Shown here: piece after piece, positions 1 through 64,000 of the stretch
How the letters are laid out: each line of letters begins with the position of its first letter
How positions within the stretch are numbered: position 1 is the first letter of the stretch
Assembly: GCA_963771175.1 (NCBI GenBank)
Contig: CAVYSY010000044.1
Span: 1 to 64,000, forward strand
Length of the DNA: 64,000 nt
Reading direction: 5' to 3'
Origin: an uncultured delta proteobacterium
GTDB taxonomy: Bacteria > Myxococcota > Myxococcia > Myxococcales > Myxococcaceae
Position numbers and translations under genes: made by a program
Notes under the pieces: generated by a model
Told to the model about the DNA's origin: nothing
Seen by the model: only the letters and a program-made list of their open reading frames with translations
The model's database searches: none

Positions 1-2
1 CT

Positions 3-344
3 TACAGGCACCTTTCGGTGAGCCGCCCCCGACAGGAGGAGTGGCTGGAGGGGTGCTTGAAGGTGGCCCAGGAGAGGGCACGCGCCATCGTGCGAGAGAA
101 GTACCGGCGGAGCTATGGCAAGGCCGCCCTGCTGCTGGCGGCGTGTGCCGAGGTGCTCCAGAGACGAGGACAGCAGGCGCGGGCCCAGGAGTTCCTCCGC
201 CGCTTCCGCGAGGAGTTTCCCCGGCACAGCGCCTTCCAGGCGGAAATGGATGAAGCCAGCCCGTCTGGCCTCAAGGCTCCGTTACTTCAATCTGGACCTG
301 GGCGGTCTCGAGATGATCGGAATCATCGAGGACATGGAGGGTGA
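3..344 (+). CDS. Partial hypothetical protein (C-terminal part, runs in from window edge)
   Basis: Frame open from position 3; helical protein-like sequence (KYRRSYGKAALLLAACAE...FPRHSAFQAEM); true stop uncertain because it overlaps the next gene. Confidence 0.5.
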   Translation, partial: YRHLSVSRPRQEEWLEGCLKVAQERARAIVREKYRRSYGKAALLLAACAEVLQRRGQQARAQEFLRRFREEFPRHSAFQAEMDEASPSGLKAPLLQSGPGRSRDDRNHRGHGG

Positions 345-687
345 TGGTATGGATTCCGGTGATGCCACCGGCCCTGTAGCTGAGCGGCTCCAGGAGGTGT
401 GACTCGGAAGCCGCCACGGGAGCAAAGGTCTTGCATCTCTTCTGAGACGATTGGCCGCACGAGTTTTCCGCGAAGCCGTCGGCGTTTCGATCGGACGTAT
501 AATAATACGAAATCGTGCCTCTGTGCAGCACGCGCGCATTCACGGAAATCTCACCCTGTCTGCCAATGCTGGCGGTGCCCTGGGCGTTCTCGTCTCCCGC
601 GAAGACCTCGAGGATCTGCGGCGGGGAGCACGCGCCCTGGAACGCCAGACAGAAGACAGTCATCAACAACACTCCGCGGGTTTTCAT
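271..687 (-). CDS. Hypothetical lipoprotein
   Basis: ATG with upstream GGAGGG; signal/lipobox MKTRGVLLMTVFCLAFQGAC; fused to upstream ORF in the track only because of a frameshift. Confidence 0.65.
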   Translation of the reverse strand: MKTRGVLLMTVFCLAFQGACSPPQILEVFAGDENAQGTASIGRQGEISVNARVLHRGTISYYYTSDRNADGFAENSCGQSSQKRCKTFAPVAASESHLLEPLSYRAGGITGIHTITLHVLDDSDHLETAQVQIEVTEP

Positions 688-728
688 GGGACCCTCCCTT
701 GCAGGCTCACGTTGTCCGGTCAGACTTC

Positions 729-1560
729 TCAGTTGCGGCAGATGTTCAGCATGGCCAGCTGCGGATTGGGTCCGCAGACCTCGTCGAGGCGAGCGCGCGC
801 ATTGACATAGCCGTGCTGGAACGCGGTGACCCGCTCCGGGCAGCTCCCGTGACCCGCGGGGTTGAACCAGGCCCAGCTCGGGTCTCCCCCCGCCGCAGAG
901 TGAAAGAAAGGCCGCGTTCAAGTCTCCCGGTTGCAGGTTCCCGACGGATTCCTCCACGGCGGCGAAGATTCCCGCCTGGCAGTCCGCGTGCAACTCGTTC
1001 TGACGGCCGAGCCTCATGGGGTTGGGGGAGAGCCCGTTCCTCGCCTGGTTCAGGTGACCCCATTCGTGAGCGATGATAACCACAGGGGCGAAGTTGTTGA
1101 ACTGCCGCTCCTGGAGGTTGAGGAAGTTGTAGTCCCAGGAAATCGAATCACTTAGCACGCAGTAGAAGGCATTGTTGGGGCCCAATGCACCGCATGCTCC
1201 GATGGAGCCCTCGCGCCCATACGAGCAGATGCCGTTGGTCGGATAGGTGCGCCAGAGCGTCATGAGTCGATTGACCACGAACTGGGCGGTCGGACCGATG
1301 CCATTGCAGCTCTGGGGTACCAACCACTGGGACTGAGGCATTCGAAGGCACGCGTTGGGCGTGGCCACCGCGGGCACGGGCTGGAATGTGACCGCGCCCG
1401 TGGCCTGCTGGATGGGCGGAGCCGAGGGAGGAGGCGCGACGTTGGACTGCTGTTCCCACGAAGAGAGATCGTACTCCATGGAGGTCGAGGTGGAGCAGCC
1501 CGTACTTGCGGCGAGAATGACGAGAGTCCAGATGGGTTTCAGTGGGGGTCGAGTGTCCAT
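729..1560 (-). CDS. Neutral zinc metallopeptidase lipoprotein (YpfJ-like), frameshifted at ~886-891
   Basis: NAFYC, AHEWGH, ELHADCQAG; C-terminal GDPSWAWFNPAGHGSCPERVTAFQHGY lies in another frame after a G6 run. Confidence 0.8.
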
Positions 1561-1587
1561 TGTCGCGCTCCGACTGACCAAGTCTTG

Positions 1588-2370
1588 TTAGAGGGTGTAT
1601 CCCACGAGGGCTCCGATTGCCGTCCCTGTAAAGCTCGCCAGCGGAACGGAGGCGGATGCGCCGACCTTGAAGTGGTCATCGATTCCGTAGAACGCATCCA
1701 CGCCCAAGAACAACTCCGGCGCCTTCATGTCAGCGCTCGTCGCGAACAGCCTTCCCGTCGCTGAAAGCCCCTTTCCACTACCAAGCGAGCCAGCAGCAAA
1801 GGCGTAATACCCAACCCGCTCCCGCGTCAGCCTGGGGGAGGCCGCGAAGCTGACTTCCACGAAATCCAACCACCGCACCTTCGTGGCCAGCTCGACGTTG
1901 ACCTCATAGATATTGGCCAGTATCAGCTTCGGGGAGACCGCCAGCTCCACCATACGCTGCTTGCCGTCACCCTCCTTGACGGGTGTCAGGCGAGCGAACA
2001 CGTCGAGGGTCGTCGTTCTCTGAGCCGCTGGCTCGGAAACCGCTTCTTGTCCAAGCACGAAGAGGCTCTTGCCCTTCAGCTTGACTCCCGCCCTGGGGCT
2101 CGCGGGCAGGCTCTTCATGCTCAAATCCGCTGACAGCGAAGCTCCAACCAGTCCCGAGCCCGCAGCCAGGTCACTGCCGAACTGGAATTGAAGCATCGGC
2201 AGCCGCTTTTCCACGGCGGCGCTGACTGGAACCTCGGCATCCGGCGGTACAACGTTCTCGGTTACACCCGGTTCCTCGACATCAGGTCCGGACAATGACT
2301 GCCCAGGGTAGTCAATCTGTGCTTTCGCCACAGAGCCCACCAACAACAGAGAAAGCAAAACAACCCGCAT
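1588..2370 (-). CDS. Exported beta-strand-rich protein, possible outer membrane beta-barrel
   Basis: Signal peptide MRVVLLSLLLVGSVAKA; amphipathic strands; C-terminal GYTL. Confidence 0.6.
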   Translation of the reverse strand: MRVVLLSLLLVGSVAKAQIDYPGQSLSGPDVEEPGVTENVVPPDAEVPVSAAVEKRLPMLQFQFGSDLAAGSGLVGASLSADLSMKSLPASPRAGVKLKGKSLFVLGQEAVSEPAAQRTTTLDVFARLTPVKEGDGKQRMVELAVSPKLILANIYEVNVELATKVRWLDFVEVSFAASPRLTRERVGYYAFAAGSLGSGKGLSATGRLFATSADMKAPELFLGVDAFYGIDDHFKVGASASVPLASFTGTAIGALVGYTL

Positions 2371-2492
2371 GACCGCTCCTTGGAATGACGATGGAGTCGC
2401 CGACGCCGTACGCCCAATCACTCTCAGCACCAACGCGCGAGAACTCTGACAGGGCGCCCCCGAAAAAGCGATTACACACCATTACACAGCAG

Positions 2493-3320
2493 TCACATCG
2501 AGGCGACGGTGACGCCAATTCCTGGCAGCACCTCAACCCAGGACACCGAGGGAAAACCCGCTTCTTCAAACATTCGCAGGAACTCCTCGCCCGTGCGGTG
2601 CCGCACGAATCCCGGGTCGGCCAGCACCGAGAGGGGCCGGGCCAGCTCGACAAACCACTTGGGCCCCGGGTCCGCCACGAAGGCCTTGCCTCCCGGTGCC
2701 AGCACCTCGCGGAAGGCTCGCGCCGCCGCCGGTCCGTCCGGGTAGTGGTGGAAGGAGAGGCAGCAGACGATGGCGTCGAAGTACCCCTCGAACACCTCGG
2801 GAGGTTGGGCCACGTCCGCCTGGAAGAAGGCCATGTTCTGGCTTCCCGCCTTCCGCGCCGCTCGCCACGCCGTCTCCACCATGCCCCGTGACAGGTCCGC
2901 CGCCACCACCTCGCCCTCCGGCAACAGCCGCGCCAGTCTCAACGCCGAACCCCCGGGCCCCACCGAGGGGTCCAACACCCGGGCTCGCGGCGACAACGGC
3001 CGCATCAACTCCACCACCTCGTCGATGATGGGCTCCGAGAACGGGCGCACCACCGCCTCGTAGAGGCTCGCCAGCCGGTCGAACTCGCGCACCTCCTGGT
3101 AGCCCGTCGGCTCCTCCGGGAGCAGCACCGGCTCCGGATGCCGCTCCGACAGGAACCGGCCTCCTCCGCTCGGCACTCCGGGCACCAGCGCCGCCCCCAG
3201 CGTGGGCGCCACATGCAGGCCCAGTCGCTTCAGCACTCGCGCGGGCTCGAAGACATGCACCCGCCAGGACAACAGCGCCAGCGCCATGGCCTGATCCAAC
3301 AGGGGGCGTCCCCAATGCAT
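2493..3320 (-). CDS. Class I SAM-dependent methyltransferase (UbiE-like)
   Basis: VLDPSVGPG, DLSRGM, FDAIVCCLSFHH, VLAPGG motifs; start uncertain. Confidence 0.85.
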   Translation of the reverse strand: MHWGRPLLDQAMALALLSWRVHVFEPARVLKRLGLHVAPTLGAALVPGVPSGGGRFLSERHPEPVLLPEEPTGYQEVREFDRLASLYEAVVRPFSEPIIDEVVELMRPLSPRARVLDPSVGPGGSALRLARLLPEGEVVAADLSRGMVETAWRAARKAGSQNMAFFQADVAQPPEVFEGYFDAIVCCLSFHHYPDGPAAARAFREVLAPGGKAFVADPGPKWFVELARPLSVLADPGFVRHRTGEEFLRMFEEAGFPSVSWVEVLPGIGVTVASM

Positions 3321-3393
3321 GTCGCTCACGAAGGACTCCCTCCCCGCTGTCTTCTCTTCCCAGACGCGGCCATGACGCGGAGTATGCCTCCCC

Positions 3394-6300
3394 ATGACCT
3401 CGTCTGCCTCCTTCGTCGGGACCGACCGCTTCGAGGTGCGTGCCCTCCTCGGCGAAGGAGCCACGGGTCGCGTCTACCGCGTCCTGGATCGCGAGACCTC
3501 CCGCGACGTCGCTCTCAAGACGCTCCGCCTCCCCGCCGCCGAGGCCCTCTACCGCCTCAAGCAGGAGTTCCGCGCCCGCGCCGGGCTCGTCCACCCCAAC
3601 CTCCTCCAGCTCCATGAGCTCTTCGCGGAAGAGGACCGCTGCTTCTTCACCATGGAAGCCATCGAGGGCGTGGACTTCCTCCACTGGGCCCGCGGAGAGC
3701 TGGCCCTGAGCGGCCCGCGCGGCTCGACCGTGGATGACTCCACCCCCGGCACCGAGTCCCTGGAGGGCCTCGCCGACCAGGCGCCCGTCCCATCCGAGCC
3801 GCGAGCCGCGTCGGCGGGCCAGACGCTCTCCTGGGAGCGGCTGTGCCGGGGCCTCGTCCAGCTCTTCCAGGCCCTGCACGCCCTGCATGCCGCGGGGCTC
3901 GTCCACCGGGACGTCAAACCCTCCAATGTGCTCGTCACCCCCCAGGAGCGCGTCGTCCTGCTCGACTTCGGCCTCACCACCGGGCAGCACGCGCCCGGTT
4001 CGGAGTCACCCCGCTCCCGCCGCCCCGTGGGTACCCCCGCCTATATGGCTCCCGAGCAGGTAACGGGCGAGCCCGTCACTCCCGCCGCCGACCTCTACGC
4101 CGTCGGGGCCATGCTCTACGAGGTGCTCACCGGCGCCCCCCCTTTCGCCGTGCTCGGCGGCAGCCCCCTGGAGCACAAGGTGCACCGGCGCCCCCCGCAT
4201 GTGCTCGAGCTCGCCCCCCAGGTCCCCGAGGCCCTCGCCCAACTCGCCATGGAGCTGCTCTCCCTCGCGCCCGAGCGGCGCCCGGGAGCCGTCTCGTGCT
4301 CGGCCCGACTGACTCCGGGCTCCACCCCGTCCACGCCTCCCCTGGCCTCCACCGCCCCGGGCTCCCTCTTCGTGGGTCGGGCGGACGAGCTGGAGGTGCT
4401 CACCCGAGCCCTCGCCGACGTGGCCGAGCAGGGCCAACAGGTCACCCTCCACCTCCACGGCCCCTCCGGCATCGGCAAGTCCACCCTGGTGCGGCACTTC
4501 CTCGCCCACCCGCCGCCGGCCCGCTCGCCCCTCGTCCTCCAGGGGCGCTGCCACCCCCAGGAGAGCGTCCCCTACAAGGCCCTCGACGCCACCATCGACG
4601 CCCTCGCCCGTCACCTGGAGGCCCTCCCCCTCCCCGAGTCCTCCGCCCTGGTGCCCGCGCGAGCCTCCGTCCTCGCCCGGCTCTTCCCCGTCCTCGGGCG
4701 ACTGGCCGCCTTCCAGCGCGGGCCCACCCTCGAGCCCCTCCCCGACGCCACCGAGCTGCGCCGTCAGGGCGCCCAGGCCCTCCGCGAGCTGTTCGAGCGT
4801 CTCGCCCGGGGACCTCGCCCACTCGTGCTGTGGATAGATGATGCGCAGTGGGGGGATGCCGACTCGGCCCTCCTCCTCGAGGAGCTGCTGCGGTCCCCCG
4901 CGCCCCCCCTCCTGCTGCTCCTCACCTCTCGCGATGAGGACCTCGACGCCAGCCCGCTGCCGCGCCGCCTGCTGGCACGGGCTCGGCCCGGCGAAGGCGC
5001 CCAGGCGCGGGAGTTCGTGCTCGGAGCGCTCCCCGCCCGCGACGTGGGCACGCTGGCCTCGGCCCTGCTCGGCTCCGAGGACACCAGCCCCCAGGTGCGC
5101 GCCATCGTCGCCCAGGCCGAGGGCAACCCCTTCATCGCTCGCGAGCTGGCGCACCATGTCGGCGCGCAGGCCGCCCCCGAGAGGCCCGACGCCCTCGGGC
5201 CCCAGGTGGACGTGGCCCGGCTGGTGCTGGAGCGCATCCAGGCCCTCCCCGAGGAGCAGCGCGCCCTGCTGGAGGTAGCCTCCCTGGCCGGGCGCCCGCT
5301 CGCGCGTGGCGTCGCCCTGCGGGCCGCGGGGCTGGATGAGGGCGGCCGGGTGCTGGTGGGCTCGCTGCGCGATTCGGGGCTGTTGCGCGAGGTGCCGGGC
5401 GAGGGGGAGCCGGGCCTCGGCGCCTACCATGACCGCATCCGCGAGGCGCTGCTCGGCGCGATGCCGCGAGCCCTCCGTGCGCGACGGCACCGCGCCGTGG
5501 CCGAGGCCCTCGCCGCACGCGGCTCCAAGGACGACGAGGCGCTGTTGCTGCACTGGGAAGGCGCCGGCGAGCCGCTCCTCGCGGGCCGTCACGCCGTGCG
5601 CTCCGCGGACCGGGCCGCCGAGGCCCTCGCCTTCGAGCACGCCGCCGCGCTCTACCGCAAGGCGCTGGAGCTGCTCGGGGAGCAGGCGGACCGCCCCGGC
5701 CTCCTGGAGCGGCTCGCCGAGGCCCACGCCCACCTGGGGCAGGCCCCGGAGGCGGCCCACCACTACCTGGAAGCCACGCGGGCCCTGGGCGGCGCGCTGG
5801 AGCAGCCTCGGGTGAGGGACCTCCAGCGGCGCGCGGCCGAGCAGTACCTCAAGAGCGGCCGCTTCGACGACGGCTGGCGCGAGATGCACGCCGTGCTGCG
5901 CGCGCTCCGCGTTCCCATCCCCCGCTCCTTCTTCTCGGCGGTGTGGGCGGCCACCTGGCGCCGGCTGCTCTTCCTCACGCGCCGGTTGGACCTGGAGTCC
6001 CCGACCGCCGCGCCGCCCCCCGAGGAGGAGCGTCACCGTCTGGAGGTGCTGTGGACGGCCTCCACCAGCTGGGTGATGGTCAACCCCATGCTGTCCGATG
6101 CCTTCCGGACGATGCACCTGCTGGGGGCTCGACGGCTGGGCGAGGACCACCTTTATAGGGCCCTGGCGCTGGAAGCGACCATGCTGCTCCACATGGGTGG
6201 CCGGTTGATGGAGGCCATCGCCGGACGGCTGCTGGAGAGGGTGCGGCGGCGGGTGGAGCGCACGGGCACCCCTTATGACCGGGCCTGGTACGCCCTGGCC

Positions 6301-7272
6301 CTGGCCAACCGGGGCTATACCCTCGGGCTCTGGCGCGAGGTCGTGGAGGCCGGCGAGCGCGGCGACGTCCTCTTCCGCGAGCACTGCCCCGGCAGTGCCT
6401 GGGAGCGCGTCACCCTCGCCATCTTCCACCACCACGCCCTGGCCATGCGCGGCGAGCTGCGGCACCTCGCGGCACGGCTGGAGTCCTTCGAGCACGAGGC
6501 CCGCCAGCGGGGAGACCTGCACGCGCGCTGCGAGACATGGCTTGGGGAGCCGGTGGTGGCGTGGCTGGCGCTCGACCGGGCGGAGGAGGCCCGCGCCCGC
6601 GCCGAGGAGGCCCTGGCCGCCCAGTCCCCCCGGACGTCCGACTGGCCCGAGAACGCCTACCGGCGCCAGCAGTTCGCGAGCCTGATCGCCACCGTGTACA
6701 CCGCGCACTACCGTGGCGACCCCTGGCCGGCCTGGACAGCGGTGCTGGCGGAGTGGGCCCCGCTGCGAGGCTCCTTCATGCTGGCGCTGCGCACCACGGG
6801 ACTCAACCTGCGCCACATGCGCGCTCGGGCGGCGCTGGCGGCCGCCGCCACGCTCACCGACGCGCGCACCGCGCCTCCAGAGGGAGTGGACCCTCGCTGG
6901 CGGCGGCCGGCGCTGCTGGCGGACGTGCGCGCCCAGCTCCGGGTCATCGAGAAGGACGCACTGGGCTGCGCTCGCCCCATCGGCGGCCTGTTGCGGGCGG
7001 GGCTGGCGTGGCTGGAAGGGGACGCGCCGGAGGCCCTGCGGCGGCTGGAGGAGGCCGTGGAGGGCTTCGCACGGGAGGACATGGCCCTCTACCGGGAGGC
7101 CGCTCGGTACATGCTGGGAGCACTGCGCGGCGGACCCGAGGGGCGGGCCCTCCAGCAACGGGCCCGCGAGTGGATGGAGGCGGAGGGCGTGGTGCGTCCC
7201 GAGGCGCTCACGGCCGCGCTGGTGCCAGGAGTCACCCCCTGGCCTCAGCGCGCACCGACTCAGCGGCCCTGA
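3394..7272 (+). CDS. Ser/Thr protein kinase with AAA ATPase and helical repeat C-terminus
   Basis: GEGATG, HRDVKPSN, DFG, APE; Walker A GPSGIGKS; IDDAQW. Confidence 0.92.
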   Translation: MTSSASFVGTDRFEVRALLGEGATGRVYRVLDRETSRDVALKTLRLPAAEALYRLKQEFRARAGLVHPNLLQLHELFAEEDRCFFTMEAIEGVDFLHWARGELALSGPRGSTVDDSTPGTESLEGLADQAPVPSEPRAASAGQTLSWERLCRGLVQLFQALHALHAAGLVHRDVKPSNVLVTPQERVVLLDFGLTTGQHAPGSESPRSRRPVGTPAYMAPEQVTGEPVTPAADLYAVGAMLYEVLTGAPPFAVLGGSPLEHKVHRRPPHVLELAPQVPEALAQLAMELLSLAPERRPGAVSCSARLTPGSTPSTPPLASTAPGSLFVGRADELEVLTRALADVAEQGQQVTLHLHGPSGIGKSTLVRHFLAHPPPARSPLVLQGRCHPQESVPYKALDATIDALARHLEALPLPESSALVPARASVLARLFPVLGRLAAFQRGPTLEPLPDATELRRQGAQALRELFERLARGPRPLVLWIDDAQWGDADSALLLEELLRSPAPPLLLLLTSRDEDLDASPLPRRLLARARPGEGAQAREFVLGALPARDVGTLASALLGSEDTSPQVRAIVAQAEGNPFIARELAHHVGAQAAPERPDALGPQVDVARLVLERIQALPEEQRALLEVASLAGRPLARGVALRAAGLDEGGRVLVGSLRDSGLLREVPGEGEPGLGAYHDRIREALLGAMPRALRARRHRAVAEALAARGSKDDEALLLHWEGAGEPLLAGRHAVRSADRAAEALAFEHAAALYRKALELLGEQADRPGLLERLAEAHAHLGQAPEAAHHYLEATRALGGALEQPRVRDLQRRAAEQYLKSGRFDDGWREMHAVLRALRVPIPRSFFSAVWAATWRRLLFLTRRLDLESPTAAPPPEEERHRLEVLWTASTSWVMVNPMLSDAFRTMHLLGARRLGEDHLYRALALEATMLLHMGGRLMEAIAGRLLERVRRRVERTGTPYDRAWYALALANRGYTLGLWREVVEAGERGDVLFREHCPGSAWERVTLAIFHHHALAMRGELRHLAARLESFEHEARQRGDLHARCETWLGEPVVAWLALDRAEEARARAEEALAAQSPRTSDWPENAYRRQQFASLIATVYTAHYRGDPWPAWTAVLAEWAPLRGSFMLALRTTGLNLRHMRARAALAAAATLTDARTAPPEGVDPRWRRPALLADVRAQLRVIEKDALGCARPIGGLLRAGLAWLEGDAPEALRRLEEAVEGFAREDMALYREAARYMLGALRGGPEGRALQQRAREWMEAEGVVRPEALTAALVPGVTPWPQRAPTQRP

Positions 7273-10120
7273 GGCGGGCGGGTCCGCTCCAGCAGCGTTC
7301 GGAGCTGCCGCAGCACGGCCAGCAGCCCGTGCGTGGCCAGGGGCGCGTACAGCTGGCCCCACCCGGCCACCTTCCGCAGCAACACGTCGAAGGAGTCCCC
7401 CATGCCGGGCACCTTCGTGAGCAGCGAGGGGAGCAGCTCGAAGCCCAGCAGGTCCCACGGGTGGGGCCGGCCCGCGAGGAAGTTCCGCTCGTCCTGCCGC
7501 TGGAGCAGCTCCAGGTCCGGCAGCTCGTTGCGCTCGGGATTCCAGATGCGGCAGTAGTCCCCGAAGGGCGTGGTGGGGAAGAGGCCCTTCTCGTAGGGAT
7601 GGGATTGCGAGGAGCCCTGGCCGGAGCGCGGGGGCCTCAGCACCCGGCCCGCATGGTGCACGGAGCAGTGGTCGAGGATGGCGTTCACCGCATGCCGGGC
7701 GGACTCATTGGCGGACTCCATCGTGGTGAGCCGGGTGAACGTCTTCAGCCACGTGCCGGCGAAGACGAGCCGGCCGTAGTGCACCGGATAGCCTCCATGC
7801 GGGGCCTGCCAGACGTGCTTCTGGGAAGCCGCGTCCCATTCCGGAGGCGGCGGGGCCTGGGGCGTGGGATCCCAGGGCTCGGGGCCGGGCCGGCGTTGCC
7901 AGTCCCCGACGATGGGCACGAGGTAGGGCGTCTTGTTCCTCAACAGGCGCCGCTCCTTCTCGTCCCGGCTGTACTCGAGGCCCTCGTCGATGTGGACCCA
8001 GTCGGGCTCCGGCAGCACGAAGTCGGCGGGCTCCTCGCCGGGACCGCGAGAGCGCAACCCCTGGCGCAGCTGGTGGAGCACCTCCTCCTTCAGATCCTCG
8101 GGCGAGCACTCCCAGGCCGCCTTCTTCAGACGCCTCGACGGCGTGTTCCAGTCGCCGATGTCCACGCTCAGGATGGACTGGTAGGCGCTGAGCTTGCCGA
8201 CGGGACGGTCACCCCACACCAGATGGCTGCAGATGGCCGACAGCCCCCACTCCGCGTCCTGGCAGTAGAGGTAGCCGTCGAAGACGTTCACGTGCCTGGC
8301 GAAGAAGAACTGGATGCCGGAGATCGTCTGGAGCCTGTCCCAGGGGTCCTTGGGGTGCATCATCTCCGGCTGGCGCTCGACGGACTGGAGCGAATCCCTG
8401 GCGGTGGCCGCGACCTCGCGGACCTGCTTCCGAAGCAGCTCGGCCACGCCCACGTTCAGCCCCTTCGTCACCTCCATGGCGGAGAGCAGATCCGTGGCCA
8501 CGACGAAGTAGATGGGCATCTTCGCCCCCTGCTCGTCCTCCTCGGACCCGTGGAGCTGCTCGCGCTTGTCCTCCTGCTCGAAGGGGCAGGACACCCGCGC
8601 GACGAGCCGCTCGCCCGTCCACTCCAGCGTCTGGAAGCTCGCCGCAGAAGAAGCGCACGCCCAGCTCTTCCAGGTGCTTGCGCCAGTGGAAGAACCACGA
8701 CTCGCTCGTGGGCCCGTTCAGGGTGCAGTTGTTGCGCGATGTGGGGACGAGCGCCTGGGTCAGCAATTGGACGTAGGTATTGCCGCAGGTGCGCGCATCC
8801 CCTTGCTCTCCGTCGAGAGCCGCCAGCACCCGGCTCGAGGAGGTCACCAGCTCCTTGAAGGCCTTGCTGTAATGATACAGGCGCGAGCCGTTCCTCGGGT
8901 CGAGGCCCTCGAGGTAGCCCCACCACGAGAGGCCCTCCAGCTCGGCGGCCCGGCGCTGCGAGCAGGTCGTCAGGTAGCGCATCACGCGCAGCGAGAACTG
9001 GACGAGGTCCTGGGAGGTGATGCGCAGGTTGCCGATGTTGCTCAGCCCGTACTCGGCACGCGACAGGACATCTCCCACCCGAGGCGGCTCCCAGCTCAAG
9101 AGAAAGGGAGCGCTCTTCTCGCCGAACATGCCGATCTGCGGCAGGGAGACGAGATTCTCCAGGATGGACCCCCCGGCCGGCTGCCCGGTGACGTCGTACA
9201 GCGGGGTCCGCTCCATGGTGTCGAAGACGTGGCGGTAGAAGGAGGGGAAGAAGCGGTAGCCGTGCTCACCAGGGAGCTGGTGCCGGTAGGCGAGGACGCG
9301 CACCCAGTTGCGCGTCACCGGGGCCAACCCCAACCAGGAGGAGGCCTGGAGCTCGCTTTCCGAAGTCTCCACCGCGTCCGCGAGAGGCGATCCGAGCTCC
9401 GTCTTGAGGAGCTCCTGTGTCTCCATGGCCAGCCGCGAAGGCACCGACTTGTCGGGCCCCGTCGGGTCCACGGCGGCGGAGGCCGCACGGAGGCGCCGCT
9501 CCCCCTCGTCCAGCTTTTCCTGGGCCGGGTCGGAGAAGGACTGGATGAGAATCCTCACGTCGCACGGGGTGCCGAGCTCCGTGCGGAAGTACCCCGCCTC
9601 GCCGAAGAGCTTGATGTCCCTGGCGGCCTTCGTCAGTTCTCGCTCGGAGCGCGGCGTGAGCGCGAAAGAGCCGTCATCCGCCTGCTTGTACTCGAGCCAG
9701 AACACGGGGAAGTAGTCGTGGGACTTGGGGCCCTGGCCTCGCGGGGGTCCCACCTCGATGGCGTCCAGTCTCTTGAGTCCCCCGAGGAGCTCTCCGCGAA
9801 TGCTGTCACGGAGCTCCGCGCCCGCCTCGACCGGGAGCCCGAGCGGCGCCTCCCCGGGAGCCTTCTCCACGTGGAAGTAGAGCTTCTGCTTCTCGGCGAG
9901 CGCGAAGTACTGGGTGCGGGCGCAGGCCACCGACCGACGGCAGCTCCATCATGCCCTGAGGACCCAGGGCCTCCTGGCGCTCGTAGAGGTGCACCTCGAA
10001 GCCGCGGATGGCCAGCTCGTGGGCCGCCGTCATCCCGGCGACGCCACCGCCATAGACGTAGACCCTGGCGGGTTTCTTGTCTTCCTTCTTGGAGGAGGTC
10101 TCGGTTCGCGGCTCGCCCAT
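7260..10120 (-). CDS. FAD-dependent oxidoreductase (carotenoid desaturase/HpnE-like superfamily), frameshifts at ~9920 and ~8635
   Basis: GGGVAGMTAAHEL, GEHGYRFFPSFY, LNGPTSESW, LVFAGTW...TMESANESAR spread across three consecutive frames. Confidence 0.8.
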
Positions 10121-10128
10121 GCTCGCAA

Positions 10129-10546
10129 TCATGCCACTCGCGAGCAGCCTTCACGCAAGCGTCGCAACAACGCGGCGAAGCCCGGACACCGCACGGCTCC
10201 CTGCACGTAGAGCAGCAGCCCCTCGTGGAGCCGCAGCAGGGTGTCCAGCGGCCCCACCACCTCCACCGCGTCCTCGAGCACCGCCTCGGTGAGGGATCGC
10301 CGAGCATCCAGCACGTCGAGCAGCGTGCGCCGGTGGGTGGCAATCCGCGCCGACTCGTCACCCGTGGCGGCTCGGAGACGGGCACGCCGCGAGGTGAAGT
10401 CGATGGCGAAGCGCTCCTCCTCCACTGTCACCGCCACGGACAAGCCCACCAGGCGACGCGCACATCCTCGCGTGGGCCTCCGGCTGCTCCCGGAGGAGCA
10501 CCGCGAAGGACTCGGCCAGCAGCATGGCCACCAGCCCCTCAGCCAC
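10129..10546 (-). CDS. SCP2 sterol/lipid-binding-like protein, frameshift at ~10455
   Basis: Small operonic gene; LLDVLDARRSLTEAVLEDAVEVVG resembles SCP2 C-terminus; N-terminus in adjacent frame. Confidence 0.55.
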
Positions 10547-11597
10547 GGACGAACTCGAAGACACCGGGCCCCTCCAGCGCCACCGACTCGCCCCGCACCC
10601 GCCCGTGCAGCGACACCGGGCCCAGCACCTCGTGGATGGTGGTGAGTCGCTCCAGCGAGCCCTCCGCCGGCAGCAGCAGTCGCGCGGCCTGCCCGGGCAC
10701 GAAGGAGAGCCGCAGCTCATCCCCTCGCCCTCGCGCGCACACCTCCAGCCGCCGGGGCAGGTCCGCCGCCGAGCCCGGAGCCAGCAGGGCCAGGGGACGC
10801 GGCAGGCTGAAGGAGCGCCCGGGCTGGAAGCAACAGGGCGCCGAGAAGTGCAGCTCCTCGTCGCGGAAGACACGCAACGGCTCACCTCCGTACCAGAGGA
10901 AGAGAGCCTGGTAGCGCGCGGCGGTGCGGCCCCGGTCCGCCATGCGCACCAGCACCGCGCTCCACGGGCTGGACGCATGCCCCGGCAGCACCGAGCCCCA
11001 CTCCCAGCTGAAGTCATCCCCCCAGCGGAAGTGGCCCCAGTTGTGGTCATGGTAGGCCGACGCCCCCTCCACGCGCACCGTCCGCCCTCCCACGGTGAGG
11101 GTGCCCCTCGCCTCCAGGCGCGGGAGGAAGAGCCACGAGATGGGACGCCGGGGCGCGAGCAGGTGCTGGGACGAGAGCACCGGGAGCGTGAGGGGAACGA
11201 GCTCCAGCTCGGCCGAGACGGGACGCTCGCGCAACGCCATCGACAGCCGCCAGACCCCATCCTCGAAGCGCAGCGTGTTGCGGCCGAAGCGGGCCTCCAG
11301 CCTCCCCGCCTCCACCCGTACCTCGTGCTCCTCGAAGCGCTCCACGTCTCCCTCCCAGCCCTCACCGTGCGCCAGGACGATGAGGCGGGCGACCTCCGCC
11401 GGCAGCAGCCGCCCCGGCTGGCTCTCGTCCACGAGGCTGAAGTTGACGAGCAGGTCCACCCCCTCGGCGTGGACGATGAAGTGCTGCCACTCCTTGTGCT
11501 CCCCCCGCCCGCCCAGGCGCGAGGGCGAGCGCCGGAAGTAGTCGGTGCCCGCCAGCATCGCGGCGAGGCGCTTCGGGTCGGGCCGGGGAGGAATCAT
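10539..11597 (-). CDS. AttH/CrtC (carotenoid hydratase)/tocopherol cyclase-like beta-barrel enzyme
   Basis: KEWQHF, AYHDHNWG, WEWG motifs. Confidence 0.65.
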   Translation of the reverse strand: MIPPRPDPKRLAAMLAGTDYFRRSPSRLGGRGEHKEWQHFIVHAEGVDLLVNFSLVDESQPGRLLPAEVARLIVLAHGEGWEGDVERFEEHEVRVEAGRLEARFGRNTLRFEDGVWRLSMALRERPVSAELELVPLTLPVLSSQHLLAPRRPISWLFLPRLEARGTLTVGGRTVRVEGASAYHDHNWGHFRWGDDFSWEWGSVLPGHASSPWSAVLVRMADRGRTAARYQALFLWYGGEPLRVFRDEELHFSAPCCFQPGRSFSLPRPLALLAPGSAADLPRRLEVCARGRGDELRLSFVPGQAARLLLPAEGSLERLTTIHEVLGPVSLHGRVRGESVALEGPGVFEFVRG

Positions 11598-11616
11598 GCG
11601 GCTCGGTGCGGAAGGC

Positions 11617-11934
11617 TCAGCGCAGCAGCTCGCGCGGCGACGGCGGCTCCACCCGCATCTCCGAGGCGCCCGTGCTCGAGGAAGGCGTGTGCGTGGCCCG
11701 CAGGGGCTCGAGGTGGCCCAGCACCGTGCGGCGCATCGAGACCAGCCCCAGCAACAGCAACACCAGCCGCTCGTCTCCCTCCCGGGGAGCATCGGCTGGC
11801 GGCTCGGGAGCGCCCTCCATGGGCCGAGGCAGCAGGCGCTCGAAACGGTGCGACAGCGAGACGAGCCCCAGCAGCAGGTGCAGGAAGGCATCGTGCTCGT
11901 CGAACCCGCCGCGCAGCTCCTCAAGGAGCGCCAT
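11617..11934 (-). CDS. Hypothetical protein
   Basis: Overlaps upstream gene; internal repeat LLLGLVS x2. Confidence 0.6.
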   Translation of the reverse strand: MALLEELRGGFDEHDAFLHLLLGLVSLSHRFERLLPRPMEGAPEPPADAPREGDERLVLLLLGLVSMRRTVLGHLEPLRATHTPSSSTGASEMRVEPPSPRELLR

Positions 11935-12415
11935 GGAGGTCTCCCCTCGCGTCCCGCAGCCGGCGCACCAGGGTCTCCAGCTCGGACGAGGAGGCCGCCT
12001 GGAAGAGGGCCTCCAGGTACGTGGAAGGCACCACCGTGGACGCGTCCTCCTCCAGGAGGTTGAGCGCGAGCGCATCCCACAACTGGCGGCCATCGCGCAC
12101 CAGCTCCGAGCCGGCCAGCGCGCTCTTCCAGGCCGCCCCCTCGGGCGTGGTGGCGAAGCGCCGGCCCTCGGCCACGAGCGCGGAGAAGGCCGCCTGCGCC
12201 GCCAGGGGATGCTGGAGCAACAGGCCACGCAGCCGCCGCAGCACCCCCAGCAGCGCGTCGCCCCCGGAGTCCTCCGCCGCGCCCGGCTCCGTTCGCTCCA
12301 CGGGAGGGCTCACGTGCTCGACGAGGAGCTGCTGGATGCGACGCAACTCCTCGAACAGCAAGGACTGAGAGCGCAGGAAGTCGAAGAGGGGAGGCGGAGC
12401 GCCGGAGTCGGCCAT
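11921..12415 (-). CDS. Hypothetical protein
   Basis: TGATG coupling with polyprenyl synthase stop; helical sequence. Confidence 0.7.
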   Translation of the reverse strand: MADSGAPPPLFDFLRSQSLLFEELRRIQQLLVEHVSPPVERTEPGAAEDSGGDALLGVLRRLRGLLLQHPLAAQAAFSALVAEGRRFATTPEGAAWKSALAGSELVRDGRQLWDALALNLLEEDASTVVPSTYLEALFQAASSSELETLVRRLRDARGDLHGAP

Positions 12416-13596
12416 CACTTCACACGCTGGAGAACGTAGGTGAGCAGCGCTTGTAACAGGTCGCGATGCGCCGACGGAAGGAGCCAGCCGCCGCACTCGG
12501 CGAAGGCCTGCTCGGCCCGACGCAGCCACTCCCGCGCCACCTGGCGGGCGTACTCCAGACTGCCGTGACGGTGGATGAGCTCCAGCAGGAAGCGCACCTG
12601 CTCCGGCGTCTTCTCCTCCACGGGCGGGGAGGACGAGGTCCACGCGCCACGGAGCCGCTCCCGGCCCGAGGGCGTGAGCTCCCCCTCCGCCACGAGCCGT
12701 TCCAGCAGGGGCTCCAGCGTGGAGCCCGACGCGGGCGATGGAGCGGAGCCCGGGCGAGGCAGGGAGAGGATGCGCTCGGCCTCGGCGCGCTCCTCCGGGC
12801 GGACGTGGCGCATCATGTGCAGCATCATGAGGGTGCGCTTGCCCTCCCACAGGTCCCCGCCAATCTCCTTCCCATACGCCCCCAGCTCTCCGCTCAGGTT
12901 GAGCACGTCATCCTGTATCTGGAAGGCGATTCCCAGACAGCGGGCGAACTCCGCCAGCACCCCGGTGCGCCGCGCGTCCTGCCGGGCGGCGATGGCACCG
13001 AGCGTCACGGGGGTGATGAAGCTGTACCAGCACGTCTTCTGCTCCACCATGCGGACGTAGTCCTCGTCCTCCAGCGCCCATGTGCCGCGGCGGATCCACT
13101 CCAGCTCCAGCGCCTGCCCCTCTGCGGACTCACGAGCCATGCGCGTCACGGCCTGGAGGATGCGCAGCGAGGGCCCCAGGCCGATGAAGCCGATGTTGTC
13201 CAGCAGCGGCTGGAGGGACAGGGCCAGCATGGCATCGCCCACGTTGATGGCCACCGGCACGCCATGCAGGTGGTGCAGCGTGGGACGGCCCCGGCGCAGC
13301 AGGGACTCGTCCTCGATGTCGTCGTGGATGAGGAAGGCGTTGTGGTACAGCTCGAGCGCCGCCGCCGGACGCAGCGCCGCCTCCAGCGGCCCGCCCAGCG
13401 CCCGGCAGGTGGCGATGCAGAGCGCGGGCCTCAGCCCCTTGGCCTCACGCAGGGGGTACTCCAGCATCAGCTCGTAGAGAAAGGCGGCCCGCGGGCGATC
13501 CACGGGCACCAACCGGCGGATTTCCTCGACCACGAGAGCGCGGCACTCTTCGAGGTAGCCAGTCAGCAAGGTGCTGGCGCTGAGTGTGTCGGGCAC
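12415..13596 (-). CDS. Polyprenyl diphosphate synthase (trans-isoprenyl diphosphate synthase)
   Basis: KGLRP, IHDDIED..LRRG, GQALEL, KT, FQIQDDVLN, DLWEGKRT; GTG start uncertain. Confidence 0.92.
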   Translation of the reverse strand: MPDTLSASTLLTGYLEECRALVVEEIRRLVPVDRPRAAFLYELMLEYPLREAKGLRPALCIATCRALGGPLEAALRPAAALELYHNAFLIHDDIEDESLLRRGRPTLHHLHGVPVAINVGDAMLALSLQPLLDNIGFIGLGPSLRILQAVTRMARESAEGQALELEWIRRGTWALEDEDYVRMVEQKTCWYSFITPVTLGAIAARQDARRTGVLAEFARCLGIAFQIQDDVLNLSGELGAYGKEIGGDLWEGKRTLMMLHMMRHVRPEERAEAERILSLPRPGSAPSPASGSTLEPLLERLVAEGELTPSGRERLRGAWTSSSPPVEEKTPEQVRFLLELIHRHGSLEYARQVAREWLRRAEQAFAECGGWLLPSAHRDLLQALLTYVLQRVK

Positions 13597-13651
13597 CGAA
13601 GAGAGGCTACCATGGGGACCCCCCCGAGCTTCCGACGGCACTTCACGCACC

Positions 13652-14558
13652 ATGGGAATTCTCGAGCAGACGGAGAGCAAGCGCAGGTTCTCACTCGGCA
13701 GCAGGTGTCTGCTGGGGCGCCATCCCGCGTGTGACATCACGCTGGAGGATGCGCGAGTCTCCGGCGAACATGCCAGCCTGCACTGGCGGGGAGATGGCTG
13801 GGAGCTGCGAGACCTGGGCAGCCGCAACGGCACCTTCCTCGGGGGGCGAAAGCTGGGCTCCGGGGAGCGGGTGGCGCTGGAAGCGGGACAGTGCTTCGTG
13901 CTCTGCCCCGGGGGCATGTGCTTCCAGCTGGTGGACCCCGGCCCTCCGGCGGCACGGGCCCGTCAGGTGGTCCGTCAGGAGGTCCGCGAGCTCTCGGGCT
14001 CCCTGCTCGTCCTGCCCGACGACGAGGCGCCCCTGGCCAGTCTCTTCCGGGATGCGAGCGGGCGCTGGGTGCTCGAGTCCGCGCATGAGCAACGGTACGT
14101 GGTCGACCAGGAACGGCTGCGGCTGGGGGAGGAGGAGTGGCTCCTGGAGCTCCCCCACGGTCACGACGGAGACGCTAGAAGGGGAGCTGCTCTGCCTGGA
14201 TGGGGTCCACCTGAAGATTGGCGTCAGTCGCGACGAGGAGCATGTGGTGGTGACGGTCGTGCACGGCAACCAGCACCAGGTGCTGTCGCCCCGCTCCTAC
14301 CACTACCTGCTGGCGACGCTGGCACGGCTGCGGCTGAAGGACCGTGGGCTGCCGGAGTCCGAGCAGGGCTGGGTGGACCGGGAGACGCTGTGCCGGATGC
14401 TGGCGACAGATGACAACAAACTGAACGTGGACATCCACCGCGCGCGCAAGCAGCTCAGCACCCTGAGCATCCAGGACGCCGCGAGGGTGGTGGAGCGGAG
14501 ACCAGGAACCGGGCTGGTGCGGCTCGGCATCCAGAGCGTGGAGGTCTTCACCCTCTGA
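13652..14558 (+). CDS. FHA domain protein with C-terminal winged-helix-like domain, frameshift at ~14155
   Basis: LGRH..VSGEHA..DLGSRNGT; C-terminus LNVDIHRARKQL..VERRPG continues in another frame after a C5 run. Confidence 0.82.
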
Positions 14559-14592
14559 GCACGCGCGCGGCCCTGGAGTACGCTCGCGCCCC

Positions 14593-16206
14593 ATGAGCAC
14601 TCGCGCGACGAGCATCTGGGGTTGGGGTTACGCGGACAAGTTCCCCGACATCGAGGCACGGCGCTCCCTCGCGGAACAGGTCTCCGCACTCCTCGGCGGG
14701 CCCGCACTGGAGCCCCGCGAGCCCACTCCGCTCGACGCACTGCGGCTCCCTCGCCCCCGTGTGGCTCCGCCCGAGTCCCTCGCGGCCCTGTGCTCGGCCG
14801 AGGACGCGGATCGTGCCGCGCATACCTATGGCAAGGGCTACGGGGACCTCGTGCGCGGCTTCCACGGGGACTTCTCCCCGGCTCCCGACTTCGTCGCCCA
14901 TCCCCGCTCCGAGGACGAGGTGCGCGCCGTGATGGACTGGTGCGGCGACAACCGCGTGGCTCTCATTCCCTTCGGTGGAGGCACCAGCGTCGTGCGCGGC
15001 GTGGAGGCCGCCATCGGCAATGGTTTTCAAGGTGCCGTGTCCCTCGACATGCGCCGCATGGATCGCGTCGTCGAGGTGGACCCCGTCTCGCGCGCCGCTC
15101 GCATCCAGGCGGGCGCCACCGGCCCCGTGCTCGAGGCGCAGCTCGCCTCCCACGGCTTCACCCTGCGCCACTTCCCGCAGTCCTTCGAGTTCTCCACCCT
15201 CGGCGGGTGGATCGCCACGCGCGCCGGTGGCCACTTCGCCACGCTCTACACGCACATCGACGACCTGGTGCAGTCCACCCGCATGCTCACCCCGCGCGGC
15301 GTCCACGAGACGCGCCGCCTGCCCGCCTCCGGTGCGGGCCCCTCGCCGGACAGGCTCGTGCTCGGCTCCGAGGGCACGCTCGGCGTCATCACCGAAGCCT
15401 GGGTGCGCCTTCAGTCACGCCCTCGTTTCCGCGCCAGCGCCAGCGTCCACTTCGCCGACTTCGCCGCCGCCGTGCGCGCCGTCCGCGAGCTCTCACAGTC
15501 CGGCCTGCACCCCTCCAACTGCCGCCTGCTCGACGCGCAGGAGTCCTTCCTCAACGGTGTCGCGGGCGATGGCTCAAGCGTGCTCGTGCTCGCCTTCGAG
15601 TCCGCCGACCACCCGCTGCACGCGTGGATGGAGCGTGCGCTCGCCATCACCGCCTCGCACGGTGGCGAGTGCCGCGAGGGGGCCCGCTACCGCGCCGATG
15701 AGCCCGGAGCCCAGGCGCGCTCCGGTGGGGCCGCCGAGAGCTGGCGCTCGGCCTTCATCGAGGCCCCGTACCTGCAGAACGTCATGGTGAGCCTCGGCGT
15801 CATCGCCGACACCTTCGAGACCGCCTGCACGTGGGACCGGTTCGACTCGCTCCACGGTGCCATCCTGGAGGGCATGCGCGACGCCCTGGAGCGCGTCTGC
15901 GGTGGTGGGCTCGTGAGCTGCCGTTTCACCCACGTCTACCCGGACGGGCCCGCGCCCTATTACACGTTCATCGGCCCGGCGAGGCCCGGTGGCCAGTTGG
16001 AGCAGTGGATGGAGCTCAAGCGCGCCGCCAGCGAGGCCATCAGCTCGCATGGCGGCACCATCACGCACCACCACGCCGTGGGTCGACTGCACCGCCCCTG
16101 GTACGACCGCGAGCGCCCCGAGCCCTTCGCCCTCGCGCTCGAGGCCGTGAAGAGAGCGCTCGACCCCCAGGGGATTCTCAACCCGGGCGTGCTCATCGGG
16201 CCCTGA
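14593..16206 (+). CDS. FAD-linked oxidase, alkyl-DHAP synthase-like
   Basis: PFGGGTSV, HFPQSFEFSTLGGWIATR, GSEGTLG, HHHAVG, LNPG. Confidence 0.9.
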   Translation: MSTRATSIWGWGYADKFPDIEARRSLAEQVSALLGGPALEPREPTPLDALRLPRPRVAPPESLAALCSAEDADRAAHTYGKGYGDLVRGFHGDFSPAPDFVAHPRSEDEVRAVMDWCGDNRVALIPFGGGTSVVRGVEAAIGNGFQGAVSLDMRRMDRVVEVDPVSRAARIQAGATGPVLEAQLASHGFTLRHFPQSFEFSTLGGWIATRAGGHFATLYTHIDDLVQSTRMLTPRGVHETRRLPASGAGPSPDRLVLGSEGTLGVITEAWVRLQSRPRFRASASVHFADFAAAVRAVRELSQSGLHPSNCRLLDAQESFLNGVAGDGSSVLVLAFESADHPLHAWMERALAITASHGGECREGARYRADEPGAQARSGGAAESWRSAFIEAPYLQNVMVSLGVIADTFETACTWDRFDSLHGAILEGMRDALERVCGGGLVSCRFTHVYPDGPAPYYTFIGPARPGGQLEQWMELKRAASEAISSHGGTITHHHAVGRLHRPWYDRERPEPFALALEAVKRALDPQGILNPGVLIGP

Positions 16207-16219
16207 GGGAGGGACCCGC

Positions 16220-16597
16220 TCACTCTTCGTAGATGACCTCGACGGGCTCACCTCTGATGAAGGACTCCAGCCTCTCCCGGCTGGAGACAGTGAAGGCATT
16301 GTAGGTCGCCTCCATGCCATCCTCGAGCTGCTCGTTGTCCCCGGTACGGCTCTTGAGCGAGGGGGCACAGGTGAGGATCTTCCGGATGCCTCCGTATACC
16401 TGTCTCGCTGGCTTGCCGTTCCAGGTCAGAGTGTCGTCGTCTCCTTCCTCCAGCTTGCCAAAATATTCCGCTTTGCGACGAGCCTCGGCCCCATTGGGGG
16501 CCTCGATCAGGTAGACGTTCTCCCAGATGTAGAACTCGTCCTGCGGCTCGTCCTTGAGCTGGAAGTACATGACGACACTGGCCGCGTACCATCCCAT
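16220..16597 (-). CDS. DUF4288-like small acidic protein
   Basis: WYAA...WENVYLIEA..AEARRKA...GIRKI pattern. Confidence 0.65.
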   Translation of the reverse strand: MGWYAASVVMYFQLKDEPQDEFYIWENVYLIEAPNGAEARRKAEYFGKLEEGDDDTLTWNGKPARQVYGGIRKILTCAPSLKSRTGDNEQLEDGMEATYNAFTVSSRERLESFIRGEPVEVIYEE

Positions 16598-16624
16598 TGT
16601 CCGCTCCTCCCCGATCAAAAGACA

Positions 16625-17160
16625 TCACAGGCCAGCCATCACTCCGCCGTCCACTGTCATCACGCAGCCGTTCACATACGAGGCGCCGTCCGACAGCAGC
16701 CCATCGGCGTCCCCGACAGCCCGTTGATCGACGAGACGTTCACCATCGCCCCGCCCCCCGCCTTCACCATCTCCGGAATCTCATACTTCATGCACAGCCA
16801 CACGCCCTTCAGGTCCACCCCGAGCACCCGGTCGAACTCCTCCTCGGACAGCTCCGTCAGTGGCGCCAGTCGCATGTCCCCCAGCGCGGCGTTGTTCACC
16901 GCCAGATCCACCCGGTCCCACTTCCCCACCACCGTCTCCACCATCCGCCGCACGTCCTCCCCTCGCCCCATGTCCGCCTGGATGTAGAGCGCCTCCACTC
17001 CCTCCTCGCGCAGCGCCCGCTCCGCCGCCTCGCCGCGCTCCTTCGTCCGGCCCGCGATCGCCACCCGTGCTCCCGCTCGCCCCAGCTCCCGCGCCGCCGC
17101 GAGTCCAATGCCCGAGCTGCCCCCCGTCACGAGTGCCACCTTGCCAACGATTCCCTGCAT
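16625..17160 (-). pseudogene. SDR oxidoreductase with internal deletion
   Basis: TGGSSGIG, NNA, NVSS then out-of-frame jump at ~16700 to LLSDGASYVNGCVMTVDGG; YxxxK region missing. Confidence 0.85.
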
Positions 17161-17387
17161 GAGTTCTGCCCCCCTGGGTCCACTGAGAGTGGCCCGCCCA
17201 CCTCTCCTCCTCCCTCCGCAGTCCCTCCCGTCTGTCTGCTAGCGGGCAGAACACCGCGAACACTGCACACGGGATGAATCATTACAGCCACCCTCCCTCC
17301 CGATCACCCGACGGACAGGGGACAATGGCCTCGCCGTCATGCTCCCGCGGGGGGACATGTCCGGGGTGACGTTCCAGGGGGCCACCC

Positions 17388-19280
<1,893 letters not shown>

Positions 19281-19327
19281 CTCCCGGCGCGGCGCGACCC
19301 CGTCCGTGCTAACTCTCCCGGGCCCCC

Positions 19328-20041
19328 ATGTCCTCCACCGCCTCCGAGCCCCAGCCCTCCACCGTGCCTCCCCAGGTACGGCGCGTGGCCCTGCACGCCG
19401 TGGCCTCCGGCCTCACCCCCCTCATCCCCGTCCCCTTCCTCGACGAGTACGCCCTGCGCCGCGTGCGCGAGCAGATGGTGCGCGCCCTCCTCCGCGAGCG
19501 CTCGCTGTCCACGACGGACCGGACGGTGGCGGTGCTCGCCGGCCTCTACCCGCGCCACGGCAGCCGCGTGCAGCAGTTCGCCAGCAAGGCCGCGCTCTTC
19601 TCCCTGCGGCTCACCTGGCGCAAGGCCTACCGGCGCCTGGCCACGGCCCTCTGGGTGAAGGACTGCGCGGACATGGCCTCGCTCTCCCTCCACCACGGCT
19701 ACCTCCTGCAGCACGCGCTGGAGCGGGGAGACCTCACCGCGAGCACCCTCACCGAGGACACCGCCCGCCGCGTCCACTCCGCCATCGACGCCGCCTGCAA
19801 GGAGCTGGACGCACGCCCGGTGAACCAGGTGCTGCGCCGCCTCTTCGCCGGCAGCCGGCTGCTGCTCGACGAGCTCACCAAGGCCCTGGAGCTGTGGAAT
19901 GGCGCCCCCCGCACGCCCTCCCAGGGCGAGGAGCAGGAGGTGGACTCCCTCGCCGAACGGCTCGCCGCCGCCATGTGGGAGGAGCGCGGCTACTTCCAGT
20001 CCCTCGAGTCCCTCTACGTGAAGCACCTCCGGGCCCGCTGA
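19328..20041 (+). CDS. Hypothetical protein
   Basis: Clean ORF with GC3 bias; PLIPVPFLD motif. Confidence 0.75.
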   Translation: MSSTASEPQPSTVPPQVRRVALHAVASGLTPLIPVPFLDEYALRRVREQMVRALLRERSLSTTDRTVAVLAGLYPRHGSRVQQFASKAALFSLRLTWRKAYRRLATALWVKDCADMASLSLHHGYLLQHALERGDLTASTLTEDTARRVHSAIDAACKELDARPVNQVLRRLFAGSRLLLDELTKALELWNGAPRTPSQGEEQEVDSLAERLAAAMWEERGYFQSLESLYVKHLRAR

Positions 20042-20128
20042 GGCGGTGGAAATCCCTTACGGACCGCCCCGCCCCCTCCGGCATAGACTCCCAGGTGACA
20101 CCATGGGTTGCCCTACCTGGGGGGATGC

Positions 20129-20974
20129 ATGTCCGACCTCTTCGATGCCGTCCGCCGCGGAGACACCGCCGCGGTGGAGTCCCTGCTGGACGCGAACCCG
20201 AAGGCGCTCAGCCGCGGAGATGCCCAGGGCATGACGGCCCTGCTGTGGGCCGCCTTCCATGGACATGCGGAGCTGGTGCGCTGGTTGCTCGCGCGTGGCG
20301 CGGACGCGACGGTGAAGGACCCACGAGGCGCCACCGCGCTGATGCTCGCGGCCGAGCGCGGTCACCTCGAAGCGGTGCGTGTCCTGGTGCCCCTGGCGGG
20401 CCCGGACGAGCGCGGCGAGGCGCTGCGGCACGCGGTGGGCGCGGGCCGGACGGAGCTGACGTACTACCTGCTGGACGAGGCGGGCGCGGCGCTCGAGTAC
20501 GGCGGGACGGACGGCAAGACGCCCCTCACCTGCGCCACCCTCTCGGGCCACGGCGCGCTGGCCGGGGAGCTGCTGCGCCGGGGCGCGAACGTGGAGGCGC
20601 GCAGCTCCACCTTCCTGCCCTTGGAGAACCGCGAGGAGTCCGGCTGGCACCCGCTGCACTACGCGGCGGACCGGAGACACCCGCTGCTGGTGCAGCTCCT
20701 GCTCGACGCCGGGGCCCGGCCGGACGCGGAGACCCCCGAGGGCACCACGCCGCTGATGCTCGCGGTGCGCAGGGGAGACGAGGACGTCGTCCGCCTCCTG
20801 CTGCGGGCCGGGGCGGATCCGCTGCGGCAGAACGCGCGCCACGCCTCCGCCCTGTCCCTGGCGCGCATGCACGGCAAGCGGGGCCTCACCCGGCTGCTGG
20901 AGACGCGCATCCACGACTGGCCGCTCGCGCCAGTGCTGCCCTTCCCGCAGCGCCCGCGCGGCGGCCCGAGCTGA
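20129..20974 (+). CDS. Ankyrin repeat protein
   Basis: Repeated G.TAL..AA..GH.ELV..LL..GAD units. Confidence 0.92.
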   Translation: MSDLFDAVRRGDTAAVESLLDANPKALSRGDAQGMTALLWAAFHGHAELVRWLLARGADATVKDPRGATALMLAAERGHLEAVRVLVPLAGPDERGEALRHAVGAGRTELTYYLLDEAGAALEYGGTDGKTPLTCATLSGHGALAGELLRRGANVEARSSTFLPLENREESGWHPLHYAADRRHPLLVQLLLDAGARPDAETPEGTTPLMLAVRRGDEDVVRLLLRAGADPLRQNARHASALSLARMHGKRGLTRLLETRIHDWPLAPVLPFPQRPRGGPS

Positions 20975-20996
20975 GCCCCCTCACTGCGTCATACCG

Positions 20997-21587
20997 TCAG
21001 TGCAGCAGCGGCCCCGCTCCGCCCTGGCCCGCGTCCGAGCCGCCCTGGATGCGCGTCACCGCTTGCTTGAAGCTCGCCATGTACCGGCGCAGCCGCGGGC
21101 TCATCTCCACCCCGGGGCTGTCGTAGCGCGCCAGGCACAGCGTCACCGCCCGCCCTCGCACCGCGTTCTCCCCCGGCTCCAGCGGCGCCTCCCGCTGCGC
21201 GTTCCCGAACACCAGCCAGTCCAGCTTCCACAGCCCTTCCAGCTGCTTGTCGAAGTGCGCCTCCATCTCCTCGCGCAGCCCCTCGGGCAGCCCCCGCACG
21301 TCGCTGTACTCCGCGCAGTCGCGCAGGAAGCCGTCCACCACCGCGTCCTCCTCGGGGTGCTCGGTCAGCTCCTGCGAGAAGGACAGCGCCATCGCCCCCT
21401 CCAGCAGCCGCGCGAGCTCCTCCCCGCACGTCACCAGCGCGAGCCGCGGTTCATCCTCCGCCAGCTCCACGCCCTCCTGGCGCAGGAAGGCCTTCCCCGC
21501 CAGCGTGTCGAGTCTCAACCTGATCGCCACGTTCCCCTCCCGGAACCGCGGCCAGAGTACCGGGGCCTTCGCCTCCGTGGCAGGCAT
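20997..21587 (-). CDS. Hypothetical protein
   Basis: GC3-biased 3' part of long ORF; start uncertain. Confidence 0.65.
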   Translation of the reverse strand: MPATEAKAPVLWPRFREGNVAIRLRLDTLAGKAFLRQEGVELAEDEPRLALVTCGEELARLLEGAMALSFSQELTEHPEEDAVVDGFLRDCAEYSDVRGLPEGLREEMEAHFDKQLEGLWKLDWLVFGNAQREAPLEPGENAVRGRAVTLCLARYDSPGVEMSPRLRRYMASFKQAVTRIQGGSDAGQGGAGPLLH

Positions 21588-21668
21588 TTCCCGATGTGAG
21601 GAAACTTCTTCCCGGCACTTACGAAAATGGAAGCAGGTTTTCCCACTTCCAAAAAACGAGCGCCCCCC

Positions 21669-22595
21669 ATGGTCTCCATCTCCCGCTCCACCGCACTCGC
21701 ACCGCGCGTCGCAGCCTCCTCCGCGCCTCCCACGCTCCGCGTGGACTCTCGCGGGCCCTCCGTGGTGACGCTGCAGAAGAAGCTGAAGGCCGCGGGCTTC
21801 GACCCCGGTGCCGCCGATGGCTCCTTCGGTCCCAAGACGCTCGCCGCCGTGAAGGCCTTCCAGAAGGCGCGTGGCCTCGCCGTCGACGGCGTGGTGGGCC
21901 CCAAGACCTGGAGCACCCTCAACGCGGCCACCGCCCCCAAGCCCCCGGCCCCCGCGTCCTCGGGTGGCTCGGGGCCCACCCTGCGCGTCGGCGCCCGCGG
22001 CGAGCCCGTGCGCGCCCTGCAGAACCGCCTCAACGCGCTCGGCTACAAGGTCGGCACCGCCGATGGGGACTTCGGTCCCAAGACGCTCGCCGCCGTGAAG
22101 TCCTTCCAGAAGGCCAAGGGCCTCACCGCCGATGGCGTCGTGGGCCCCAAGACGTGGGACAAGCTCGGCATCAAGGTGCAGGCCCCGTCCACGCCCCCCT
22201 CCAGCGGCGGCCGCGTCGTCACCGGCTACGTCCACGGCGTGCCCCGTCAAATCACCCTCGCCTCCATCCCCGGCGGCAAGCAGATGCGCTCGGACGCCGC
22301 CGCCGCCTTCAACCGCATGCACGCCGCCGCGAGCCGCGCCGGCATCAACCTCCCCGTCGTCAGCGGCTTCCGCACCATGGAGCAGCAGCGCGACCTCTAC
22401 CGGAAGTACCTCAACGGCACCGGCAACCTCGCCGCCAAGCCCGGCTACTCCAACCACCAGGGCGGCATCGCCGTGGACGTCACCGTGGGCAGCACCAGCT
22501 CCTCCACCTATAAGTGGCTGGCCTCCCACGCCAAGGAGTTCGGCTTCGTCCGCACCGTCCCCTCCGAGCCCTGGCACTGGGAGTTCCGCCCCTGA
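21669..22595 (+). CDS. Peptidoglycan-binding (2x PG_binding_1) M15 D,D-carboxypeptidase
   Basis: Two DG.FGPKT..AVK.FQ...GL.ADGVVGPKTW repeats; SGFR, SNHQGGIAVD, EPWHW. Confidence 0.92.
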   Translation: MVSISRSTALAPRVAASSAPPTLRVDSRGPSVVTLQKKLKAAGFDPGAADGSFGPKTLAAVKAFQKARGLAVDGVVGPKTWSTLNAATAPKPPAPASSGGSGPTLRVGARGEPVRALQNRLNALGYKVGTADGDFGPKTLAAVKSFQKAKGLTADGVVGPKTWDKLGIKVQAPSTPPSSGGRVVTGYVHGVPRQITLASIPGGKQMRSDAAAAFNRMHAAASRAGINLPVVSGFRTMEQQRDLYRKYLNGTGNLAAKPGYSNHQGGIAVDVTVGSTSSSTYKWLASHAKEFGFVRTVPSEPWHWEFRP

Positions 22596-22623
22596 CCGGC
22601 GTTGTCTGAAAACGCGGCACTTC

Positions 22624-22672
22624 CTGTCCTTTCCCAGGACAGTTGGGGGGTTGCATCGCAACCCCCCGGTTT
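22624..22672 (+). terminator. Two adjacent hairpins after the peptidase gene, possible terminator
   Basis: CTGTCCT/AGGACAG stem and GGGGGGTTGC-ATC-GCAACCCCCC 10 bp stem followed by GGTTT. Confidence 0.4.
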
Positions 22673-22955
22673 CACGGGATTCTCACCCGCTGGGAAGACC
22701 CGGAGCTGACACGGCCCGAGATTGACTGGAGCATCAATGCTCCACTTCTCCCATGTGACGCGATGCGTCGTCCTCGGAGCGGTGACGCAACGGGTCTGGC
22801 GCGAGCCTTGCTGTGATTGCACGGAACACTCGGGGACAACTCGAAACACCCGACGTCCCGTTCTCTCACGTCCCCGAGGCACGCCGCTCCATCGCATCCC
22901 CTCATCCCACCGCCCTGACCGGACGTCGTCCGGCAGGGACCCCCCAGGAGTCCCC

Positions 22956-24062
<1,107 letters not shown>

Positions 24063-24072
24063 AGCACGCCCC

Positions 24073-24112
24073 CTCCCGGAGGGCCCCCGTGCGCGCGAGG
24101 GCCCTCCGGGAG
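24073..24112. promoter_or_regulatory. Intergenic perfect 14 bp stem-loop
   Basis: CTCCCGGAGGGCCC-N12-GGGCCCTCCGGGAG between lipase and foldase genes. Confidence 0.6.
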
Positions 24113-24158
24113 TAGCCTTGCCCCACCACTTCCGCCCCCTGCCGGAGATGAAGTCCCC

Positions 24159-25220
24159 ATGAACCGTCGGAAGGCCCCCCTGCTGGTCGCCCTCGTGCTG
24201 CTCGTCGCCGGCTCGGCGCTGCTCGTCTTCAAGGCGCGCCCGGCGCAGGAGCCGTCCCCGGAAGCGGCCCCCGCGGGAGGCTCGGCGAAGGCGGCACAGC
24301 GGGCCGAGAGCGGCGGAAGCGCGGCGCGCACTGTCTCTCCGGGCGCTCCGATGGAGAGCACGCGCGGGCCGGTCCGCCCCGCCGAGGACATCGTCTCCTA
24401 CCTGCGCAACCGCTTCGGCGCCCGCATCCACGACCCGCACACGCAGATGCGCATGCTGGAGGACCTCATGCGCCACTTCCAGAAGCTCAACCCGAGCGGC
24501 TGGGAGGCGGACCTGCTGGCCACCCTCAAGCTGGCCTTCCCCGAGCTGTACGAGGAGCTGGCCGCGCGCCTGCACCAGCGGCTCGACTACGAGAAGTGGA
24601 TGAAGGAGCACCGCGACGAGCTGCAGCAGAAGCCCGACGCCGAGCGCCGCACCGCGGTGTGGGAGGAGCGCAACCGGCTCTTCGGCAAGGACGTGGCGGA
24701 GAAGATCTGGGCCGGCGAGCTGCGCAACCAGGCCGTGGCGAGCTCCCTGTCCACCATCGACGCGCTGCCGGATGCCACCGTCGGCGAGCGGATGGCGAAG
24801 TACAAGCAGAGCCTGGAGCAGACGTACGGCAAGGACACCGAGGCGTACGTGAAGCTGCACCAGCAGGAGCTGATGAACCACTTCCTGGACCTGGGCTCGG
24901 TGCAGAAGGAGCTCGCGACGCTGCCGCCCGACAAGCGCGCGGAGAGCCTGCGCTCCATCCGCCAGGACATGGGCCTGGACGAGGAGGCCCTCAAGCGCTG
25001 GGACGAGCTCGACAAGATGCGCGACACCCGCTGGGAGGTGGGCTCGCAGTACATGTCCGAGCGCGAGGCCCTGGCCCAGCAGTACTCGGGGACGGAGCTG
25101 GAGACTCGGTTGATGGAGCTGCGCTCGCGCTACTTCACCGAGGAGGCGGAGGTCATCGCCGAGGAGGAGGCCAGCGGCTTCTTCCGCTTCACCCGCCCCC
25201 GGCAGTGGGGCCGCAACTGA
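24159..25220 (+). CDS. Lipase chaperone (lipase-specific foldase-like)
   Basis: N-terminal anchor, helical body, ERNRLFG, LRSRYF; directly follows lipase. Confidence 0.75.
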   Translation: MNRRKAPLLVALVLLVAGSALLVFKARPAQEPSPEAAPAGGSAKAAQRAESGGSAARTVSPGAPMESTRGPVRPAEDIVSYLRNRFGARIHDPHTQMRMLEDLMRHFQKLNPSGWEADLLATLKLAFPELYEELAARLHQRLDYEKWMKEHRDELQQKPDAERRTAVWEERNRLFGKDVAEKIWAGELRNQAVASSLSTIDALPDATVGERMAKYKQSLEQTYGKDTEAYVKLHQQELMNHFLDLGSVQKELATLPPDKRAESLRSIRQDMGLDEEALKRWDELDKMRDTRWEVGSQYMSEREALAQQYSGTELETRLMELRSRYFTEEAEVIAEEEASGFFRFTRPRQWGRN

Positions 25221-25374
25221 CGAGGGCTCAGCGCGCCGTGAAGCCGCCGGCCATGACGAGCTCGCTGCCCGTCACGTAGCGCGAGGCGTCCGAGGCGAGG
25301 TAGAGAATGGCCTCGGCGATGTCCTCGGGTTCGCCCATGCGGCCCAGCGGCGAGGCGGCCTCCAGCTTCCTCCA
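25217..25374 (-). repeat. Left direct repeat: diverged copy of SDR 3' end (matches 46495-46651)
   Basis: [44 protein letters not shown] in both; roughly 90% nt identity by eye. Confidence 0.92.
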
Positions 25375-25517
25375 CGAGTGCAGCGGACGAAGGGGGCGAC
25401 CACGCCAGGTCTTCGACGAAAGAAGTAGGCGCAGGAGTTGAGCTTGGCCCCCTGTTTGGGTGGGCAAGGTGTGGCCTATCCTTCAGGGTTGTTGCACCTG
25501 GGGGAAAGGCCAGCGCC

Positions 25518-26654
25518 ATGGCGAGGGAGTACCGGAGTCCTGGGACGGGGGAGGGCGGCGGTACGCGGCTCGAGGCGGCGCGGAGCTCGCGTGGCGGGCC
25601 GTGGTGGGCCCTGCGTGCGTTGGCACTGGTGGTACTCGGGCTGCAGACGGCGTGCGCGACGGGCTACCCTATGGACGGGACGCTCACAGGCACGGCGCAC
25701 AGCTGGGGGCGCGCGCAGCGCGAGGGCCAGGCGGCGGCTGCGGTGTGGTCCGACGCTCCCAGCGAGGACCTGGAGGCCGCCAACCTCCGGCGAGCGGCGA
25801 CGCTGCCCTGGACAGATGGGGGTCGGTGCGTCGTCCAGGAGGCCTCGCAGCCCTGGCCCGTGCTGGCGGAGCGGTGCTACCAGGTGCTCGACCACGAGCG
25901 GGTCCGGTTCAGGGACACCACGGGGCGGTGCGCGGTCGCCTCTGCTGGCGCCGGCGCCGTCGGTGTCGGGCTGTGCGTCCTGGCCGCACCGGAGATAGTG
26001 GTGGGAGCCATCATCGTCGCCGGGGTCGTCGTGGTGGGCTTCGCCATTTCAGAGGCGCTGGAGGCGTACGAGAAGAGGGGCCGGCCCCAGGTGCGGCCGC
26101 CGCCGACGCTGCCCGTGCCGGACACACGTCCTGTGCCGGAGACACGGCCCGTGCCGGAAGCGCGGCCGGTGACAGAGACGAAGCCCGCTCCGCCGGAGCT
26201 CAAGAAGCAACGGCGTCCCAAGCCGGAGCCCGTCGGAGAGGACTGGCCGCCAGGGCCGGCCCCCGAGCCCACCGACAGGGAACGCGACCGCAAGTGCGAG
26301 GCCATTCCGGTGCCGCATTCAGGCGGAAACAAGGCACACAACACGTGCGCCGACTGGTATCCGCCCAACCGCTGGCCCGGGATGGATGCACGAGTAGACG
26401 GTAGGAACTTCGACGCGCTTCAGGTGGGAGTGCGTGTGCTGTGGGAGATCAAGGTCGAGAGGTTCGACGGGTACAGCGACTTCTTGAAGAAGATTACGGT
26501 CGAGAAGGAGATTAAAGAGTTTAGGGAGTACCGAGACATCGCGCTCGCCTGTGGATATGCCTTCAAGGTTGGGGTAATCAGCGAGGCCCACAAGGCCGCG
26601 CTCCTGAAGAAAGACCGCGGCTTCGATATCGTCGTCACAGAGTGCAAACGATGA
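25518..26654 (+). CDS. Lipoprotein polymorphic toxin, DUF6310-like restriction-endonuclease-fold C-terminus
   Basis: Lipobox LQTAC; hydrophobic segment; Pro-rich linker; FDAL...LWEIK; start uncertain. Confidence 0.75.
   Translation: MAREYRSPGTGEGGGTRLEAARSSRGGPWWALRALALVVLGLQTACATGYPMDGTLTGTAHSWGRAQREGQAAAAVWSDAPSEDLEAANLRRAATLPWTDGGRCVVQEASQPWPVLAERCYQVLDHERVRFRDTTGRCAVASAGAGAVGVGLCVLAAPEIVVGAIIVAGVVVVGFAISEALEAYEKRGRPQVRPPPTLPVPDTRPVPETRPVPEARPVTETKPAPPELKKQRRPKPEPVGEDWPPGPAPEPTDRERDRKCEAIPVPHSGGNKAHNTCADWYPPNRWPGMDARVDGRNFDALQVGVRVLWEIKVERFDGYSDFLKKITVEKEIKEFREYRDIALACGYAFKVGVISEAHKAALLKKDRGFDIVVTECKR
26112..26183 (+). repeat. 18 bp x4 intragenic tandem repeat
   Basis: PVPDTR PVPETR PVPEAR PVTETK. 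Confidence 0.85.
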
Positions 26655-27406
26655 CCAACCGAGCCGAGCTGCATCTCCACGTCTACGCGCCAGCACTCAC
26701 CACCGACGACGGACGTCCACTCGCGGCCGTTGAAGGGATGGAGCGCGCACTCCCCGGATTGCGGTTGGCGTGGCGGCTCTCGGACGCGGGGAATCCAATC
26801 CTGCTTTCGCAGCGCGCAGCGTGGCTGGCTGAGTCAGCGGCGGACGGCGAGTTCGGGTTGTTGTGCAATGGCGACGAGAGCTACCCGGTGACAGTTGGCG
26901 GGCAGCGAGAGAGCGCAATTGCGAGTCCGGGGCGCGAGCCGCTGCTGATTGTCCACGCCGTGTTGCCGCAGGATGAAACCGTTGTCGCTGCGGCCGTGAG
27001 CATGCTGGAGAACGTCGCTGAGGGCGTGCGCGCCCGGTGGGGCGTCGTGGCGCCCGGCCCCGTGAGGTTGGTCATCGCGGAGCAGACGGGCCCGAAGTCG
27101 GGGGGGCCGGAACGACCTCCTCACGGACTGCCGATGCTCAAGCTCCCGTGGAACATCCGCTCGCCCAGGGTTCCCCAGTACCTTGGGTGGCTCAACTACT
27201 GGTCCGCCACCGCCGCGGAGGCCATCGGCTTTCCGGACCCCTCCCGCGACGCGGAGCTGCTGGCCCGGGCCCGGCGCACGGCGTCGGGTGGGTGGGTGGT
27301 GAGCCTCACCGAGGCGCCGCTCGACCTGGACAAGCCCGCCCACGTTGAGGCGCTCAAAGGGGCCTACGAGCGCTTCCCGGAGATCGGTGGGCGTGCAGAG
27401 ACATGA
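26651..27406 (+). CDS. Immunity protein, DUF5953-like
   Basis: ATGA overlap with toxin; LGWLNYWS..AAEAIGFPDP, YERFPEIGGR. Confidence 0.78.
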   Translation: MTNRAELHLHVYAPALTTDDGRPLAAVEGMERALPGLRLAWRLSDAGNPILLSQRAAWLAESAADGEFGLLCNGDESYPVTVGGQRESAIASPGREPLLIVHAVLPQDETVVAAAVSMLENVAEGVRARWGVVAPGPVRLVIAEQTGPKSGGPERPPHGLPMLKLPWNIRSPRVPQYLGWLNYWSATAAEAIGFPDPSRDAELLARARRTASGGWVVSLTEAPLDLDKPAHVEALKGAYERFPEIGGRAET

Positions 27407-27545
27407 CCTAGCTGCGATGGAAGGGACGCACCCATGAACTCTGGGCCTGTGGCGCCTCATGGCGCCTGTTATGCGTCCCTGTCCCTCTGGCCGATTCCCC
27501 GACACGCTCCTAGGTGCGGGGGAGCTGCTCGGCCGAGGAGTCGTG

Positions 27546-28187
27546 TCAGCCTCGGGCCGTGAGCACCAACAGCCCTTCATTCCGAGCCTGCGCCATTCGG
27601 AGTGCTCGGGGAATGAAGGCAAACAGGTCCTCTGGGTTGGTGCTTTGGTTGTTGCCTCGGGCCAGCCAGCTCTGGGCGCGCTCGAGCATCTCGGAGGAGG
27701 GGTGGTCGAGCAGTGCAGTGACGGCGCGCAGGCGTTCGCCGACGTCACTGGGCGCTGCGAAGAGGGCGCCGAAGTGGCCCGGCAGGCGCTCCGCCCGGTC
27801 CGGTCCCAGGCCGAAGTACAGGGCGGCGGCCGCTGGCGTGCGGTCGGCTATGAGCACGCTGGCGTTCTCCTCGGTGGGCTCGATACCCCACTCCTTGTAC
27901 TCCGCGCCGGTCATGAAGAGCCCTTCACCAAGGGCTCTCATGCCAGCGGGGCGGAAGATCTCGTCGAAGGTTTCGGAGTCCTTGGTCCTCTTCCACGCGT
28001 CAGCGTCGTCAGGGTCGGGTACGAGTTCGGGGCACAGTGAGCTGGGGGTCTTTCGCCAGCGGGCGAGCACCCGCCGCGCCGTCGCGCGCACAGGGGAGGC
28101 GGTGACAGCCTCGGAGAACCGCGCGGCGGCCGCGGGGACATGCTTGGGGGGGATGCACAGAGACAGCCATAGGAAGCTCACACCCAT
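27546..28187 (-). CDS. Hypothetical protein (cargo unit)
   Basis: 213 aa ORF ~70 bp from repeat copy 1. Confidence 0.65.
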   Translation of the reverse strand: MGVSFLWLSLCIPPKHVPAAAARFSEAVTASPVRATARRVLARWRKTPSSLCPELVPDPDDADAWKRTKDSETFDEIFRPAGMRALGEGLFMTGAEYKEWGIEPTEENASVLIADRTPAAAALYFGLGPDRAERLPGHFGALFAAPSDVGERLRAVTALLDHPSSEMLERAQSWLARGNNQSTNPEDLFAFIPRALRMAQARNEGLLVLTARG

Positions 28188-28257
28188 GACCAGAGAGTAC
28201 CCGGCCCGCAGGTGGGGCTGCGAGAGCTTCCGGGAGTTCGGTGGGCGCGCATAGGCC

Positions 28258-28325
28258 CCGGGGAAGGTGTCAAAGGATTCGTTCCGACACCTCGTCTCCT
28301 ACGAATCGTCTGACACCATTCCTGG
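28258..28325. repeat. 68 bp palindromic REP-like element, copy 1
   Basis: CCGGGGAAGGTGTCAAAGGATTCGTTCCGACACCTCGTCTCCTACGAATCGTCTGACACCATTCCTGG. Confidence 0.95.
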
Positions 28326-28446
28326 GCCCCCTTCCTTTGGAATCTCTCTTCGACGATAGGGTCTGGGGCGGTACGTTCCCGTTCGCAGCTCCTCGGCTAT
28401 CCGCGCCAGGAACTCCTCCCGGCCCGTCTCCTCGATGCGTTCGAAC

Positions 28447-28473
28447 GTACGAGTTCTTTGACACCTTCCCCGG
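28447..28473 (-). repeat. REP-like half-site, reverse orientation
   Basis: Reverse complement reads CCGGGGAAGGTGTCAAAGAACTCGTAC. Confidence 0.85.
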
Positions 28474-29111
28474 CTTCGGCGCCCGCATCCACGACCCGCA
28501 CACGCAGATGCGCATGCTGGAGGACCTCATGCGCCACTTCCAGAAGCTCAACCCGAGCGGCTGGGAGGCGGACCTGCTGGCCACCCTCAAGCTGGCCTTC
28601 CCCGAGCTGTACGAGGAGCTGGCCGCGCGCCTGCACCAGCGGCTCGACTACGAGAAGTGGATGAAGGAGCACCGCGACGAGCTGCAGCAGAAGCCCGACG
28701 CCGAGCGCCGCACCGCGGTGTGGGAGGAGCGCAACCGGCTCTTCGGCAAGGACGTGGCGGAAAAAATCTGGGCCGGCGAGCTGCGCAACCAGGCCGTGGC
28801 GAGCTCCCTGTCCACCATCGACGCGCTGCCGGATGCCACCGTCGGCGAGCGGATGGCGAAGTACAAGCAGAGCCTGGAGCAGACGTACGGCAAGGACACC
28901 GAGGCGTACGTGAAGCTGCACCAGCAGGAGCTGATGAACCACTTCCTGGACCTGGGCTCGGTGCAGAAGGAGCTCGCGACGCTGCCGCCCGACAAGCGCG
29001 CGGAGAGCCTGCGCTCCATCCGCCAGGACATGGGCCTGGACGAGGAGGCCCTCATGCGCTGGGACGAGCTCGACAAGATGCGCGACACCCGCTGGGAGGT
29101 GGGCTCGCAGT
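28473..29111 (+). pseudogene. 639 bp internal duplicate of lipase chaperone (24412-25050)
   Basis: Near-identical; three substitutions seen; lacks both termini. Confidence 0.95.
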
Positions 29112-29145
29112 CATTCCAAGAATAGGGAGCGAGCAGGAGGCTCCC

Positions 29146-29601
29146 CTACTTCAGGCGGACTTTGTGCCGCTCCGCCGTGGCGTTGGGCCGTCCCATGAAG
29201 GTGTCGAGAAGGCGTTCCTCCACCCCCACCTCTTCCCAAACAGAGGCGCGCTCAAGGCCGATGCACTCTTGCGGTTCCGCACGTCTCTCATTGCCGGCGG
29301 TGTCGAAGATCAAGCAGTCGCGGAAGTTCCCCCGGTCCTGCATGAACTGAACGATGGGTTGAGAAAACTGCTCTTCCAGCTTCCTCCACCCGAGGACTTC
29401 CCACCCCCTCTCGTCCATATGGCGAACAGCCATCTTGAAGAGGATGGGCATGGAGGCAATCCGGTCCAAGTCAGAATCCGGAGTGTCGGTCCTATAATCG
29501 TAATAGGCATCATGCGGCATGTTCAGCACCCGGCCGTAGCCAAAGGAGCCGTCTGCGAGAGGAATTCTCAAGAACGACCCGGGCTTGTAGAGGCGCGGCA
29601 T
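29146..29601 (-). CDS. Immunity protein, Imm26-like
   Basis: PGSFLRIPLADGSFGYGRVL...CIGLERASVW..VEERL. Confidence 0.75.
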   Translation of the reverse strand: MPRLYKPGSFLRIPLADGSFGYGRVLNMPHDAYYDYRTDTPDSDLDRIASMPILFKMAVRHMDERGWEVLGWRKLEEQFSQPIVQFMQDRGNFRDCLIFDTAGNERRAEPQECIGLERASVWEEVGVEERLLDTFMGRPNATAERHKVRLK

Positions 29602-29604
29602 CTG

Positions 29605-29853
29605 CTAATATCCCGTGTATGGGTGAAGTAGGCCCCACAACTCCGTGGCGGCATCGTGAAACCATCGGCCTCGCGGATTGTCCTTCGCCACGCCGCGTAC
29701 GGCATTCTCGGTGCGATAGGGCTCTCCAGTGTCGGAGCGGGCGCCTCCCAGGGAATCAATCAACTGCTGCTCTCTCCCGCGAATCCGCCAATACGCGACG
29801 TCATCATATCTCTGGCCATAGTCAATGGCGCTCCCAACATCGAACTTATCCCC
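29605..29853 (-). pseudogene. Orphan toxin C-terminal fragment, 5'-truncated at REP half-site
   Basis: Manual translation GDKFDVG...IRGREQQLIDSLGGARSDTG...NAVRGVAKDNPRG..FHDAA...YTGY*; stop 3 nt before Imm26-like ATG. Confidence 0.7.
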
Positions 29854-29878
29854 GGGAAGGTGTCAAAGGATTCGTTCC
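29851..29878 (+). repeat. REP-like half-site
   Basis: CCCGGGAAGGTGTCAAAGGATTCGTTCC. Confidence 0.9.
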
Positions 29879-30019
29879 AGCTCTCGGGGTGGACGGCCAT
29901 CGCCCACGGGAGACGGTCGGCCCGCGGCTCCGACACGGGCGGCGCTCTGGCACGGCTCCTGGCCGTGCCCTTGCATCGCGCCCCGTCGCACGTGGGGGCA
30001 CGAGGCCCTCCCGGAGGAG

Positions 30020-30613
30020 ATGACGATGGAGCGCTCGGGAATGAATGAGGTGTTGGAGCGGCTGCTGGGACTGGAGGGCCTGTGCGTGAAGGGCGCGAGC
30101 CTCGAACGCGAGGGACTGGTGGTCCACGCCCGGGTACGCCTCCCCGCGCCCCGGTGCGGAATCTGTAACGACTTCCAGCCCCCGTATGGCTGGCAGCCCG
30201 TGCGCCGATGGCGGCATCTCACGCTGGAGCGCACCCCCGTGTGGCTGAGCTACGCGCCGCACCGCGCGAACTGTCACGCGCATGGCGTCCGCGTGCAGCG
30301 GGTCCCCTGGGCGGCGCACGGCGCTCGCTGCACCACCGAGTTCGAGCAGATGATTCCCTGGCTGTGCCGCCGCATCGGCATTGCCGCCACCTGCCGGATG
30401 ATGCGCATTCCGTGGCGCACCGCCGAGCGCCTCCAGTCTCTGTGCGTCATGCTCATGCCGGACCTGAAGCGCATCGAGGAGCACTACGTCATCGGCGCGG
30501 ACGCGCTGTCGCTCCGAAGCCATGCGCGGGAACTGGCGGCGGTGCTGGAGCAGTTCGGGAGGCCCCAGCCCATCACGATGACGCTGCCCTCGCTGCCCGC
30601 GAGTGCTTGCTGA
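30020..30613 (+). pseudogene. ISL3-family transposase N-terminal part (zinc finger + HTH), no DDE domain
   Basis: RCGIC, RRWRHL, C..HGVRVQRVPWA...RCTTEFE; GGAGGA RBS. Confidence 0.75.
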
Positions 30614-30620
30614 GAGCCTA

Positions 30621-30648
30621 GCCGAGCGCACGCAGGGGATGGGGATGG
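30621..30648 (+). repeat. Exact 28 bp copy of RAYT 5' leader (35744-35771)
   Basis: GCCGAGCGCACGCAGGGGATGGGGATGG. Confidence 0.9.
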
Positions 30649-30659
30649 GCCGGGAAGGC

Positions 30660-30727
30660 CCGGGGAAGGTGTCAAAGGATTCGTTCCGACACCTCGTCTC
30701 CTACGAATCGTCTGACACCATTCCTGG
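30660..30727. repeat. 68 bp palindromic REP-like element, copy 2
   Basis: Identical to copy 1. Confidence 0.95.
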
Positions 30728-30789
30728 GCACCAGGAGGTATTCGGTTCCCTAAGAGACACACTCGGTGCTCTCGACAGCGGAGCCGCCC

Positions 30790-30809
30790 CCTACGAACCG
30801 TCTGACACC
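30790..30809. repeat. REP-like right arm overlapping the serine hydrolase stop
   Basis: CCTACGAACCGTCTGACACC. Confidence 0.8.
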
Positions 30810-32482
30810 CAGCCCCGATAGAGCTTGCCCACGCCCGAGCCTTCTCGGCTGCCGGCGGGCTCCTGGTTCAACCACTCGTCGTGAATGGAGGTGACCTCCA
30901 GGCCGTCCCCTGCGTCGAGCCCGATCCCGGAGGTGCCGACCTCGTTCTCGCCGGTGGTCTCGTAGACGAACTTGAAGTACCGGGAGCCGCTGTCGTAGCA
31001 ACGGATGGGAAAGCGCCAGAAGGGCCGTCCGTTCACCTGCTCGCCCATGCTGAGGAACACGTCGTCGCCCTCCCGCTCGATCACGATGTCACAGCCGTAG
31101 TAAGCGCTGTGGCCCCGGAACACGAGGCCCTTCCGCAGCAGGTCGGGGACGGGTTGGCGCGCGGTCTCGCGGTAGCGCTCCGCGTTCTCGAGCTTCTTCG
31201 CGTCGACCACGCTCACCATGCGATCGCGGCCGACCCCGAACAACTCGGCGTAGTCGAGCTCCCCGCCGCTCGTCTTCAAGGAGTCGGGCACCGGTTGTCC
31301 GTAGAGGTGATTGAAGAAGATCCTCGTCAGGATCTCCGGGACGCCGGCCATCTCGCCGTTCGTGAGGATGGCGACCCCGACGCCCATATCGGGATCGAAG
31401 CGCACGCACGTCGAGGCCCCCAGCTTGAACGCTCCCGAGTGGCTGAAGGAATATGCGTTGAGCGCGGCCGAGCCCACATTCCGGAAGGACTGCTCATCGG
31501 AGTAATCGGTGACGATCCACCCGAGCGAGTACCCCTTGGGATTGGGCTTCCGCTCGGGGAATTGATCGCCGAAGCGCTTGTCCAAATGGGCCCCGAGGAA
31601 CGTCGCCATATCCCGCGCCGAAGAGAGGAGCGACCCCGCAGGCGCCTGCCGCGTGGGGTTCCGTTCGTGCTCTTTGTCGACCATCCTCCACGACCACCCG
31701 AGGCGATCGTTCGGCAGCGGCGCGGTGGGCATGAGCAGCCACGAGCCCCGGTGAGGAATCACCCGATCCCCCGCCTCGCGGTCGAAGGCCGACGTGAAGA
31801 CGTACGTGGAGCGATTCATTCCCAGCTTCGTCAGCGCGTCCTTGGAGAAGTTCTCCCAGTCGGTCTTGGCGATGCCGCGCGCGGCGCCCAGGCAACCCAT
31901 GGTGAACCCGAAATTGGTGTAGCGGTGCACGCCCGGTTGGATGCCGGTCTGATGGTCCATGATGTTGCGGAGGAGCTGATCTCTGGGCATCGACGGGTTC
32001 ATGTCCTCGATGAGATCTCCGGCGTGATCGGGCAGCCCGGACAGGTGGCTCAACCACTGTCGGAGGGTCGTGCTCCCCGCCGCGTGGGCCAGTTTGTATG
32101 GATGCTTGCGCTCATTGTCTTGATACACGACCTCGTCCCACTTGGGCTCTCCGCCCGTTCTGTCGACGAGCAGTGTCGTCGAGACGGACTTGGACACCGA
32201 CGCGCAGGGGAACAACGTATCGGGGCCGGGCGTCGAGGAGGGATCGTCGAGCCTCTTCACGCCGTATCCGAAGTAGAGGACCTGGCTCGTCGGGCGGTGG
32301 ACGACCGCGATCGACAGGCCGGGTGTCCAACACTCCCCCCATGGCCCCTGGCGGGTGGCGAAGTCCGCCGCCTCCTTGAGCACGGCGACGGCCGCGTCCA
32401 CCTCGGCGGCGGTGCAGTGCCTCGTTTGCGGAGGCGGAGGGTCTTTGAGGTATTTGACGGCGTCGTAATCACTATTTTTCAT
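30791..32482 (-). CDS. Serine hydrolase, beta-lactamase/AmpC-like family
   Basis: FPCASVSK (SxxK), YTN, PAGSLLSSARDM, HSG; no signal peptide. Confidence 0.88.
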   Translation of the reverse strand: MKNSDYDAVKYLKDPPPPQTRHCTAAEVDAAVAVLKEAADFATRQGPWGECWTPGLSIAVVHRPTSQVLYFGYGVKRLDDPSSTPGPDTLFPCASVSKSVSTTLLVDRTGGEPKWDEVVYQDNERKHPYKLAHAAGSTTLRQWLSHLSGLPDHAGDLIEDMNPSMPRDQLLRNIMDHQTGIQPGVHRYTNFGFTMGCLGAARGIAKTDWENFSKDALTKLGMNRSTYVFTSAFDREAGDRVIPHRGSWLLMPTAPLPNDRLGWSWRMVDKEHERNPTRQAPAGSLLSSARDMATFLGAHLDKRFGDQFPERKPNPKGYSLGWIVTDYSDEQSFRNVGSAALNAYSFSHSGAFKLGASTCVRFDPDMGVGVAILTNGEMAGVPEILTRIFFNHLYGQPVPDSLKTSGGELDYAELFGVGRDRMVSVVDAKKLENAERYRETARQPVPDLLRKGLVFRGHSAYYGCDIVIEREGDDVFLSMGEQVNGRPFWRFPIRCYDSGSRYFKFVYETTGENEVGTSGIGLDAGDGLEVTSIHDEWLNQEPAGSREGSGVGKLYRGWVSDGS

Positions 32483-32535
32483 CGTACGACTACATATGCG
32501 CGCCCGGGCACCGTCAATAGGAAGAGCCTGTCTGA

Positions 32536-32648
32536 GAAGGTGTCAAACACCTCGTAAGCGGCGGGGAAGGTGTCGGGGAAGGCGGGGAAGGTGTCAAAGG
32601 ATTCGTTTCGACACCTCGTCTCCTACGAATCGTCTGACACCATTCCTG
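32536..32648. repeat. REP-like cluster: short variant, stuttered left ends and full copy 3 (32582-32648)
   Basis: GGTGTCAAACACCTCGTAA; GGGGAAGGTGTC repeated; full copy with one internal substitution. Confidence 0.93.
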
Positions 32649-32695
32649 CCGCCACCTCGGGTCTGATTTCGAGCTGGGCGTGGGCGCAGGCCCCA

Positions 32696-33046
32696 TCATC
32701 GGAGCAAGAACGTCCGGTGGGCCTCCGCGAGCCCATCGAACGCGGCCTGTTGCCGACGAATCGCCTTGAGGAGATCCATGCCGCAGTGAGGACAGTACTG
32801 CAGCGGGAGCTCCATCATCACCTTGATGCCGAGGGCGCGCCCTTGCTCATCGCGGTTCAGGCGCCCCATCAGCTCTCCGTGCTCCTTGCCCAGCGCCCCC
32901 AGTTCCTTCAGCTGCCACTCCGTGAAGGGTCTCGCCTGGACGACGAACCGGCGATAGTCCCCATCGCGGAAGGCCACCACGCCCAGGCCCTGACTCCCAG
33001 TGGTCGCGAGCATGTTCGTCAACCATTCGCAGCCTTCGAATTCCAT
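32696..33046 (-). CDS. Small hypothetical protein with CxxC (cargo unit)
   Basis: YCPHCG; fills the interval between repeat copies 3 and 4. Confidence 0.7.
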   Translation of the reverse strand: MEFEGCEWLTNMLATTGSQGLGVVAFRDGDYRRFVVQARPFTEWQLKELGALGKEHGELMGRLNRDEQGRALGIKVMMELPLQYCPHCGMDLLKAIRRQQAAFDGLAEAHRTFLLR

Positions 33047-33056
33047 GACCGATTCT

Positions 33057-33135
33057 CCGGGGAAGGTGTCGGGGAAGGTGTCAAAGGATTCGTTCCGACA
33101 CCTCGTCTCCTACGAATCGTCTGACACCCTTCCTG
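33057..33135. repeat. REP-like element copy 4 with duplicated left end
   Basis: CCGGGGAAGGTGTCGGGGAAGGTGTCAAAGG...TCTGACACCCTTCCTG. Confidence 0.95.
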
Positions 33136-33153
33136 CGCAACCTCCGAGGCGCG

Positions 33154-33930
33154 TCACTCCGCCCAGGTGAGCACTTCCACCATGCGCACGAAGAGCCGGT
33201 CGTTGCTGACGGCGGCCACCACGAAGCCCGCCGACTCGCCCGGGCCGCCCCGGCCCATGGAGCGCCAGCTCGAGATGTAGAGCCGCTGGCCGGTGCCCGA
33301 AACCTGCTTGAGGTACGCCACCGCCCCATCCACCTCCGCCGCGGTCGGCGTGCCCGAGTACGTGCGCTGCTGCAGCCGGGTGCGCAGCTCGGCCTCGGTG
33401 ACGGGCTCGAAGAAGTACGGATAGTCGTAGTAGCTGCCGAAGGCCCACCCGTACGTCTCCAGCAGCGTCACCTGATTGGCCTCGCCGTCGCCCTCGGCGA
33501 TGGAGCCCTCCTGGATGCGCGAGCTGCTCGCGAGCGGTCCGCTCGCGCCGTACAGCTGGGCCGGCGTGCCCGACACCGCGTCCATCCCCAGCGGGTTTCC
33601 GTAGTCCGCCGCGTCGTTCAGCTCGTGGAAGGCGTTGAGGTACGTCTTCGCATCCGCCGCCACGCCGGTGAGGAAGGTGGCATTGCCCACCTTCGTGGCC
33701 AGGTGAGCATGCTCCGCCGAGTCCACCCAGTAGTCCGAGGCGAAGGCGTCGAGCGCGTTCACCATCTCCGAGCGGGTGACCGTCGTGCCACTGGTGCTGG
33801 TGCTGGCACGCGCGGCCGTCATCCTCGAGTCGAAGAGGGCAATGTTCGCGGCGCTGTCCGCCAGGGCGGCAGGCGCGGTCAGCAGCGCCAGTGCGCCGAC
33901 GAGGGACTTGAGAGAGGAGCTGGACTTCAT
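33154..33930 (-). CDS. Secreted hypothetical protein (cargo unit)
   Basis: Signal peptide ...LLTAPAALA; GC3 bias. Confidence 0.8.
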   Translation of the reverse strand: MKSSSSLKSLVGALALLTAPAALADSAANIALFDSRMTAARASTSTSGTTVTRSEMVNALDAFASDYWVDSAEHAHLATKVGNATFLTGVAADAKTYLNAFHELNDAADYGNPLGMDAVSGTPAQLYGASGPLASSSRIQEGSIAEGDGEANQVTLLETYGWAFGSYYDYPYFFEPVTEAELRTRLQQRTYSGTPTAAEVDGAVAYLKQVSGTGQRLYISSWRSMGRGGPGESAGFVVAAVSNDRLFVRMVEVLTWAE

Positions 33931-34089
33931 GGGGGGGGACCTCGCGAAGGCCGGGGGGGCCAGTAGGGGGGGGGGACTTCATCGAAGTTCCTACTATCGT
34001 TCAGAATGGCAGATCCAGCGGAAAAATCATGTTTCACTGCTTTTGCGGGTTCGTGACACAGGCTTCAAACGGCGCGACGCAGGGCGTCG

Positions 34090-34550
34090 AGGAGGGCGTC
34101 CAGGTCCGCGTCGGTGTGAGGGGATTGATGAGGGTGGTGCGCAGCTACACGCGCCCGCCGAGCGTGGTCTGCACCAGGTAGAAGTCCCCGCGGGTGACGA
34201 GCGACTCGCGCAGACGCACCTGGAGCGCGTCGAGCGCCGAGGCGGGGAGGCCCTGGGGGGGGTGTGGCGGAAGCAGACGATGTTGCAGTCGGGCGGCATG
34301 GCCAGCTCGAAGTCGCCGGAGGACTGGAGGCGCTCGGCGAAGCGGCGGGACAGGTCGAAGGGGTCGGTGACGGAGTCGGCGAAGAGCTTCGTGCCGAGGG
34401 TGCTCAGGCAGGTATACAGCTCGAGGGCCATCATCTCCTTGGTGCACTCGAGGGTGCGCAGCGCCACGTCGCTCCAGCGCCGCGTGTCCTGGCCGGTGAA
34501 GAGGTCGGAGGCCTCCTGGGCGAAGGCCTCGAAGGAGCGGTGGCCCTCGC
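34090..34550 (-). pseudogene. C-terminal fragment of a PLP-dependent group II decarboxylase
   Basis: RTLECTK, PDCNIVCFRH, FYLVQTTL..LRTTLINP; frameshift ~34255, stop at 34145; 5'-truncated at REP variant. Confidence 0.8.
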
Positions 34551-34617
34551 CATTACGAGGTGTTTGACACCCATTACGGGGACACCCATTACGAGCCATT
34601 ACGAGGTGTTTGACACC
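34551..34617 (-). repeat. REP-like short variant cluster
   Basis: CATTACGAGGTGTTTGACACC x2 plus partial CCATTACG units; reverse complement of 32539 variant. Confidence 0.88.
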
Positions 34618-34676
34618 TGGGCCGGCGCCTGGGCCGCCTGGGCTGTGGCCGCCTGGGCCGCTCTCGAACAGCCTGC

Positions 34677-35447
34677 TCACTGCCCGAGCGATTGGGGCGG
34701 CGGCTTCACGCTGAACATGGGCAAGTAACACTCACCCTGGTGCTCGTAGAGGTTATCCGGGCAGGGGCCCTTCAGCTTATGAGGCACCCAGCAGGCGCCG
34801 ATGAGCTCTACCTCGGTGTAGCGCGTGCAGGGGGGACGTTTCTGTCCTTTGAAGGGCTCGCGTGGGAGAGGTCGGGCGAGCACGAACTCTCCCTGGGGCG
34901 TACTGTCCGCGAGCCAACCGTCGTTGACAGGGTCTGGCCTTCCAGTGGCCAGCGGAGCGCTCACTCCAGGCGCCAGACCGTTCGGCGGTTGGGACACGGG
35001 AGCCAGATGAACCAGGGTGAAGAGCAGGGCGCCCACCACGACGGCACCAGCCAATCCCACGTGCCACCAGGGGCGCCGGGGCGCGGGTGAGGCGGAGAAG
35101 GCGTGTGCCATGCGCCCCACGGCCTTGTGCACATCCTCCAAGGTGGACACCAGCGACTCCACCGATTGCCTGTCGGGAGCCACGGACCTCGGGGTTTGCT
35201 CCACCTCCATGGCATCGTAGCCAGACGTGGAGATGATGCGGACCCGCAGGTCGATCAGCGGCTCCGCCCTCTCCTCATCCCTGGCGGCGGGCTTGAACAC
35301 CAGGGCCGGCGCCCCACTCGTCTCGTGCGTGGCCCGGTAGAGCTCCCCCTGGCCGCAGTCGTCCTGCGGCACCTGCTCCTGGAGTTGATACGGCCCCACC
35401 TTCCCCGCTTCCTCCCAGCTCAACTCGGGCTTCTTCGGCTCATCCAT
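34677..35447 (-). CDS. Myxobacterial membrane protein with kinase-N-lobe-like start and Cys-rich C-terminal domain
   Basis: VGPYQL..GELYRATHETSG.PALV; TM helix; GQKRPPC..CW..CP..CYLP. Confidence 0.75.
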   Translation of the reverse strand: MDEPKKPELSWEEAGKVGPYQLQEQVPQDDCGQGELYRATHETSGAPALVFKPAARDEERAEPLIDLRVRIISTSGYDAMEVEQTPRSVAPDRQSVESLVSTLEDVHKAVGRMAHAFSASPAPRRPWWHVGLAGAVVVGALLFTLVHLAPVSQPPNGLAPGVSAPLATGRPDPVNDGWLADSTPQGEFVLARPLPREPFKGQKRPPCTRYTEVELIGACWVPHKLKGPCPDNLYEHQGECYLPMFSVKPPPQSLGQ

Positions 35448-35574
35448 GCGCGATCCTCGCTGGCCTCCACTCCTGCCCGAGGCCCTGCCCCCGTGCTCGC
35501 ATGGAGCCGAACTCATGCACCAGGAGGCATGCGGTTCCCTCAGGGGCTCCCTACTCAACAAGAGACACGCCAGA

Positions 35575-35645
35575 GACGGTGTCCAGAGAGGGTGTCAAAG
35601 GATTCGAATCGCCCAGAGACGGTGTCAAAGGATTCGAATCGCAGG
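35575..35645 (+). repeat. Tandem REP-like left arms upstream of RAYT
   Basis: CCAGAGA(G/C)GGTGTCAAAGGATTCGAATCGC x2. Confidence 0.9.
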
Positions 35646-35771
35646 ACTTGAGCCAGAACGAGACTCGGCGTGGACGGGTGAACCTACCGGCTCCCAAGTC
35701 TTTCTGCGGACTTGGAGTTGGCCCACAGGGTGCATCCGGCCTGGCCGAGCGCACGCAGGGGATGGGGATGG

Positions 35772-36704
35772 ATGGGCTGGCCGTTGAGGATGTTCCAGGA
35801 GGAGGGTCTCTATTTCGTCACGTCCAGGTGCTTCCAGGGACGGCTGCTGCTGCGTCCCAGCGCGGAGGTGAACGAGGTGGTTGGAGGCGTGCTGGCGCGA
35901 GCCGTCCAGCGGAGCGCCGGTCACGTGCGGCTGCACGCCTTCACCTTCGCTTCCAACCACTTCCACCTGCTGGTGTGGGCGCGGGGGGCAGCGCTCTCCG
36001 CCTTCATGCAGTACCTGCGTGCCAACCTGTCCAAGAAGCTGGGGAGGTTGGTGGACTGGAGCGGCGGTTTCTGGGAGAGGCGTTACTCGGCGGAGCCGGT
36101 GCTGGACGACGGGGCGCTGGTGGGGCGGCTGCGCTACGTACTGGCCCATGGGGTGAAAGAGGGGCTGGTGGAGAGAAGCACCGAGTGGCCGGGCCTCACG
36201 TGTCTACCGCAATTGCTGGGGCCGGCACGGCGACTGTTCCAGTGGTTCAACTGGACGAAGCGCTGGACCAAGAGGGGGAGCGAGGACATGGCAAGAGCGC
36301 AGGGGCGCTTTGCCAAGGAATGGGCTGAGCCAGTGGCGTTGGAGGTGGCTCCCCTGCCGTGTTGGGAAGGCCTGGGGGAGGAGGAGAGGCAGCGTGCGGT
36401 GCGGGGACTGGTGGAGGAGGTGGAGGCCGAGGCTCGCGCACGGGACAAGCCTGTCCTGGGGGCGCGAGCCGTGAAGGCCCAGCACCCGCATACCCGGCCC
36501 GAGCAGCTCAAGCGCAGCCCGCGGCCGTTGGGGCATGCCTCCACGCGCCAGGCGCTGAGGGAGTTGCGCGAGCAGTACCGTGCCTTCGTCGCGGCGTTCC
36601 AAGAGGCGGCGGCTCGGTGGAGGCGGGGAGACTTCTCGGCGAGCTTTCCTCTCTACTCCTTCCCGCCGCGTATCGTGCCGGGTCGTGTCGCGCGAATCCT
36701 TTGA
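35772..36704 (+). CDS. HUH/Y1 REP-associated tyrosine transposase (RAYT-like, IS200 superfamily)
   Basis: YFVTSRC, SNHFHLL (HUH), FWERRY, LRYVLAHGVKEGLV (catalytic Tyr), WPG. Confidence 0.88.
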   Translation: MGWPLRMFQEEGLYFVTSRCFQGRLLLRPSAEVNEVVGGVLARAVQRSAGHVRLHAFTFASNHFHLLVWARGAALSAFMQYLRANLSKKLGRLVDWSGGFWERRYSAEPVLDDGALVGRLRYVLAHGVKEGLVERSTEWPGLTCLPQLLGPARRLFQWFNWTKRWTKRGSEDMARAQGRFAKEWAEPVALEVAPLPCWEGLGEEERQRAVRGLVEEVEAEARARDKPVLGARAVKAQHPHTRPEQLKRSPRPLGHASTRQALRELREQYRAFVAAFQEAAARWRRGDFSASFPLYSFPPRIVPGRVARIL

Positions 36705-36737
36705 CACCCTCTCCGGACACCCTCTCCGGGCACCCTG
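36693..36737 (-). repeat. Inverted REP-like arm with stutters at RAYT 3' end (contains its stop codon)
   Basis: CGAATCCTTTGACACCCTCTCCGGACACCCTCTCCGGGCACCCT. Confidence 0.9.
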
Positions 36738-36899
36738 CCTACCGGGCAAGCTCTTCATCACCCCTCCTCTCCGGGGCAGGGGAGTTCACTGCCGGGCGTG
36801 GGCATCGTGCCGCGGTGTTCCTCTCTGTCGTTGCAGTCGGAATCCCGTCTGCCCCCGGGGGCTCATGGTCGCGAGCGCATTCGGACGAATCCTTGGCGC

Positions 36900-38855
36900 A
36901 TGACTTCCTGCCCACGAATCCTCGTGGCCGTGGTGCTCCTGCTCGGTGGCACACGGTGTATGGACAAGCAGCCGCCCGTGGTGGATGACGGGTCTCCCCG
37001 GGAGGTGCTCGAGCCACCTCCCGCGGCGCCCGCGACGCCGCCGCCGCAATCCAGGTCGAGGCGGGAGGTCATGTACCGCTTCCTGGACGAGGGGGACCGG
37101 GAGCGCGCCAATCTCCTCCTCGCCAACCGCTGGCCCGTCACACGTTTCCCGGACGTCGAGCTGCCTCCGTCACCTACGTGGACGGAGGATCCGTTCCGCG
37201 AGAAGTTCTGGCGCTTCGAGTTCTACGGGCTGCGCCCCTTGCGCCACCTGATGCGGGCCTGGCTCGACACCGGGGATGACCGCTACCGCGTCCGGCTCAC
37301 CGCGGTGCTGGAGAGCTTCGTCGCGCACGGTCATGACTCCGCGTTCGCCTGGGACAAGCACACCACCGCCTACCGGGGTATGTCCCTGGTCAACCTCTAC
37401 GTGAAGCTGAAGTCGCGCGGGGCGCTCCCGCCCGGGTTGGAGCAGGGCCTGCGCGAGCGCATCCTCGAGGTCGGCTCCTTCCTCCACGACCCCAAGAACT
37501 ACGAGCCCGACTACAACCATGGCCTCGCCGAGGCCGGGGCGCTGCTGCTCATCGCGGAGAACTTCCCGGAGTCCCAGGCCGCCTCCTCCTGGCGCACCAC
37601 GGCCCTCGCGCGGCTGGACGGGCTGCTCGCTCAGGTGCTCGACGAGGACGGGGTGGAGGTGGAGCAGTCGCCCTTCTACCACTTCTATTTCATGACGGGC
37701 TTCTGGGAGATCTACCACTGGGCCCGCGAGAACGACGTTCCGCTCTCGCCCCAGGCGGAGACGCGCATCCGACAGATGATCCGCTACGCCGCATACATCA
37801 CCCTGCCCGATGGGAACGTCCCGATGCTCGGCACGAGCGTGGCGCGCAACGTGCGCAAGTCCCAGGACACGCCCCGGTACGCGGAGATGGCCGCCCTGGA
37901 CCCCGCCTTCGAGTACGCGCTGACGGCAGGCCGCTCGGGCACGCCGCCACCGGAGACGCGGATGCTCTTCCCCTCCTCGGGGCAGGCGGTGCTGCGCTCC
38001 AGCTTCGGCACGGCGGCGGACTTCCTCCAGCAGACGCACGTGATTGTCGACGTGGGCCCGTACCGGACGCTCCACAGCCACCTGGACGCGCTCGCGTTGC
38101 AGCTCTACTCGGCCGGCCGGACGCTGCTACCGGACTCGGGCCACTTCTCCCCCGAGCCCGGGCCCGACTTCGACTACTTCAACAGCACTCGCGCCCATAA
38201 CACCGTGGTGGTGGATGGGCGGGACCAGCGCGTGGGCGCGGCCCGGGCCGGGTTGTCCACGGGGGCGGGCGGTTGGGCCTACCAGTCGGGCGCGCACGAG
38301 CTCTACGACGGTGTCGTGCACCGGCGCGCGGTGTTGTTGCTCCGGCGCGACCTGGTGCTCGTCGTGGACGACCTGAGCAGCGCCACCCCGCATGTCTACG
38401 AGCAGACCTGGCACCTCTTCCCCGAGGCGGAGCTGCGGGTGGAGGACCTGCGGGCGACGGCCCTCGAGTCCGGCTCGGGCCGGGCACTGCTCACCCTGCA
38501 CCAGTTGATGCCCGCATCCGGCTTGGACCTCCAGTGGCGCAAGGGGCGCACCGCGCCCCTCGACGGGTGGTACTCCGCGCGCTTCGAGATCAAGCTCCCC
38601 AACTACGCGCTGCATTACCAGCGCAAGGCTGCGCAAGCGGTGTACGTCACCGTGCTGGCCTCGGGCGAGCTGGCGAGCCTGCCCCTGCAAGGAGGGGCGC
38701 GGGGCGACACCCGGAAGCTGGAGGCCACCGTGTGCCTGCCCTCGGGGGCTGGCTATCACGTCGCCATCACGAACCTGACCGGGCCCGGGGAGGGGGTCAC
38801 CGTGGACGAAGTGCCCGCCTCCTGCCAGGTGCCCGCCCTGGACTCGCGGCCGTAG
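36900..38855 (+). CDS. Heparinase II/III-like exported protein
   Basis: NHGL, DGVEVEQSPFYH, HSHLDAL, AHNTVVVDG, HRRAV, WHL; N-terminal signal. Confidence 0.85.
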   Translation: MTSCPRILVAVVLLLGGTRCMDKQPPVVDDGSPREVLEPPPAAPATPPPQSRSRREVMYRFLDEGDRERANLLLANRWPVTRFPDVELPPSPTWTEDPFREKFWRFEFYGLRPLRHLMRAWLDTGDDRYRVRLTAVLESFVAHGHDSAFAWDKHTTAYRGMSLVNLYVKLKSRGALPPGLEQGLRERILEVGSFLHDPKNYEPDYNHGLAEAGALLLIAENFPESQAASSWRTTALARLDGLLAQVLDEDGVEVEQSPFYHFYFMTGFWEIYHWARENDVPLSPQAETRIRQMIRYAAYITLPDGNVPMLGTSVARNVRKSQDTPRYAEMAALDPAFEYALTAGRSGTPPPETRMLFPSSGQAVLRSSFGTAADFLQQTHVIVDVGPYRTLHSHLDALALQLYSAGRTLLPDSGHFSPEPGPDFDYFNSTRAHNTVVVDGRDQRVGAARAGLSTGAGGWAYQSGAHELYDGVVHRRAVLLLRRDLVLVVDDLSSATPHVYEQTWHLFPEAELRVEDLRATALESGSGRALLTLHQLMPASGLDLQWRKGRTAPLDGWYSARFEIKLPNYALHYQRKAAQAVYVTVLASGELASLPLQGGARGDTRKLEATVCLPSGAGYHVAITNLTGPGEGVTVDEVPASCQVPALDSRP

Positions 38856-39043
38856 ACGGGGACCGGAGCTCGATTCTCACCTTCGTCTCGCGCTCTGGAC
38901 AAGTCCACCTCGGCTCCCGCCAAGAAGCCCGGCACCGTCTATCGGGTAGAGGGGCCGGAGAACCAGTGCGTTTCCTTCGACAACGGAAAGCCCCATGTCT
39001 CCAAGTCCTTCCATACCAAGACGGTGATGAAGGCCTCTGACAT

Positions 39044-39176
39044 GCTGGGGCGGTTGGTGGACTGGCGCGGCGGTTTCTGGGAGAGGCGTTACTCGGTGGA
39101 GCCGGTGCTGGACGACGCGGCGCGTGTGGGGCGGCGACTGCGTGTCGTGCCGGGTCGTGTCGCGCGAATCCTTTGA
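39044..39176 (+). pseudogene. Internally deleted RAYT remnant
   Basis: Matches ~36038-36130 joined to the RAYT 3' end (36673-36716 = 39145-39188). Confidence 0.88.
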
Positions 39177-39251
39177 CACCCTCTCCGGCGAATCCTTTGA
39201 CACCCTCTCCGGGACACCCTCTCCGGAATGTCGAGTTTGACACCCGTCCGG
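39165..39251 (-). repeat. Tandem inverted REP-like arms
   Basis: CGAATCCTTTGACACCCTCTCCGG x2 plus two partial GACACCC units. Confidence 0.9.
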
Positions 39252-39313
39252 CCCTTTCGAGCACGGCAGAAAGGGGAGCTGCCCATACGTTGGAGGGAGA
39301 AGAGGAATGGTCG

Positions 39314-42300
39314 ATGCCCCTCCGACTCCTGACGTACGAAGCAGTCGACGAACTCTACGAAAGCCGACGCACGCAGATCTGGCGAGGGCATCGGCTGGCG
39401 AGCGGTGAGCCGGTCGTCCTGAAGGTCCTGAAGCCCGAGGCGGCCACCGACAGAGAGCACGCCCGGTTCAGGCACGAATTCCTGCTCACCGCCAGGGCCG
39501 AGCTCCCAGGGGTCATCAAGACGTTCAGCCTGGAGTCCTTCGACGGAAGCCTGCTGATGGTGCTGGAGGACATCGGCGGCGAGTCGCTCGAGCGCCTCTG
39601 CGCACGGACGCCGCTCTCCCTGCCGCGATTCCTGGAGCTGGCGATCGGGCTCGCCGACACCGTGGCACGGCTCCACCAGCGGCGAATCATCCACAAGGAC
39701 ATCAATCCGGCGAACATCGTCCTCGCCCCAGAGACCGGCGAGTATCGGCTGATCGATTTCGGCATCGCCGACGAGCTTCCCCAGCACGAGGTCGCCCCGC
39801 GCCCACCGGCCGCGCTGGAAGGGACGCTCGCCTACATCTCGCCCGAGCAGACGGGGCGGATGAACCGCGCGGTGGACTACCGCACTGATTTCTACTCACT
39901 GGGCGCGACCTTCTACCAGCTGCTGACGGGGCGGTTGCCGTTCGAGGTCGACGACGCCCTGGGACTGGTGCACTGCCACATCGCCGGAACACCGAGGGCG
40001 CCGCATCTGCTCGATCTCCGGATACCGCAGACGGTTTCCCGCATCGTGATGAAGCTGATGTCGAAGCGGGCAGAGGACCGCTACCAGAGCGGCTGGGGGC
40101 TGAAAGCGGACCTGGAGAGGTGCTGGCGGGGACTGCGCGAGGAGGGGGGCGTCCCGGACTTCGAGCCCGGCCTGGAGGACTTCGCCGACCGGCTCCAGCC
40201 GCCGCAGAAGCTCTACGGACGCGAAGAGGAGGTCGGCCGCCTGCTCGCCGCCTTCGAACGGGCGGGCGCGGGAGGACGCGAGCTGCTCCTCGTGGCCGGC
40301 TACGCCGGCGTGGGCAAGACCACGCTGGTGCGCGAAACGCACCGCCCGATCCTGGAGAAGCGAGGGAGCTACATCGAGGGCAAGTTCGATCAGCTCCAGC
40401 GCAATGTGCCCTATTCCGGCTGGATCCAGGCGTTCGAGGGGTTCGTGAACGACCGCTTGATGGAAAGCGAGTCGGAGTTGGCGCGCTGGAGGCGAGACCT
40501 CCTGAGCGCGGTGGGAAGCAGCGGCAAGGTCCTGACGGATGTGATTCGGAACCTGGAGCTGGTCATCGGAGCCCAGCCCGCCGTTCCCGAGCTGAGCGGC
40601 GCCGAGGCGCAGAACCGCTTCAACTACCTGTTCCTCGCGCTCGTCGGAGCCATGGCCACGAGGGAGCATCCGCTTGTCGTCTTCCTCGATGACCTGCAGT
40701 GGATTGATGAGGCCTCGCTCGGCCTGCTGCGGACCCTTCTGACCAGCAGCGGCATCTCGAGCGTCCTGGTCATCGGCGCCTATCGCGACAACGAAGTGAA
40801 CGCGCTGCACCCGCTGATGAGGACCGTCGAGGCCCTGCGCAAGGAGGAGGCGAGGTTCGAACTGCTGACTCTCGGGAACCTCTCGGAACAGACGGTCGAC
40901 GAGCTCGTCGCCGATACCCTGCGGGATGAACGCTCGCGCACCAGGCCGCTCGCCCGTCTCATCTACTCGAAGACGGGAGGCAACGCGTTCTTCACGCTCG
41001 AGATGCTCACGAGCCTGGCGGAGCGGCGGGCCATCTCCTTCGACGTCGAGAGCCGACGCTGGCAATGGGACATCTCCGTGCTCGAGCGCATGGAGATCAC
41101 CGACAACGTCGTCTCCCTGATGCTCGGGAAGCTCCAGAAGCTGGAGTCGAACACGCGCCGGGTGCTGACTCTCGCGGCGTGCATGGGTTTTCGATTCGAC
41201 GTGTCGAACCTGAGCACCATCGCCCGGCGCTCCGAGGACGACACACGGGAGAGCCTGGAGCCCGCGCTGCGCGAGGGCCTCGTCGTGCCCGCGGGGTCGG
41301 AGTTCCAGTTCGCGCACGACCGCGTGCAGCAGGCGGCCTATTCGCTCATCCCCGAGGCCGACGAGAAGAAGACGCACCTGGAGATCGGTCGGCTTCTGCT
41401 TCGGCGTCCCTCGGAGCGCGACCACGAGGAGCAGCTCTTCACCGTGGTCGATCATCTGAACGTCGGAGCCGGGCTGCTCGAGACGGACGCCATGAGGCTG
41501 GAGCTCGCCGGCCTGAACCTGCGGGCAGGGCGCAAGGCCAAGGCCTCCGCCGCGTTCGCCGCGGCCGCGAGGTACTTCGAGGCCGGGGTGGCGCTGCTGG
41601 GCGAGGAGACGTGGGCGACCGACTACCGACTGACGCTCGACCTGCACTCCCTGGCGGCGGAGGCCGCCACCCTCGTCGGCGATTTCCGGCGGACGGACCT
41701 CCACTTCGACGCCGTCGTCCGTCACGCCCGCAATCCAGCCGACATGGTCGCGGCGTACATGAGCAGGATGATGGCGTTTTCGGCGCAGGGCCGGCTTCCG
41801 GAGTTCATGGATTGCGCTCTGGACATTCTCGATCGGCTCGGCGTCCACGTGGAGCCGCACCCGACCGCCGAGGACATCCAGCGCGCGCTGGCGGAGGTCA
41901 GGTCAGCCTACGACCCGAAGGCCATCGGGGCTCTCATGAATCTTCCGAGCGCAACCGATCCCTTCGCGATGGCGGCCATGTCAGTCCTGGATATGGCGAC
42001 AGGCAGCGCCTACAGCGGCAGACCGGACCTGTACGTGTTGTTCGTGTGCCAGCAAGTCAAACGCACCATCGAATTCGGCATCACTCCCGAGTCGATGCGT
42101 TCCTTCGCATGCCTGGGATTGCTCCTTTGCGGACTGCCGGGCGGAGACGTGGACCAGGGCTACCAGTTCGGCATGCTGGCAATGGCGCTCGCCGAAAAGG
42201 CGCCGTCCTCCGTGAGCGCCCCCGGGGCCATGGGCCTTACGGCGGGAATGGGCTTGCACTACAAGCGGCACCTGCGGGATTCGCTCGAGCTGCTCGCCCC

Positions 42301-45300
42301 GCTCTATCCTCGTTTGAAGGAGAGAGGGGATTTCGAGTTAGCGAGCTACATTGGCTGTTGGTACTGCTCCAACGCGTTGCTCTCCGGCAAGGAGCTGGTC
42401 GAGCTCGAACGCGAGATGGCCGCGTACTACCGGGACATGAAGCACATCCGGTCTGAAGTGGGCATCCGCTGGTTCTCCGCGTTCTGGCAGGCGGCGCAGA
42501 ACCTCCTCGGACGTTCCGCCTGTCCGTGGGTCCTGGACGGCGAGGTCTACGACCGACGGGAGATGCTGCGCGTCATCGTGGAGACCGGAAACCTCTCCGC
42601 CCAGACGGCCCTGCACGTCAACACCCTCGTGCTCTGCTACCTGTTCGAGCGCTACGACGAGGCGCTCGCCGCCTCCACCCTGGCTGAGGAGAACAAGGCC
42701 GGGATGGTCGCCATGCCCATCGAGCCGGTCTGGGTTTTCTACGACTCCCTGACCCGGCTCGCGCTCTGTTCCCGGGCCTCCCCTTCCGAGAAGGAGCGCC
42801 ATTTCGAGAGAGTGGCCGCCAATCAAGCCTATCTGGAGCTGAGGGCCCATCACGCTCCGATGAACTTCCGGCACAAGTGGCACCTGGTGGAGGCGGAGCG
42901 GGCCCGGGTGCTCGACGACCAACGGGCAGCCATCGAGCACTACGGCCGCGCGGTCGCCCTGGCGCGGGACAACGGCTTCGTGCAGGAGGAGGCGCTGGCC
43001 GACGAGCTGGCCGCACGGTTCTGGGCGGGCGCGGGGCAGGCGGACTACGCGCGGCTACACCTGGAGCGGGCACACCGCGGCTACGGGCGGTGGCAGGCGT
43101 GGGCGAAGGTGAGCGCCCTCGAGGCCAGCCACCCCGAGCTCGCCGCGCGGCCGGCCTGGCCGCCGGGTGAGCCGGGCGCACTCGACCTCGAGACGGTGAT
43201 GAAGGCCGCGCACGCGATCTCTCGCGAAATCGAGCTGGACCGGCTGCTCGGCACCGTGATGCGGATCGTCATCGAGAACGCCGGGGCGCAGAGCGGAGTC
43301 CTGCTCCTGGAGCAGGACGGCGAATGGATGGTCGCGGCGAAGGGAGACATCGGCGCCCAGGAAGTGGAGAGGCCGCTGCCGGTGGGCCTGGACCAGAGCG
43401 ACCGGGTCTCGCCCGCCGTCGTGCGCTTCGTGGCCCGCACCCGGGAGCGGGTGGTGCTGGACGACGCGGCGAACGAGGGGAGGTTCCTCGGAGATCCGCA
43501 CATCCGACGGGCGAGGACCCGGTCGCTGCTCTGTGCGCCGCTGTCGAGCCGCGGCAAGCTCGTCGGCGTCCTGTACCTCGAGAACAACCTGGCGACGGGC
43601 GCGTTCACCCGGGACAGGGTCGAGCTCCTCGAGATGCTCCTCTCGCCGGCGGCGACCTCGCTGGAGAACGCCCGAATCTACGAGGCGCTGAGAGAGAGCG
43701 AGGCCAAGTACCGCCGCATGGTGGACACGGCCACCGAGGGCATCTGGGCGCTCGGGCCGGACGACACCACGACCTTCGTGAACGACATGATGGCCGGGAT
43801 GCTCGGCTATTCCAGCGAGGAGATGCTGGGCCGCCCGTTGAGCGATTTCATGTTCGAGGAGGACGTGCCCAACCATCTGGAGAGGATGAGGAATCGTCGC
43901 CGGGGACTCTCCGAGAAATTCGAGCGAAGGCTGCGCCGCCAGGATGGGCAGGCGGTGTGGCTCCTGACCTCCGCCACCCCCATCTTCGACGAAGCGGGTC
44001 ATTTCCTGGGCTCCTTCGCGATGTTGACCGACATCACCGAGCGCAAGCGCGCCGAGGATGAGCTGCGCGCCGAGCGCAGGATGTTCGTGGGCGGGCCGAC
44101 CGTGGTGTTCAAGTGGAAGGCCATGGAGAGCTGGCCGGTCGAGTACGTGTCGCCCAACGTCGCGAACCAGTTCGGCTACGTCCCGGAGGACCTCATCAGC
44201 GGCAAGGTCCAGTATTCCGCCATGGTGCACCCGGACGACCTCGCACGCGTGGTCGCCGAGGTCTCCGCGAACAGCGAGCAGGGTGCGTCTTCGTTCGAGC
44301 AGCTGTACCGCGTTGTCCGGAGCGACGGGGTCTATCGGTGGATCAACGACTTCACGACGATCGTCAGGGGGCGGGATGGCTCCATCACCCACTATCTCGG
44401 GTACATCGTGGACATCACCGAGCGCAAGCTGGCGGAGGAGGCGCAGCATCGCTTGAATCGCGAGCTGCGGGCCCTCAGCAGCTGCAACGAGGTGCTGCTG
44501 CGGGCGGTGGACGAGCAGGCCCTGCTCGACGACATCTGCCGCATCGTCTGCGACGAGGCCGGCTACCGCATGGCGTGGGTGGGCTATGCCGAAGACGACG
44601 ACGCCAGGACCATCCGCCCCGTCGCCTGGGCCGGGCTCGAGAGCGAGTCCGACGAGCACATCAGGCGCTCCTGGGCCGACGAGACCGAGCAGGGGCGAGG
44701 GCCGGCGGGCTCCGTCATCCGCAGCGGCCGGACGCTCCACATCCAGAATCTCACGGCCGTCCAGCAGACGGCCCCCTGGCGGGAAGACGCCTTGCGGCGG
44801 AGCCATCGCGCCCTCGTCGCCCTGCCGCTCAAGGACGAGAGCGGCAAGGGCTTCGGTGCCCTCTTGATCTACTCCTCGACGCTCCAGACCATCACGCCCG
44901 ACGAAATCCGGCTCCTCGAAGAACTGGCTGGGGATCTCGCGTTCGGCATCGGCGTCCTGCGCGCCCGTATCGAGCGTAAGCGGGCCGAGCGCGCCGTGGC
45001 CCTCATGAGCTTCGCCCTGAACAACGTCCACGAGGCGGCTTTTCTCATCGACGAGCACTCGCGCTTCCAATACGTCAACGAAGAATCGTGCCGCATCCTG
45101 GGGTATTCGCGCGACGAGCTGCTCGGCATGGGAGTGGCGGACGTCGACCCTGACTTCCCCGAGTCCCGGTGGCCCGGTCATTTCGAGCGGCTCCAGGCCG
45201 AGCGCGCCCTCACCTTCGAGGGCCGCCAAAAGGCGAGGGATGGCCACGTCTTCCCGGTGGAGATCAACGCCAACCACTTCGAATTCGACGGTCAGGGCTA

Positions 45301-46498
45301 CAACATGGCCCTCGTGCGCGACATCACCGAGCGCAAGCAATCCGAGAGGGAGCGGGAGCGCCTGCTGGAAGACGTGCAGCGAGAGCGGAGTCTGCTGGGA
45401 GTGGTCCTCGACACCGCCCCGGTCGGCATCACCGTCTATCTGGCGCCGGATGGCCGCCCGAGGTTCTTCAACAAGGCCGCCGAGAGAATCCTCGGCCGAC
45501 CCGTGGGACCGCCGGAGCTGAGCATCGCCGAGAGGGCCGGCTTCCACGACCTCAGCCTGCCCAGCGGCGAGCCGTTCCCGGCCGAAGAGCTGCCGCTCAC
45601 TCGCTCGTTGCGCGGGGAGATGCTCGCGGGCGTCGAGTTGCTCGTCCGCCAGCCCACGGGTCGCGAGGTAAGCATCTTGGAGTACTCGGCCCCCATCCGC
45701 GACGCCGAGGGACGCATCGAGGGCGCGGTGCTCGCCTTCCAGGACATCACCCCCATCCGGGAGCAGGAGCGGCTGCGCGAGGAGTTCATCGCCGCGGCCG
45801 CCCACGAGCTGAAGACCCCGGTCACCGTGATACGGGTCTACGCGGAGGCGCTGCGGCGCTGGGCTCCAGAGGGGCGCGAGGGGCGCGAGGCGCGTGCCAT
45901 CGAGGTGCTCAACGCGCAGACCCACCGCATTGATCGCCGGGTAAAGGAGATGTTGGAGGTGGTCCGGTCCCGCAACGCGCCGACGGTGCTGATGCGGAGC
46001 CGCTTCGACCTGGGCGAGCTCGCCGAGCACATGGTTGAGAGGATGCAGGCCCTCACGACGAGCCACCGGCTGTCCTTGCGTCGCCAGGGTGCGATTCCAG
46101 TCGAGGCCGACCGCGAGCGCATCCAAGAGGTGTTGGCGCGCCTGCTGGACAACGCGCTCGAGGTCTCACCGCGGGGCGGAGACATCGAGGTCCGGGTGTG
46201 GTCGCAGCACGGAGAAGCGCTGGTTTCGGTGCGCGACCAGGGAGTCGGCATACCGAAGGAACGACAGCCGCACGTCTTCGAACCCTTCTACGAGGCATTG
46301 CCCTCCGGTGCCCCGGGCTATCGCAACGTCGTGAGTCTGAGTCTGTACTTGAGCTGGCTCGCCATCAGTCAACACCAGGGGCGCATCTGGCTGGAGAGCG
46401 AAGAAGGGAAGGGCTCGACCTTCTCCTTCTCGCTGCCGTTGGCGAAGAGCGGCGAAGAGGAGCTCTCGGCACCGGCTGGAGAGCAACAGCAAAGCTGA
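39314..46498 (+). CDS. Hybrid Ser/Thr kinase-AAA-GAF-PAS-histidine kinase (HstK-like)
   Basis: HKDINPAN, DFG, SPEQTGRMNR; GYAGVGKT; two GAF, four PAS; AHELKTP; DQGVGI. Confidence 0.92.
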   Translation: MPLRLLTYEAVDELYESRRTQIWRGHRLASGEPVVLKVLKPEAATDREHARFRHEFLLTARAELPGVIKTFSLESFDGSLLMVLEDIGGESLERLCARTPLSLPRFLELAIGLADTVARLHQRRIIHKDINPANIVLAPETGEYRLIDFGIADELPQHEVAPRPPAALEGTLAYISPEQTGRMNRAVDYRTDFYSLGATFYQLLTGRLPFEVDDALGLVHCHIAGTPRAPHLLDLRIPQTVSRIVMKLMSKRAEDRYQSGWGLKADLERCWRGLREEGGVPDFEPGLEDFADRLQPPQKLYGREEEVGRLLAAFERAGAGGRELLLVAGYAGVGKTTLVRETHRPILEKRGSYIEGKFDQLQRNVPYSGWIQAFEGFVNDRLMESESELARWRRDLLSAVGSSGKVLTDVIRNLELVIGAQPAVPELSGAEAQNRFNYLFLALVGAMATREHPLVVFLDDLQWIDEASLGLLRTLLTSSGISSVLVIGAYRDNEVNALHPLMRTVEALRKEEARFELLTLGNLSEQTVDELVADTLRDERSRTRPLARLIYSKTGGNAFFTLEMLTSLAERRAISFDVESRRWQWDISVLERMEITDNVVSLMLGKLQKLESNTRRVLTLAACMGFRFDVSNLSTIARRSEDDTRESLEPALREGLVVPAGSEFQFAHDRVQQAAYSLIPEADEKKTHLEIGRLLLRRPSERDHEEQLFTVVDHLNVGAGLLETDAMRLELAGLNLRAGRKAKASAAFAAAARYFEAGVALLGEETWATDYRLTLDLHSLAAEAATLVGDFRRTDLHFDAVVRHARNPADMVAAYMSRMMAFSAQGRLPEFMDCALDILDRLGVHVEPHPTAEDIQRALAEVRSAYDPKAIGALMNLPSATDPFAMAAMSVLDMATGSAYSGRPDLYVLFVCQQVKRTIEFGITPESMRSFACLGLLLCGLPGGDVDQGYQFGMLAMALAEKAPSSVSAPGAMGLTAGMGLHYKRHLRDSLELLAPLYPRLKERGDFELASYIGCWYCSNALLSGKELVELEREMAAYYRDMKHIRSEVGIRWFSAFWQAAQNLLGRSACPWVLDGEVYDRREMLRVIVETGNLSAQTALHVNTLVLCYLFERYDEALAASTLAEENKAGMVAMPIEPVWVFYDSLTRLALCSRASPSEKERHFERVAANQAYLELRAHHAPMNFRHKWHLVEAERARVLDDQRAAIEHYGRAVALARDNGFVQEEALADELAARFWAGAGQADYARLHLERAHRGYGRWQAWAKVSALEASHPELAARPAWPPGEPGALDLETVMKAAHAISREIELDRLLGTVMRIVIENAGAQSGVLLLEQDGEWMVAAKGDIGAQEVERPLPVGLDQSDRVSPAVVRFVARTRERVVLDDAANEGRFLGDPHIRRARTRSLLCAPLSSRGKLVGVLYLENNLATGAFTRDRVELLEMLLSPAATSLENARIYEALRESEAKYRRMVDTATEGIWALGPDDTTTFVNDMMAGMLGYSSEEMLGRPLSDFMFEEDVPNHLERMRNRRRGLSEKFERRLRRQDGQAVWLLTSATPIFDEAGHFLGSFAMLTDITERKRAEDELRAERRMFVGGPTVVFKWKAMESWPVEYVSPNVANQFGYVPEDLISGKVQYSAMVHPDDLARVVAEVSANSEQGASSFEQLYRVVRSDGVYRWINDFTTIVRGRDGSITHYLGYIVDITERKLAEEAQHRLNRELRALSSCNEVLLRAVDEQALLDDICRIVCDEAGYRMAWVGYAEDDDARTIRPVAWAGLESESDEHIRRSWADETEQGRGPAGSVIRSGRTLHIQNLTAVQQTAPWREDALRRSHRALVALPLKDESGKGFGALLIYSSTLQTITPDEIRLLEELAGDLAFGIGVLRARIERKRAERAVALMSFALNNVHEAAFLIDEHSRFQYVNEESCRILGYSRDELLGMGVADVDPDFPESRWPGHFERLQAERALTFEGRQKARDGHVFPVEINANHFEFDGQGYNMALVRDITERKQSERERERLLEDVQRERSLLGVVLDTAPVGITVYLAPDGRPRFFNKAAERILGRPVGPPELSIAERAGFHDLSLPSGEPFPAEELPLTRSLRGEMLAGVELLVRQPTGREVSILEYSAPIRDAEGRIEGAVLAFQDITPIREQERLREEFIAAAAHELKTPVTVIRVYAEALRRWAPEGREGREARAIEVLNAQTHRIDRRVKEMLEVVRSRNAPTVLMRSRFDLGELAEHMVERMQALTTSHRLSLRRQGAIPVEADRERIQEVLARLLDNALEVSPRGGDIEVRVWSQHGEALVSVRDQGVGIPKERQPHVFEPFYEALPSGAPGYRNVVSLSLYLSWLAISQHQGRIWLESEEGKGSTFSFSLPLAKSGEEELSAPAGEQQQS

Positions 46499-46504
46499 CG
46501 GGGC

Positions 46505-47287
46505 TCAGCGCGCGGTGAAGCCGCCGTCCACCACGAGCTCGCTGCCCGTCACGTAGCGCGAGGCGTCCGAGGCCAGGTAGAGGATGGCCTCGGCGATGTC
46601 CTCGGGCTCACCCATGCGGCCCAGCGGCGAGGCGGCCTCCAGCTTCTTCCAGGCCTCCTCCTCGCTGCCCACCTGCTGCACGAAGCCCTCCCACCAGTCC
46701 GCGTTCTGCCAGATGGGCGTGCGCACCCCGCCCGGGAACACCGCGTTGACCCGGATGCCCTCCGGTGCGCACTCCACCGCCACCGCCTTGGTGAGCATGC
46801 GCACCCCGCCCTTGCTCGCCGAATACGCGCTCGTCCCCGGGCTGCCCACCAGCCCCGCCACCGAGGACACGTTGATGATGGAGCCCCCGCGCGTCCCCAG
46901 CCGCATGGTGCGCACCGCGTGCTTGGTGCCCAGGAAGACGCTGTCCAGGTTCACCGCCATCTGCTCGCGCCACTCGGCCAGCGTCATCTCCGCCACCGAG
47001 CGCGACACCTCGATGCCCGCGTTGTTCACCAGCACGTCCAGCCGGCCAAAGGACTCGAGCACCCGGGAGATGACCTTCAGCCACACCGTCTCGTCCGTGA
47101 CGTCGTGCGTGACGAAGATGGCCTGACCACCGGCCGCGCGAATCTCCTGCGACACCTGCTCGCCCGCCGGCGAGATATCCGTGGCCACCACCTTCGCGCC
47201 CTCTCGGCCAAACAGCAGGGCCGTGGCTCGACCAATACCCGACGCCGCCCCCGTCACGAGGGCCACCTTGTCCTTCAATCGGCTCAT
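46505..47287 (-). CDS. SDR family oxidoreductase (intact; 3' end is the right direct repeat)
   Basis: TGAASGIG, NNAG, YSASK, VDGG. Confidence 0.93.
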   Translation of the reverse strand: MSRLKDKVALVTGAASGIGRATALLFGREGAKVVATDISPAGEQVSQEIRAAGGQAIFVTHDVTDETVWLKVISRVLESFGRLDVLVNNAGIEVSRSVAEMTLAEWREQMAVNLDSVFLGTKHAVRTMRLGTRGGSIINVSSVAGLVGSPGTSAYSASKGGVRMLTKAVAVECAPEGIRVNAVFPGGVRTPIWQNADWWEGFVQQVGSEEEAWKKLEAASPLGRMGEPEDIAEAILYLASDASRYVTGSELVVDGGFTAR

Positions 47288-47422
47288 AGCGGCTGTGCAA
47301 CCTTCCCTATCCCTCGGGGGAGGGATTTCAGGGCAGGGGCACCTTACCTGACTTGCACGATTTTCCAGCCCCGTAATTGGGGACGGGTGCGGGAGACGCA
47401 CACCCGGAGTGAGGCCCGCGCG

Positions 47423-47980
47423 CTACCGGCCCCGGGAGCGTCCTCCGCCCCGGCTGGTGCCGCGCCGCTCGGGGCTCTGCCTCGCGCCTCCCCGCTGCGC
47501 GCCCTGTCCCTTCGTCTTACCGCGTGACGGGGTGGAGCGAGCCGTGCGGCCCGCCGCACTCCGGGGGGCCCGACGCTCGCCACTCGCCGCCGTGCTCTTC
47601 CGGGTCGCCCGGCGCGGAGCGGCCCGCTTCGCCGCGGCCTCGGCCAGCTTCTGGTGATGGCGCGACGGCCCCACCTTCTCACCCGTCTCCAGGTCCACCG
47701 TCTCGCGGGCGATGAGCTTGTTGAAGTTGCTCCGGTGGCCGTGCGCGTGCGCCGAGTACACGAGCGCCAGCTGGTTCTCCTCGAACTTCTTGAAGAACTC
47801 GTCCCAGGAGATGGGCTCCAGCGTCCCCCTCCCCGCATAGCCCGGGAAGTCGATCCGCAGGATGCCCGTCTGGTCGCCCTTCGCCGTCCCCATCACCATC
47901 GACGGACGGCCACAGCGCGCATCCGCCCACTCGCGAATCTCCTCATGGTCAATCGTCACCCGAGAGCTCTTCATCGTCAT
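47423..47980 (-). CDS. Conserved hypothetical protein with basic low-complexity tail
   Basis: TIDHEEIREWA..GILRIDFPG..ISWDEFFKKFEE. Confidence 0.75.
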   Translation of the reverse strand: MTMKSSRVTIDHEEIREWADARCGRPSMVMGTAKGDQTGILRIDFPGYAGRGTLEPISWDEFFKKFEENQLALVYSAHAHGHRSNFNKLIARETVDLETGEKVGPSRHHQKLAEAAAKRAAPRRATRKSTAASGERRAPRSAAGRTARSTPSRGKTKGQGAQRGGARQSPERRGTSRGGGRSRGR

Positions 47981-48139
47981 GGCGCACCCCCTGTGCATGA
48001 GCGCCGCGCCTGACAGCGGCCCTCCCAGCAAGGGTGCACCTCGTCGACTCCGGGGACTACCCGTGTCCCCTCGGTGCAACCTCCCTGGGGCCTCGCGTGG
48101 CGGGTGTTGCCTCGGAGCCCGAGCGGACGGGCGGGGCCC

Positions 48140-48775
48140 TCACTTCCCGGTGGAAGAGGGGAGGGCGGCTCCGTGGCGGGCCAGGTCCTCCGGCGTGTTC
48201 ACGCTCACCACCGAGCGCAGCTCCGCGTCCACCGCGCGCAGGGCGTCCTCGGGCAGCAGCTTCGCCCGACAGCGGGACAGCAGGCTCCTCAGCGAGGGCT
48301 CCTCCCCCCTCAGTGCCTCGCCCCAGGGGCCGGACAGCGTCTTCCGGTAGAGTGCCAGCAGCGGCTCCACCCGGCCCCCCACCGTGAAGCACACCGCGTC
48401 CACCTCCGGGCCTCGCGCCTCCAGCAGCGTCCGCACCGCGGCCCCGGTCACGAAGGGCATGTCGCACGCCACCGCCAGCACCCACTCCGTCCGCGCTCCC
48501 TCCAGCGCCGCGTGCACCCCGCCCGGCGCCCCCCTCCCGCGCACCACGTCCTCCACCGCTCGCAGGTGGAAGCGCACATAGGGCGCCGGGTCGTTCGCCA
48601 CCAGCAGCACGTCCCCGAAGAGGCGCCCCAGCTCCAACAGCCGCTCCAGCACCGGCCTCCCCTCCACCTCCAGCAGGCCCTTCGCCACCCCGCCCAGCCG
48701 CTCGCCCCGGCCGCCCGCGATGACCGCCAGCGTCACCTCCGGGTACTCTGGCCCGCTCCGTCTCCTTTCACTCAC
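48140..48775 (-). CDS. mobA: Molybdenum cofactor guanylyltransferase
   Basis: IAGGRGERLGGVAKGLL, VACDMPF, EPLLALY, VNTPED. Confidence 0.88.
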   Translation of the reverse strand: MSERRRSGPEYPEVTLAVIAGGRGERLGGVAKGLLEVEGRPVLERLLELGRLFGDVLLVANDPAPYVRFHLRAVEDVVRGRGAPGGVHAALEGARTEWVLAVACDMPFVTGAAVRTLLEARGPEVDAVCFTVGGRVEPLLALYRKTLSGPWGEALRGEEPSLRSLLSRCRAKLLPEDALRAVDAELRSVVSVNTPEDLARHGAALPSSTGK

Positions 48776-48895
48776 GCCGTGCCTCCTCGCGCCTCGCGCC
48801 TCCCCGTGCTCCGTCCGCTGGTGGAGGCTACCTTCTCCCCGGGCCCCCACCCGCCTTCCCCTTGGGCTAAAGCTCGCCGCACGACGCCCCCCACC

Positions 48896-50132
48896 ATGCT
48901 CACCCCGCTCGCCACCGCCCGGAAGGTCGCCCTCGACGCGCTCCGCCCCGCTCCCCCCGAGCCCGTCCCCCTCCTGGAGGCCCTCGGCCGCTTCCTCGCC
49001 CGGGACGTCGTCGCCGCGCGCTCCCTCCCCGGCTGCCCCGTCTCCGCCATGGATGGGTATGCCGTCCTCGCCGAGGAGACCGCCGGCGCCACCCGCGACC
49101 GCCCCACCCGCCTGCGCGTCGTCGACACCGTCTACGCCGGCCACCTGCCCGTGAGACCCCTCCGCCTCGGCGAGGCCTCGCGCATCTTCACCGGCGCTCC
49201 CCTCCCCGAGGGCGCCAACGCCGTCGTGCGCCAGGAGGCCACCGTCCCGGGGCAGGGCTTCGTCGACATCTGCGTCTCCGTCCCGCCCGACAAGGACATC
49301 CGCTCCGTCGGCGAGGACCTCCTCGCCGGCACGCCCCTGCTCCGCGCTGGACAGCGCCTCGAGGCCTCCGTCCTCGGCGTGCTCGCCTCCATGGGGGACA
49401 CCCGCGTCCTCGTGCGCCCTCCGCCCCGCGTCGCCGTGCTCGCCACCGGGGATGAGCTCGTGTCTCCCGGCGAGAGCGCCCTCCCCCACCAGGTGTACGA
49501 GAGCAACCTCGTCCTCGTCGCCGCCCTCGCCCGCGAGGCCGGTGCCCTGGTCGTCGCCCTGGAGCGCGCCCGGGATGAGGACGCGGAACTGCGCGCCGCG
49601 CTGATGCGGCTCCTCGACAGCGCGGACGTGCTCATCACCACCGGCGGCGCCTCCGTGGGCGAGAAGGACCGCGTCAAACGCGTGCTCGCCGAGCTGGGGG
49701 CCTCGTTCCTCGTGGACGGCGTCGCCCTCAAGCCCGGCAAGCCCGTCGCCGTGGCGCGGCTCGGCACCACCGCCGTCGTCGTGCTCCCCGGCACTCCCGG
49801 CGCCGCCACCGTCGCCTTCGACCAGCTCGCCCGGCCGCTCATCCTCCGATACCAGGGCGTCTCCGAGGAGCGCCAGCGCGTGCGCGTCCGCCTCGAAGAG
49901 GGGCGCCAAAAGCAGGCCGGCCTCACCTACCTCATCAGCGCCACCCTGGAGACGCGCGAGGACGGCTCAGCTCTGGGCCCGCATGCGCCAGCAGGGCGGC
50001 GGGCACATGCTGCAGAACATCGGCGCCGAGGGGTACGCCGTCCTCCCCCCGAGCCGCGCCGACTTCGCCCCCGGCGACGAGGTGGACTTCGAGCGCTTCG
50101 ACCGTCCCCGCTTCCTCCCCGTGGAGTCCTGA
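48896..50132 (+). CDS. moeA: Molybdopterin molybdotransferase, frameshift at ~49968
   Basis: SAMDGYA, IFTGAPLP, TGDEL, TGGASVG, KPGKP, LPGTP. Confidence 0.88.
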
Positions 50133-50647
50133 TGCAGCCGCCCGCGCTCGCTGTCGTTGGTTGGTCCGGCTCGGGGAAGACGACGCTCCTCACGCGGCTC
50201 GTGCCCGAGTTGCGCCAGCGGGGCCTGCGCGTGGGCGTGGTGAAGCACACGTCCGACGCGCACCCGCTCCACCGCCGGGGCAGCGACACCGCGCGCTATG
50301 CCGACTCCGGTGCCGCGTTCGTCGCCTTCGCCACCCCGGCCGGCGTGCAGCTCTCCTTCCCCATGCCTCCCGACGACGTGCTGTCCCTGCTCTCCCGCTT
50401 CGCGGACACCGTGGACCTGGTGCTCGTCGAGGGGTGGAAGCACGGGCCGCTGCCCAAGCTCGAGGTGTGGCGCGAGGGGCTCGGGCCGCTGCTCGCGGCG
50501 ACGCGCCAGGACGTGCTCGCCGTGGTGGGGGAGGCGCCCGTGCCCGAGGGGATGAGACGCTTCTCCCGGGATGACGTGTCCGCGATCGCCGACTTCCTCC
50601 AGCAGTGCCTCCGGGACGGGGGGTTGCGCGCGACGGAGGACACATGA
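50132..50647 (+). CDS. mobB: Molybdopterin-guanine dinucleotide biosynthesis protein B
   Basis: VGWSGSGKTT, VKH, DLVLVEGWK. Confidence 0.88.
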   Translation: MQPPALAVVGWSGSGKTTLLTRLVPELRQRGLRVGVVKHTSDAHPLHRRGSDTARYADSGAAFVAFATPAGVQLSFPMPPDDVLSLLSRFADTVDLVLVEGWKHGPLPKLEVWREGLGPLLAATRQDVLAVVGEAPVPEGMRRFSRDDVSAIADFLQQCLRDGGLRATEDT

Positions 50648-51543
50648 GTGAAGACACGCGCCCCCTCCCCCCGGGCGTCACCCGGCGGCCCGTGGTGCGC
50701 TACACCTCGGGCGGCCAGCTCGCGCCCGCCGAGCCGGACCCCGTGGCCCTCGAGGAGCCGCTCGACATCCGCCTCAGCGGGGACACCGTGGCCATCACCA
50801 TGCGCACCCCGGGAGCGGACCGCTTCCTCGTCACCGGCTTCCTCTTCGCCGAGGGCCTCATCCACTCCGCCGAGGACCTCGGGACCCTGGCCCACTGCGG
50901 GCGGCCCGGCGAGGAGGGTTACGGCAACATCGTCGAGGTGACTCCCGCTCCCGGGCTCGTCATCGACCTGGAGAAGGTGGGCGCCACGAAGCGAGGCACG
51001 CTCACCACCGCGGCCTGTGGCGTGTGCGGCCGGCGCTCGGTGGAGGACTTGATGGCCTCGTGCACCCCCGTGCCGCCGGGCCCGGAGCTTCCCGCCTCGG
51101 TGCTCGCCCGCGCCACCGAGCACCTGCGCTCCGTGCAGCCCAACTTCGCCCACACCGGCGGAGTCCATGCCGCCGCCGCGCTCGACGCGGAGGGCGAGGT
51201 GCTCGCCGCCTTCGAGGACGTGGGCCGCCACAACGCCGTGGACAAGGTGGTGGGCGCGCTGCTGCTCCAGCACGGGCTGCGCTCGGCGCGGGCCTCACGG
51301 CCGTCCACCTCGCGAGCCACCGTGCTCGTGGTGAGCGGGCGCGTCAGCTTCGAAATCATCCAGAAGGCCACCGTGGCCCGGGTGCCCGTGGTGGCCAGCG
51401 TCTCCGCGGCCAGCTCGCTCGCCATCGACCTCGCCGAGCGCGCGGGCCTCACGCTCGCCACCTTCGTGCGCGAGGGGCGCTTCAACCTCTACACCCACCC
51501 CGAGCGCGTGCGCGTCCACTTGGATGATGGGCTCCGCGAGTGA
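50644..51543 (+). CDS. fdhD: Formate dehydrogenase accessory sulfurtransferase
   Basis: MRTPG, CGVCG, TGGVHAA, EDVGRHNAVDK. Confidence 0.92.
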   Translation: MSEDTRPLPPGVTRRPVVRYTSGGQLAPAEPDPVALEEPLDIRLSGDTVAITMRTPGADRFLVTGFLFAEGLIHSAEDLGTLAHCGRPGEEGYGNIVEVTPAPGLVIDLEKVGATKRGTLTTAACGVCGRRSVEDLMASCTPVPPGPELPASVLARATEHLRSVQPNFAHTGGVHAAAALDAEGEVLAAFEDVGRHNAVDKVVGALLLQHGLRSARASRPSTSRATVLVVSGRVSFEIIQKATVARVPVVASVSAASSLAIDLAERAGLTLATFVREGRFNLYTHPERVRVHLDDGLRE

Positions 51544-51588
51544 GAGGATGGGACACTCCCTGCCTCTCGTCGTGCCAGGAGCGTCGCC

Positions 51589-53244
51589 ATGCCCACCATC
51601 TCCTCCAAGCTGCCGGCCCCCATCACGACAAAGGCCTCCGCGCCCGCGCCCAAGCAGGTGCAGGCCCCGCCGCCTCCGCCGCCTCCCCGGCCCGCGCTGA
51701 ACACGGGCACCAGCAGCTTCCAGCCCGCGTCCACCTCGCGCCCGCCCGTGTCCCTCTCGCCGGCTCCCGCCACCACCCTGCGCAACGAGCGCCTCGGCGA
51801 TGGGCAGACCAACTGCCTGGAGCGCGCCAACCAGCTCGCCCGGCCCGGTGACACCGTGGTGCTGCTGGCGGATCGCCGCGATGCCTCGGGACATGCCGTG
51901 GTGCAGCACAAAGATGGCTCGGTGACCGACCCCAACCTGCCCGGCATGAGCTACCCCAGCCTCGCCTCGTGGCAGGCCGCCAATCCCCAGTACCACCAGC
52001 CGGTGGGCATCCCCCAGCAGTCCCTCTCCCAGGTGCTGCGCACCCCGCCCGGCCCCCAGCGCGATGCGCTCATCCGCGAGCTCGGCCTGGGCGCCATCGC
52101 CACGCGCGCCGTGGCCGACCCGCCCGAGAACCGCTTCGTCACCCCCAATGACGGCGGCCTCAACGTCCGCACAGAGGCCGGCACGGAGTACGAGTCGCGC
52201 GGCTACGTCCAGGACGGGCAAATCCTCGAGGTCACCGGCCCCACCGACGCGGAGGGCTGGGCCCCCGTCTCCTTCCTGCCTCCCGGCGAGGACGAGCCCA
52301 TCACCGGCTATGCCCACATCGCGGATCTCACCGCGCCGGTGAACGAGGCGGAGGCCGAGCAGGGCCTGCGCGCCCAGGAGGTCTACGTCCACCAGACGGA
52401 CGCCGAGATGGAGGTCTCCTTCGTCCCCGAGGGCAGCACCGACCCCGTGGCCGGCAACGGCGGCAACGCCAACTGTGGCCCCTCGTCGCTGGTGATGGCG
52501 TTCCGCCTGGAGGGGCTGGAGCTGCCCGCCATCCCCGGCGTCGAGCACAACGGCACCGACGGCGCGGACGTGCAGGCGGCGCGCTTCGCCATGTACGGCA
52601 TCTACGACGGCGCCAGCGCGCCCGCGAACGAGACCCAGACGGAGAACTGGGCCGGCCGCGATGGCGTGGTCGAGGTCCCCAACCCCGACGGCGGTCCGTC
52701 CACCTACCAGTACGCGAACATGAACCTCACCTATGCCCAGGGGGGAGAGAACAGCCAGAACACGGGCTTCGGAGGCATCCACCGCGCGGTGCACGCGGCG
52801 GGCGGCTACTCGGAGGACGTGCTGCCCCGGTCCGGCGAGACGATGAACGACGCCATCGCCCGCGAGCTCGCGGCCGGGCGCACCGTCATCATCTCCGGTG
52901 ACTTCACCATCCCCGAGCAGCAGCCGGTGATGGCCGGCGAGGGCCAGCCCCACAACGCCGAGGGCCACCTCCTCAATGAAAACCAGGAGGTCGTCTACCA
53001 GACCGTCTACACGCCCAAGACGGACACCTGGACGCGCGGCGGCGGCGCCACGCAGCACCTCGTGGCCATCGTCGGCACCGTGGGCAACGCCGAGGACGGC
53101 ACCCTGCGCTTCCTCGTCAATGACCCCATCCACCCGAACCAGGGGCCCATTCTCGCCACGCCGGAGCAGCTCGCGTCCTTCATGAACGCCTCCAACGCGG
53201 GGGCCGTCGCCATCGGCGGCACGGACGACCCGGCGCTCCAGTAA
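51589..53244 (+). CDS. Pro-rich protein with SH3-like domain and C39-like cysteine peptidase domain
   Basis: LNVRTEAG..GW SH3b pattern; Q..NCGPSSLVM, HLVAI, VNDP. Confidence 0.65.
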   Translation: MPTISSKLPAPITTKASAPAPKQVQAPPPPPPPRPALNTGTSSFQPASTSRPPVSLSPAPATTLRNERLGDGQTNCLERANQLARPGDTVVLLADRRDASGHAVVQHKDGSVTDPNLPGMSYPSLASWQAANPQYHQPVGIPQQSLSQVLRTPPGPQRDALIRELGLGAIATRAVADPPENRFVTPNDGGLNVRTEAGTEYESRGYVQDGQILEVTGPTDAEGWAPVSFLPPGEDEPITGYAHIADLTAPVNEAEAEQGLRAQEVYVHQTDAEMEVSFVPEGSTDPVAGNGGNANCGPSSLVMAFRLEGLELPAIPGVEHNGTDGADVQAARFAMYGIYDGASAPANETQTENWAGRDGVVEVPNPDGGPSTYQYANMNLTYAQGGENSQNTGFGGIHRAVHAAGGYSEDVLPRSGETMNDAIARELAAGRTVIISGDFTIPEQQPVMAGEGQPHNAEGHLLNENQEVVYQTVYTPKTDTWTRGGGATQHLVAIVGTVGNAEDGTLRFLVNDPIHPNQGPILATPEQLASFMNASNAGAVAIGGTDDPALQ

Positions 53245-53265
53245 CTCAGGCCACGGGCCCGGGGA

Positions 53266-53847
53266 CTACAGCAGCTGGCACTCGTAGACGCGCAGGTTGT
53301 CACACCGCGAGCCCGTGCAGGCCAGACCCCGCGCGTACCAGCCCGAGGGCAGGCTGTACGTGTTGGGGAACTCCTCGGAGAACTGGCGATCCGCCCAGCG
53401 GCACGAGCCAGTGCCGCGGTTGGTGACCCGCGTGCACTGGATGGAGATGTCGTCGCAGTTCGAGCCCCGACAGACGAGCCCCGTCATCCACCACCCCGCA
53501 CTGCAGGTCCGGTAGTTCGTTCCTTCTTCGGAGAAGTAGCTCGTCCAGGACGTATCGCCGAAGGTCGCGCCCACCGAGCTGCAGTAGGCGCCCACGTTGT
53601 CGCAGTTGCCTCCCGTGCACCTCATCTGGTTGATGAGATTGCCGGCACCGCACCCAATGGGCTGGAACTCCTCGGAGGTACTGATCGTCCAGCCGTTGAT
53701 GACGCCTTGCGCGAAATCCGAGTAGTCCACCGCGTTCTCGAGAGGGTCGGGCGGCAGCTCATCCTCCGACGCCGCACCGCCACACGCCAAACCGAGGGTG
53801 GCCAACGCCGACACCGCCGCCGCGAACAGTCCACTCCGTGTATTCAT
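53266..53847 (-). CDS. Cys-rich lipoprotein with three internal repeats
   Basis: Lipobox GLAC; repeated (F)SEE...C.G.NCD units. Confidence 0.8.
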   Translation of the reverse strand: MNTRSGLFAAAVSALATLGLACGGAASEDELPPDPLENAVDYSDFAQGVINGWTISTSEEFQPIGCGAGNLINQMRCTGGNCDNVGAYCSSVGATFGDTSWTSYFSEEGTNYRTCSAGWWMTGLVCRGSNCDDISIQCTRVTNRGTGSCRWADRQFSEEFPNTYSLPSGWYARGLACTGSRCDNLRVYECQLL

Positions 53848-54071
53848 ATTCCGCATTCCTCAGGGTGAGAAAACACAGCCAGGAGCCGAGCCCCCCCGCG
53901 AAGGCCGTGGCGGTCAGCGAAGGATGCTCGAGCAGGGGGAGGTGGAAGCTGTGATGGGCCCGCACTCCAGACAATGCGACCGAGAGGGCAAAGCGAGTGC
54001 ATGCTCAACGACAGGAGAGCGCGGATGTTCAAGGTGGAACGGCGCGGGCGAGGGCGTAGGCTCCTCCCGCC

Positions 54072-54983
54072 ATGGCCCCGACTCCTCCGCTGCTCGATGA
54101 CATGCTCGTCTTCGCCGAAGTGGTGAGCGCGGGTGGCATCACCGCGGCGGCGACGCGGCTGGGGTTGCGCAAGTCCACGGTGAGCCGACGCCTGGCGGCC
54201 CTGGAGGAGCGGTTGGGCACGCGACTGCTGGAGCGCAACACGCGACGGCTGCGCCTCACCGAGTCCGGGCGCGAGTACCACGCGCACTGCGCCCGGCTCG
54301 TCGCCGAGGCCCGAGAGGTGAACCGGGCGCTGAGCGAGTCGCGCCACACGCCCCATGGCACGCTGCGCGTGGTGACCTTCTCGCTGCTCGGCGAGTTGCT
54401 CGCGCCCGTCATCGCCGAGTTCCTCCTGCGCCACCCCCAGGTGCGCGTGGAGGTGTCGCTCGCCCAGGCGCACGTGGACCTCGTCGCCGAGGAGTACGAC
54501 CTGGCCCTGCGCACCGGGCCGCTCCTGGACTCGTCGCTGGTGGCGCGGCGGCTCGGGAACGTGCGCACCGGCTATTACGCAAGCCCCGCCTACCTGAGCC
54601 GGCGCGGCACGCCCCAGTCGCCGGATGAGCTCGCGGGCCACGAGTGCGTGCTCGTCGCCGAGCCGGGCACGGACGAGGTGTGGTTCTTCACGGGCCCGCG
54701 AGGCGCTCGCACCGTGCCCGTGAGCGGGCGGCTGCAGGTGCCGAGCGTTCGCGCCGGCCATGCGGCGGCCCGGGCCGGACTCGGGCTGGTGCGCCTGCCC
54801 ACCGTGCTCGTCGCGGACGACGTGCGCGCCGGGGTGCTCGTCCCCGTGCTGGAGACGGTGACTCCGCCGGGCCTCCCCATCTACGCCGTCTACCCCAGCA
54901 GCCGGCAGCTTGCCCCCAAGGTGCGCGTCTTCCTCGAGACGCTCGCCCAGCGCAGCGCCGCGCTCCCCTGGGACAATCAGTGA
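54072..54983 (+). CDS. LysR family transcriptional regulator (CrgA-like)
   Basis: KSTVSRRLAALEERLGTRLLERNTR HTH; DLVAEEYDLALR. Confidence 0.92.
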   Translation: MAPTPPLLDDMLVFAEVVSAGGITAAATRLGLRKSTVSRRLAALEERLGTRLLERNTRRLRLTESGREYHAHCARLVAEAREVNRALSESRHTPHGTLRVVTFSLLGELLAPVIAEFLLRHPQVRVEVSLAQAHVDLVAEEYDLALRTGPLLDSSLVARRLGNVRTGYYASPAYLSRRGTPQSPDELAGHECVLVAEPGTDEVWFFTGPRGARTVPVSGRLQVPSVRAGHAAARAGLGLVRLPTVLVADDVRAGVLVPVLETVTPPGLPIYAVYPSSRQLAPKVRVFLETLAQRSAALPWDNQ

Positions 54984-55114
54984 GGGGGCTCTTCGCGGAA
55001 CAATCCATTGCGCGCCGGGCTCTCGTCCGGCCAGCGCGCCACCGTTAGTTCTCGTCGTGGAAGGTCGGGCAACGGCCATGGAGGCCGCACGCCCGCACAG
55101 ACGAGGGACACGCC

Positions 55115-55441
55115 ATGGCAGGAGACATCATCCACTTGAATGACCCGGACTTCCGGCGCGAGGTGCTGGAGGCCGAGGGGCCCGTGCTGGTCGACTTCAC
55201 GGCGACCTGGTGCGCCCCGTGCCGTGCCATCAACCCGACGGTGGAGGCGCTCGCCTCGGCGTACAAGGGCCGCGTGAAGGTGGCCAAGCTCGACATCGAC
55301 ACCAACCAGGCCACGGCGCAGGAGTACGGCATCCGCTCGGTGCCCACCCTGCTCCTCTTCAAGCAGGGCAAGGTGGTGGGACAGATTGTCGGCGCCGTGC
55401 CGCGCGCACGCATGGAGAGCGCGATTCAGCAGGTCCTCTGA
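55115..55441 (+). CDS. trxA: Thioredoxin
   Basis: WCAPC, IRSVPTL. Confidence 0.9.
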   Translation: MAGDIIHLNDPDFRREVLEAEGPVLVDFTATWCAPCRAINPTVEALASAYKGRVKVAKLDIDTNQATAQEYGIRSVPTLLLFKQGKVVGQIVGAVPRARMESAIQQVL

Positions 55442-55451
55442 CCCGCGCGGC

Positions 55452-56237
55452 TCATTGGGGAGGCCGGGTCCCAGCGCCTCGCAGTCGCTCCAGCTCGGCC
55501 TGGAGCTCCGCCAGGCGCCGCTCGGCCTCCTCCCGCCGCCGCGACTCCGCCTCCGCGCGCCGAGACTCCTCCTCCGCGCGCCGCTGCACCTGCTCCAGCA
55601 GCTCGTGGGACTGCAGCAGCAGCGCGTTGCCCGCCCACAGCCGCAGCTTCCCCTGCGCCAACTCCAACTCCAGCCCCAGCACCTCCGAGCGGTAGCGGCC
55701 CGCCTCCGGGGGAATGCGCTCGTACCGCCTCGCCTCGGGCACCGGCAGCCGGTACGCCTCCAGCCGCTCCCTCGCCCGGTCGTAGATGAAGTATTCGGGA
55801 ATCCCCAGCCGGGCGTAGCGCTCCACGTTGAACTCGGCGTCCTTCTTCCGGTCGCCGCCCACGTGCACCTCCATCACCCACTCCAGCCCCTTGCCCTCCT
55901 GGCTCACCACCCACTTGCTGCGCGGGTGCGTCGGCACGTCCCGCACCGCCACCAGGTCCGGCGCGAAGCGTCGCTCGCCCGGGTAGTACACCGGCAGCTC
56001 CGTGCCCAGGTACACCTGCCGCCGCTGCCGCGAGAAGAAGCCCCGGAGCACGTCCAGCGTCTCCATCTTCGCCTGGGAGTGCAGGTCCCCCTCCGGCATG
56101 GCCATCTCGTCCCACGTCACCTCGCCGGGCAACGCCTCCACCACCCGCTCCCGCTCCTCCACGCTCATCCGCTCCCACTCTTGCTGCGTGGGCGCCCGAG
56201 GGAAGGCGTCTCCACGCTCCTGTGCGCGCTGTGCCAT
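55452..56237 (-). CDS. Uma2/DUF820 family endonuclease-fold protein
   Basis: MPEGDLH, APDL, VMEV, YARLGIPEYFIYD, coiled-coil tail. Confidence 0.88.
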   Translation of the reverse strand: MAQRAQERGDAFPRAPTQQEWERMSVEERERVVEALPGEVTWDEMAMPEGDLHSQAKMETLDVLRGFFSRQRRQVYLGTELPVYYPGERRFAPDLVAVRDVPTHPRSKWVVSQEGKGLEWVMEVHVGGDRKKDAEFNVERYARLGIPEYFIYDRARERLEAYRLPVPEARRYERIPPEAGRYRSEVLGLELELAQGKLRLWAGNALLLQSHELLEQVQRRAEEESRRAEAESRRREEAERRLAELQAELERLRGAGTRPPQ

Positions 56238-56495
56238 GCCCCAAGCCTGGGGTGGCTCCTGGCGCGCGTCAATCGCCCCCGCCCGCTGCCTCAGCAAGTG
56301 TCGGGCCGGACACCCCAAGCCCCTGGCTCCGAGCGGAAGGCGCTCGCGGCCAGCTCCGGCTCCGTCTTCACCGTCTCTGTTCGCGGACGCCTCCGGTAGC
56401 GCCTCTCGCCAGCCGCCGACAGGGGCCGTAGGAGGTTAGCGAGAGGACGTACCAGGGCCCGAGCATGTCGATGAGAGCGGGCGCTCCAGCAGGTC

Positions 56496-56572
56496 CTCGG
56501 ACTCACGCCGCTCGGGGCGCGAAGAATCGCGCCCGGAACTGCTCCAGTGGGGTGGTCCAGTGGTCCTCCCAC
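56496..56572 (-). repeat. Duplicated 3' end of Coq4-family gene (62366-62442)
   Basis: 71/77 nt identical by manual alignment. Confidence 0.88.
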
Positions 56573-56573
56573 T

Positions 56574-56604
56574 CCCGGGAAGGTGTCGGAGGATTCGAGT
56601 CGCC
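56574..56604 (+). repeat. Diverged REP-like half-site
   Basis: CCCGGGAAGGTGTCGGAGGATTCGAGTCGCC versus GGTGTCAAAGGATTCGAATCGCC. Confidence 0.75.
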
Positions 56605-56768
56605 GGACAACTCCTTGAAGCGACTGGAGGAGCCGGAGCGCCATCCGCCTGGAATGTGTCGGTGGACCCGAAGACCAACAGGACGGGAGGGCTCTTGAGC
56701 GAGCCTTCCCGGCCCAGTTGGGCAATGCTTGGAAGCATCCCATGCCCCACCCCAACTGGCTCGACTCC

Positions 56769-57388
56769 ATGAAGCCGGCCTTCCTCACGGGGTTCTCGGC
56801 CCTGCCGAAGCCCGAGGTGGCCCTCGTTCCCGCACTGTGCCTGCTGCTGCTGGTGCCGGTCCTGGCCCGAGCAGCCCCACCTGAAGTCGAATCCCGCCTT
56901 TCGATACTGCAGACCGTGACTGTGCGCGAACACCACAGCCCCACGCATGGCAGTGGGCTCAAGCTCACCTTCAAGCGCCTCCCGCCAGACCCGCTCCTGG
57001 CACGTTTCACGAGGGAGGAAGCGAGGGCATTCGTGGAGGCCATGGAGACGGCATTCCATGCGCCCGGGTTGCTGTCAGGGTCGCCCGCCGCGAGGAGATT
57101 GCCGACGTGTGTGGTCTCGGGAGCCATGGGCTGTGGCCCGCCGGCGAGCACGCACTCCTCGGACCTGGAGAGGAAGCTGCGCGCGGACTACGAGGAACTC
57201 TTCGGCCCTTCCTCGCTACCGCTGCCGTCCTCCCTGGAGAGCAGCCGATGGTTCCAGGCACTCAAGCTCTCGCCCCGCTACATGGACGAGGGCGCGCGCG
57301 AGGCCGCCATGGAATTGCTCGGCTCTCCCACCGTCGCATATTCCATGGCCCTGTCCATGATGCTGTACATGGCGGCGTGGGCCGCGCC
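56769..57388 (+). pseudogene. AHH toxin, N-terminal part (interrupted)
   Basis: Signal-like N-terminus; reads to ...MAAWAAP at the element junction. Confidence 0.8.
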
Positions 57389-57409
57389 GGAGCCTGCATT
57401 GAAACACCT

Positions 57410-59755
57410 CTATTCCTTGGAATGGGGGTGACTTCGGTGATGTTGCCTGGGACTGCGTGCGCTGCTTCTTCGGGCGAGGGCCGCCTTGAGGCGCCGCGCG
57501 AGGGCGGGGGTCAGCCGGAAGCAGAAAGAGCCCTTCGGCAGGTCGCGCTCGGGCGTGAGGACGTGGGTCTTCACCCAGTAACGCACCGTGCTCTCGGAGA
57601 CTCCGTACTTCTCGATGAGCCCACGGGTGGTGTAACGGCCATCTGGGAGACGCGCTGGCAACCGCGGGCGGCCAGAGAAGCCCGGCTGCTTCCCGGGTCT
57701 GTAGCCATGGCTCTGCGCGTTGGCCAGCAGCGCTTCCAGTTCGGGCGTCAGCTCGAACCAGAAGGGACCTCGCTTCTTGCTGCGCGCCGGTGTGATGCGC
57801 CCCTGCCTTATCCAGTAGCGGACCATCGGAGCCGATACCCCGTAGCGCGCTGTCAGGCCATGCATGGAATAACGTCCTTGCTCATCTCGCTCGGGCAAGG
57901 GCCCAGTTCGCCCCCCAGGACCATGTCCTGCTCGGATGCCATGTCCCCGGCGAAGCGCCCCCACCGTCGTGCTCTTGAAGGAGCGACCCAGGCCGTTTTT
58001 CAGGCCGAGCCGGTTGAGTTCAGCCGCTATCCGCGAGTCGCTGTACTTCCGAGCAGCCATCCTCCGGACGGCGGCGAGCACTGTCTTCGACGTCTTGTGG
58101 GAGTCCGCCAGGGTGGGTCGAGGTGCCAGCAATTCGCTGATGGCACCTGTCTTCCAGAGAATGCGAATGCGGGTTGCTCGCTCAGGCACGTCCACTGGAG
58201 AAAGCACGACATCCTGGATGAGGAGTCGAAGCATCCGCTTCTTGTCCACGGCTGCCGTGGTGGGGGCGTTCCACAGCCTCGGCAAGTCTCGAGCCAACGC
58301 GAGGATGCCTTTCTTGTCCTGTGCCGAGAGCTCGAGCTTCTGCCTGCCTTTGGCCTCCTCGTACGCATGCTCCACCTGAGCAAGCTCCTGGAGTTTCTCG
58401 TTCCAACGTGTCTCCAGCGTGCGTGCCACTATCCGGTTTTCCGGCTCGACAGCGTTGTACTGGCGCTCGGCACGCTGGGCCTCGTAGCGCGCGCGCTCCA
58501 GACGCAGTTGCCATTGCCGAGCCAGGCTGTCGGCCTGCCGCTCCACCTCCTTGAGCACGGCGAGCGAAAGGTCCAATTCGGGCGGAGCCATCGCCTGGAG
58601 AAAAAGCTCAACCACCTTGTCGTCAATGCGATGCGCAACGGTGGACCAGCAGGGGCCTTCGCCGTACGCGGTCCGCAGGCACTCGTAGACAGGGGTATTG
58701 GCATGGGGGAGGCTCGTGTACATCCGCCGTCCACACCTGCCACAGAGGACAAGTCCCTGCAGCAACGCCTCGCCATTGCGAGCCGCACCGCGCTTGTGGA
58801 CTCCATGGAAGCGGATTCCATTCTCCTCTATTCGTCTCAGATTCTCCGTATATTCCTCCCAGGAGATGTACGCCGGGTGGGCATCCCTCACGAAGGCGTG
58901 CCACTGCTCGGACGCAGCGAGCCGCTCATGCTTGCTCCGCACCTCTCCCTCCACCAGGACGCGTCGTTCGCGATTGCGGCCCCATACGTAGGCCCCCGCG
59001 TAGGTGGGATTGCGCAGAATATTCAGCGCGTGCTCGGTGGTGAGTGGATGCCATTGGATTTCGGCGTGGCCGCCGCGATGGGCATGTCGCGAGGGAAAGA
59101 GCAGCCCGTGGTGGTTGAAATAGCGTACGGCGCGAGCCACACTGCCATCCAGGCGGAAGCGCTCGAACAGGAGGCGGATGGCTTTCTGTACCTGCTCGTC
59201 CGGGTCGAGCACGAGCGCGCCATTGTCGAAGACATAGCCTGTTGGCGCGGGGTAGACGAGCTCGCCTTTCTTCGCCTTGTGCAGCAGCCCTCCGCGCAGC
59301 CGCTGGCGCATGAGGTGAATCTCGGCGTCGCTCATGGTTCCCTTCATGCCGAGCACCAACCGGTCATTGAAGTCGCTGGCATCGTAGACGCCCTCCTCAT
59401 CGATGATGAGCGTGTCGGCCAGCGCGCACAGGTCCATCAACCGGTGCCAGTCGGCCGAGGAGCGCGCCAGGCGCGACACCTCCAGCGAGAAGATGGCACC
59501 CACCTTGCCAAGACTGACGTCGGCGGCCAGTCGCTGGAAACCCGTGCGGTGCGCGGCACTGGTGCCACTCTGGCCGAGGTCCTCATCGATGACCTCTATG
59601 TGGGCGCTGTCCCAGCCAAGCTTCTTGGCGAGCTCGACCAGTGCGTACTGCCGCTCGGTCGACTGCTGGTGCTCATGGACCTGCATCAGGGTGGACTGGC
59701 GGATGTAAACCAGCGCCGGCCTGTCCAGGTGCTCGGACCGAACCTTCTCGCTCAT
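57410..59755 (-). CDS. Large serine recombinase with C-terminal tandem HTH-like repeats
   Basis: YIRQST, DLGQSG, SRLAR, NPTYAG, LCGRCGR..YEC..C zinc ribbon, coiled coil. Confidence 0.93.
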   Translation of the reverse strand: MSEKVRSEHLDRPALVYIRQSTLMQVHEHQQSTERQYALVELAKKLGWDSAHIEVIDEDLGQSGTSAAHRTGFQRLAADVSLGKVGAIFSLEVSRLARSSADWHRLMDLCALADTLIIDEEGVYDASDFNDRLVLGMKGTMSDAEIHLMRQRLRGGLLHKAKKGELVYPAPTGYVFDNGALVLDPDEQVQKAIRLLFERFRLDGSVARAVRYFNHHGLLFPSRHAHRGGHAEIQWHPLTTEHALNILRNPTYAGAYVWGRNRERRVLVEGEVRSKHERLAASEQWHAFVRDAHPAYISWEEYTENLRRIEENGIRFHGVHKRGAARNGEALLQGLVLCGRCGRRMYTSLPHANTPVYECLRTAYGEGPCWSTVAHRIDDKVVELFLQAMAPPELDLSLAVLKEVERQADSLARQWQLRLERARYEAQRAERQYNAVEPENRIVARTLETRWNEKLQELAQVEHAYEEAKGRQKLELSAQDKKGILALARDLPRLWNAPTTAAVDKKRMLRLLIQDVVLSPVDVPERATRIRILWKTGAISELLAPRPTLADSHKTSKTVLAAVRRMAARKYSDSRIAAELNRLGLKNGLGRSFKSTTVGALRRGHGIRAGHGPGGRTGPLPERDEQGRYSMHGLTARYGVSAPMVRYWIRQGRITPARSKKRGPFWFELTPELEALLANAQSHGYRPGKQPGFSGRPRLPARLPDGRYTTRGLIEKYGVSESTVRYWVKTHVLTPERDLPKGSFCFRLTPALARRLKAALARRSSARSPRQHHRSHPHSKE

Positions 59756-60210
59756 CGCCTACCTCGCGTCGGCTGGGGGAGGGCCTTTCCAGCGCCTTCA
59801 GCAGCACGCTGGCCAGGACGCCGAGCCACTCGTGCTTCATCGCCTCTGGTAGTACGGCGTAGAGTGCGCCGGGGGGGCCCACCTGGGGTGGGCTCCCGGA
59901 GCCGCTTGTCTGCCGGGCTGGCTTCTTGGCCCTTCCCATCGGTGCTGTTGCTTAGGTCATCAATGAGCGCGCGTAGCTCGCGCAGTGCGCCCGGGTGCAG
60001 CTTTGGACACTTCCCACCAGCCTTGAGCGGCGCTGCCCGGGGGCGCAGGTTGGTCCAGTCAACAGGGAGGACCGCCGGATGCCCATCCGGGAAGAGGACG
60101 TTGACACAAGGGCGGCCGAGCTTGCGCTGGTATCCCAGCAGCGCTAGCTCGCGGCCTTCGAACGGATGGAGCGGGTGGGTGATGCGCACCGAATCTAACG
60201 GCGGCTGCAT
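59752..60210 (-). CDS. Small recombinase-associated protein (DUF5372-like)
   Basis: VRITHPLHPFEG...LPVDWTNL; ATGA overlap with recombinase. Confidence 0.65.
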   Translation of the reverse strand: MQPPLDSVRITHPLHPFEGRELALLGYQRKLGRPCVNVLFPDGHPAVLPVDWTNLRPRAAPLKAGGKCPKLHPGALRELRALIDDLSNSTDGKGQEASPADKRLREPTPGGPPRRTLRRTTRGDEARVARRPGQRAAEGAGKALPQPTRGRR

Positions 60211-60240
60211 CCATGACGGGGTATTTTGGAGATGGGCTTC

Positions 60241-61028
60241 CCCGAGCCCGTCTTCTCCAAGTCGTTCGCCGGGGCAGTGACCCTCTGGCTGTTGATGACA
60301 TACACGGCGACGGAACTCTACACCGTGGGGAGGGCCTGCCTGGAGTTGTACCGCGAGGCAGAGGCAGCGCGGAGCGAGGAGCAGTTGGAGGCGGTAGCCG
60401 CACGCTTTGGCAAGGCGATAGGAGGCGTAGGACTACGGGTGCTGGTGACAGTGGCAGGCGCAAAGCTCGCCAGCGCTCTGCCGGAGGTGCCCAAGGGAGG
60501 GATGTGGGCACGCCTCTCGCCTCCACGCTTTGCTTTCACGGGTGGGGGCGCCCGAATGGCTTTACGGTGGGGGCGGGCACACGTGCACAGGTGACCGTGG
60601 CCGACGGAACGGTGGTGCTCATGGGGGTCACGGCGGCGGCCGCGGCCAGTGCGGTCGTCAAGGCCCGGACAACGGGGGCCTGCGCCGAGTCCAAGAAGGA
60701 CGACAACCAGGCACACCATATCGCCACGGACAAGAATGACACGTCGGAGGTCAGCGGTGGCCCCTGGACGCCCCGGTTCAAGGCACTCTTCGAACGGGCC
60801 GGGATGAGCCTCGACGATCCGGCGAACATCCTCTACCTGCAGAACCACAAGGGTCCTCACCCCGAAGATTACCACGCGGAGGTCTTCAACCGGCTTCAGG
60901 ATGCGCTCGAGGACTGCCAGACTCAGCGAGAGTGCAGACGTAAACTCATGGACGCTCTGGATGAAATCGCAGGTGAGCTTTGCACACCTGGGTCAAGACT
61001 CCACAAGCTCGCCACGAAGACACGATGA
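60241..61028 (+). pseudogene. AHH nuclease toxin, C-terminal part; additional frameshift at ~60545
   Basis: QAHHIATDKN..GGPWTPRF..DDPAN..HKGPHPEDYH. Confidence 0.85.
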
Positions 61029-61603
61029 GCGCTCAAAGCAGACACTTCGAACTGCGGGACGACATGAGTCTTCCTGGCCGTTGGGTCTTGAAGCACGCCA
61101 GTCTCGATGATCAGGGCCGGCGACTGGACCCGTGGCAATTCAAGAGGGGAACGTCCATCACCTTGGAGGGAAAGCCCATCCTTGGCATCGCTCACCCCGG
61201 GCAGCCGCTCGATTTCAGCCTGACCGAACTGGCAACGCCCGTGGTCACCCAGCGCGTTGTCGCGCTCTTCGAGCGTCTGGGCCTCCAACAGGAGGTCCAG
61301 TCCATCCCGGCGCAAGTGGAGGGCTGTACGGAGCCCTACTTCATCCTCAATGCCCTGCGGGTTCTCCGGTGCATCGACGAGGCCCGGTGCGAGGAGGTCA
61401 AACTCTGGGAACCCAGGCACGGGGACCCCAACAGGGTGGGCGAGTATCGCAATGTCGTTGGAATGAAGGTCGACCCGAAGAAGATAGGGGATACCCACAT
61501 CTTGCGTCCCTGGGGTTGGAGGGGAGCGCTCATCGTCTCGGAGCATGTGAAGCAGGCCCTGGAGCAGGAAGGCATCACCGGGACGAAATTCATCGAGGTC
61601 TGA
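61025..61603 (+). CDS. Immunity protein, Imm11/DUF1629-like
   Basis: ATGA overlap with toxin; LDFS, YFILN..CIDE, LIVSEHVK..GITG. Confidence 0.8.
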   Translation: MSAQSRHFELRDDMSLPGRWVLKHASLDDQGRRLDPWQFKRGTSITLEGKPILGIAHPGQPLDFSLTELATPVVTQRVVALFERLGLQQEVQSIPAQVEGCTEPYFILNALRVLRCIDEARCEEVKLWEPRHGDPNRVGEYRNVVGMKVDPKKIGDTHILRPWGWRGALIVSEHVKQALEQEGITGTKFIEV

Positions 61604-61631
61604 CCCCGTGGGACCGAGCGGAGGCGTTCCC

Positions 61632-62363
61632 TCATCGCCTCCGGCGCCCGGACCCGGCCAGCCAGTCCTTGAGGGCGATGGGCAGGTAGAGGACGACGAG
61701 CGTGGCGAAGCCCACGCCGACGAGGGAGAGGATGTACCAGGGCCAGGGCCCGAGCTCGTCGATGAGCGAGGGGAAGTCCGGCCTGCGCCCGATGAACAGG
61801 TAGTTGCTGCCGAGCAACAGGTTCAGTCCGAAGATCGCCGCCGTATACGCGAGCATCCAGCCCGCCACGCGCCACAGCGAGCCCCACGTCGGTCGGAAAC
61901 CCTCCACCACGGTGAAGTAGACGCCGGTGGTGATGATCCCCCCGTGAACGCTCATGGAGGTGAAGAAGTACAGGTGCGGGTAGCCGTAGATGCCGACGTT
62001 GGACGTCACCAGCGCCTGGAGCGCGCCGCCGATACCGAGGAAGTAGATGAACTCGTAGAGCAGCCGGCTCCGCGTCAGCAGCAAGGCGATGCTGAGCAGG
62101 GCGGTCAGGTCGCACAGGTGAAGGGGGAGATCAACGCGGACGTCCCAGAGTCCGACCAGCACTCGCCACACGGCGTGCGCGCCGAAGCACACGGAGATCA
62201 GGGCCGCCAGCCCGAGGCGGAAGGCGCGGCGCCCCGCATCGCCCAGCACGCTCCGCAGCGGAACGAGCGCCACGTTGACGGCCAGTACGATTCCCAGCAC
62301 GACGAGGTGCGGAGGAGCGAACATCTTGAACTCCATCCCCTCCGGGTGGGCGCTGAAGTCCAC
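61632..62363 (-). CDS. TIGR02206/YwaF-like integral membrane protein
   Basis: LPLHLCD, GSNYLF, LGPWPWYI. Confidence 0.82.
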   Translation of the reverse strand: MDFSAHPEGMEFKMFAPPHLVVLGIVLAVNVALVPLRSVLGDAGRRAFRLGLAALISVCFGAHAVWRVLVGLWDVRVDLPLHLCDLTALLSIALLLTRSRLLYEFIYFLGIGGALQALVTSNVGIYGYPHLYFFTSMSVHGGIITTGVYFTVVEGFRPTWGSLWRVAGWMLAYTAAIFGLNLLLGSNYLFIGRRPDFPSLIDELGPWPWYILSLVGVGFATLVVLYLPIALKDWLAGSGRRRR

Positions 62364-62372
62364 GTCTCGGAC

Positions 62373-63056
62373 TCACGCCGCTCGGGTCGCGAAGAACCGT
62401 GCCCGGAGCTGCTCCAGCGGGGTGGCCCAGTGGTCCTCCCACAGGACACTCGCCATCTCCGGCGAGCTCCTGCCCCGCTGGTACGCGGTGCGAATCCGCC
62501 GCAGGTACTCGCGCTTCGGTACCGTCACCTGCTCGTTGCTCCACCCCGCGAACACCGCGAAGAGCGAGGTGGGGGTGCCCAGGTTCCCGAACTGGAACGC
62601 CTGCAGCTCCATCTCCCCCAGCATGTCCGTGCCGTAGCCGGTGAGCAGGTGGTGGAGGTCATGGCTCTCGCGCATGCGCTTGCCGAGGTACTGGCCATCG
62701 CTCATCTCGCGCGCGAGGGTGAAGATGGGCTCGACGCCCGGGTTGCCCTCGTAGAAGCGCGCGAACTCGCGCCCGAGCGTCCCCGGGGGCAGCTTCGCGA
62801 GCGCCTCGAAGTCCACATGGCCCCTGCAGAGCTCGGGGCGCTGCCCCAGGAGGCGGCGGCCCGCGGGGAGCTTCGCGAACCCCCGGGCCATGGAGGCCAG
62901 CTTGCCGCCGTCGAGCGCGTCCTGGAACAGCATGCCGTAGACGGGCTCGGCGGGGTTGCGCATCAGCACCCGGACGGAGAGGACCCCCACCCGGAGGCGG
63001 GTGAAGAGGGAGGCGTTCGGGGGAAGCGACGGGTACTGCGAAGCACGCTGCTCCAT
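62373..63056 (-). CDS. Coq4 family protein
   Basis: LPPGTLG, HDLHHLLTGYGTD..GE. Confidence 0.85.
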   Translation of the reverse strand: MEQRASQYPSLPPNASLFTRLRVGVLSVRVLMRNPAEPVYGMLFQDALDGGKLASMARGFAKLPAGRRLLGQRPELCRGHVDFEALAKLPPGTLGREFARFYEGNPGVEPIFTLAREMSDGQYLGKRMRESHDLHHLLTGYGTDMLGEMELQAFQFGNLGTPTSLFAVFAGWSNEQVTVPKREYLRRIRTAYQRGRSSPEMASVLWEDHWATPLEQLRARFFATRAA

Positions 63057-63245
63057 CGAGGCTCCTCGCGGACTCGGACTCCAGGCGGGCCCCCATCGGA
63101 GCGCGCGACAGTCGACACTGTACCCGAACCCGGGGGAGGCGCTGGCTCACGGAGTTCGCCCCTCCGGTCCCCCGGAGGCAGTGGGCACGAGGCCCCATGC
63201 GACGCATCGTGACGCCCTGCAATCCCATGAAGGGGGAGGGGAAGC

Positions 63246-64000
63246 ATGCGTGTCTGGCTTCGTGTGGCGTGGGTCTGTACCCTGGTGGTGGGATGCGGTG
63301 GACCACTCCCGGAGGAGTCGCCTCCGGAAGAGCCCTCGCAAGAGGTCACCTCGGACGAGGGCGCTCCGGACGAGGTGTCCGAGCTGTGGAAGAAGCCGCC
63401 GAGGCTCGGCACGCCCTTCCTGGTGGAGGACATCTTCCCGCCCCCTTCAACGCCCCCAACCTTTCCCATCCTGGGGCCTCTGCCCACGAACCTGGTGGAC
63501 TTCCGGGGGACGCTCTTCTTCGCGGCCAACGGCAACGCGCTCGGGGCGTCGGCGCTGTGGCGCAGCGACGGCACGGCCCCCGGTACCTTCCCGGTGGGCG
63601 AGCCCGAGGCTCCCGGCTCCGTCGGAGAGCTGCTCGTCGTGCGGAACCGGCTCTTCTTCACCGCGAGCGATGCGGCCCACGGCTCCGAGCTCTGGGTGAG
63701 CGACGGCACGTCCGCGGGCACCCGGTTGCTGAAAGACATCACCCCGGGCTCCGAGGACTCGACGCTGGGGGCCTTCACCCGGGTGGGAGACACGCTGTTC
63801 TTCTCCCGTCGGCTCCCGAGCGACCCGCCCGGCGAGGAGCGCCTCGAATTGTGGAAGAGCGACGGCACCCGGTCCGGCACGGTGCGCGTGAAGGAGCTGG
63901 GCCCGGGCTTCATCCTGTTCAACACGGCAGCGCTGGACGACGACACGCTCTTCTTCGTCTTCAATGATGAGGCGCACGGCGTCGAGCCGTGGGTGAGCGA
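63246..64000 (+). CDS. ELWxxDGT repeat lipoprotein (partial, runs off window)
   Basis: Manual translation MRVWLRVAWVCTLVVGC..; LWRSDGT, ELWVSDGT, ELWKSDGT. Confidence 0.88.
   Translation, partial: MRVWLRVAWVCTLVVGCGGPLPEESPPEEPSQEVTSDEGAPDEVSELWKKPPRLGTPFLVEDIFPPPSTPPTFPILGPLPTNLVDFRGTLFFAANGNALGASALWRSDGTAPGTFPVGEPEAPGSVGELLVVRNRLFFTASDAAHGSELWVSDGTSAGTRLLKDITPGSEDSTLGAFTRVGDTLFFSRRLPSDPPGEERLELWKSDGTRSGTVRVKELGPGFILFNTAALDDDTLFFVFNDEAHGVEPWVS

Follow-up and report, generated by a model that had tools for sequence, protein, structure and literature searches.

Does the transposase gene at 35772-36704 of the 64,000-nt stretch of DNA analysed here (the window) belong to a cassette array in which an HUH enzyme acquires and shuffles cargo genes, as the initial annotation proposed from the palindromic repeats around it? 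The initial interpretation is partly supported overall: the enzyme type and its bracketing by the repeat stand, whereas the integron-like reading is not supported. The region most probably represents clustered insertions and rearrangement scars whose integron look is a by-product, and we consider it probable that an accessory, partly decayed region was colonised by one family of small elements together with its non-autonomous derivatives.

The repeat-rich region itself is real. The window contains 86 occurrences of the hexamer GGTGTC where 43 are expected, and none of 100 shuffles reaches 86. Searching with the 16-nt arm motif GGTGTCAAAGGATTCG, allowing up to four mismatches while keeping GGTGTC, yields 20 copies in the window; 50 simulated sequences average 0.64 and never exceed 2. 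A profile made from these 20 sites recovers the same 20 in the window at E<=0.001, the remaining 24 of the 44 listed matches having E values of at least 0.26. All arms except one (at 56574) cluster within 28258-39212, and this density (19 in 11 kb) is far above that of any other locus retrieved. Besides four full doublets, each an inverted pair of arms, there are 11 more arms that stand alone or flank the transposase gene. By our own count, 10 of the 15 gene or gene-fragment junctions between 27.4 and 39.3 kb hold at least one arm. Taken singly, arms do not fold (z -0.27, +0.36, -1.30 and +1.10), and no significant covariation was detected in the repeats, which are near-identical in sequence (39 of 500 shuffles attain the score).

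The assignment of the product of 35772-36704 to the HUH/Y1 enzymes of the RAYT kind is supported by motif conservation, a profile match and the predicted fold. H63 and H65 of the HUH motif and Y122 are nearly invariant across 60 homologues and intact in the window protein, where the HUH motif reads NHFH, the tyrosine motif Y-x3-HG and the W motif WE. The NCBIfam model REP_Tyr_transpos matches residues 6-140 (model positions 4-144 of 146) with 50.9 bits, short of its cut-off of 80, and the Pfam Y1_Tnp match (21.1 bits) is under its cut-off of 23. For the AF2 model, which is confident (pLDDT 94.2), the top PDB fold match is 4ER8, E. coli TnpA-REP bound to a REP hairpin (TM 0.70 over 155 columns), followed by ISDra2 and IS608 TnpA. 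The protein also has an additional conserved domain of about 170 aa at its C-terminus, in which no Pfam HTH match was found. The gene, its ends and the related repeats are as follows:

35772..36704, + strand: RAYT/TIRYT-like HUH-Y1 transposase gene (310 aa, P0001), full length
35570..35642, + strand: element left end, with full arms 35583-35611 and 35613-35641 and partial box 35570-35583
36691..36729, - strand: element right end, one arm and a partial box, inverted partner of the left end
39044..39250, + strand: decayed second transposase element, with two gene pieces, two right-end arms, a partial box and a variant arm
30616..30648, + strand: 33-nt vestige, 97% identical to DNA just upstream of the transposase start codon
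28257..28330, + strand: doublet 1, inverted arm pair around an 18-nt centre, miniature element
30659..30732, + strand: doublet 2, 99% identical to doublet 1
32581..32654, + strand: doublet 3, preceded by variant arm 32532-32558 and then partial box 32562-32574
33068..33141, + strand: doublet 4, preceded by partial box 33057-33070
28446..28473, - strand: solo arm, outer end at the left junction of the duplicated foldase segment
29851..29879, + strand: solo arm where the toxin C-terminal fragment is cut short at its 5' end, next to the ISL3 fragment
30790..30814, - strand: solo arm providing the stop codon of the beta-lactamase-fold ORF
34551..34624, - strand: pair of GGTGTCAAACACCTCG-type variant arms with a GGTGTC box, where the PLP-decarboxylase fragment is truncated at its 5' end
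56574..56600, + strand: sole arm outside the cluster, outer end abutting a 77-nt Coq4-like gene duplicate

As initially noted, the transposase gene is bracketed by the repeat found in neighbouring intergenic spaces: 37-nt inverted arms (35570-35606 and 36693-36729) are 92% complementary, and the stop codon falls within the right one. Judged from sequence, the autonomous unit is about 1.16 kb long (35570-36729), with these arms of about 37 nt as its bounds. The left end is constant while the upstream DNA is unrelated in A. lansingense, two C. fuscus strains and Vitiosangium, and the right end is likewise constant with unrelated flanks in other species; the element has evidently moved between genomic sites in relatives. 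Single chromosomes of C. fuscus and A. lansingense hold at least 3 to 5 distinct 90%-identity transposase clusters each, and many of the listed Archangiaceae homologues are truncated, which marks the gene as multi-copy and decaying in Archangiaceae genomes. In the decayed copy of the window, 39044-39135 matches 36038-36129 at 93.5% identity, and 39140-39188 matches 36668-36716 at 98%; the 33-nt vestige lies 10 nt from doublet 2.

The four full doublets are 74 nt long, 91-99% alike and all in a single orientation, and doublets about 90% alike also occur in A. minus, C. fuscus and A. lansingense. On folding, doublet 1 forms an imperfect hairpin (-16.5 kcal/mol, z -3.2). At locus L040, an internally deleted copy of the transposase element lies about 450 nt from a 70-nt element made up of that copy's left and right ends, and locus L044 holds an internal deletion resembling it. 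Full-length, internally deleted and miniature end-plus-end forms all occur in one element family, the repeats being copies of the transposase element's own ends. The window doublets differ from the window transposase copy in flanking heptamers and inner arm sequences and are not its direct derivatives. Such a range of full-length, internally deleted and minimal forms is shared with MITEs; unlike in MITEs, the presumed enzyme is HUH-Y1 and not DDE, and a target-site duplication was not observed at any of the four doublets.

Around the repeats, a series of unrelated single genes had been described. Pfam upholds the Imm26 protein and the beta-lactamase-fold hydrolase, several other units turn out to be fragments or duplicates, and the proteins called 'CxxC', 'secreted' and 'membrane' belong to no family, with one hydrophobic segment in each of the latter two:

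27546..28187, - strand: hypothetical protein, 213 aa, no family (90% cluster of 5 members, Archangium or unnamed)
28473..29111, + strand: foldase-gene duplicate, 639 nt, 99.5% identical copy of internal part 24412-25050
29146..29601, - strand: Imm26-family immunity protein (Pfam Imm26, E 2.7e-12; 75-member cluster across Archangiaceae)
29605..29850, - strand: toxin C-terminal fragment, 81-codon frame, no family, ending 3 nt before the Imm26 start
29825..30613, + strand: ISL3-family transposase N-terminal fragment (HTH_Tnp_ISL3; NF033550 only 1-155 of 370)
30791..32482, - strand: beta-lactamase-fold serine hydrolase, 563 aa (PF00144, E 1.5e-34; alone in its 90% cluster)
32696..33046, - strand: protein of 116 aa containing a CxxC pair, no family (sole member of its 90% cluster), doublets close on both sides
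33154..33930, - strand: 258-aa protein with hydrophobic N-terminus, no family (cluster of 5)
34027..34560, - strand: PLP-dependent decarboxylase C-terminal fragment, pseudogene (PF00282 only 306-373 of 375)
34677..35561, - strand: protein of no family, single hydrophobic segment (A. lansingense L062 has a 50% identical homologue)
36798..38855, + strand: heparinase II/III-like protein between the intact and decayed transposase copies

The toxin, PLP-decarboxylase and ISL3 pieces, the foldase duplicate and the decayed transposase copy (39044-39188) are not whole genes. We read 29605-29850 as a toxin fragment from its position relative to Imm26; its last 17 codons or so are also found in A. minus (L002).

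Arm ends meet truncated genes and the boundaries of two local duplications, which marks the arms as rearrangement breakpoints and argues in favour of some role for them in rearrangement. The outer end of arm 28446-28473 is the left junction of the foldase duplicate. As the source of this duplicate has no arm, a simple repeat-repeat crossover does not account for it, and its 99.5% identity indicates that at least one arm-associated event was recent. Similarly, the outer end of arm 56574-56600 abuts 77 nt that duplicate, at 92%, the 3' end (62366-62442) of a Coq4-like gene. Outside the doublets, the 11-mer at their centre has a single copy (0.01 expected), which lies 10 nt from the breakpoint at the source of the foldase duplicate. 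Duplicated host-gene pieces that end exactly at arms would also fit enzyme-driven DNA capture.

The arms are dispersed in other Archangiaceae, an observation based on 16 loci, nine of which hold only about 400-1800 nt. In the seven loci of about 12-20 kb, arms adjoin ordinary genes, among them TetR, GH88, penicillin amidase, P450, kinase and SDR genes. Copy number is apparently low, at least a few exact 16-mers per genome among the matches listed; most of the matches listed in the collection scan for arms are chance occurrences in unrelated taxa. L062 of A. lansingense carries three doublets in 7 kb, and in L044 the deleted copy, one doublet and one solo arm lie within 7 kb. Relative to the doublets, the genes between them are on the opposite strand in the window, whereas L062 has them on the same strand. 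The Imm26 piece that L002 has in common with the window is accompanied by an arm at another distance and in another orientation, and no cassette homologue with a doublet at the same relative position was seen in the loci compared.

A scheme for the colonisation of the region can be proposed. In analogy to the TnpA of IS608 and the TnpA-REP of E. coli, the enzyme would recognise the arms and cut and rejoin one strand at their outer ends. The doublets would present a hairpin in single-stranded DNA. The 74-nt doublets would represent miniature left-end-plus-right-end derivatives, MITE- or REPIN-like, and the solo arms remnants. Since inverted ends of the double-stranded type are unusual for Y1 enzymes, an IS608-like mechanism serves as an analogy only. 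Strand-specific insertion would explain why the units within a locus all point one way. We assume that the element reinserts locally and that insertions falling between dispensable genes are tolerated, so that copies build up here, and activity or recombination at arm ends may have caused the neighbouring deletions and duplications, leaving truncated genes and duplicated pieces next to arms.

Alternatively, the copies could be inactive relics of an old burst in non-essential DNA, with the arms acting as short homologies or hairpins for host recombination and replication slippage. Consistent with this are the window's decayed copy and vestige, the many truncated homologues and the hairpin folding of doublets; in addition, doublets 1 and 2, direct and 99% alike, are sufficient for homologous recombination. 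We regard it as unlikely, however, in view of a full-length window gene with intact HUH motif and tyrosine, an element position that varies among related genomes, and a recent foldase duplication from a source without an arm.

A gene-capture platform, in which the enzyme would cut at arms or doublets, excise the DNA between two of them as a single-stranded circle and reinsert it at another arm, so that genes would be gathered, stored and shuffled as cassettes beside the transposase gene, is distinctly improbable, even though several features speak for it. In addition to the arms at gene junctions, the duplicates ending at arm outer ends and the 11-mer near the foldase breakpoint, the whole genes between the four co-oriented doublets all run away from the transposase gene, two doublets tightly bracket the 116-aa gene, cargo genes are rare or unique at 90% identity and the heparinase gene is flanked by two direct copies of the transposase element. 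The region also shares with integrons a recombinase gene beside short, mostly same-strand genes split by foldable repeats, the genes being rare and without known function. However, the claim that the repeats delimit shuffled cassettes is not supported: they are the element's own ends and miniature derivatives, adjoin ordinary genes elsewhere and differ between the window and L062 in their orientation to genes, while several units are gene fragments or other mobile-element remnants on both strands and the L002 arm is placed differently. In contrast to structurally conserved attC sites, the repeats form one near-identical sequence family that also occurs outside arrays, and no IntI tyrosine recombinase was found among the ORFs scanned. 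An integron-type cassette array is likewise unsupported in view of the multi-copy decaying gene, its differing flanks, the miniature derivatives and the near-identical repeats without significant covariation. None of the papers listed in literature searches describes cargo arrays of this kind.

Roles as terminators, mRNA stabilisers or protein-binding sites have been proposed for some REPs. That the host keeps arms or doublets for such a function is very improbable, because, although three doublets lie just 3' of minus-strand genes and arms are about 90% conserved across genera, one doublet is upstream of its gene, arms intrude into coding sequence, no Rfam family matches within 24000-47500 at E<=0.1, covariation is not significant and the need for transposase recognition explains the conservation equally well.

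Among described systems, IS200/IS605 elements (IS608, ISDra2) share with this family the HUH-Y1 fold and a multi-copy, mobile character with partial copies. The element here differs in having neither a Y-x3-Q motif nor a tnpB gene, in its 170-aa C-terminal domain and in its inverted terminal arms, which contrast with the differing subterminal hairpins of IS200/IS605. REPIN-RAYT systems were reportedly set out by Bertels and Rainey in 2011. According to passages of a later paper (Bertels and Rainey 2017, PMC5581495), such a system has a Y1 transposase gene with its cognate repeat on either side, a mobile unit consisting of an inverted repeat pair that forms a long hairpin, and solo repeats as remnants, all as here; classic RAYTs occur at about one copy per genome and are vertically inherited. 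By contrast, the present gene is multi-copy, often truncated and at a locus that varies by genome, its single arms are not palindromes and its repeat is apparently low-copy (at least a few exact 16-mers per genome among the matches listed).

The closest described kind, going by the relevant passages of Di Nocera et al. 2013 (PMC3733652) and Quentin et al. 2018 (PMC6006769), is the TIRtron/TIRYT, or a RAYT with its repeat family. Differences concern the Y-x3-HG motif, compared with Y-x3-NP in class 2 (Y[IV]HLNP or YIELNP in Table 1 of PMC6006769), a repeat that does not conform to GGGGWSAS, the motif cited for many TIRYT repeats, a C-terminal domain without a Pfam HTH match and the multi-copy gene with many decayed copies. 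A search for myxobacterial genus names in the accessible text of both papers gave no occurrences. The likenesses are a RAYT-related Y1 gene with long inverted-repeat flanks that are not GTAG REPs, a protein longer than classic RAYTs with a C-terminal domain, and repeats present as singles, dimers and clusters, which PMC3733652 describes for RAYT-like genes with long inverted repeats as 'moderately abundant families'. TIRYTs are linked in PMC6006769 to TnpAY1 subclass 2.1, whose listed motifs the NHFH and WE motifs match and which is said there to be prevalent in delta-proteobacteria, among others.

In the repeat-rich region at about 27.4-39.3 kb, a transposase element, decayed copies of it and miniature derivatives cluster at unusual density, within a variable, partly decayed island. 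The window has a G+C content of 69%, is part of a contig of 203,721 nt and encodes proteins whose closest relatives are found in Archangium, Cystobacter and Vitiosangium; it is treated here as belonging to the Archangiaceae. The hexamer GGTGTC occurs 86 times in the window against 43 expected occurrences; a more informative unit is the arm, the end repeat of the transposase element, which reads GGTGTCAAAGGATTCG with a variable heptamer in front. With up to four mismatches allowed, 20 arms are detected where 0.64 are expected, 19 of them within 28258-39212 and one at 56574. A profile generated from these 20 arms finds the same 20 again at E<=0.001, the next best hit in the window having an E value of 0.26. 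Four doublets of 74 nt, each consisting of two inverted arms and an 18-nt centre, are 91-99% alike and share a single orientation. An arm is present at 10 of the 15 junctions between genes or fragments in the 27.4-39.3 kb region (manual count). The dense arms and doublets near the transposase, as well as the bracketing of its gene by the same repeat, were described in the initial annotation and are borne out here: the gene is flanked by inverted arms of 37 nt with 92% complementarity, the right one of which contains the gene's stop codon. An Rfam search of 24000-47500 returned no family. The main features are as follows.

Features of the repeat cluster and its surroundings (window coordinates unless a locus is named)
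28257-28330, 30659-30732, 32581-32654 and 33068-33141: doublets 1 to 4
28331-28448, minus strand: open piece of 39 aa (TFERIEETGREEFLARIAEELRTGTYRPRPYRRREIPKE) between doublet 1 and a solo (unpaired) arm
30616-30648: leader vestige of 33 nt
35570-36729: transposase element, with the transposase gene at 35772-36704, plus strand
39044-39250: gutted second transposase copy
32562-32590, 33057-33077, 35570-35590, 36709-36729 and 39205-39226; also 275-316 of the C. fuscus locus L108, and locus L093: tandem outer arm boxes
57410-59755, minus strand: large serine recombinase with Resolvase, Recombinase, Zn ribbon and MerR domains
60213-61028: protein with an AHH nuclease domain, in a second island

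Each doublet is predicted to fold into an imperfect hairpin (-16.5 kcal/mol, z about -3.2), while stretches with solo arms fold no better than shuffled sequences (z -1.3 to +1.1). Doublet pairing is retained in 86.6% of cells, mainly because the arms hardly vary; this value is equalled by 105 of 500 shuffles, and no significant covariation signal was detected in the doublets, the score being reached by 39 of 500 shuffles. Among the window arms, GTAG is confined to one arm type, where it is located at the inner end. The outer 12-13 nt of the arm (heptamer plus GGTGTC) are often tandemly repeated just outside it, and at the left end of the transposase element whole arms are tandemly duplicated, with a period of 30 nt in the window and 26 nt in the C. 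fuscus locus. These tandem duplications could be a footprint of transposition chemistry.

The transposase is a distant member of the RAYT/TnpA-Y1 superfamily. This assignment follows from an alignment that spans the whole NCBIfam model REP_Tyr_transpos, even though the score of 50.9 bits is below the cut-off of 80; the Pfam family Y1_Tnp falls slightly short as well (21.1 bits, cut-off 23). Among 60 full-length homologues (35-82% identity), H63, H65, W101, R104 and Y122 are nearly invariant, with H63-F-H65 representing the HUH motif, and the C-terminal 170 residues contain a further dozen nearly invariant positions. NHFH and WE are present, and the tyrosine motif is YVLAHG (family consensus Y-x-L-x-H-G). 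A sequence search of the PDB gave no match at E<=1. The AlphaFold (AF2) model of the protein (pLDDT 94.2) has as its top PDB fold match 4ER8, the Escherichia coli TnpA-REP with a REP hairpin (TM 0.70), followed by the TnpA proteins of ISDra2 and IS608. The C-terminal domain found no fold match in the structure search of the PDB, and its 170 residues no Pfam HTH match. The motifs, the fold match and the whole-length, below-cut-off NCBIfam alignment together sustain the original description of an HUH/Y1 enzyme of the RAYT kind. At E<=1e-30, the homologue family comprises 471 representatives, mostly of about 300 aa with full-length alignments, and an atlas search places the nearest clusters most commonly in Myxococcota.

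In copy number and flanks, the transposase element behaves like an insertion sequence. Three C. fuscus chromosomes of 11,853,193, 12,349,744 and 12,231,006 nt carry at least five, four and three distinct 90%-identity transposase clusters, respectively, the A. lansingense chromosome carries at least three, and many of the listed homologues are truncated proteins. The left end, comprising about 5 bases before GGTGTC and a 150-nt leader up to the start codon, is common to A. lansingense, two C. fuscus strains and Vitiosangium, with unrelated upstream DNA in each; the right end is likewise conserved, with differing flanks. A tblastn search of PLSDB detected no relative of the transposase on plasmids. 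Vitiosangium (locus L040) has a copy with an internal deletion and, about 450 nt away, a 70-nt element composed of the left and right ends of this very copy, a pair that shows the origin of doublets as end-plus-end derivatives. Doublets about 90% alike are present in A. minus, C. fuscus and A. lansingense, the latter with a different centre.

An exact 16-mer scan of genome_contigs identified at least 119 loci. The source genome was absent among the matches listed, and 103 of the 119 were from unrelated taxa, which we take to be chance matches. Seven Archangiaceae loci of about 12-20 kb have arms and doublets between ordinary genes, including GH88 and TetR genes, penicillin amidase, P450, an AI-2E transporter, Ser/Thr kinases, a LytTR two-component pair, SDR, kelch proteins and hydrolases; judged from these neighbours, the repeats are apparently not confined to arrays. 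Three co-oriented doublets share 7 kb in one A. lansingense locus (L062), and in another locus (L044) a stretch of 7 kb combines a deleted copy of the transposase with a solo arm and a doublet that has extra arms. None of the seven long loci is syntenic with the window, and they are thus uninformative on gain or loss at this site.

The initial annotation had also described unrelated single genes between repeats, which holds in part: seven units are whole genes and five are fragments. The whole genes encode a 213-aa hypothetical protein, Imm26, a hydrolase of the beta-lactamase fold, a CxxC protein of 116 aa, a protein of 258 aa whose N-terminus is hydrophobic, a single-pass membrane protein and a heparinase II/III-like protein. 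The fragments include a toxin-like C-terminal piece upstream of Imm26 (no Pfam family), the C-terminus of a PLP decarboxylase, the N-terminus of an ISL3 transposase and a 639-nt copy of the foldase gene. At 90% identity, neither the hydrolase nor the CxxC protein clusters with any other protein, and the others have few relatives, except Imm26 (75). The G+C content of the region, 0.59-0.67, is below that of its flanks. The 39-aa piece after doublet 1 has no Pfam match; we presume that it resembles reverse transcriptases of group II introns or retrons at their N-terminus. In A. minus (L002, 9661-10016), an arm follows a truncated Imm26 homologue and the final codons of the toxin-like frame upstream of it, at another distance and in the opposite orientation compared to the window; this is another decayed toxin-immunity module beside an arm.

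These genes and fragments lie within a larger interval. A remnant of the SDR gene 3' end at 25224-25374, located 3 nt past the foldase stop codon, forms a 151-nt direct repeat (94%) with 46501-46651. Because this SDR 3' copy directly follows the foldase gene, the sequence suggests that about 21 kb (25.4-46.5 kb) were inserted between two once-adjacent, once-convergent neighbours. Neither an integrase nor a tRNA gene was found in 25.4-46.5 kb, and the window contains no tRNA gene as an island anchor. On the left side, 25518-27406 encodes a DUF6310 protein (378 aa, with a hydrophobic segment and proline-rich 18-nt repeats at 26099-26170) adjoining a DUF5953 protein (254 aa); by position, these could be a pair of the toxin-immunity type. 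On the right side, 39306-46498 directly follows the decayed transposase copy and encodes a signalling protein of about 2400 aa with Ser/Thr kinase, AAA_16, GAF, several PAS and histidine kinase domains, its stop codon being 6 nt from that of the SDR gene. At 22722-25220, an alpha/beta-hydrolase (lipase-like) gene is followed by a Lipase_chap match (E 5e-5, below the cut-off), so the label foldase for the latter is weak.

Among known systems, the array is of the RAYT/TIRYT kind and the integron analogy is a look-alike. The available excerpts of Di Nocera et al. (PMC3733652) describe RAYT-like genes with long inverted repeats unrelated to GTAG REPs, named TIRtrons or TIRYTs; in some species, these repeats make up families whose members occur singly, as dimers or in clusters. 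The window resembles them in both respects: its Y1 gene lies between 37-nt inverted arms (92%) unrelated to GTAG REPs, and its 20 arms, including four dimers, belong to a repeat family also present in related genomes. According to excerpts of Quentin et al. (PMC6006769), most TIRYTs fall into TnpAY1 subclass 2.1, which is prevalent in epsilon-, beta- and delta-proteobacteria and presents the motifs NH[YF]H, W[EQ] and Y[IV]HLNP or YIELNP and a C-terminal HTH-like domain. Compared by motifs alone, the window protein has NHFH and WE in common with this subclass and differs in its tyrosine motif (Y-x3-HG versus Y-x3-NP). Classic RAYTs are approximately single-copy (Bertels et al., PMC5581495, in the part available), whereas on C. 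fuscus and A. lansingense chromosomes the window's gene family is represented by at least three to five clusters each, with many truncated proteins, and its flanks differ in each genome, unlike those of a single-copy vertical RAYT. REPIN-RAYT systems feature tens to hundreds of extragenic copies. Their REP is palindromic in itself and has GT[AG]G as its foot, and two inverted REPs make up a REPIN; in the window, the solo arms do not fold and the doublets do. The TnpA of IS200/IS605 is short with Y-x3-Q, acts with subterminal hairpins and is often accompanied by tnpB, in contrast to the 310-aa protein with Y-x3-HG and inverted arms; no tnpB-like ORF is located next to the transposase gene.

Integrons comprise the tyrosine recombinase IntI, attI and a promoter, whereas the adjacent enzyme here is HUH-Y1. 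No phage-integrase family member was detected among the ORFs scanned, in which the only other recombinase is the large serine recombinase. Integron cassettes are excised in circular form and inserted again, each with one attC site in a fixed orientation relative to its ORF. The attC sites of integrons are conserved in structure and variable in sequence; the window repeats are 91-99% identical without significant covariation, and genes and doublets, which have the same orientation in the A. lansingense locus L062, are opposed in the window. These repeats, the mobility resembling that of insertion sequences, the gene fragments and the occurrence of repeats beside ordinary genes elsewhere speak against the functional integron analogue initially proposed. 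The excerpts of the three papers contain no myxobacterial genus names and no cassette arrays. A literature search yielded nothing on RAYT/TIRYT elements of this kind in myxobacteria or Archangiaceae and nothing on RAYT-built cassette or integron-like arrays; the TIRYTs it retrieved are described by sequence only, with no experiment found.

Several breakpoints coincide with arm ends. The foldase duplicate (99.5%) begins at the outer end of the solo arm 28446-28473, and the arm at 56574, the only one outside the cluster, directly adjoins a 77-nt duplicate (92%) from the 3' end of a Coq4-like gene; in these two local duplications, boundaries and arm outer ends lie within about 2 nt of each other, and two of the three duplicated host-gene segments in the window end at an arm. 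The toxin and decarboxylase pieces are both cut at arms, and the hydrolase stop codon is supplied by an arm. Adjacent deletion from element ends is a known behaviour of other insertion sequences and would explain the truncations; by itself, it does not account for the duplicates. Unequal crossover between arms was rejected as the cause of the foldase duplication, as the source copy has no arm. The 11-mer TCGTCTCCTAC forms the centre of all four doublets, and its sole other copy in the 64 kb (expected 0.01) is at 24391-24401, 10 nt upstream of the start of the source foldase segment. Taken with the two duplications, this extra 11-mer hints at an unlikely reading, in which arm ends are active joints: the RAYT-like enzyme would cleave an arm at its outer end and join the cut end to pseudo-sites in host DNA nearby, copying or moving gene pieces (transduplication); over time, captured genes and fragments would build up into a mosaic island next to the transposase. 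If true, this would be HUH-driven array building, undescribed in the literature searched, and host-DNA capture at arm ends would be a new route to gene shuffling. That the HUH enzyme acquires genes at arms, as gene capture proper, agrees with the duplication boundaries at arm ends and is improbable.

This Archangiaceae element family is a convenient study set in a soil bacterium that is not pathogenic, combining an intact gene with decayed copies, a form with an internal deletion, miniature forms made of two ends, and rearrangement junctions that look fresh. This set could reveal how a Y1 enzyme handles inverted ends, and whether its repeats cause deletions and duplications in myxobacteria, whose genomes are very large and plastic.

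Finally, a second small island at 56496-62442 has 77-nt direct repeats (92%) of the Coq4-like 3' end at both borders. Integration by the serine recombinase is a possible cause of the Coq4 duplicate and fits poorly, since the TMEM164 gene, which lies beside the Coq4-like gene, would fall inside the island. The sole arm outside the main cluster is located at the left edge of this island.

Follow-up and report, generated by a model that had tools for sequence, protein, structure and literature searches.

REP/REPIN-type repeats, a RayT-like transposase and truncated gene pieces in a myxobacterial genome

In a 64,000-nucleotide stretch of DNA from an uncultured member of the Myxococcaceae (hereafter the window), pieces of several genes break off in mid-gene at or near short repeats, which raises the question of whether the repeats themselves are the points at which these pieces were joined. 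Features are collected in Table 1; contigs of the assembly are given as C and same-genus genomes as G, each with a number.

Table 1. Repeats, gene pieces and genes at the locus, in window coordinates
Feature	Position	Strand	Remark
Intact parent "foldase" gene, lipase-chaperone-like, 385-aa ORF	24063..25217	+	source piece 24412-25050
Full REPIN-like doublet (L unit, spacer, inverted R unit)	28257..28330	+	ssDNA hairpin -20 kcal/mol, z -4.6
Group II intron RT/maturase internal piece, 39 codons	28332..28448	-	about residues 81-119
Single L unit (half-site)	28449..28473	-	outer end toward foldase copy, inner toward RT piece
Partial foldase duplicate	28473..29111	+	99.5% over 639 bp to 24412-25050
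Filler, 10 nt, foldase copy to toxin-immunity module	29112..29121	.	no repeat at junction
Imm26-family immunity gene, intact	29146..29601	-	Pfam Imm26 E 2.7e-12
Lipoprotein polymorphic toxin, last 81 codons	29605..29850	-	cut at repeat's outer end
Single L unit (half-site)	29851..29879	+	outer end toward toxin remnant, inner toward ISL3-N-like module
ISL3-N-like module, 0.73 kb	29884..30615	+	195-aa ORF 30026-30613
33-nt piece of RayT-like gene	30616..30648	+	97% identity to 5' part, 35739-35771
Full REPIN-like doublet	30659..30732	+	99% identical to 28257-28330
Single R half	30785..30810	+	overlaps 3' end of beta-lactamase-family ORF 30791-32482(-)
Variant unit 32529-32557, stuttered outer end 32562-32589, full doublet 32581-32654	32529..32654	+	
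Stuttered outer end, then full doublet	33055..33141	+	
PLP-dependent decarboxylase C-terminal piece, frameshifted	34070..34540	-	89% to C7 62495-62026
Two variant units (GGTGTCAAACACCTCGTAATGG)	34549..34617	-	partial copies in between
294-aa membrane-protein gene	34677..35561	-	multi-copy family, usually beside repeat units
Left end of RayT-like element	35570..35642	+	stutter, then two L-type units
RayT-like Y1 HUH transposase gene	35712..36704	+	profile, structure-model and homologue matches
Right end of RayT-like element	36692..36729	-	inverted L-type unit plus stutter
Coq4-family gene 3' tail	56479..56572	-	last ~22 codons + downstream bases
Diverged single L-like unit	56574..56598	+	3 mismatches in 21-mer

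The repeat family and its RayT-like transposase

For a 21-mer of the repeat, GGAAGGTGTCAAAGGATTCGT, the window contains 12 matches at three mismatches or fewer, against 0.00 expected (100 shuffles). At full length, about 68 nt, the element is a REPIN-like doublet composed of two inverted units, with the consensus X1-GGTGTC-AAAGGAyTCGTTCC-GACACC-spacer-ACGArTCGTCT-GACACC-X2, and what the original prediction had called half-sites are single units of this doublet. The genome holds 236 units, 40 of which lie within doublets (the reversed genome, searched as a control, gave 2 matches at two mismatches or fewer), and the repeat was present in all 17 same-genus genomes searched. As single-stranded DNA the doublet is calculated to fold into a hairpin on both strands (z -4.6 and -4.2), while a single unit alone gives no fold. 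The identification of these repeats as REP/REPIN-type elements of a myxobacterial genome is well supported.

Two inverted arms of 37 nt, the right end being 92% complementary to 35570-35606, enclose a gene whose product has 310-330 aa (likely start M21, ~35772) and whose stop codon falls within the right-end repeat unit. The ORF matches the NCBIfam profile "REP-associated tyrosine transposase" (REP_Tyr_transpos) with an E value of 1.8e-13 over profile positions 4-144 of 146, at scores below the curated cut-offs (NCBIfam 50.6 vs 80 bits; Pfam 21.1 vs 23). The HUH histidines H83 and H85 and the tyrosine Y142 are invariant across 19 homologous sequences, and the AlphaFold model (pLDDT 76) has as its top PDB match 4er8, the REP-associated transposase of E. 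coli (E 1.1e-4), with the IS200/IS605 transposases 2xm3, 2vhg and 2fyx coming next. Public homologue names include "REP element-mobilizing transposase RayT", and the nearest named homologues come from Archangium, Cystobacter and Vitiosangium. That the product is a Y1 relative of the RayT and IS200/IS605 enzymes, tied to the inverted repeat units which flank it, is thus well supported. The genome carries at least five copies of the gene, mutually only 82-86% alike, besides fragments, and in the copies on C50 and C49 the RayT reading frame is visibly interrupted; given this low likeness and the broken frames, any recent activity would be conjectural. The neighbouring membrane-protein gene belongs to a family with copies on C49, C54, C30, C28, C44 and C9; it has no Pfam or NCBIfam match, and its atlas matches are myxobacterial hypothetical proteins.

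The original prediction had inferred one-ended, rolling-circle transposition of the IS91/ISCR type (Y2 HUH), starting from the repeat and carrying adjacent DNA with it. IS91-family Y2_Tnp genes do exist in the genome (C25 40471-41067 and C38 333222-333818, plus fragments), and the ~110-nt terminal sequence of these elements is scattered at least 40 times, with several copies directly beside units (C54 72796, C28 5607-5773, C50 98405) and the mosaic on C6 described below. However, all Y2_Tnp matches are on other contigs, no IS91-like terminal fragment occurs within window positions 1-64000, the four junctions have REP units instead of IS91-like end sequence, and the enzyme flanked by the repeats is Y1 and not Y2. 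The IS91/ISCR assignment therefore gives way to a Y1 RayT-like enzyme with REP/REPIN repeats, and we regard a rolling-circle origin as very improbable.

Gene pieces and their joints

Four mid-gene junctions near repeats had been predicted; all of them exist, and three lie 0-2 nt from the outer end of a repeat. The foldase copy begins where expected, directly at the base that follows the reverse unit ...TTTGACACCTTCCCCG (junction 28472/28473); both of its ends are mid-gene relative to the parent, which has no repeat at the position where the copy's repeat junction falls and matches Pfam Lipase_chap with an E value of 5.9e-5 (23.6 bits, under the 25.7 cut-off). The toxin remnant likewise ends exactly at |CCCGGGAAGGTGTC (junction 29850/29851), and the Coq4 tail, 87.5% identical to 62348-62442 at the 3' end of its parent gene (62376-63146(-), Pfam Coq4 E 8.6e-28), stops 0-2 nt before CCGGGAAGGTGTC (56572/56574). 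For the decarboxylase, the fragment is indeed near a repeat, but the proposed cut at 34551 is only approximate, since homology ends at 34540, 8-11 nt ahead of the repeat starting at 34549, and the break faces the inner side of the variant unit (GGTGTCAAACACCTCGTAATGG). This piece covers positions 305-373 of 375 of the Pfam profile Pyridoxal_deC (E 9.3e-7), and its C7 homologue carries on past the break point of the window. In none of the four cases does the missing part lie across the repeat. A further piece, the 117 nt of a group II intron RT, is 97% identical to a 457-aa RVT_1+GIIM ORF of the relative G015 and has both ends at repeat-unit boundaries. At 33055..33141, a paralogous site on C6 without the repeat shares only the right flank.

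The toxin gene is intact, and 96-98% identical, in four same-genus genomes (G010, G007, G001 and G003), and its N-terminal part was looked for in the present assembly and not found. The toxin-immunity unit is 95-97% identical among the four relatives and occupies four non-syntenic contexts, two of them without a repeat nearby. On the other side of the adjoining unit (29851-29879), the ISL3-N-like module starts ~4 nt past the inner end, and its ORF contains only the HTH of ISL3 transposases (Pfam HTH_Tnp_ISL3 E 3.6e-10). The position of this ORF between a single unit and a doublet could suggest that the half-sites are terminal inverted repeats of an ISL3-family DDE insertion sequence, the doublets MITEs and the truncations ordinary IS damage. 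We find this hardly credible: in a tblastn search with the 195-aa ORF, the genome gave matches only at the window and at a fragment on C54, none of them a complete ISL3 transposase; the module has identical limits in 7 relatives and on C54; in G005, the one relative checked, homology begins after the repeat and there is no unit; no full-length ISL3 element bounded by these units was seen in the relatives' loci examined; and the units flank the RayT-like gene instead.

It should be noted that not every joint carries a repeat. Homology of the foldase copy stops at 29111 and resumes at 29122 in other material, and at C6 163016-163338 pieces of 84-125 bp form a repeat-free mosaic that is joined to an IS91-like fragment, so that another process must also make fragment mosaics here. 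The left synteny break of the island with respect to G010 is at 28177, ~80 nt ahead of the first repeat.

As the draft assembly consists of 58 contigs, for which marker genes give 81.7% completeness and 4.5% contamination, a contig made chimeric at its repeats was also considered. The 68-nt repeat is, however, shorter than usual reads, unique sequence flanks every joint, like joints, stutters and arrays occur on many other contigs too, and all of the relatives searched have the repeat family, which makes an artefact extremely unlikely.

Repeat edges genome-wide and the origin of the joints

The genome-wide enrichment of breakpoints anticipated in the original prediction was found: a paralogous-homology end lies within 3 nt of 20 of the 212 repeat-block edges, a count that requires paralogues, includes non-independent kin copies and could be imitated where the subject holds a diverged repeat. 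In 30 control sets of edges, shifted by 150-875 nt, the mean was 3.3 of 209 and the maximum 3.3%, and no shifted offset equalled the observed count; the window itself contributes three of the positive edges. When the limit was relaxed to 8 nt, 21 edges qualified, and at only one of them did the other flank continue in the same paralogue, where it was inverted.

The ends of the repeats carry footprints of their own. A tandem duplication of [X+GGTGTC], 12-15 nt long and ending exactly at GGTGTC^A, is present at 36 of 169 units, with X differing, and at 18 of 8231 non-repeat GGTGTC sites. These periods place a second boundary 6-9 nt 5' of GGTGTC, matching the distance of the three outer gene-fragment junctions (7-9 nt 5' of GGTGTC). 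Tandem arrays of half units were found on C49 and C6, and C49 also has two more fragments at unit ends, one from a histidine kinase and the other a DUF2381 half. Single units vary in where their inner end falls: among L units it is at nt 17 in 37 units and at nt 20-21, immediately 5' of the middle GACACC, in 25 of 107, and among R units it is scattered anywhere from nt 17 to 27.

We tentatively favour, at slightly less than an even chance, the reading that the RayT-like enzyme cleaves and joins DNA at the repeat ends, and that repair patches in or truncates neighbouring DNA. As read from the footprints, the enzyme would nick single-stranded repeat DNA at GGTGTC^A and 6-9 nt 5' of GGTGTC, and its covalent 5' end would sometimes be resolved by the wrong 3'-OH, or the break mended through end-joining or template switching. 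The expected products would be the stutters of 12-15 nt at repeat ends, half units in tandem runs and, occasionally, a repeat end joined to unrelated DNA, either truncating a neighbouring gene, as with the toxin, or patching in a short copy of nearby DNA, such as the 639 bp of foldase sequence lying 4 kb upstream or the 94 bp of Coq4 sequence lying 6 kb downstream. The capture of arbitrary DNA put forward in the original prediction is likewise conjectural; the gene pieces would have no function of their own and may have persisted because the island at 28-37 kb is dispensable. In published work, purified TnpAREP cleaves ssDNA at CT or CA on either side of REPs, 5' and 3', forming a Tyr-5'P link, after which the 3'-OH of an added oligonucleotide fuses to the cleaved 5' end (PMC8266576).

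The proposal that repeat ends are HUH joining points is thus borne out as far as the enzyme's tie to the repeats and the edge enrichment go, but plain insertion gives the same junctions. REPINs and small elements may simply have inserted into dispensable DNA, dead genes included, so that the repeats mark seams and do not make them, with deletions, homologous recombination between repeats and an unrelated patchwork process later removing or replacing the other halves. We consider such passive decay the main rival, only somewhat less probable than enzymatic joining. Insertion predicts junctions at a unit's natural outer end, and this is what is seen; four doublets that are 97-99% alike and share one orientation are packed into 5 kb and could swap flanks by homologous recombination; units are concentrated in few islands (C49 60/236, C44 32/236); and the toxin-immunity unit is independently mobile between genomes. 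The repeat-free joints at 29111/29122 and in the C6 mosaic fit as well, and these joints, the offset and inner-side position of the decarboxylase joint, the heterogeneous inner unit ends and the position of the synteny break outside the first repeat sit less well with enzymatic joining. Against passive decay, homology almost never resumes across the repeat at edges having a paralogue, and the GGTGTC^A stutters and half-unit arrays need an end-specific process. Moreover, to explain the RT piece one would have to assume two insertions at a distance of 0.12 kb and, in addition, the replacement of two flanks, and the nearly identical foldase copy starts at a repeat which its parent lacks.

Comparison with known systems

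The closest likeness is to the REP/REPIN-RAYT systems (REPtrons; E. coli TnpAREP, PDB 4er8; Pseudomonas REPINs), which share a Y1 HUH gene between inverted short genomic repeats, repeats occurring as hairpin-forming doublets and singlets, the fold and profile of the window enzyme and, in published work, an enzyme that cuts ssDNA beside REPs and joins the 5' end to another 3'-OH (PMC8266576). Unlike these systems, the window protein has a long C-terminal extension at 310-330 aa and stays under the curated cut-offs, at least five diverged gene copies plus fragments are present and not one, and only about 200 units are packed in few islands, not spread intergenically throughout the genome; the single unit lacks a fold of its own, ends stutter by 12-15 nt and units abut gene fragments. 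With IS200/IS605 elements (IS608, ISDra2) the window shares the Y1 HUH fold (2xm3, 2vhg, 2fyx), and the model for GGTGTC^A, cleavage 3' of a short specific sequence beside a hairpin, is borrowed from them. Those elements, however, have unlike left and right subterminal hairpins, a single orientation and no terminal inverted repeats, whereas the ends of the window element are inverted copies of one unit. IS91/ISCR elements resemble the locus in having an HUH enzyme and in capturing adjacent DNA in one-ended events, and IS91-like genes occur elsewhere in this genome, but theirs is a Y2 enzyme, and their ori and ter ends, which differ from each other, are both missing from the window joints.

REPs reportedly mark the joints of tandem duplications in Salmonella, an observation attributed to Shyamala, Schneider and Ames in 1990. 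IS elements of five families are also known to insert into REPs, and ISL3 does not occur in the accessible portion of that text (PMC1525189). Unlike REPs that serve as IS targets, the repeats of the window join broken gene pieces and small modules and not whole insertion sequences.

Repeat units and doublets

The host draft genome (9.8 Mb, 70% G+C, 58 contigs, here C-numbers) carries a repeat whose 21-mer GGAAGGTGTCAAAGGATTCGT has 12 matches in the window at no more than three mismatches and none in shuffled sequence, so that the repeat named in the original prediction is real. The "half-sites" described there also exist; they are the single units, of L or R type, of a REPIN-like doublet of about 68 nt, composed of two units and laid out as X1-GGTGTC-AAAGGAyTCGTTCC-GACACC-spacer-ACGArTCGTCT-GACACC-X2. 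Genome-wide there are 236 units, present as 40 doublets and 156 singlets with a doublet core span of 51-52 nt, and a reversed-genome control returned two matches at no more than two mismatches. The distribution is clustered: one 52-kb contig has 60 of the 236 units and C44, of which the window is the first 64 kb, has 32. The family was found in 17/17 same-genus genomes searched. Single-stranded, the doublet forms a single long hairpin with a folding energy of -20 kcal/mol (z -4.6 on one strand, -4.2 on the other); folding of a single L unit is no better than that of shuffles (z 0.11). REPs of RAYT systems are palindromes bearing a 5' GTAG or CGTC tag; in this repeat GTAG is confined to the R half of the doublet (…CTCGTAGG…). 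Among 107 L unit ends, 27 continue into a full doublet, 37 stop at nt 17 (a class which includes the ends of RayT-like elements), and 25 stop at nt 20-21, where the middle GACACC is about to begin. R unit ends are less sharp, and the units ending RayT-like elements diverge from REPIN units after ...TCG.

REP L-like units were also seen directly upstream of three paralogues of a gene of ~320-400 aa (C44 130128, C52 32105, and C52 45590), other paralogues being without a unit; this gene is a putative member of the Rpn/YhgA family of PD-(D/E)XK recombination-promoting nucleases. Native coding sequence immediately before the start of the foldase duplication (24391-24411, 21 nt) equals a doublet spacer 11-mer (33104-33114) plus the 10-nt right flank (33134-33143), the 19 nt between these two being absent.

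Features at and near repeat units (positions in the window unless a contig is named)
Feature	Position	Strand	Description
Full repeat copies, 74 nt (n = 4)	28257, 30659, 32581, 33068		one shared orientation; 91-99% identity to reference copy 28257
Order of pieces	28257-30810		doublet; 117-nt group II intron RT piece; inverted single unit; foldase copy; 10-nt filler; toxin-immunity remnant; single unit; 0.73-kb ISL3-type HTH-only module; 33-nt RayT-like gene piece; doublet; R half
Foldase copy	28473-29111		99.5% to 24412-25050, internal part of intact 385-aa ORF 24063-25217
Toxin remnant	29605-29850	-	last 81 codons of lipoprotein toxin, then intact Imm26 gene
ISL3-N-like module	29884-30615		0.73 kb; encodes 195 aa, in which the HTH is the sole part of an ISL3 transposase
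Decarboxylase piece	34070-34540	-	89% to C7, where the sequence goes past the break; Pyridoxal_deC (Pfam) positions 305-373 of 375
294-aa membrane-protein family	34677-35561	-	no Pfam match; divergent to RayT-like gene
RayT-like ORF	35712-36704	+	bounded by inverted units; 37-nt arms 35570-35606 / 36693-36729, 92% complementary
Coq4 tail	56479-56572		87.5% to 3' end of Coq4-family gene 62376-63146 (-)
294-aa family, other copies	C49 7395-8230, 51259-52098; C30 24416-25300; C28 29994-30177; C44 166317-167164
Half-unit tandem runs with partial copies	C49 17208-17560, 30494-30887, 34591-34872; C6 154783-154995
IS91-family (Y2_Tnp) elements	C25 39968-41580; C38 332720-334309
IS91-like fragments	C54 72796-72880; C28 5607-5773; C50 98405-98479; C44 173352-173484

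Gene pieces at repeat ends

Homology searches recovered each of the four gene pieces (foldase, toxin, Coq4, and decarboxylase) that had been described at repeats, and the existence of repeat-fragment junctions is confirmed. The foldase copy begins one base past ...GACACCTTCCCCG, and its parent gene is without a repeat at that point. The same toxin gene is whole and 96-98% identical in four same-genus relatives (G010, G007, G001, and G003), in which the intact toxins continue from ...FADAEV into DRFDVG... at the point where the window has the repeat. A search for the remainder of the toxin gene, aimed at a sign of repeat-mediated translocation, did not find the N-terminal part in the 81.7%-complete assembly and matched only 68-72% paralogues on C31 and C24. 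The Coq4 tail ends 0-2 nt ahead of CCGGGAAGGTGTC. The decarboxylase joint is looser than originally written: the piece does end near a variant unit, but its homology stops 8-11 nt short of that unit and faces its inner side, so that the cut given at 34551 is approximate. The other half of the broken gene, whose presence across the repeat had been named as the sign of simple insertion, is found there at 0/4 junctions.

Logan contigs of four public sequencing runs (X1-X4) covering 28200-30900 show relatives' versions of the region, in which the intact toxin continues at 29851 and 28473 is preceded by sequence of the parent foldase; none spans the window junctions, and these independent reads therefore neither support nor contradict the joints. 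One X2 metagenome contig, from another organism, shows a repeat-module joint unlike these (28253/29880), in which a unit in opposite orientation directly abuts the ISL3-N-like module at its start.

The genome-wide enrichment of breakpoints at repeat ends proposed as a check of the original prediction was borne out. Confident units were merged into 106 blocks, each of which was compared, together with 1 kb either side, with the whole genome. A non-self homology end lay within 3 nt of the block edge at 20 of 212 edges (22 within 5 nt, 23 within 8 nt), while edges shifted by 150-875 nt gave a mean of 3.3/209 at 3 nt and none of the 30 offsets reached the observed value; the comparison covers only sequences having paralogues, and members of a single family do not count as independent cases. 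In a looser list of 21 edges (within 8 nt), three of which belong to the window, the opposite flank matches the same paralogue at only one, where it is inverted, and few subject sequences have a detectable repeat at the joint; most of these homology ends therefore do not represent simple insertion when set against the paralogue, and a decayed repeat in the subject would give the same picture. Separately, at C49 45086-45113 a histidine-kinase fragment (HATPase_c profile 2-33 of 111) begins at the inner end of an L unit, and at C49 51171-51238 a DUF2381 protein is present as its C-terminal half, which begins at a doublet.

The 117-nt group II intron RT piece is internal and 97% identical to residues ~81-119 of a 457-aa RVT_1+GIIM ORF in the relative G015; its identity came via relatives, a tblastn search against plasmids giving no match. 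The ISL3-N-like module recurs with the same limits at 76-84% identity in G005, G006, G011, G012, G014, G016, and G001, and also at C54 88061-88232, and is thus a small conserved module and not a random IS stump. An ISL3 IS or MITE with the repeat as its terminal inverted repeat was rejected on finding only a 195-aa HTH-only ORF and, with this query, no full copy in the genome; moreover, homology in a relative begins past the repeat. The reading of 29880 as an IS end inserted in the doublet centre was dropped on the same 0.73-kb extent in seven relatives. The toxin + Imm26 unit (window 29122-29851; L011-L014 in G001, G003, G010, and G007) is 1.7-2.0 kb long in those relatives, is 95-98% identical between species whose flanking genes are only ~85% alike, and lies in four different contexts, which points to recent horizontal spread. 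A REP unit lies within ~20-85 nt of one or both ends of the 294-aa gene in the window and of five copies, of about ten found.

End footprints and the origin of the joints

A tandem copy of 12-15 nt of [X+GGTGTC] before the unit, here called a stutter, is present at 36/169 units (no more than two mismatches) compared with 18/8231 other GGTGTC sites. The duplicated stretch always stops just before the A of GGTGTC^A, and X varies between copies, which means that each duplication arose in place. The other boundary of the stutter lies 6-9 nt 5' of GGTGTC, a distance matched by the joints of three gene pieces, foldase, toxin, and Coq4 (7-9 nt).

Purified TnpAREP is described as cutting single-stranded DNA at CT or CA dinucleotides on both sides of REPs, 5' and 3', with formation of a tyrosine-5'-phosphate link, after which the cleaved 5' end is linked to an unrelated oligonucleotide supplied to the reaction, through the 3'-OH of the latter (PMC8266576). 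By analogy, nicks by the RayT-like enzyme would fall at GGTGTC^A and, on the 5' side of the unit, a few bases away from it. Stutters and half-unit arrays would result from exchange between the two nick sites; where a wrong 3' end resolves the intermediate, or end-joining or template switching repairs the break, foreign DNA would become attached to a repeat end. The foldase donor lies 4 kb upstream and the Coq4 donor 6 kb downstream, both near and in the same orientation, an arrangement which suits local template switching. With slightly less than even confidence, we suggest that the repeat ends may be cleavage and joining sites of the RayT-like enzyme, with misresolution or repair fusing foreign DNA.

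A passive origin of the joints would have repeats landing in dead DNA, together with deletions and with recombination among dense near-identical doublets. The stutters count against it, and so do the almost complete lack of insertion-type signatures and the 117-nt RT piece, which has a repeat boundary at either end. Insertion would nevertheless give exact outer-end joints, and repeat-free mosaics are present, both at the joint of foldase copy and toxin module (29111/29122) and at C6 162913-163338, where pieces of 84 bp (= 33131-33214), 120 bp (= 34083-34202), and 125 bp (= 34380-34504) are fused to a 102-bp piece of an IS91-like transposase gene. In addition, synteny of the island (28-37 kb) with the closest relative, G010, stops at 28177, where there is no repeat, 80 nt from the first one, and the toxin-immunity unit moves between species without the repeats' help. 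We consider such passive decay possible but rather doubtful. A search of 17 relatives for clean empty sites of two isolated doublets (C26 555182 and C31 38579) found none; the flanks of each doublet matched different loci.

The fuller version of enzymatic joining appears unlikely to us: that the RayT-like enzyme performs in vivo the test-tube chemistry of TnpAREP, cleaving repeat ends so that foreign DNA with a 3'-OH resolves the covalent intermediate, and that in accessory islands REP units are seams at which small modules and pieces of genes are captured, truncated, and reshuffled. If true, this would be a natural HUH-driven shuffler of fragments and cassettes (toxin-immunity units, the 294-aa family, the ISL3-N-like module), and its cleavage site, GGTGTC^A, could be read from the end stutters. 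The mechanisms of REP dissemination are described as poorly understood (PMC8266576), and what is known of the chemistry was learned in test-tube assays. Were the stutters, half-unit arrays, and joints footprints of that chemistry, they would supply a predicted cleavage site, a natural record of off-target strand transfer, and a possible role for REPs in building mosaic islands with toxin-immunity genes in myxobacteria. Were the joints decay debris only, a repeat family and its RayT-like gene would still be defined for the genus, and the IS91/ISCR reading can go.

The RayT-like gene and known HUH systems

Capture had originally been attributed to an HUH-type enzyme of the IS91/ISCR kind, an interpretation which is partly supported: the superfamily was right, a Y1 RayT-like gene lying between inverted units, the family was wrong, and capture remains a proposal. 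IS91/ISCR was rejected as the agent at the four joints because the seven Y2_Tnp (PF04986) matches in the genome include none in the window's stretch of C44. IS91/ISCR elements have distinct oriIS and terIS ends and use a tetranucleotide target; the IS91-like 3' terminal sequence, whose scatter was mapped here, is ~110 nt long and has at least 40 scattered copies, several directly beside REP units and none in the window. The two HUH systems, IS91-like and REP/RayT-like, are thus physically intermingled in the genome, and their closeness is worth attention.

The RayT-like protein (310 aa from the likely start at 35772) matches the NCBIfam "REP-associated tyrosine transposase" profile over positions 4-144 of 146 (E 1.8e-13) at 50.6 bits, below the cut-off of 80, and Pfam Y1_Tnp weakly, at 21.1, below the cut-off of 23. 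Across 19 sequences neither its HUH histidines (NHFHL, residues 82-86) nor Y142 varies. A search of the PDB by sequence gave no match; with the structural model (pLDDT 76) the best fold match was the E. coli REP-associated transposase 4er8 (E 1.1e-4), followed by IS200/IS605 transposases. Homologues in Archangium, Cystobacter, and Vitiosangium carry the names "REP element-mobilizing transposase RayT" or "transposase". The genome holds five RayT-like copies, 82-86% alike, together with many fragments; the four other copies also have inverted repeat ends, and the reading frame is disrupted in at least two of them.

A remnant of another RayT-like element (39044-39232), just upstream of a 2485-aa kinase/histidine-kinase ORF, comprises 92 nt 93% identical to 36038-36129 and two right-end units (39164-39208). 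The doublet 30659-30732 (within 30616-30763) has a 33-nt RayT 5' piece on its left and a 36-nt piece like 35517-35552 on its right, both on the strand seen at the RayT locus and with their order swapped across the repeat.

Repeats and RayT-like gene together are a relative of the REP/REPIN-RAYT system, with an HUH enzyme of the Y1 kind. No report of REP/RAYT in myxobacteria was found in the literature searched, which included the body text of PMC5581495 and of PMC6006769, two papers whose taxon tables are in the supplements. The system is of an already known kind, with unusual end footprints and an association with seams between fragments. As in the REPtron (RAYT/TnpAREP), a Y1 HUH core with catalytic tyrosine is encoded by a gene flanked by inverted copies of an abundant doublet-forming genomic repeat; unlike it, the window enzyme scores under the curated family cut-offs and has a long C-terminal extension. 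Typical RAYTs of groups 2 and 3 are described as single-copy, vertically kept genes whose repeats are spread over extragenic space (PMC5581495), whereas here there are five copies plus fragments, and the units are clustered. The system is atypical for REP/REPIN-RAYT in its C-terminal extension, its multiple copies, its only 236 clustered units, and its presence in all 17 same-genus genomes searched.
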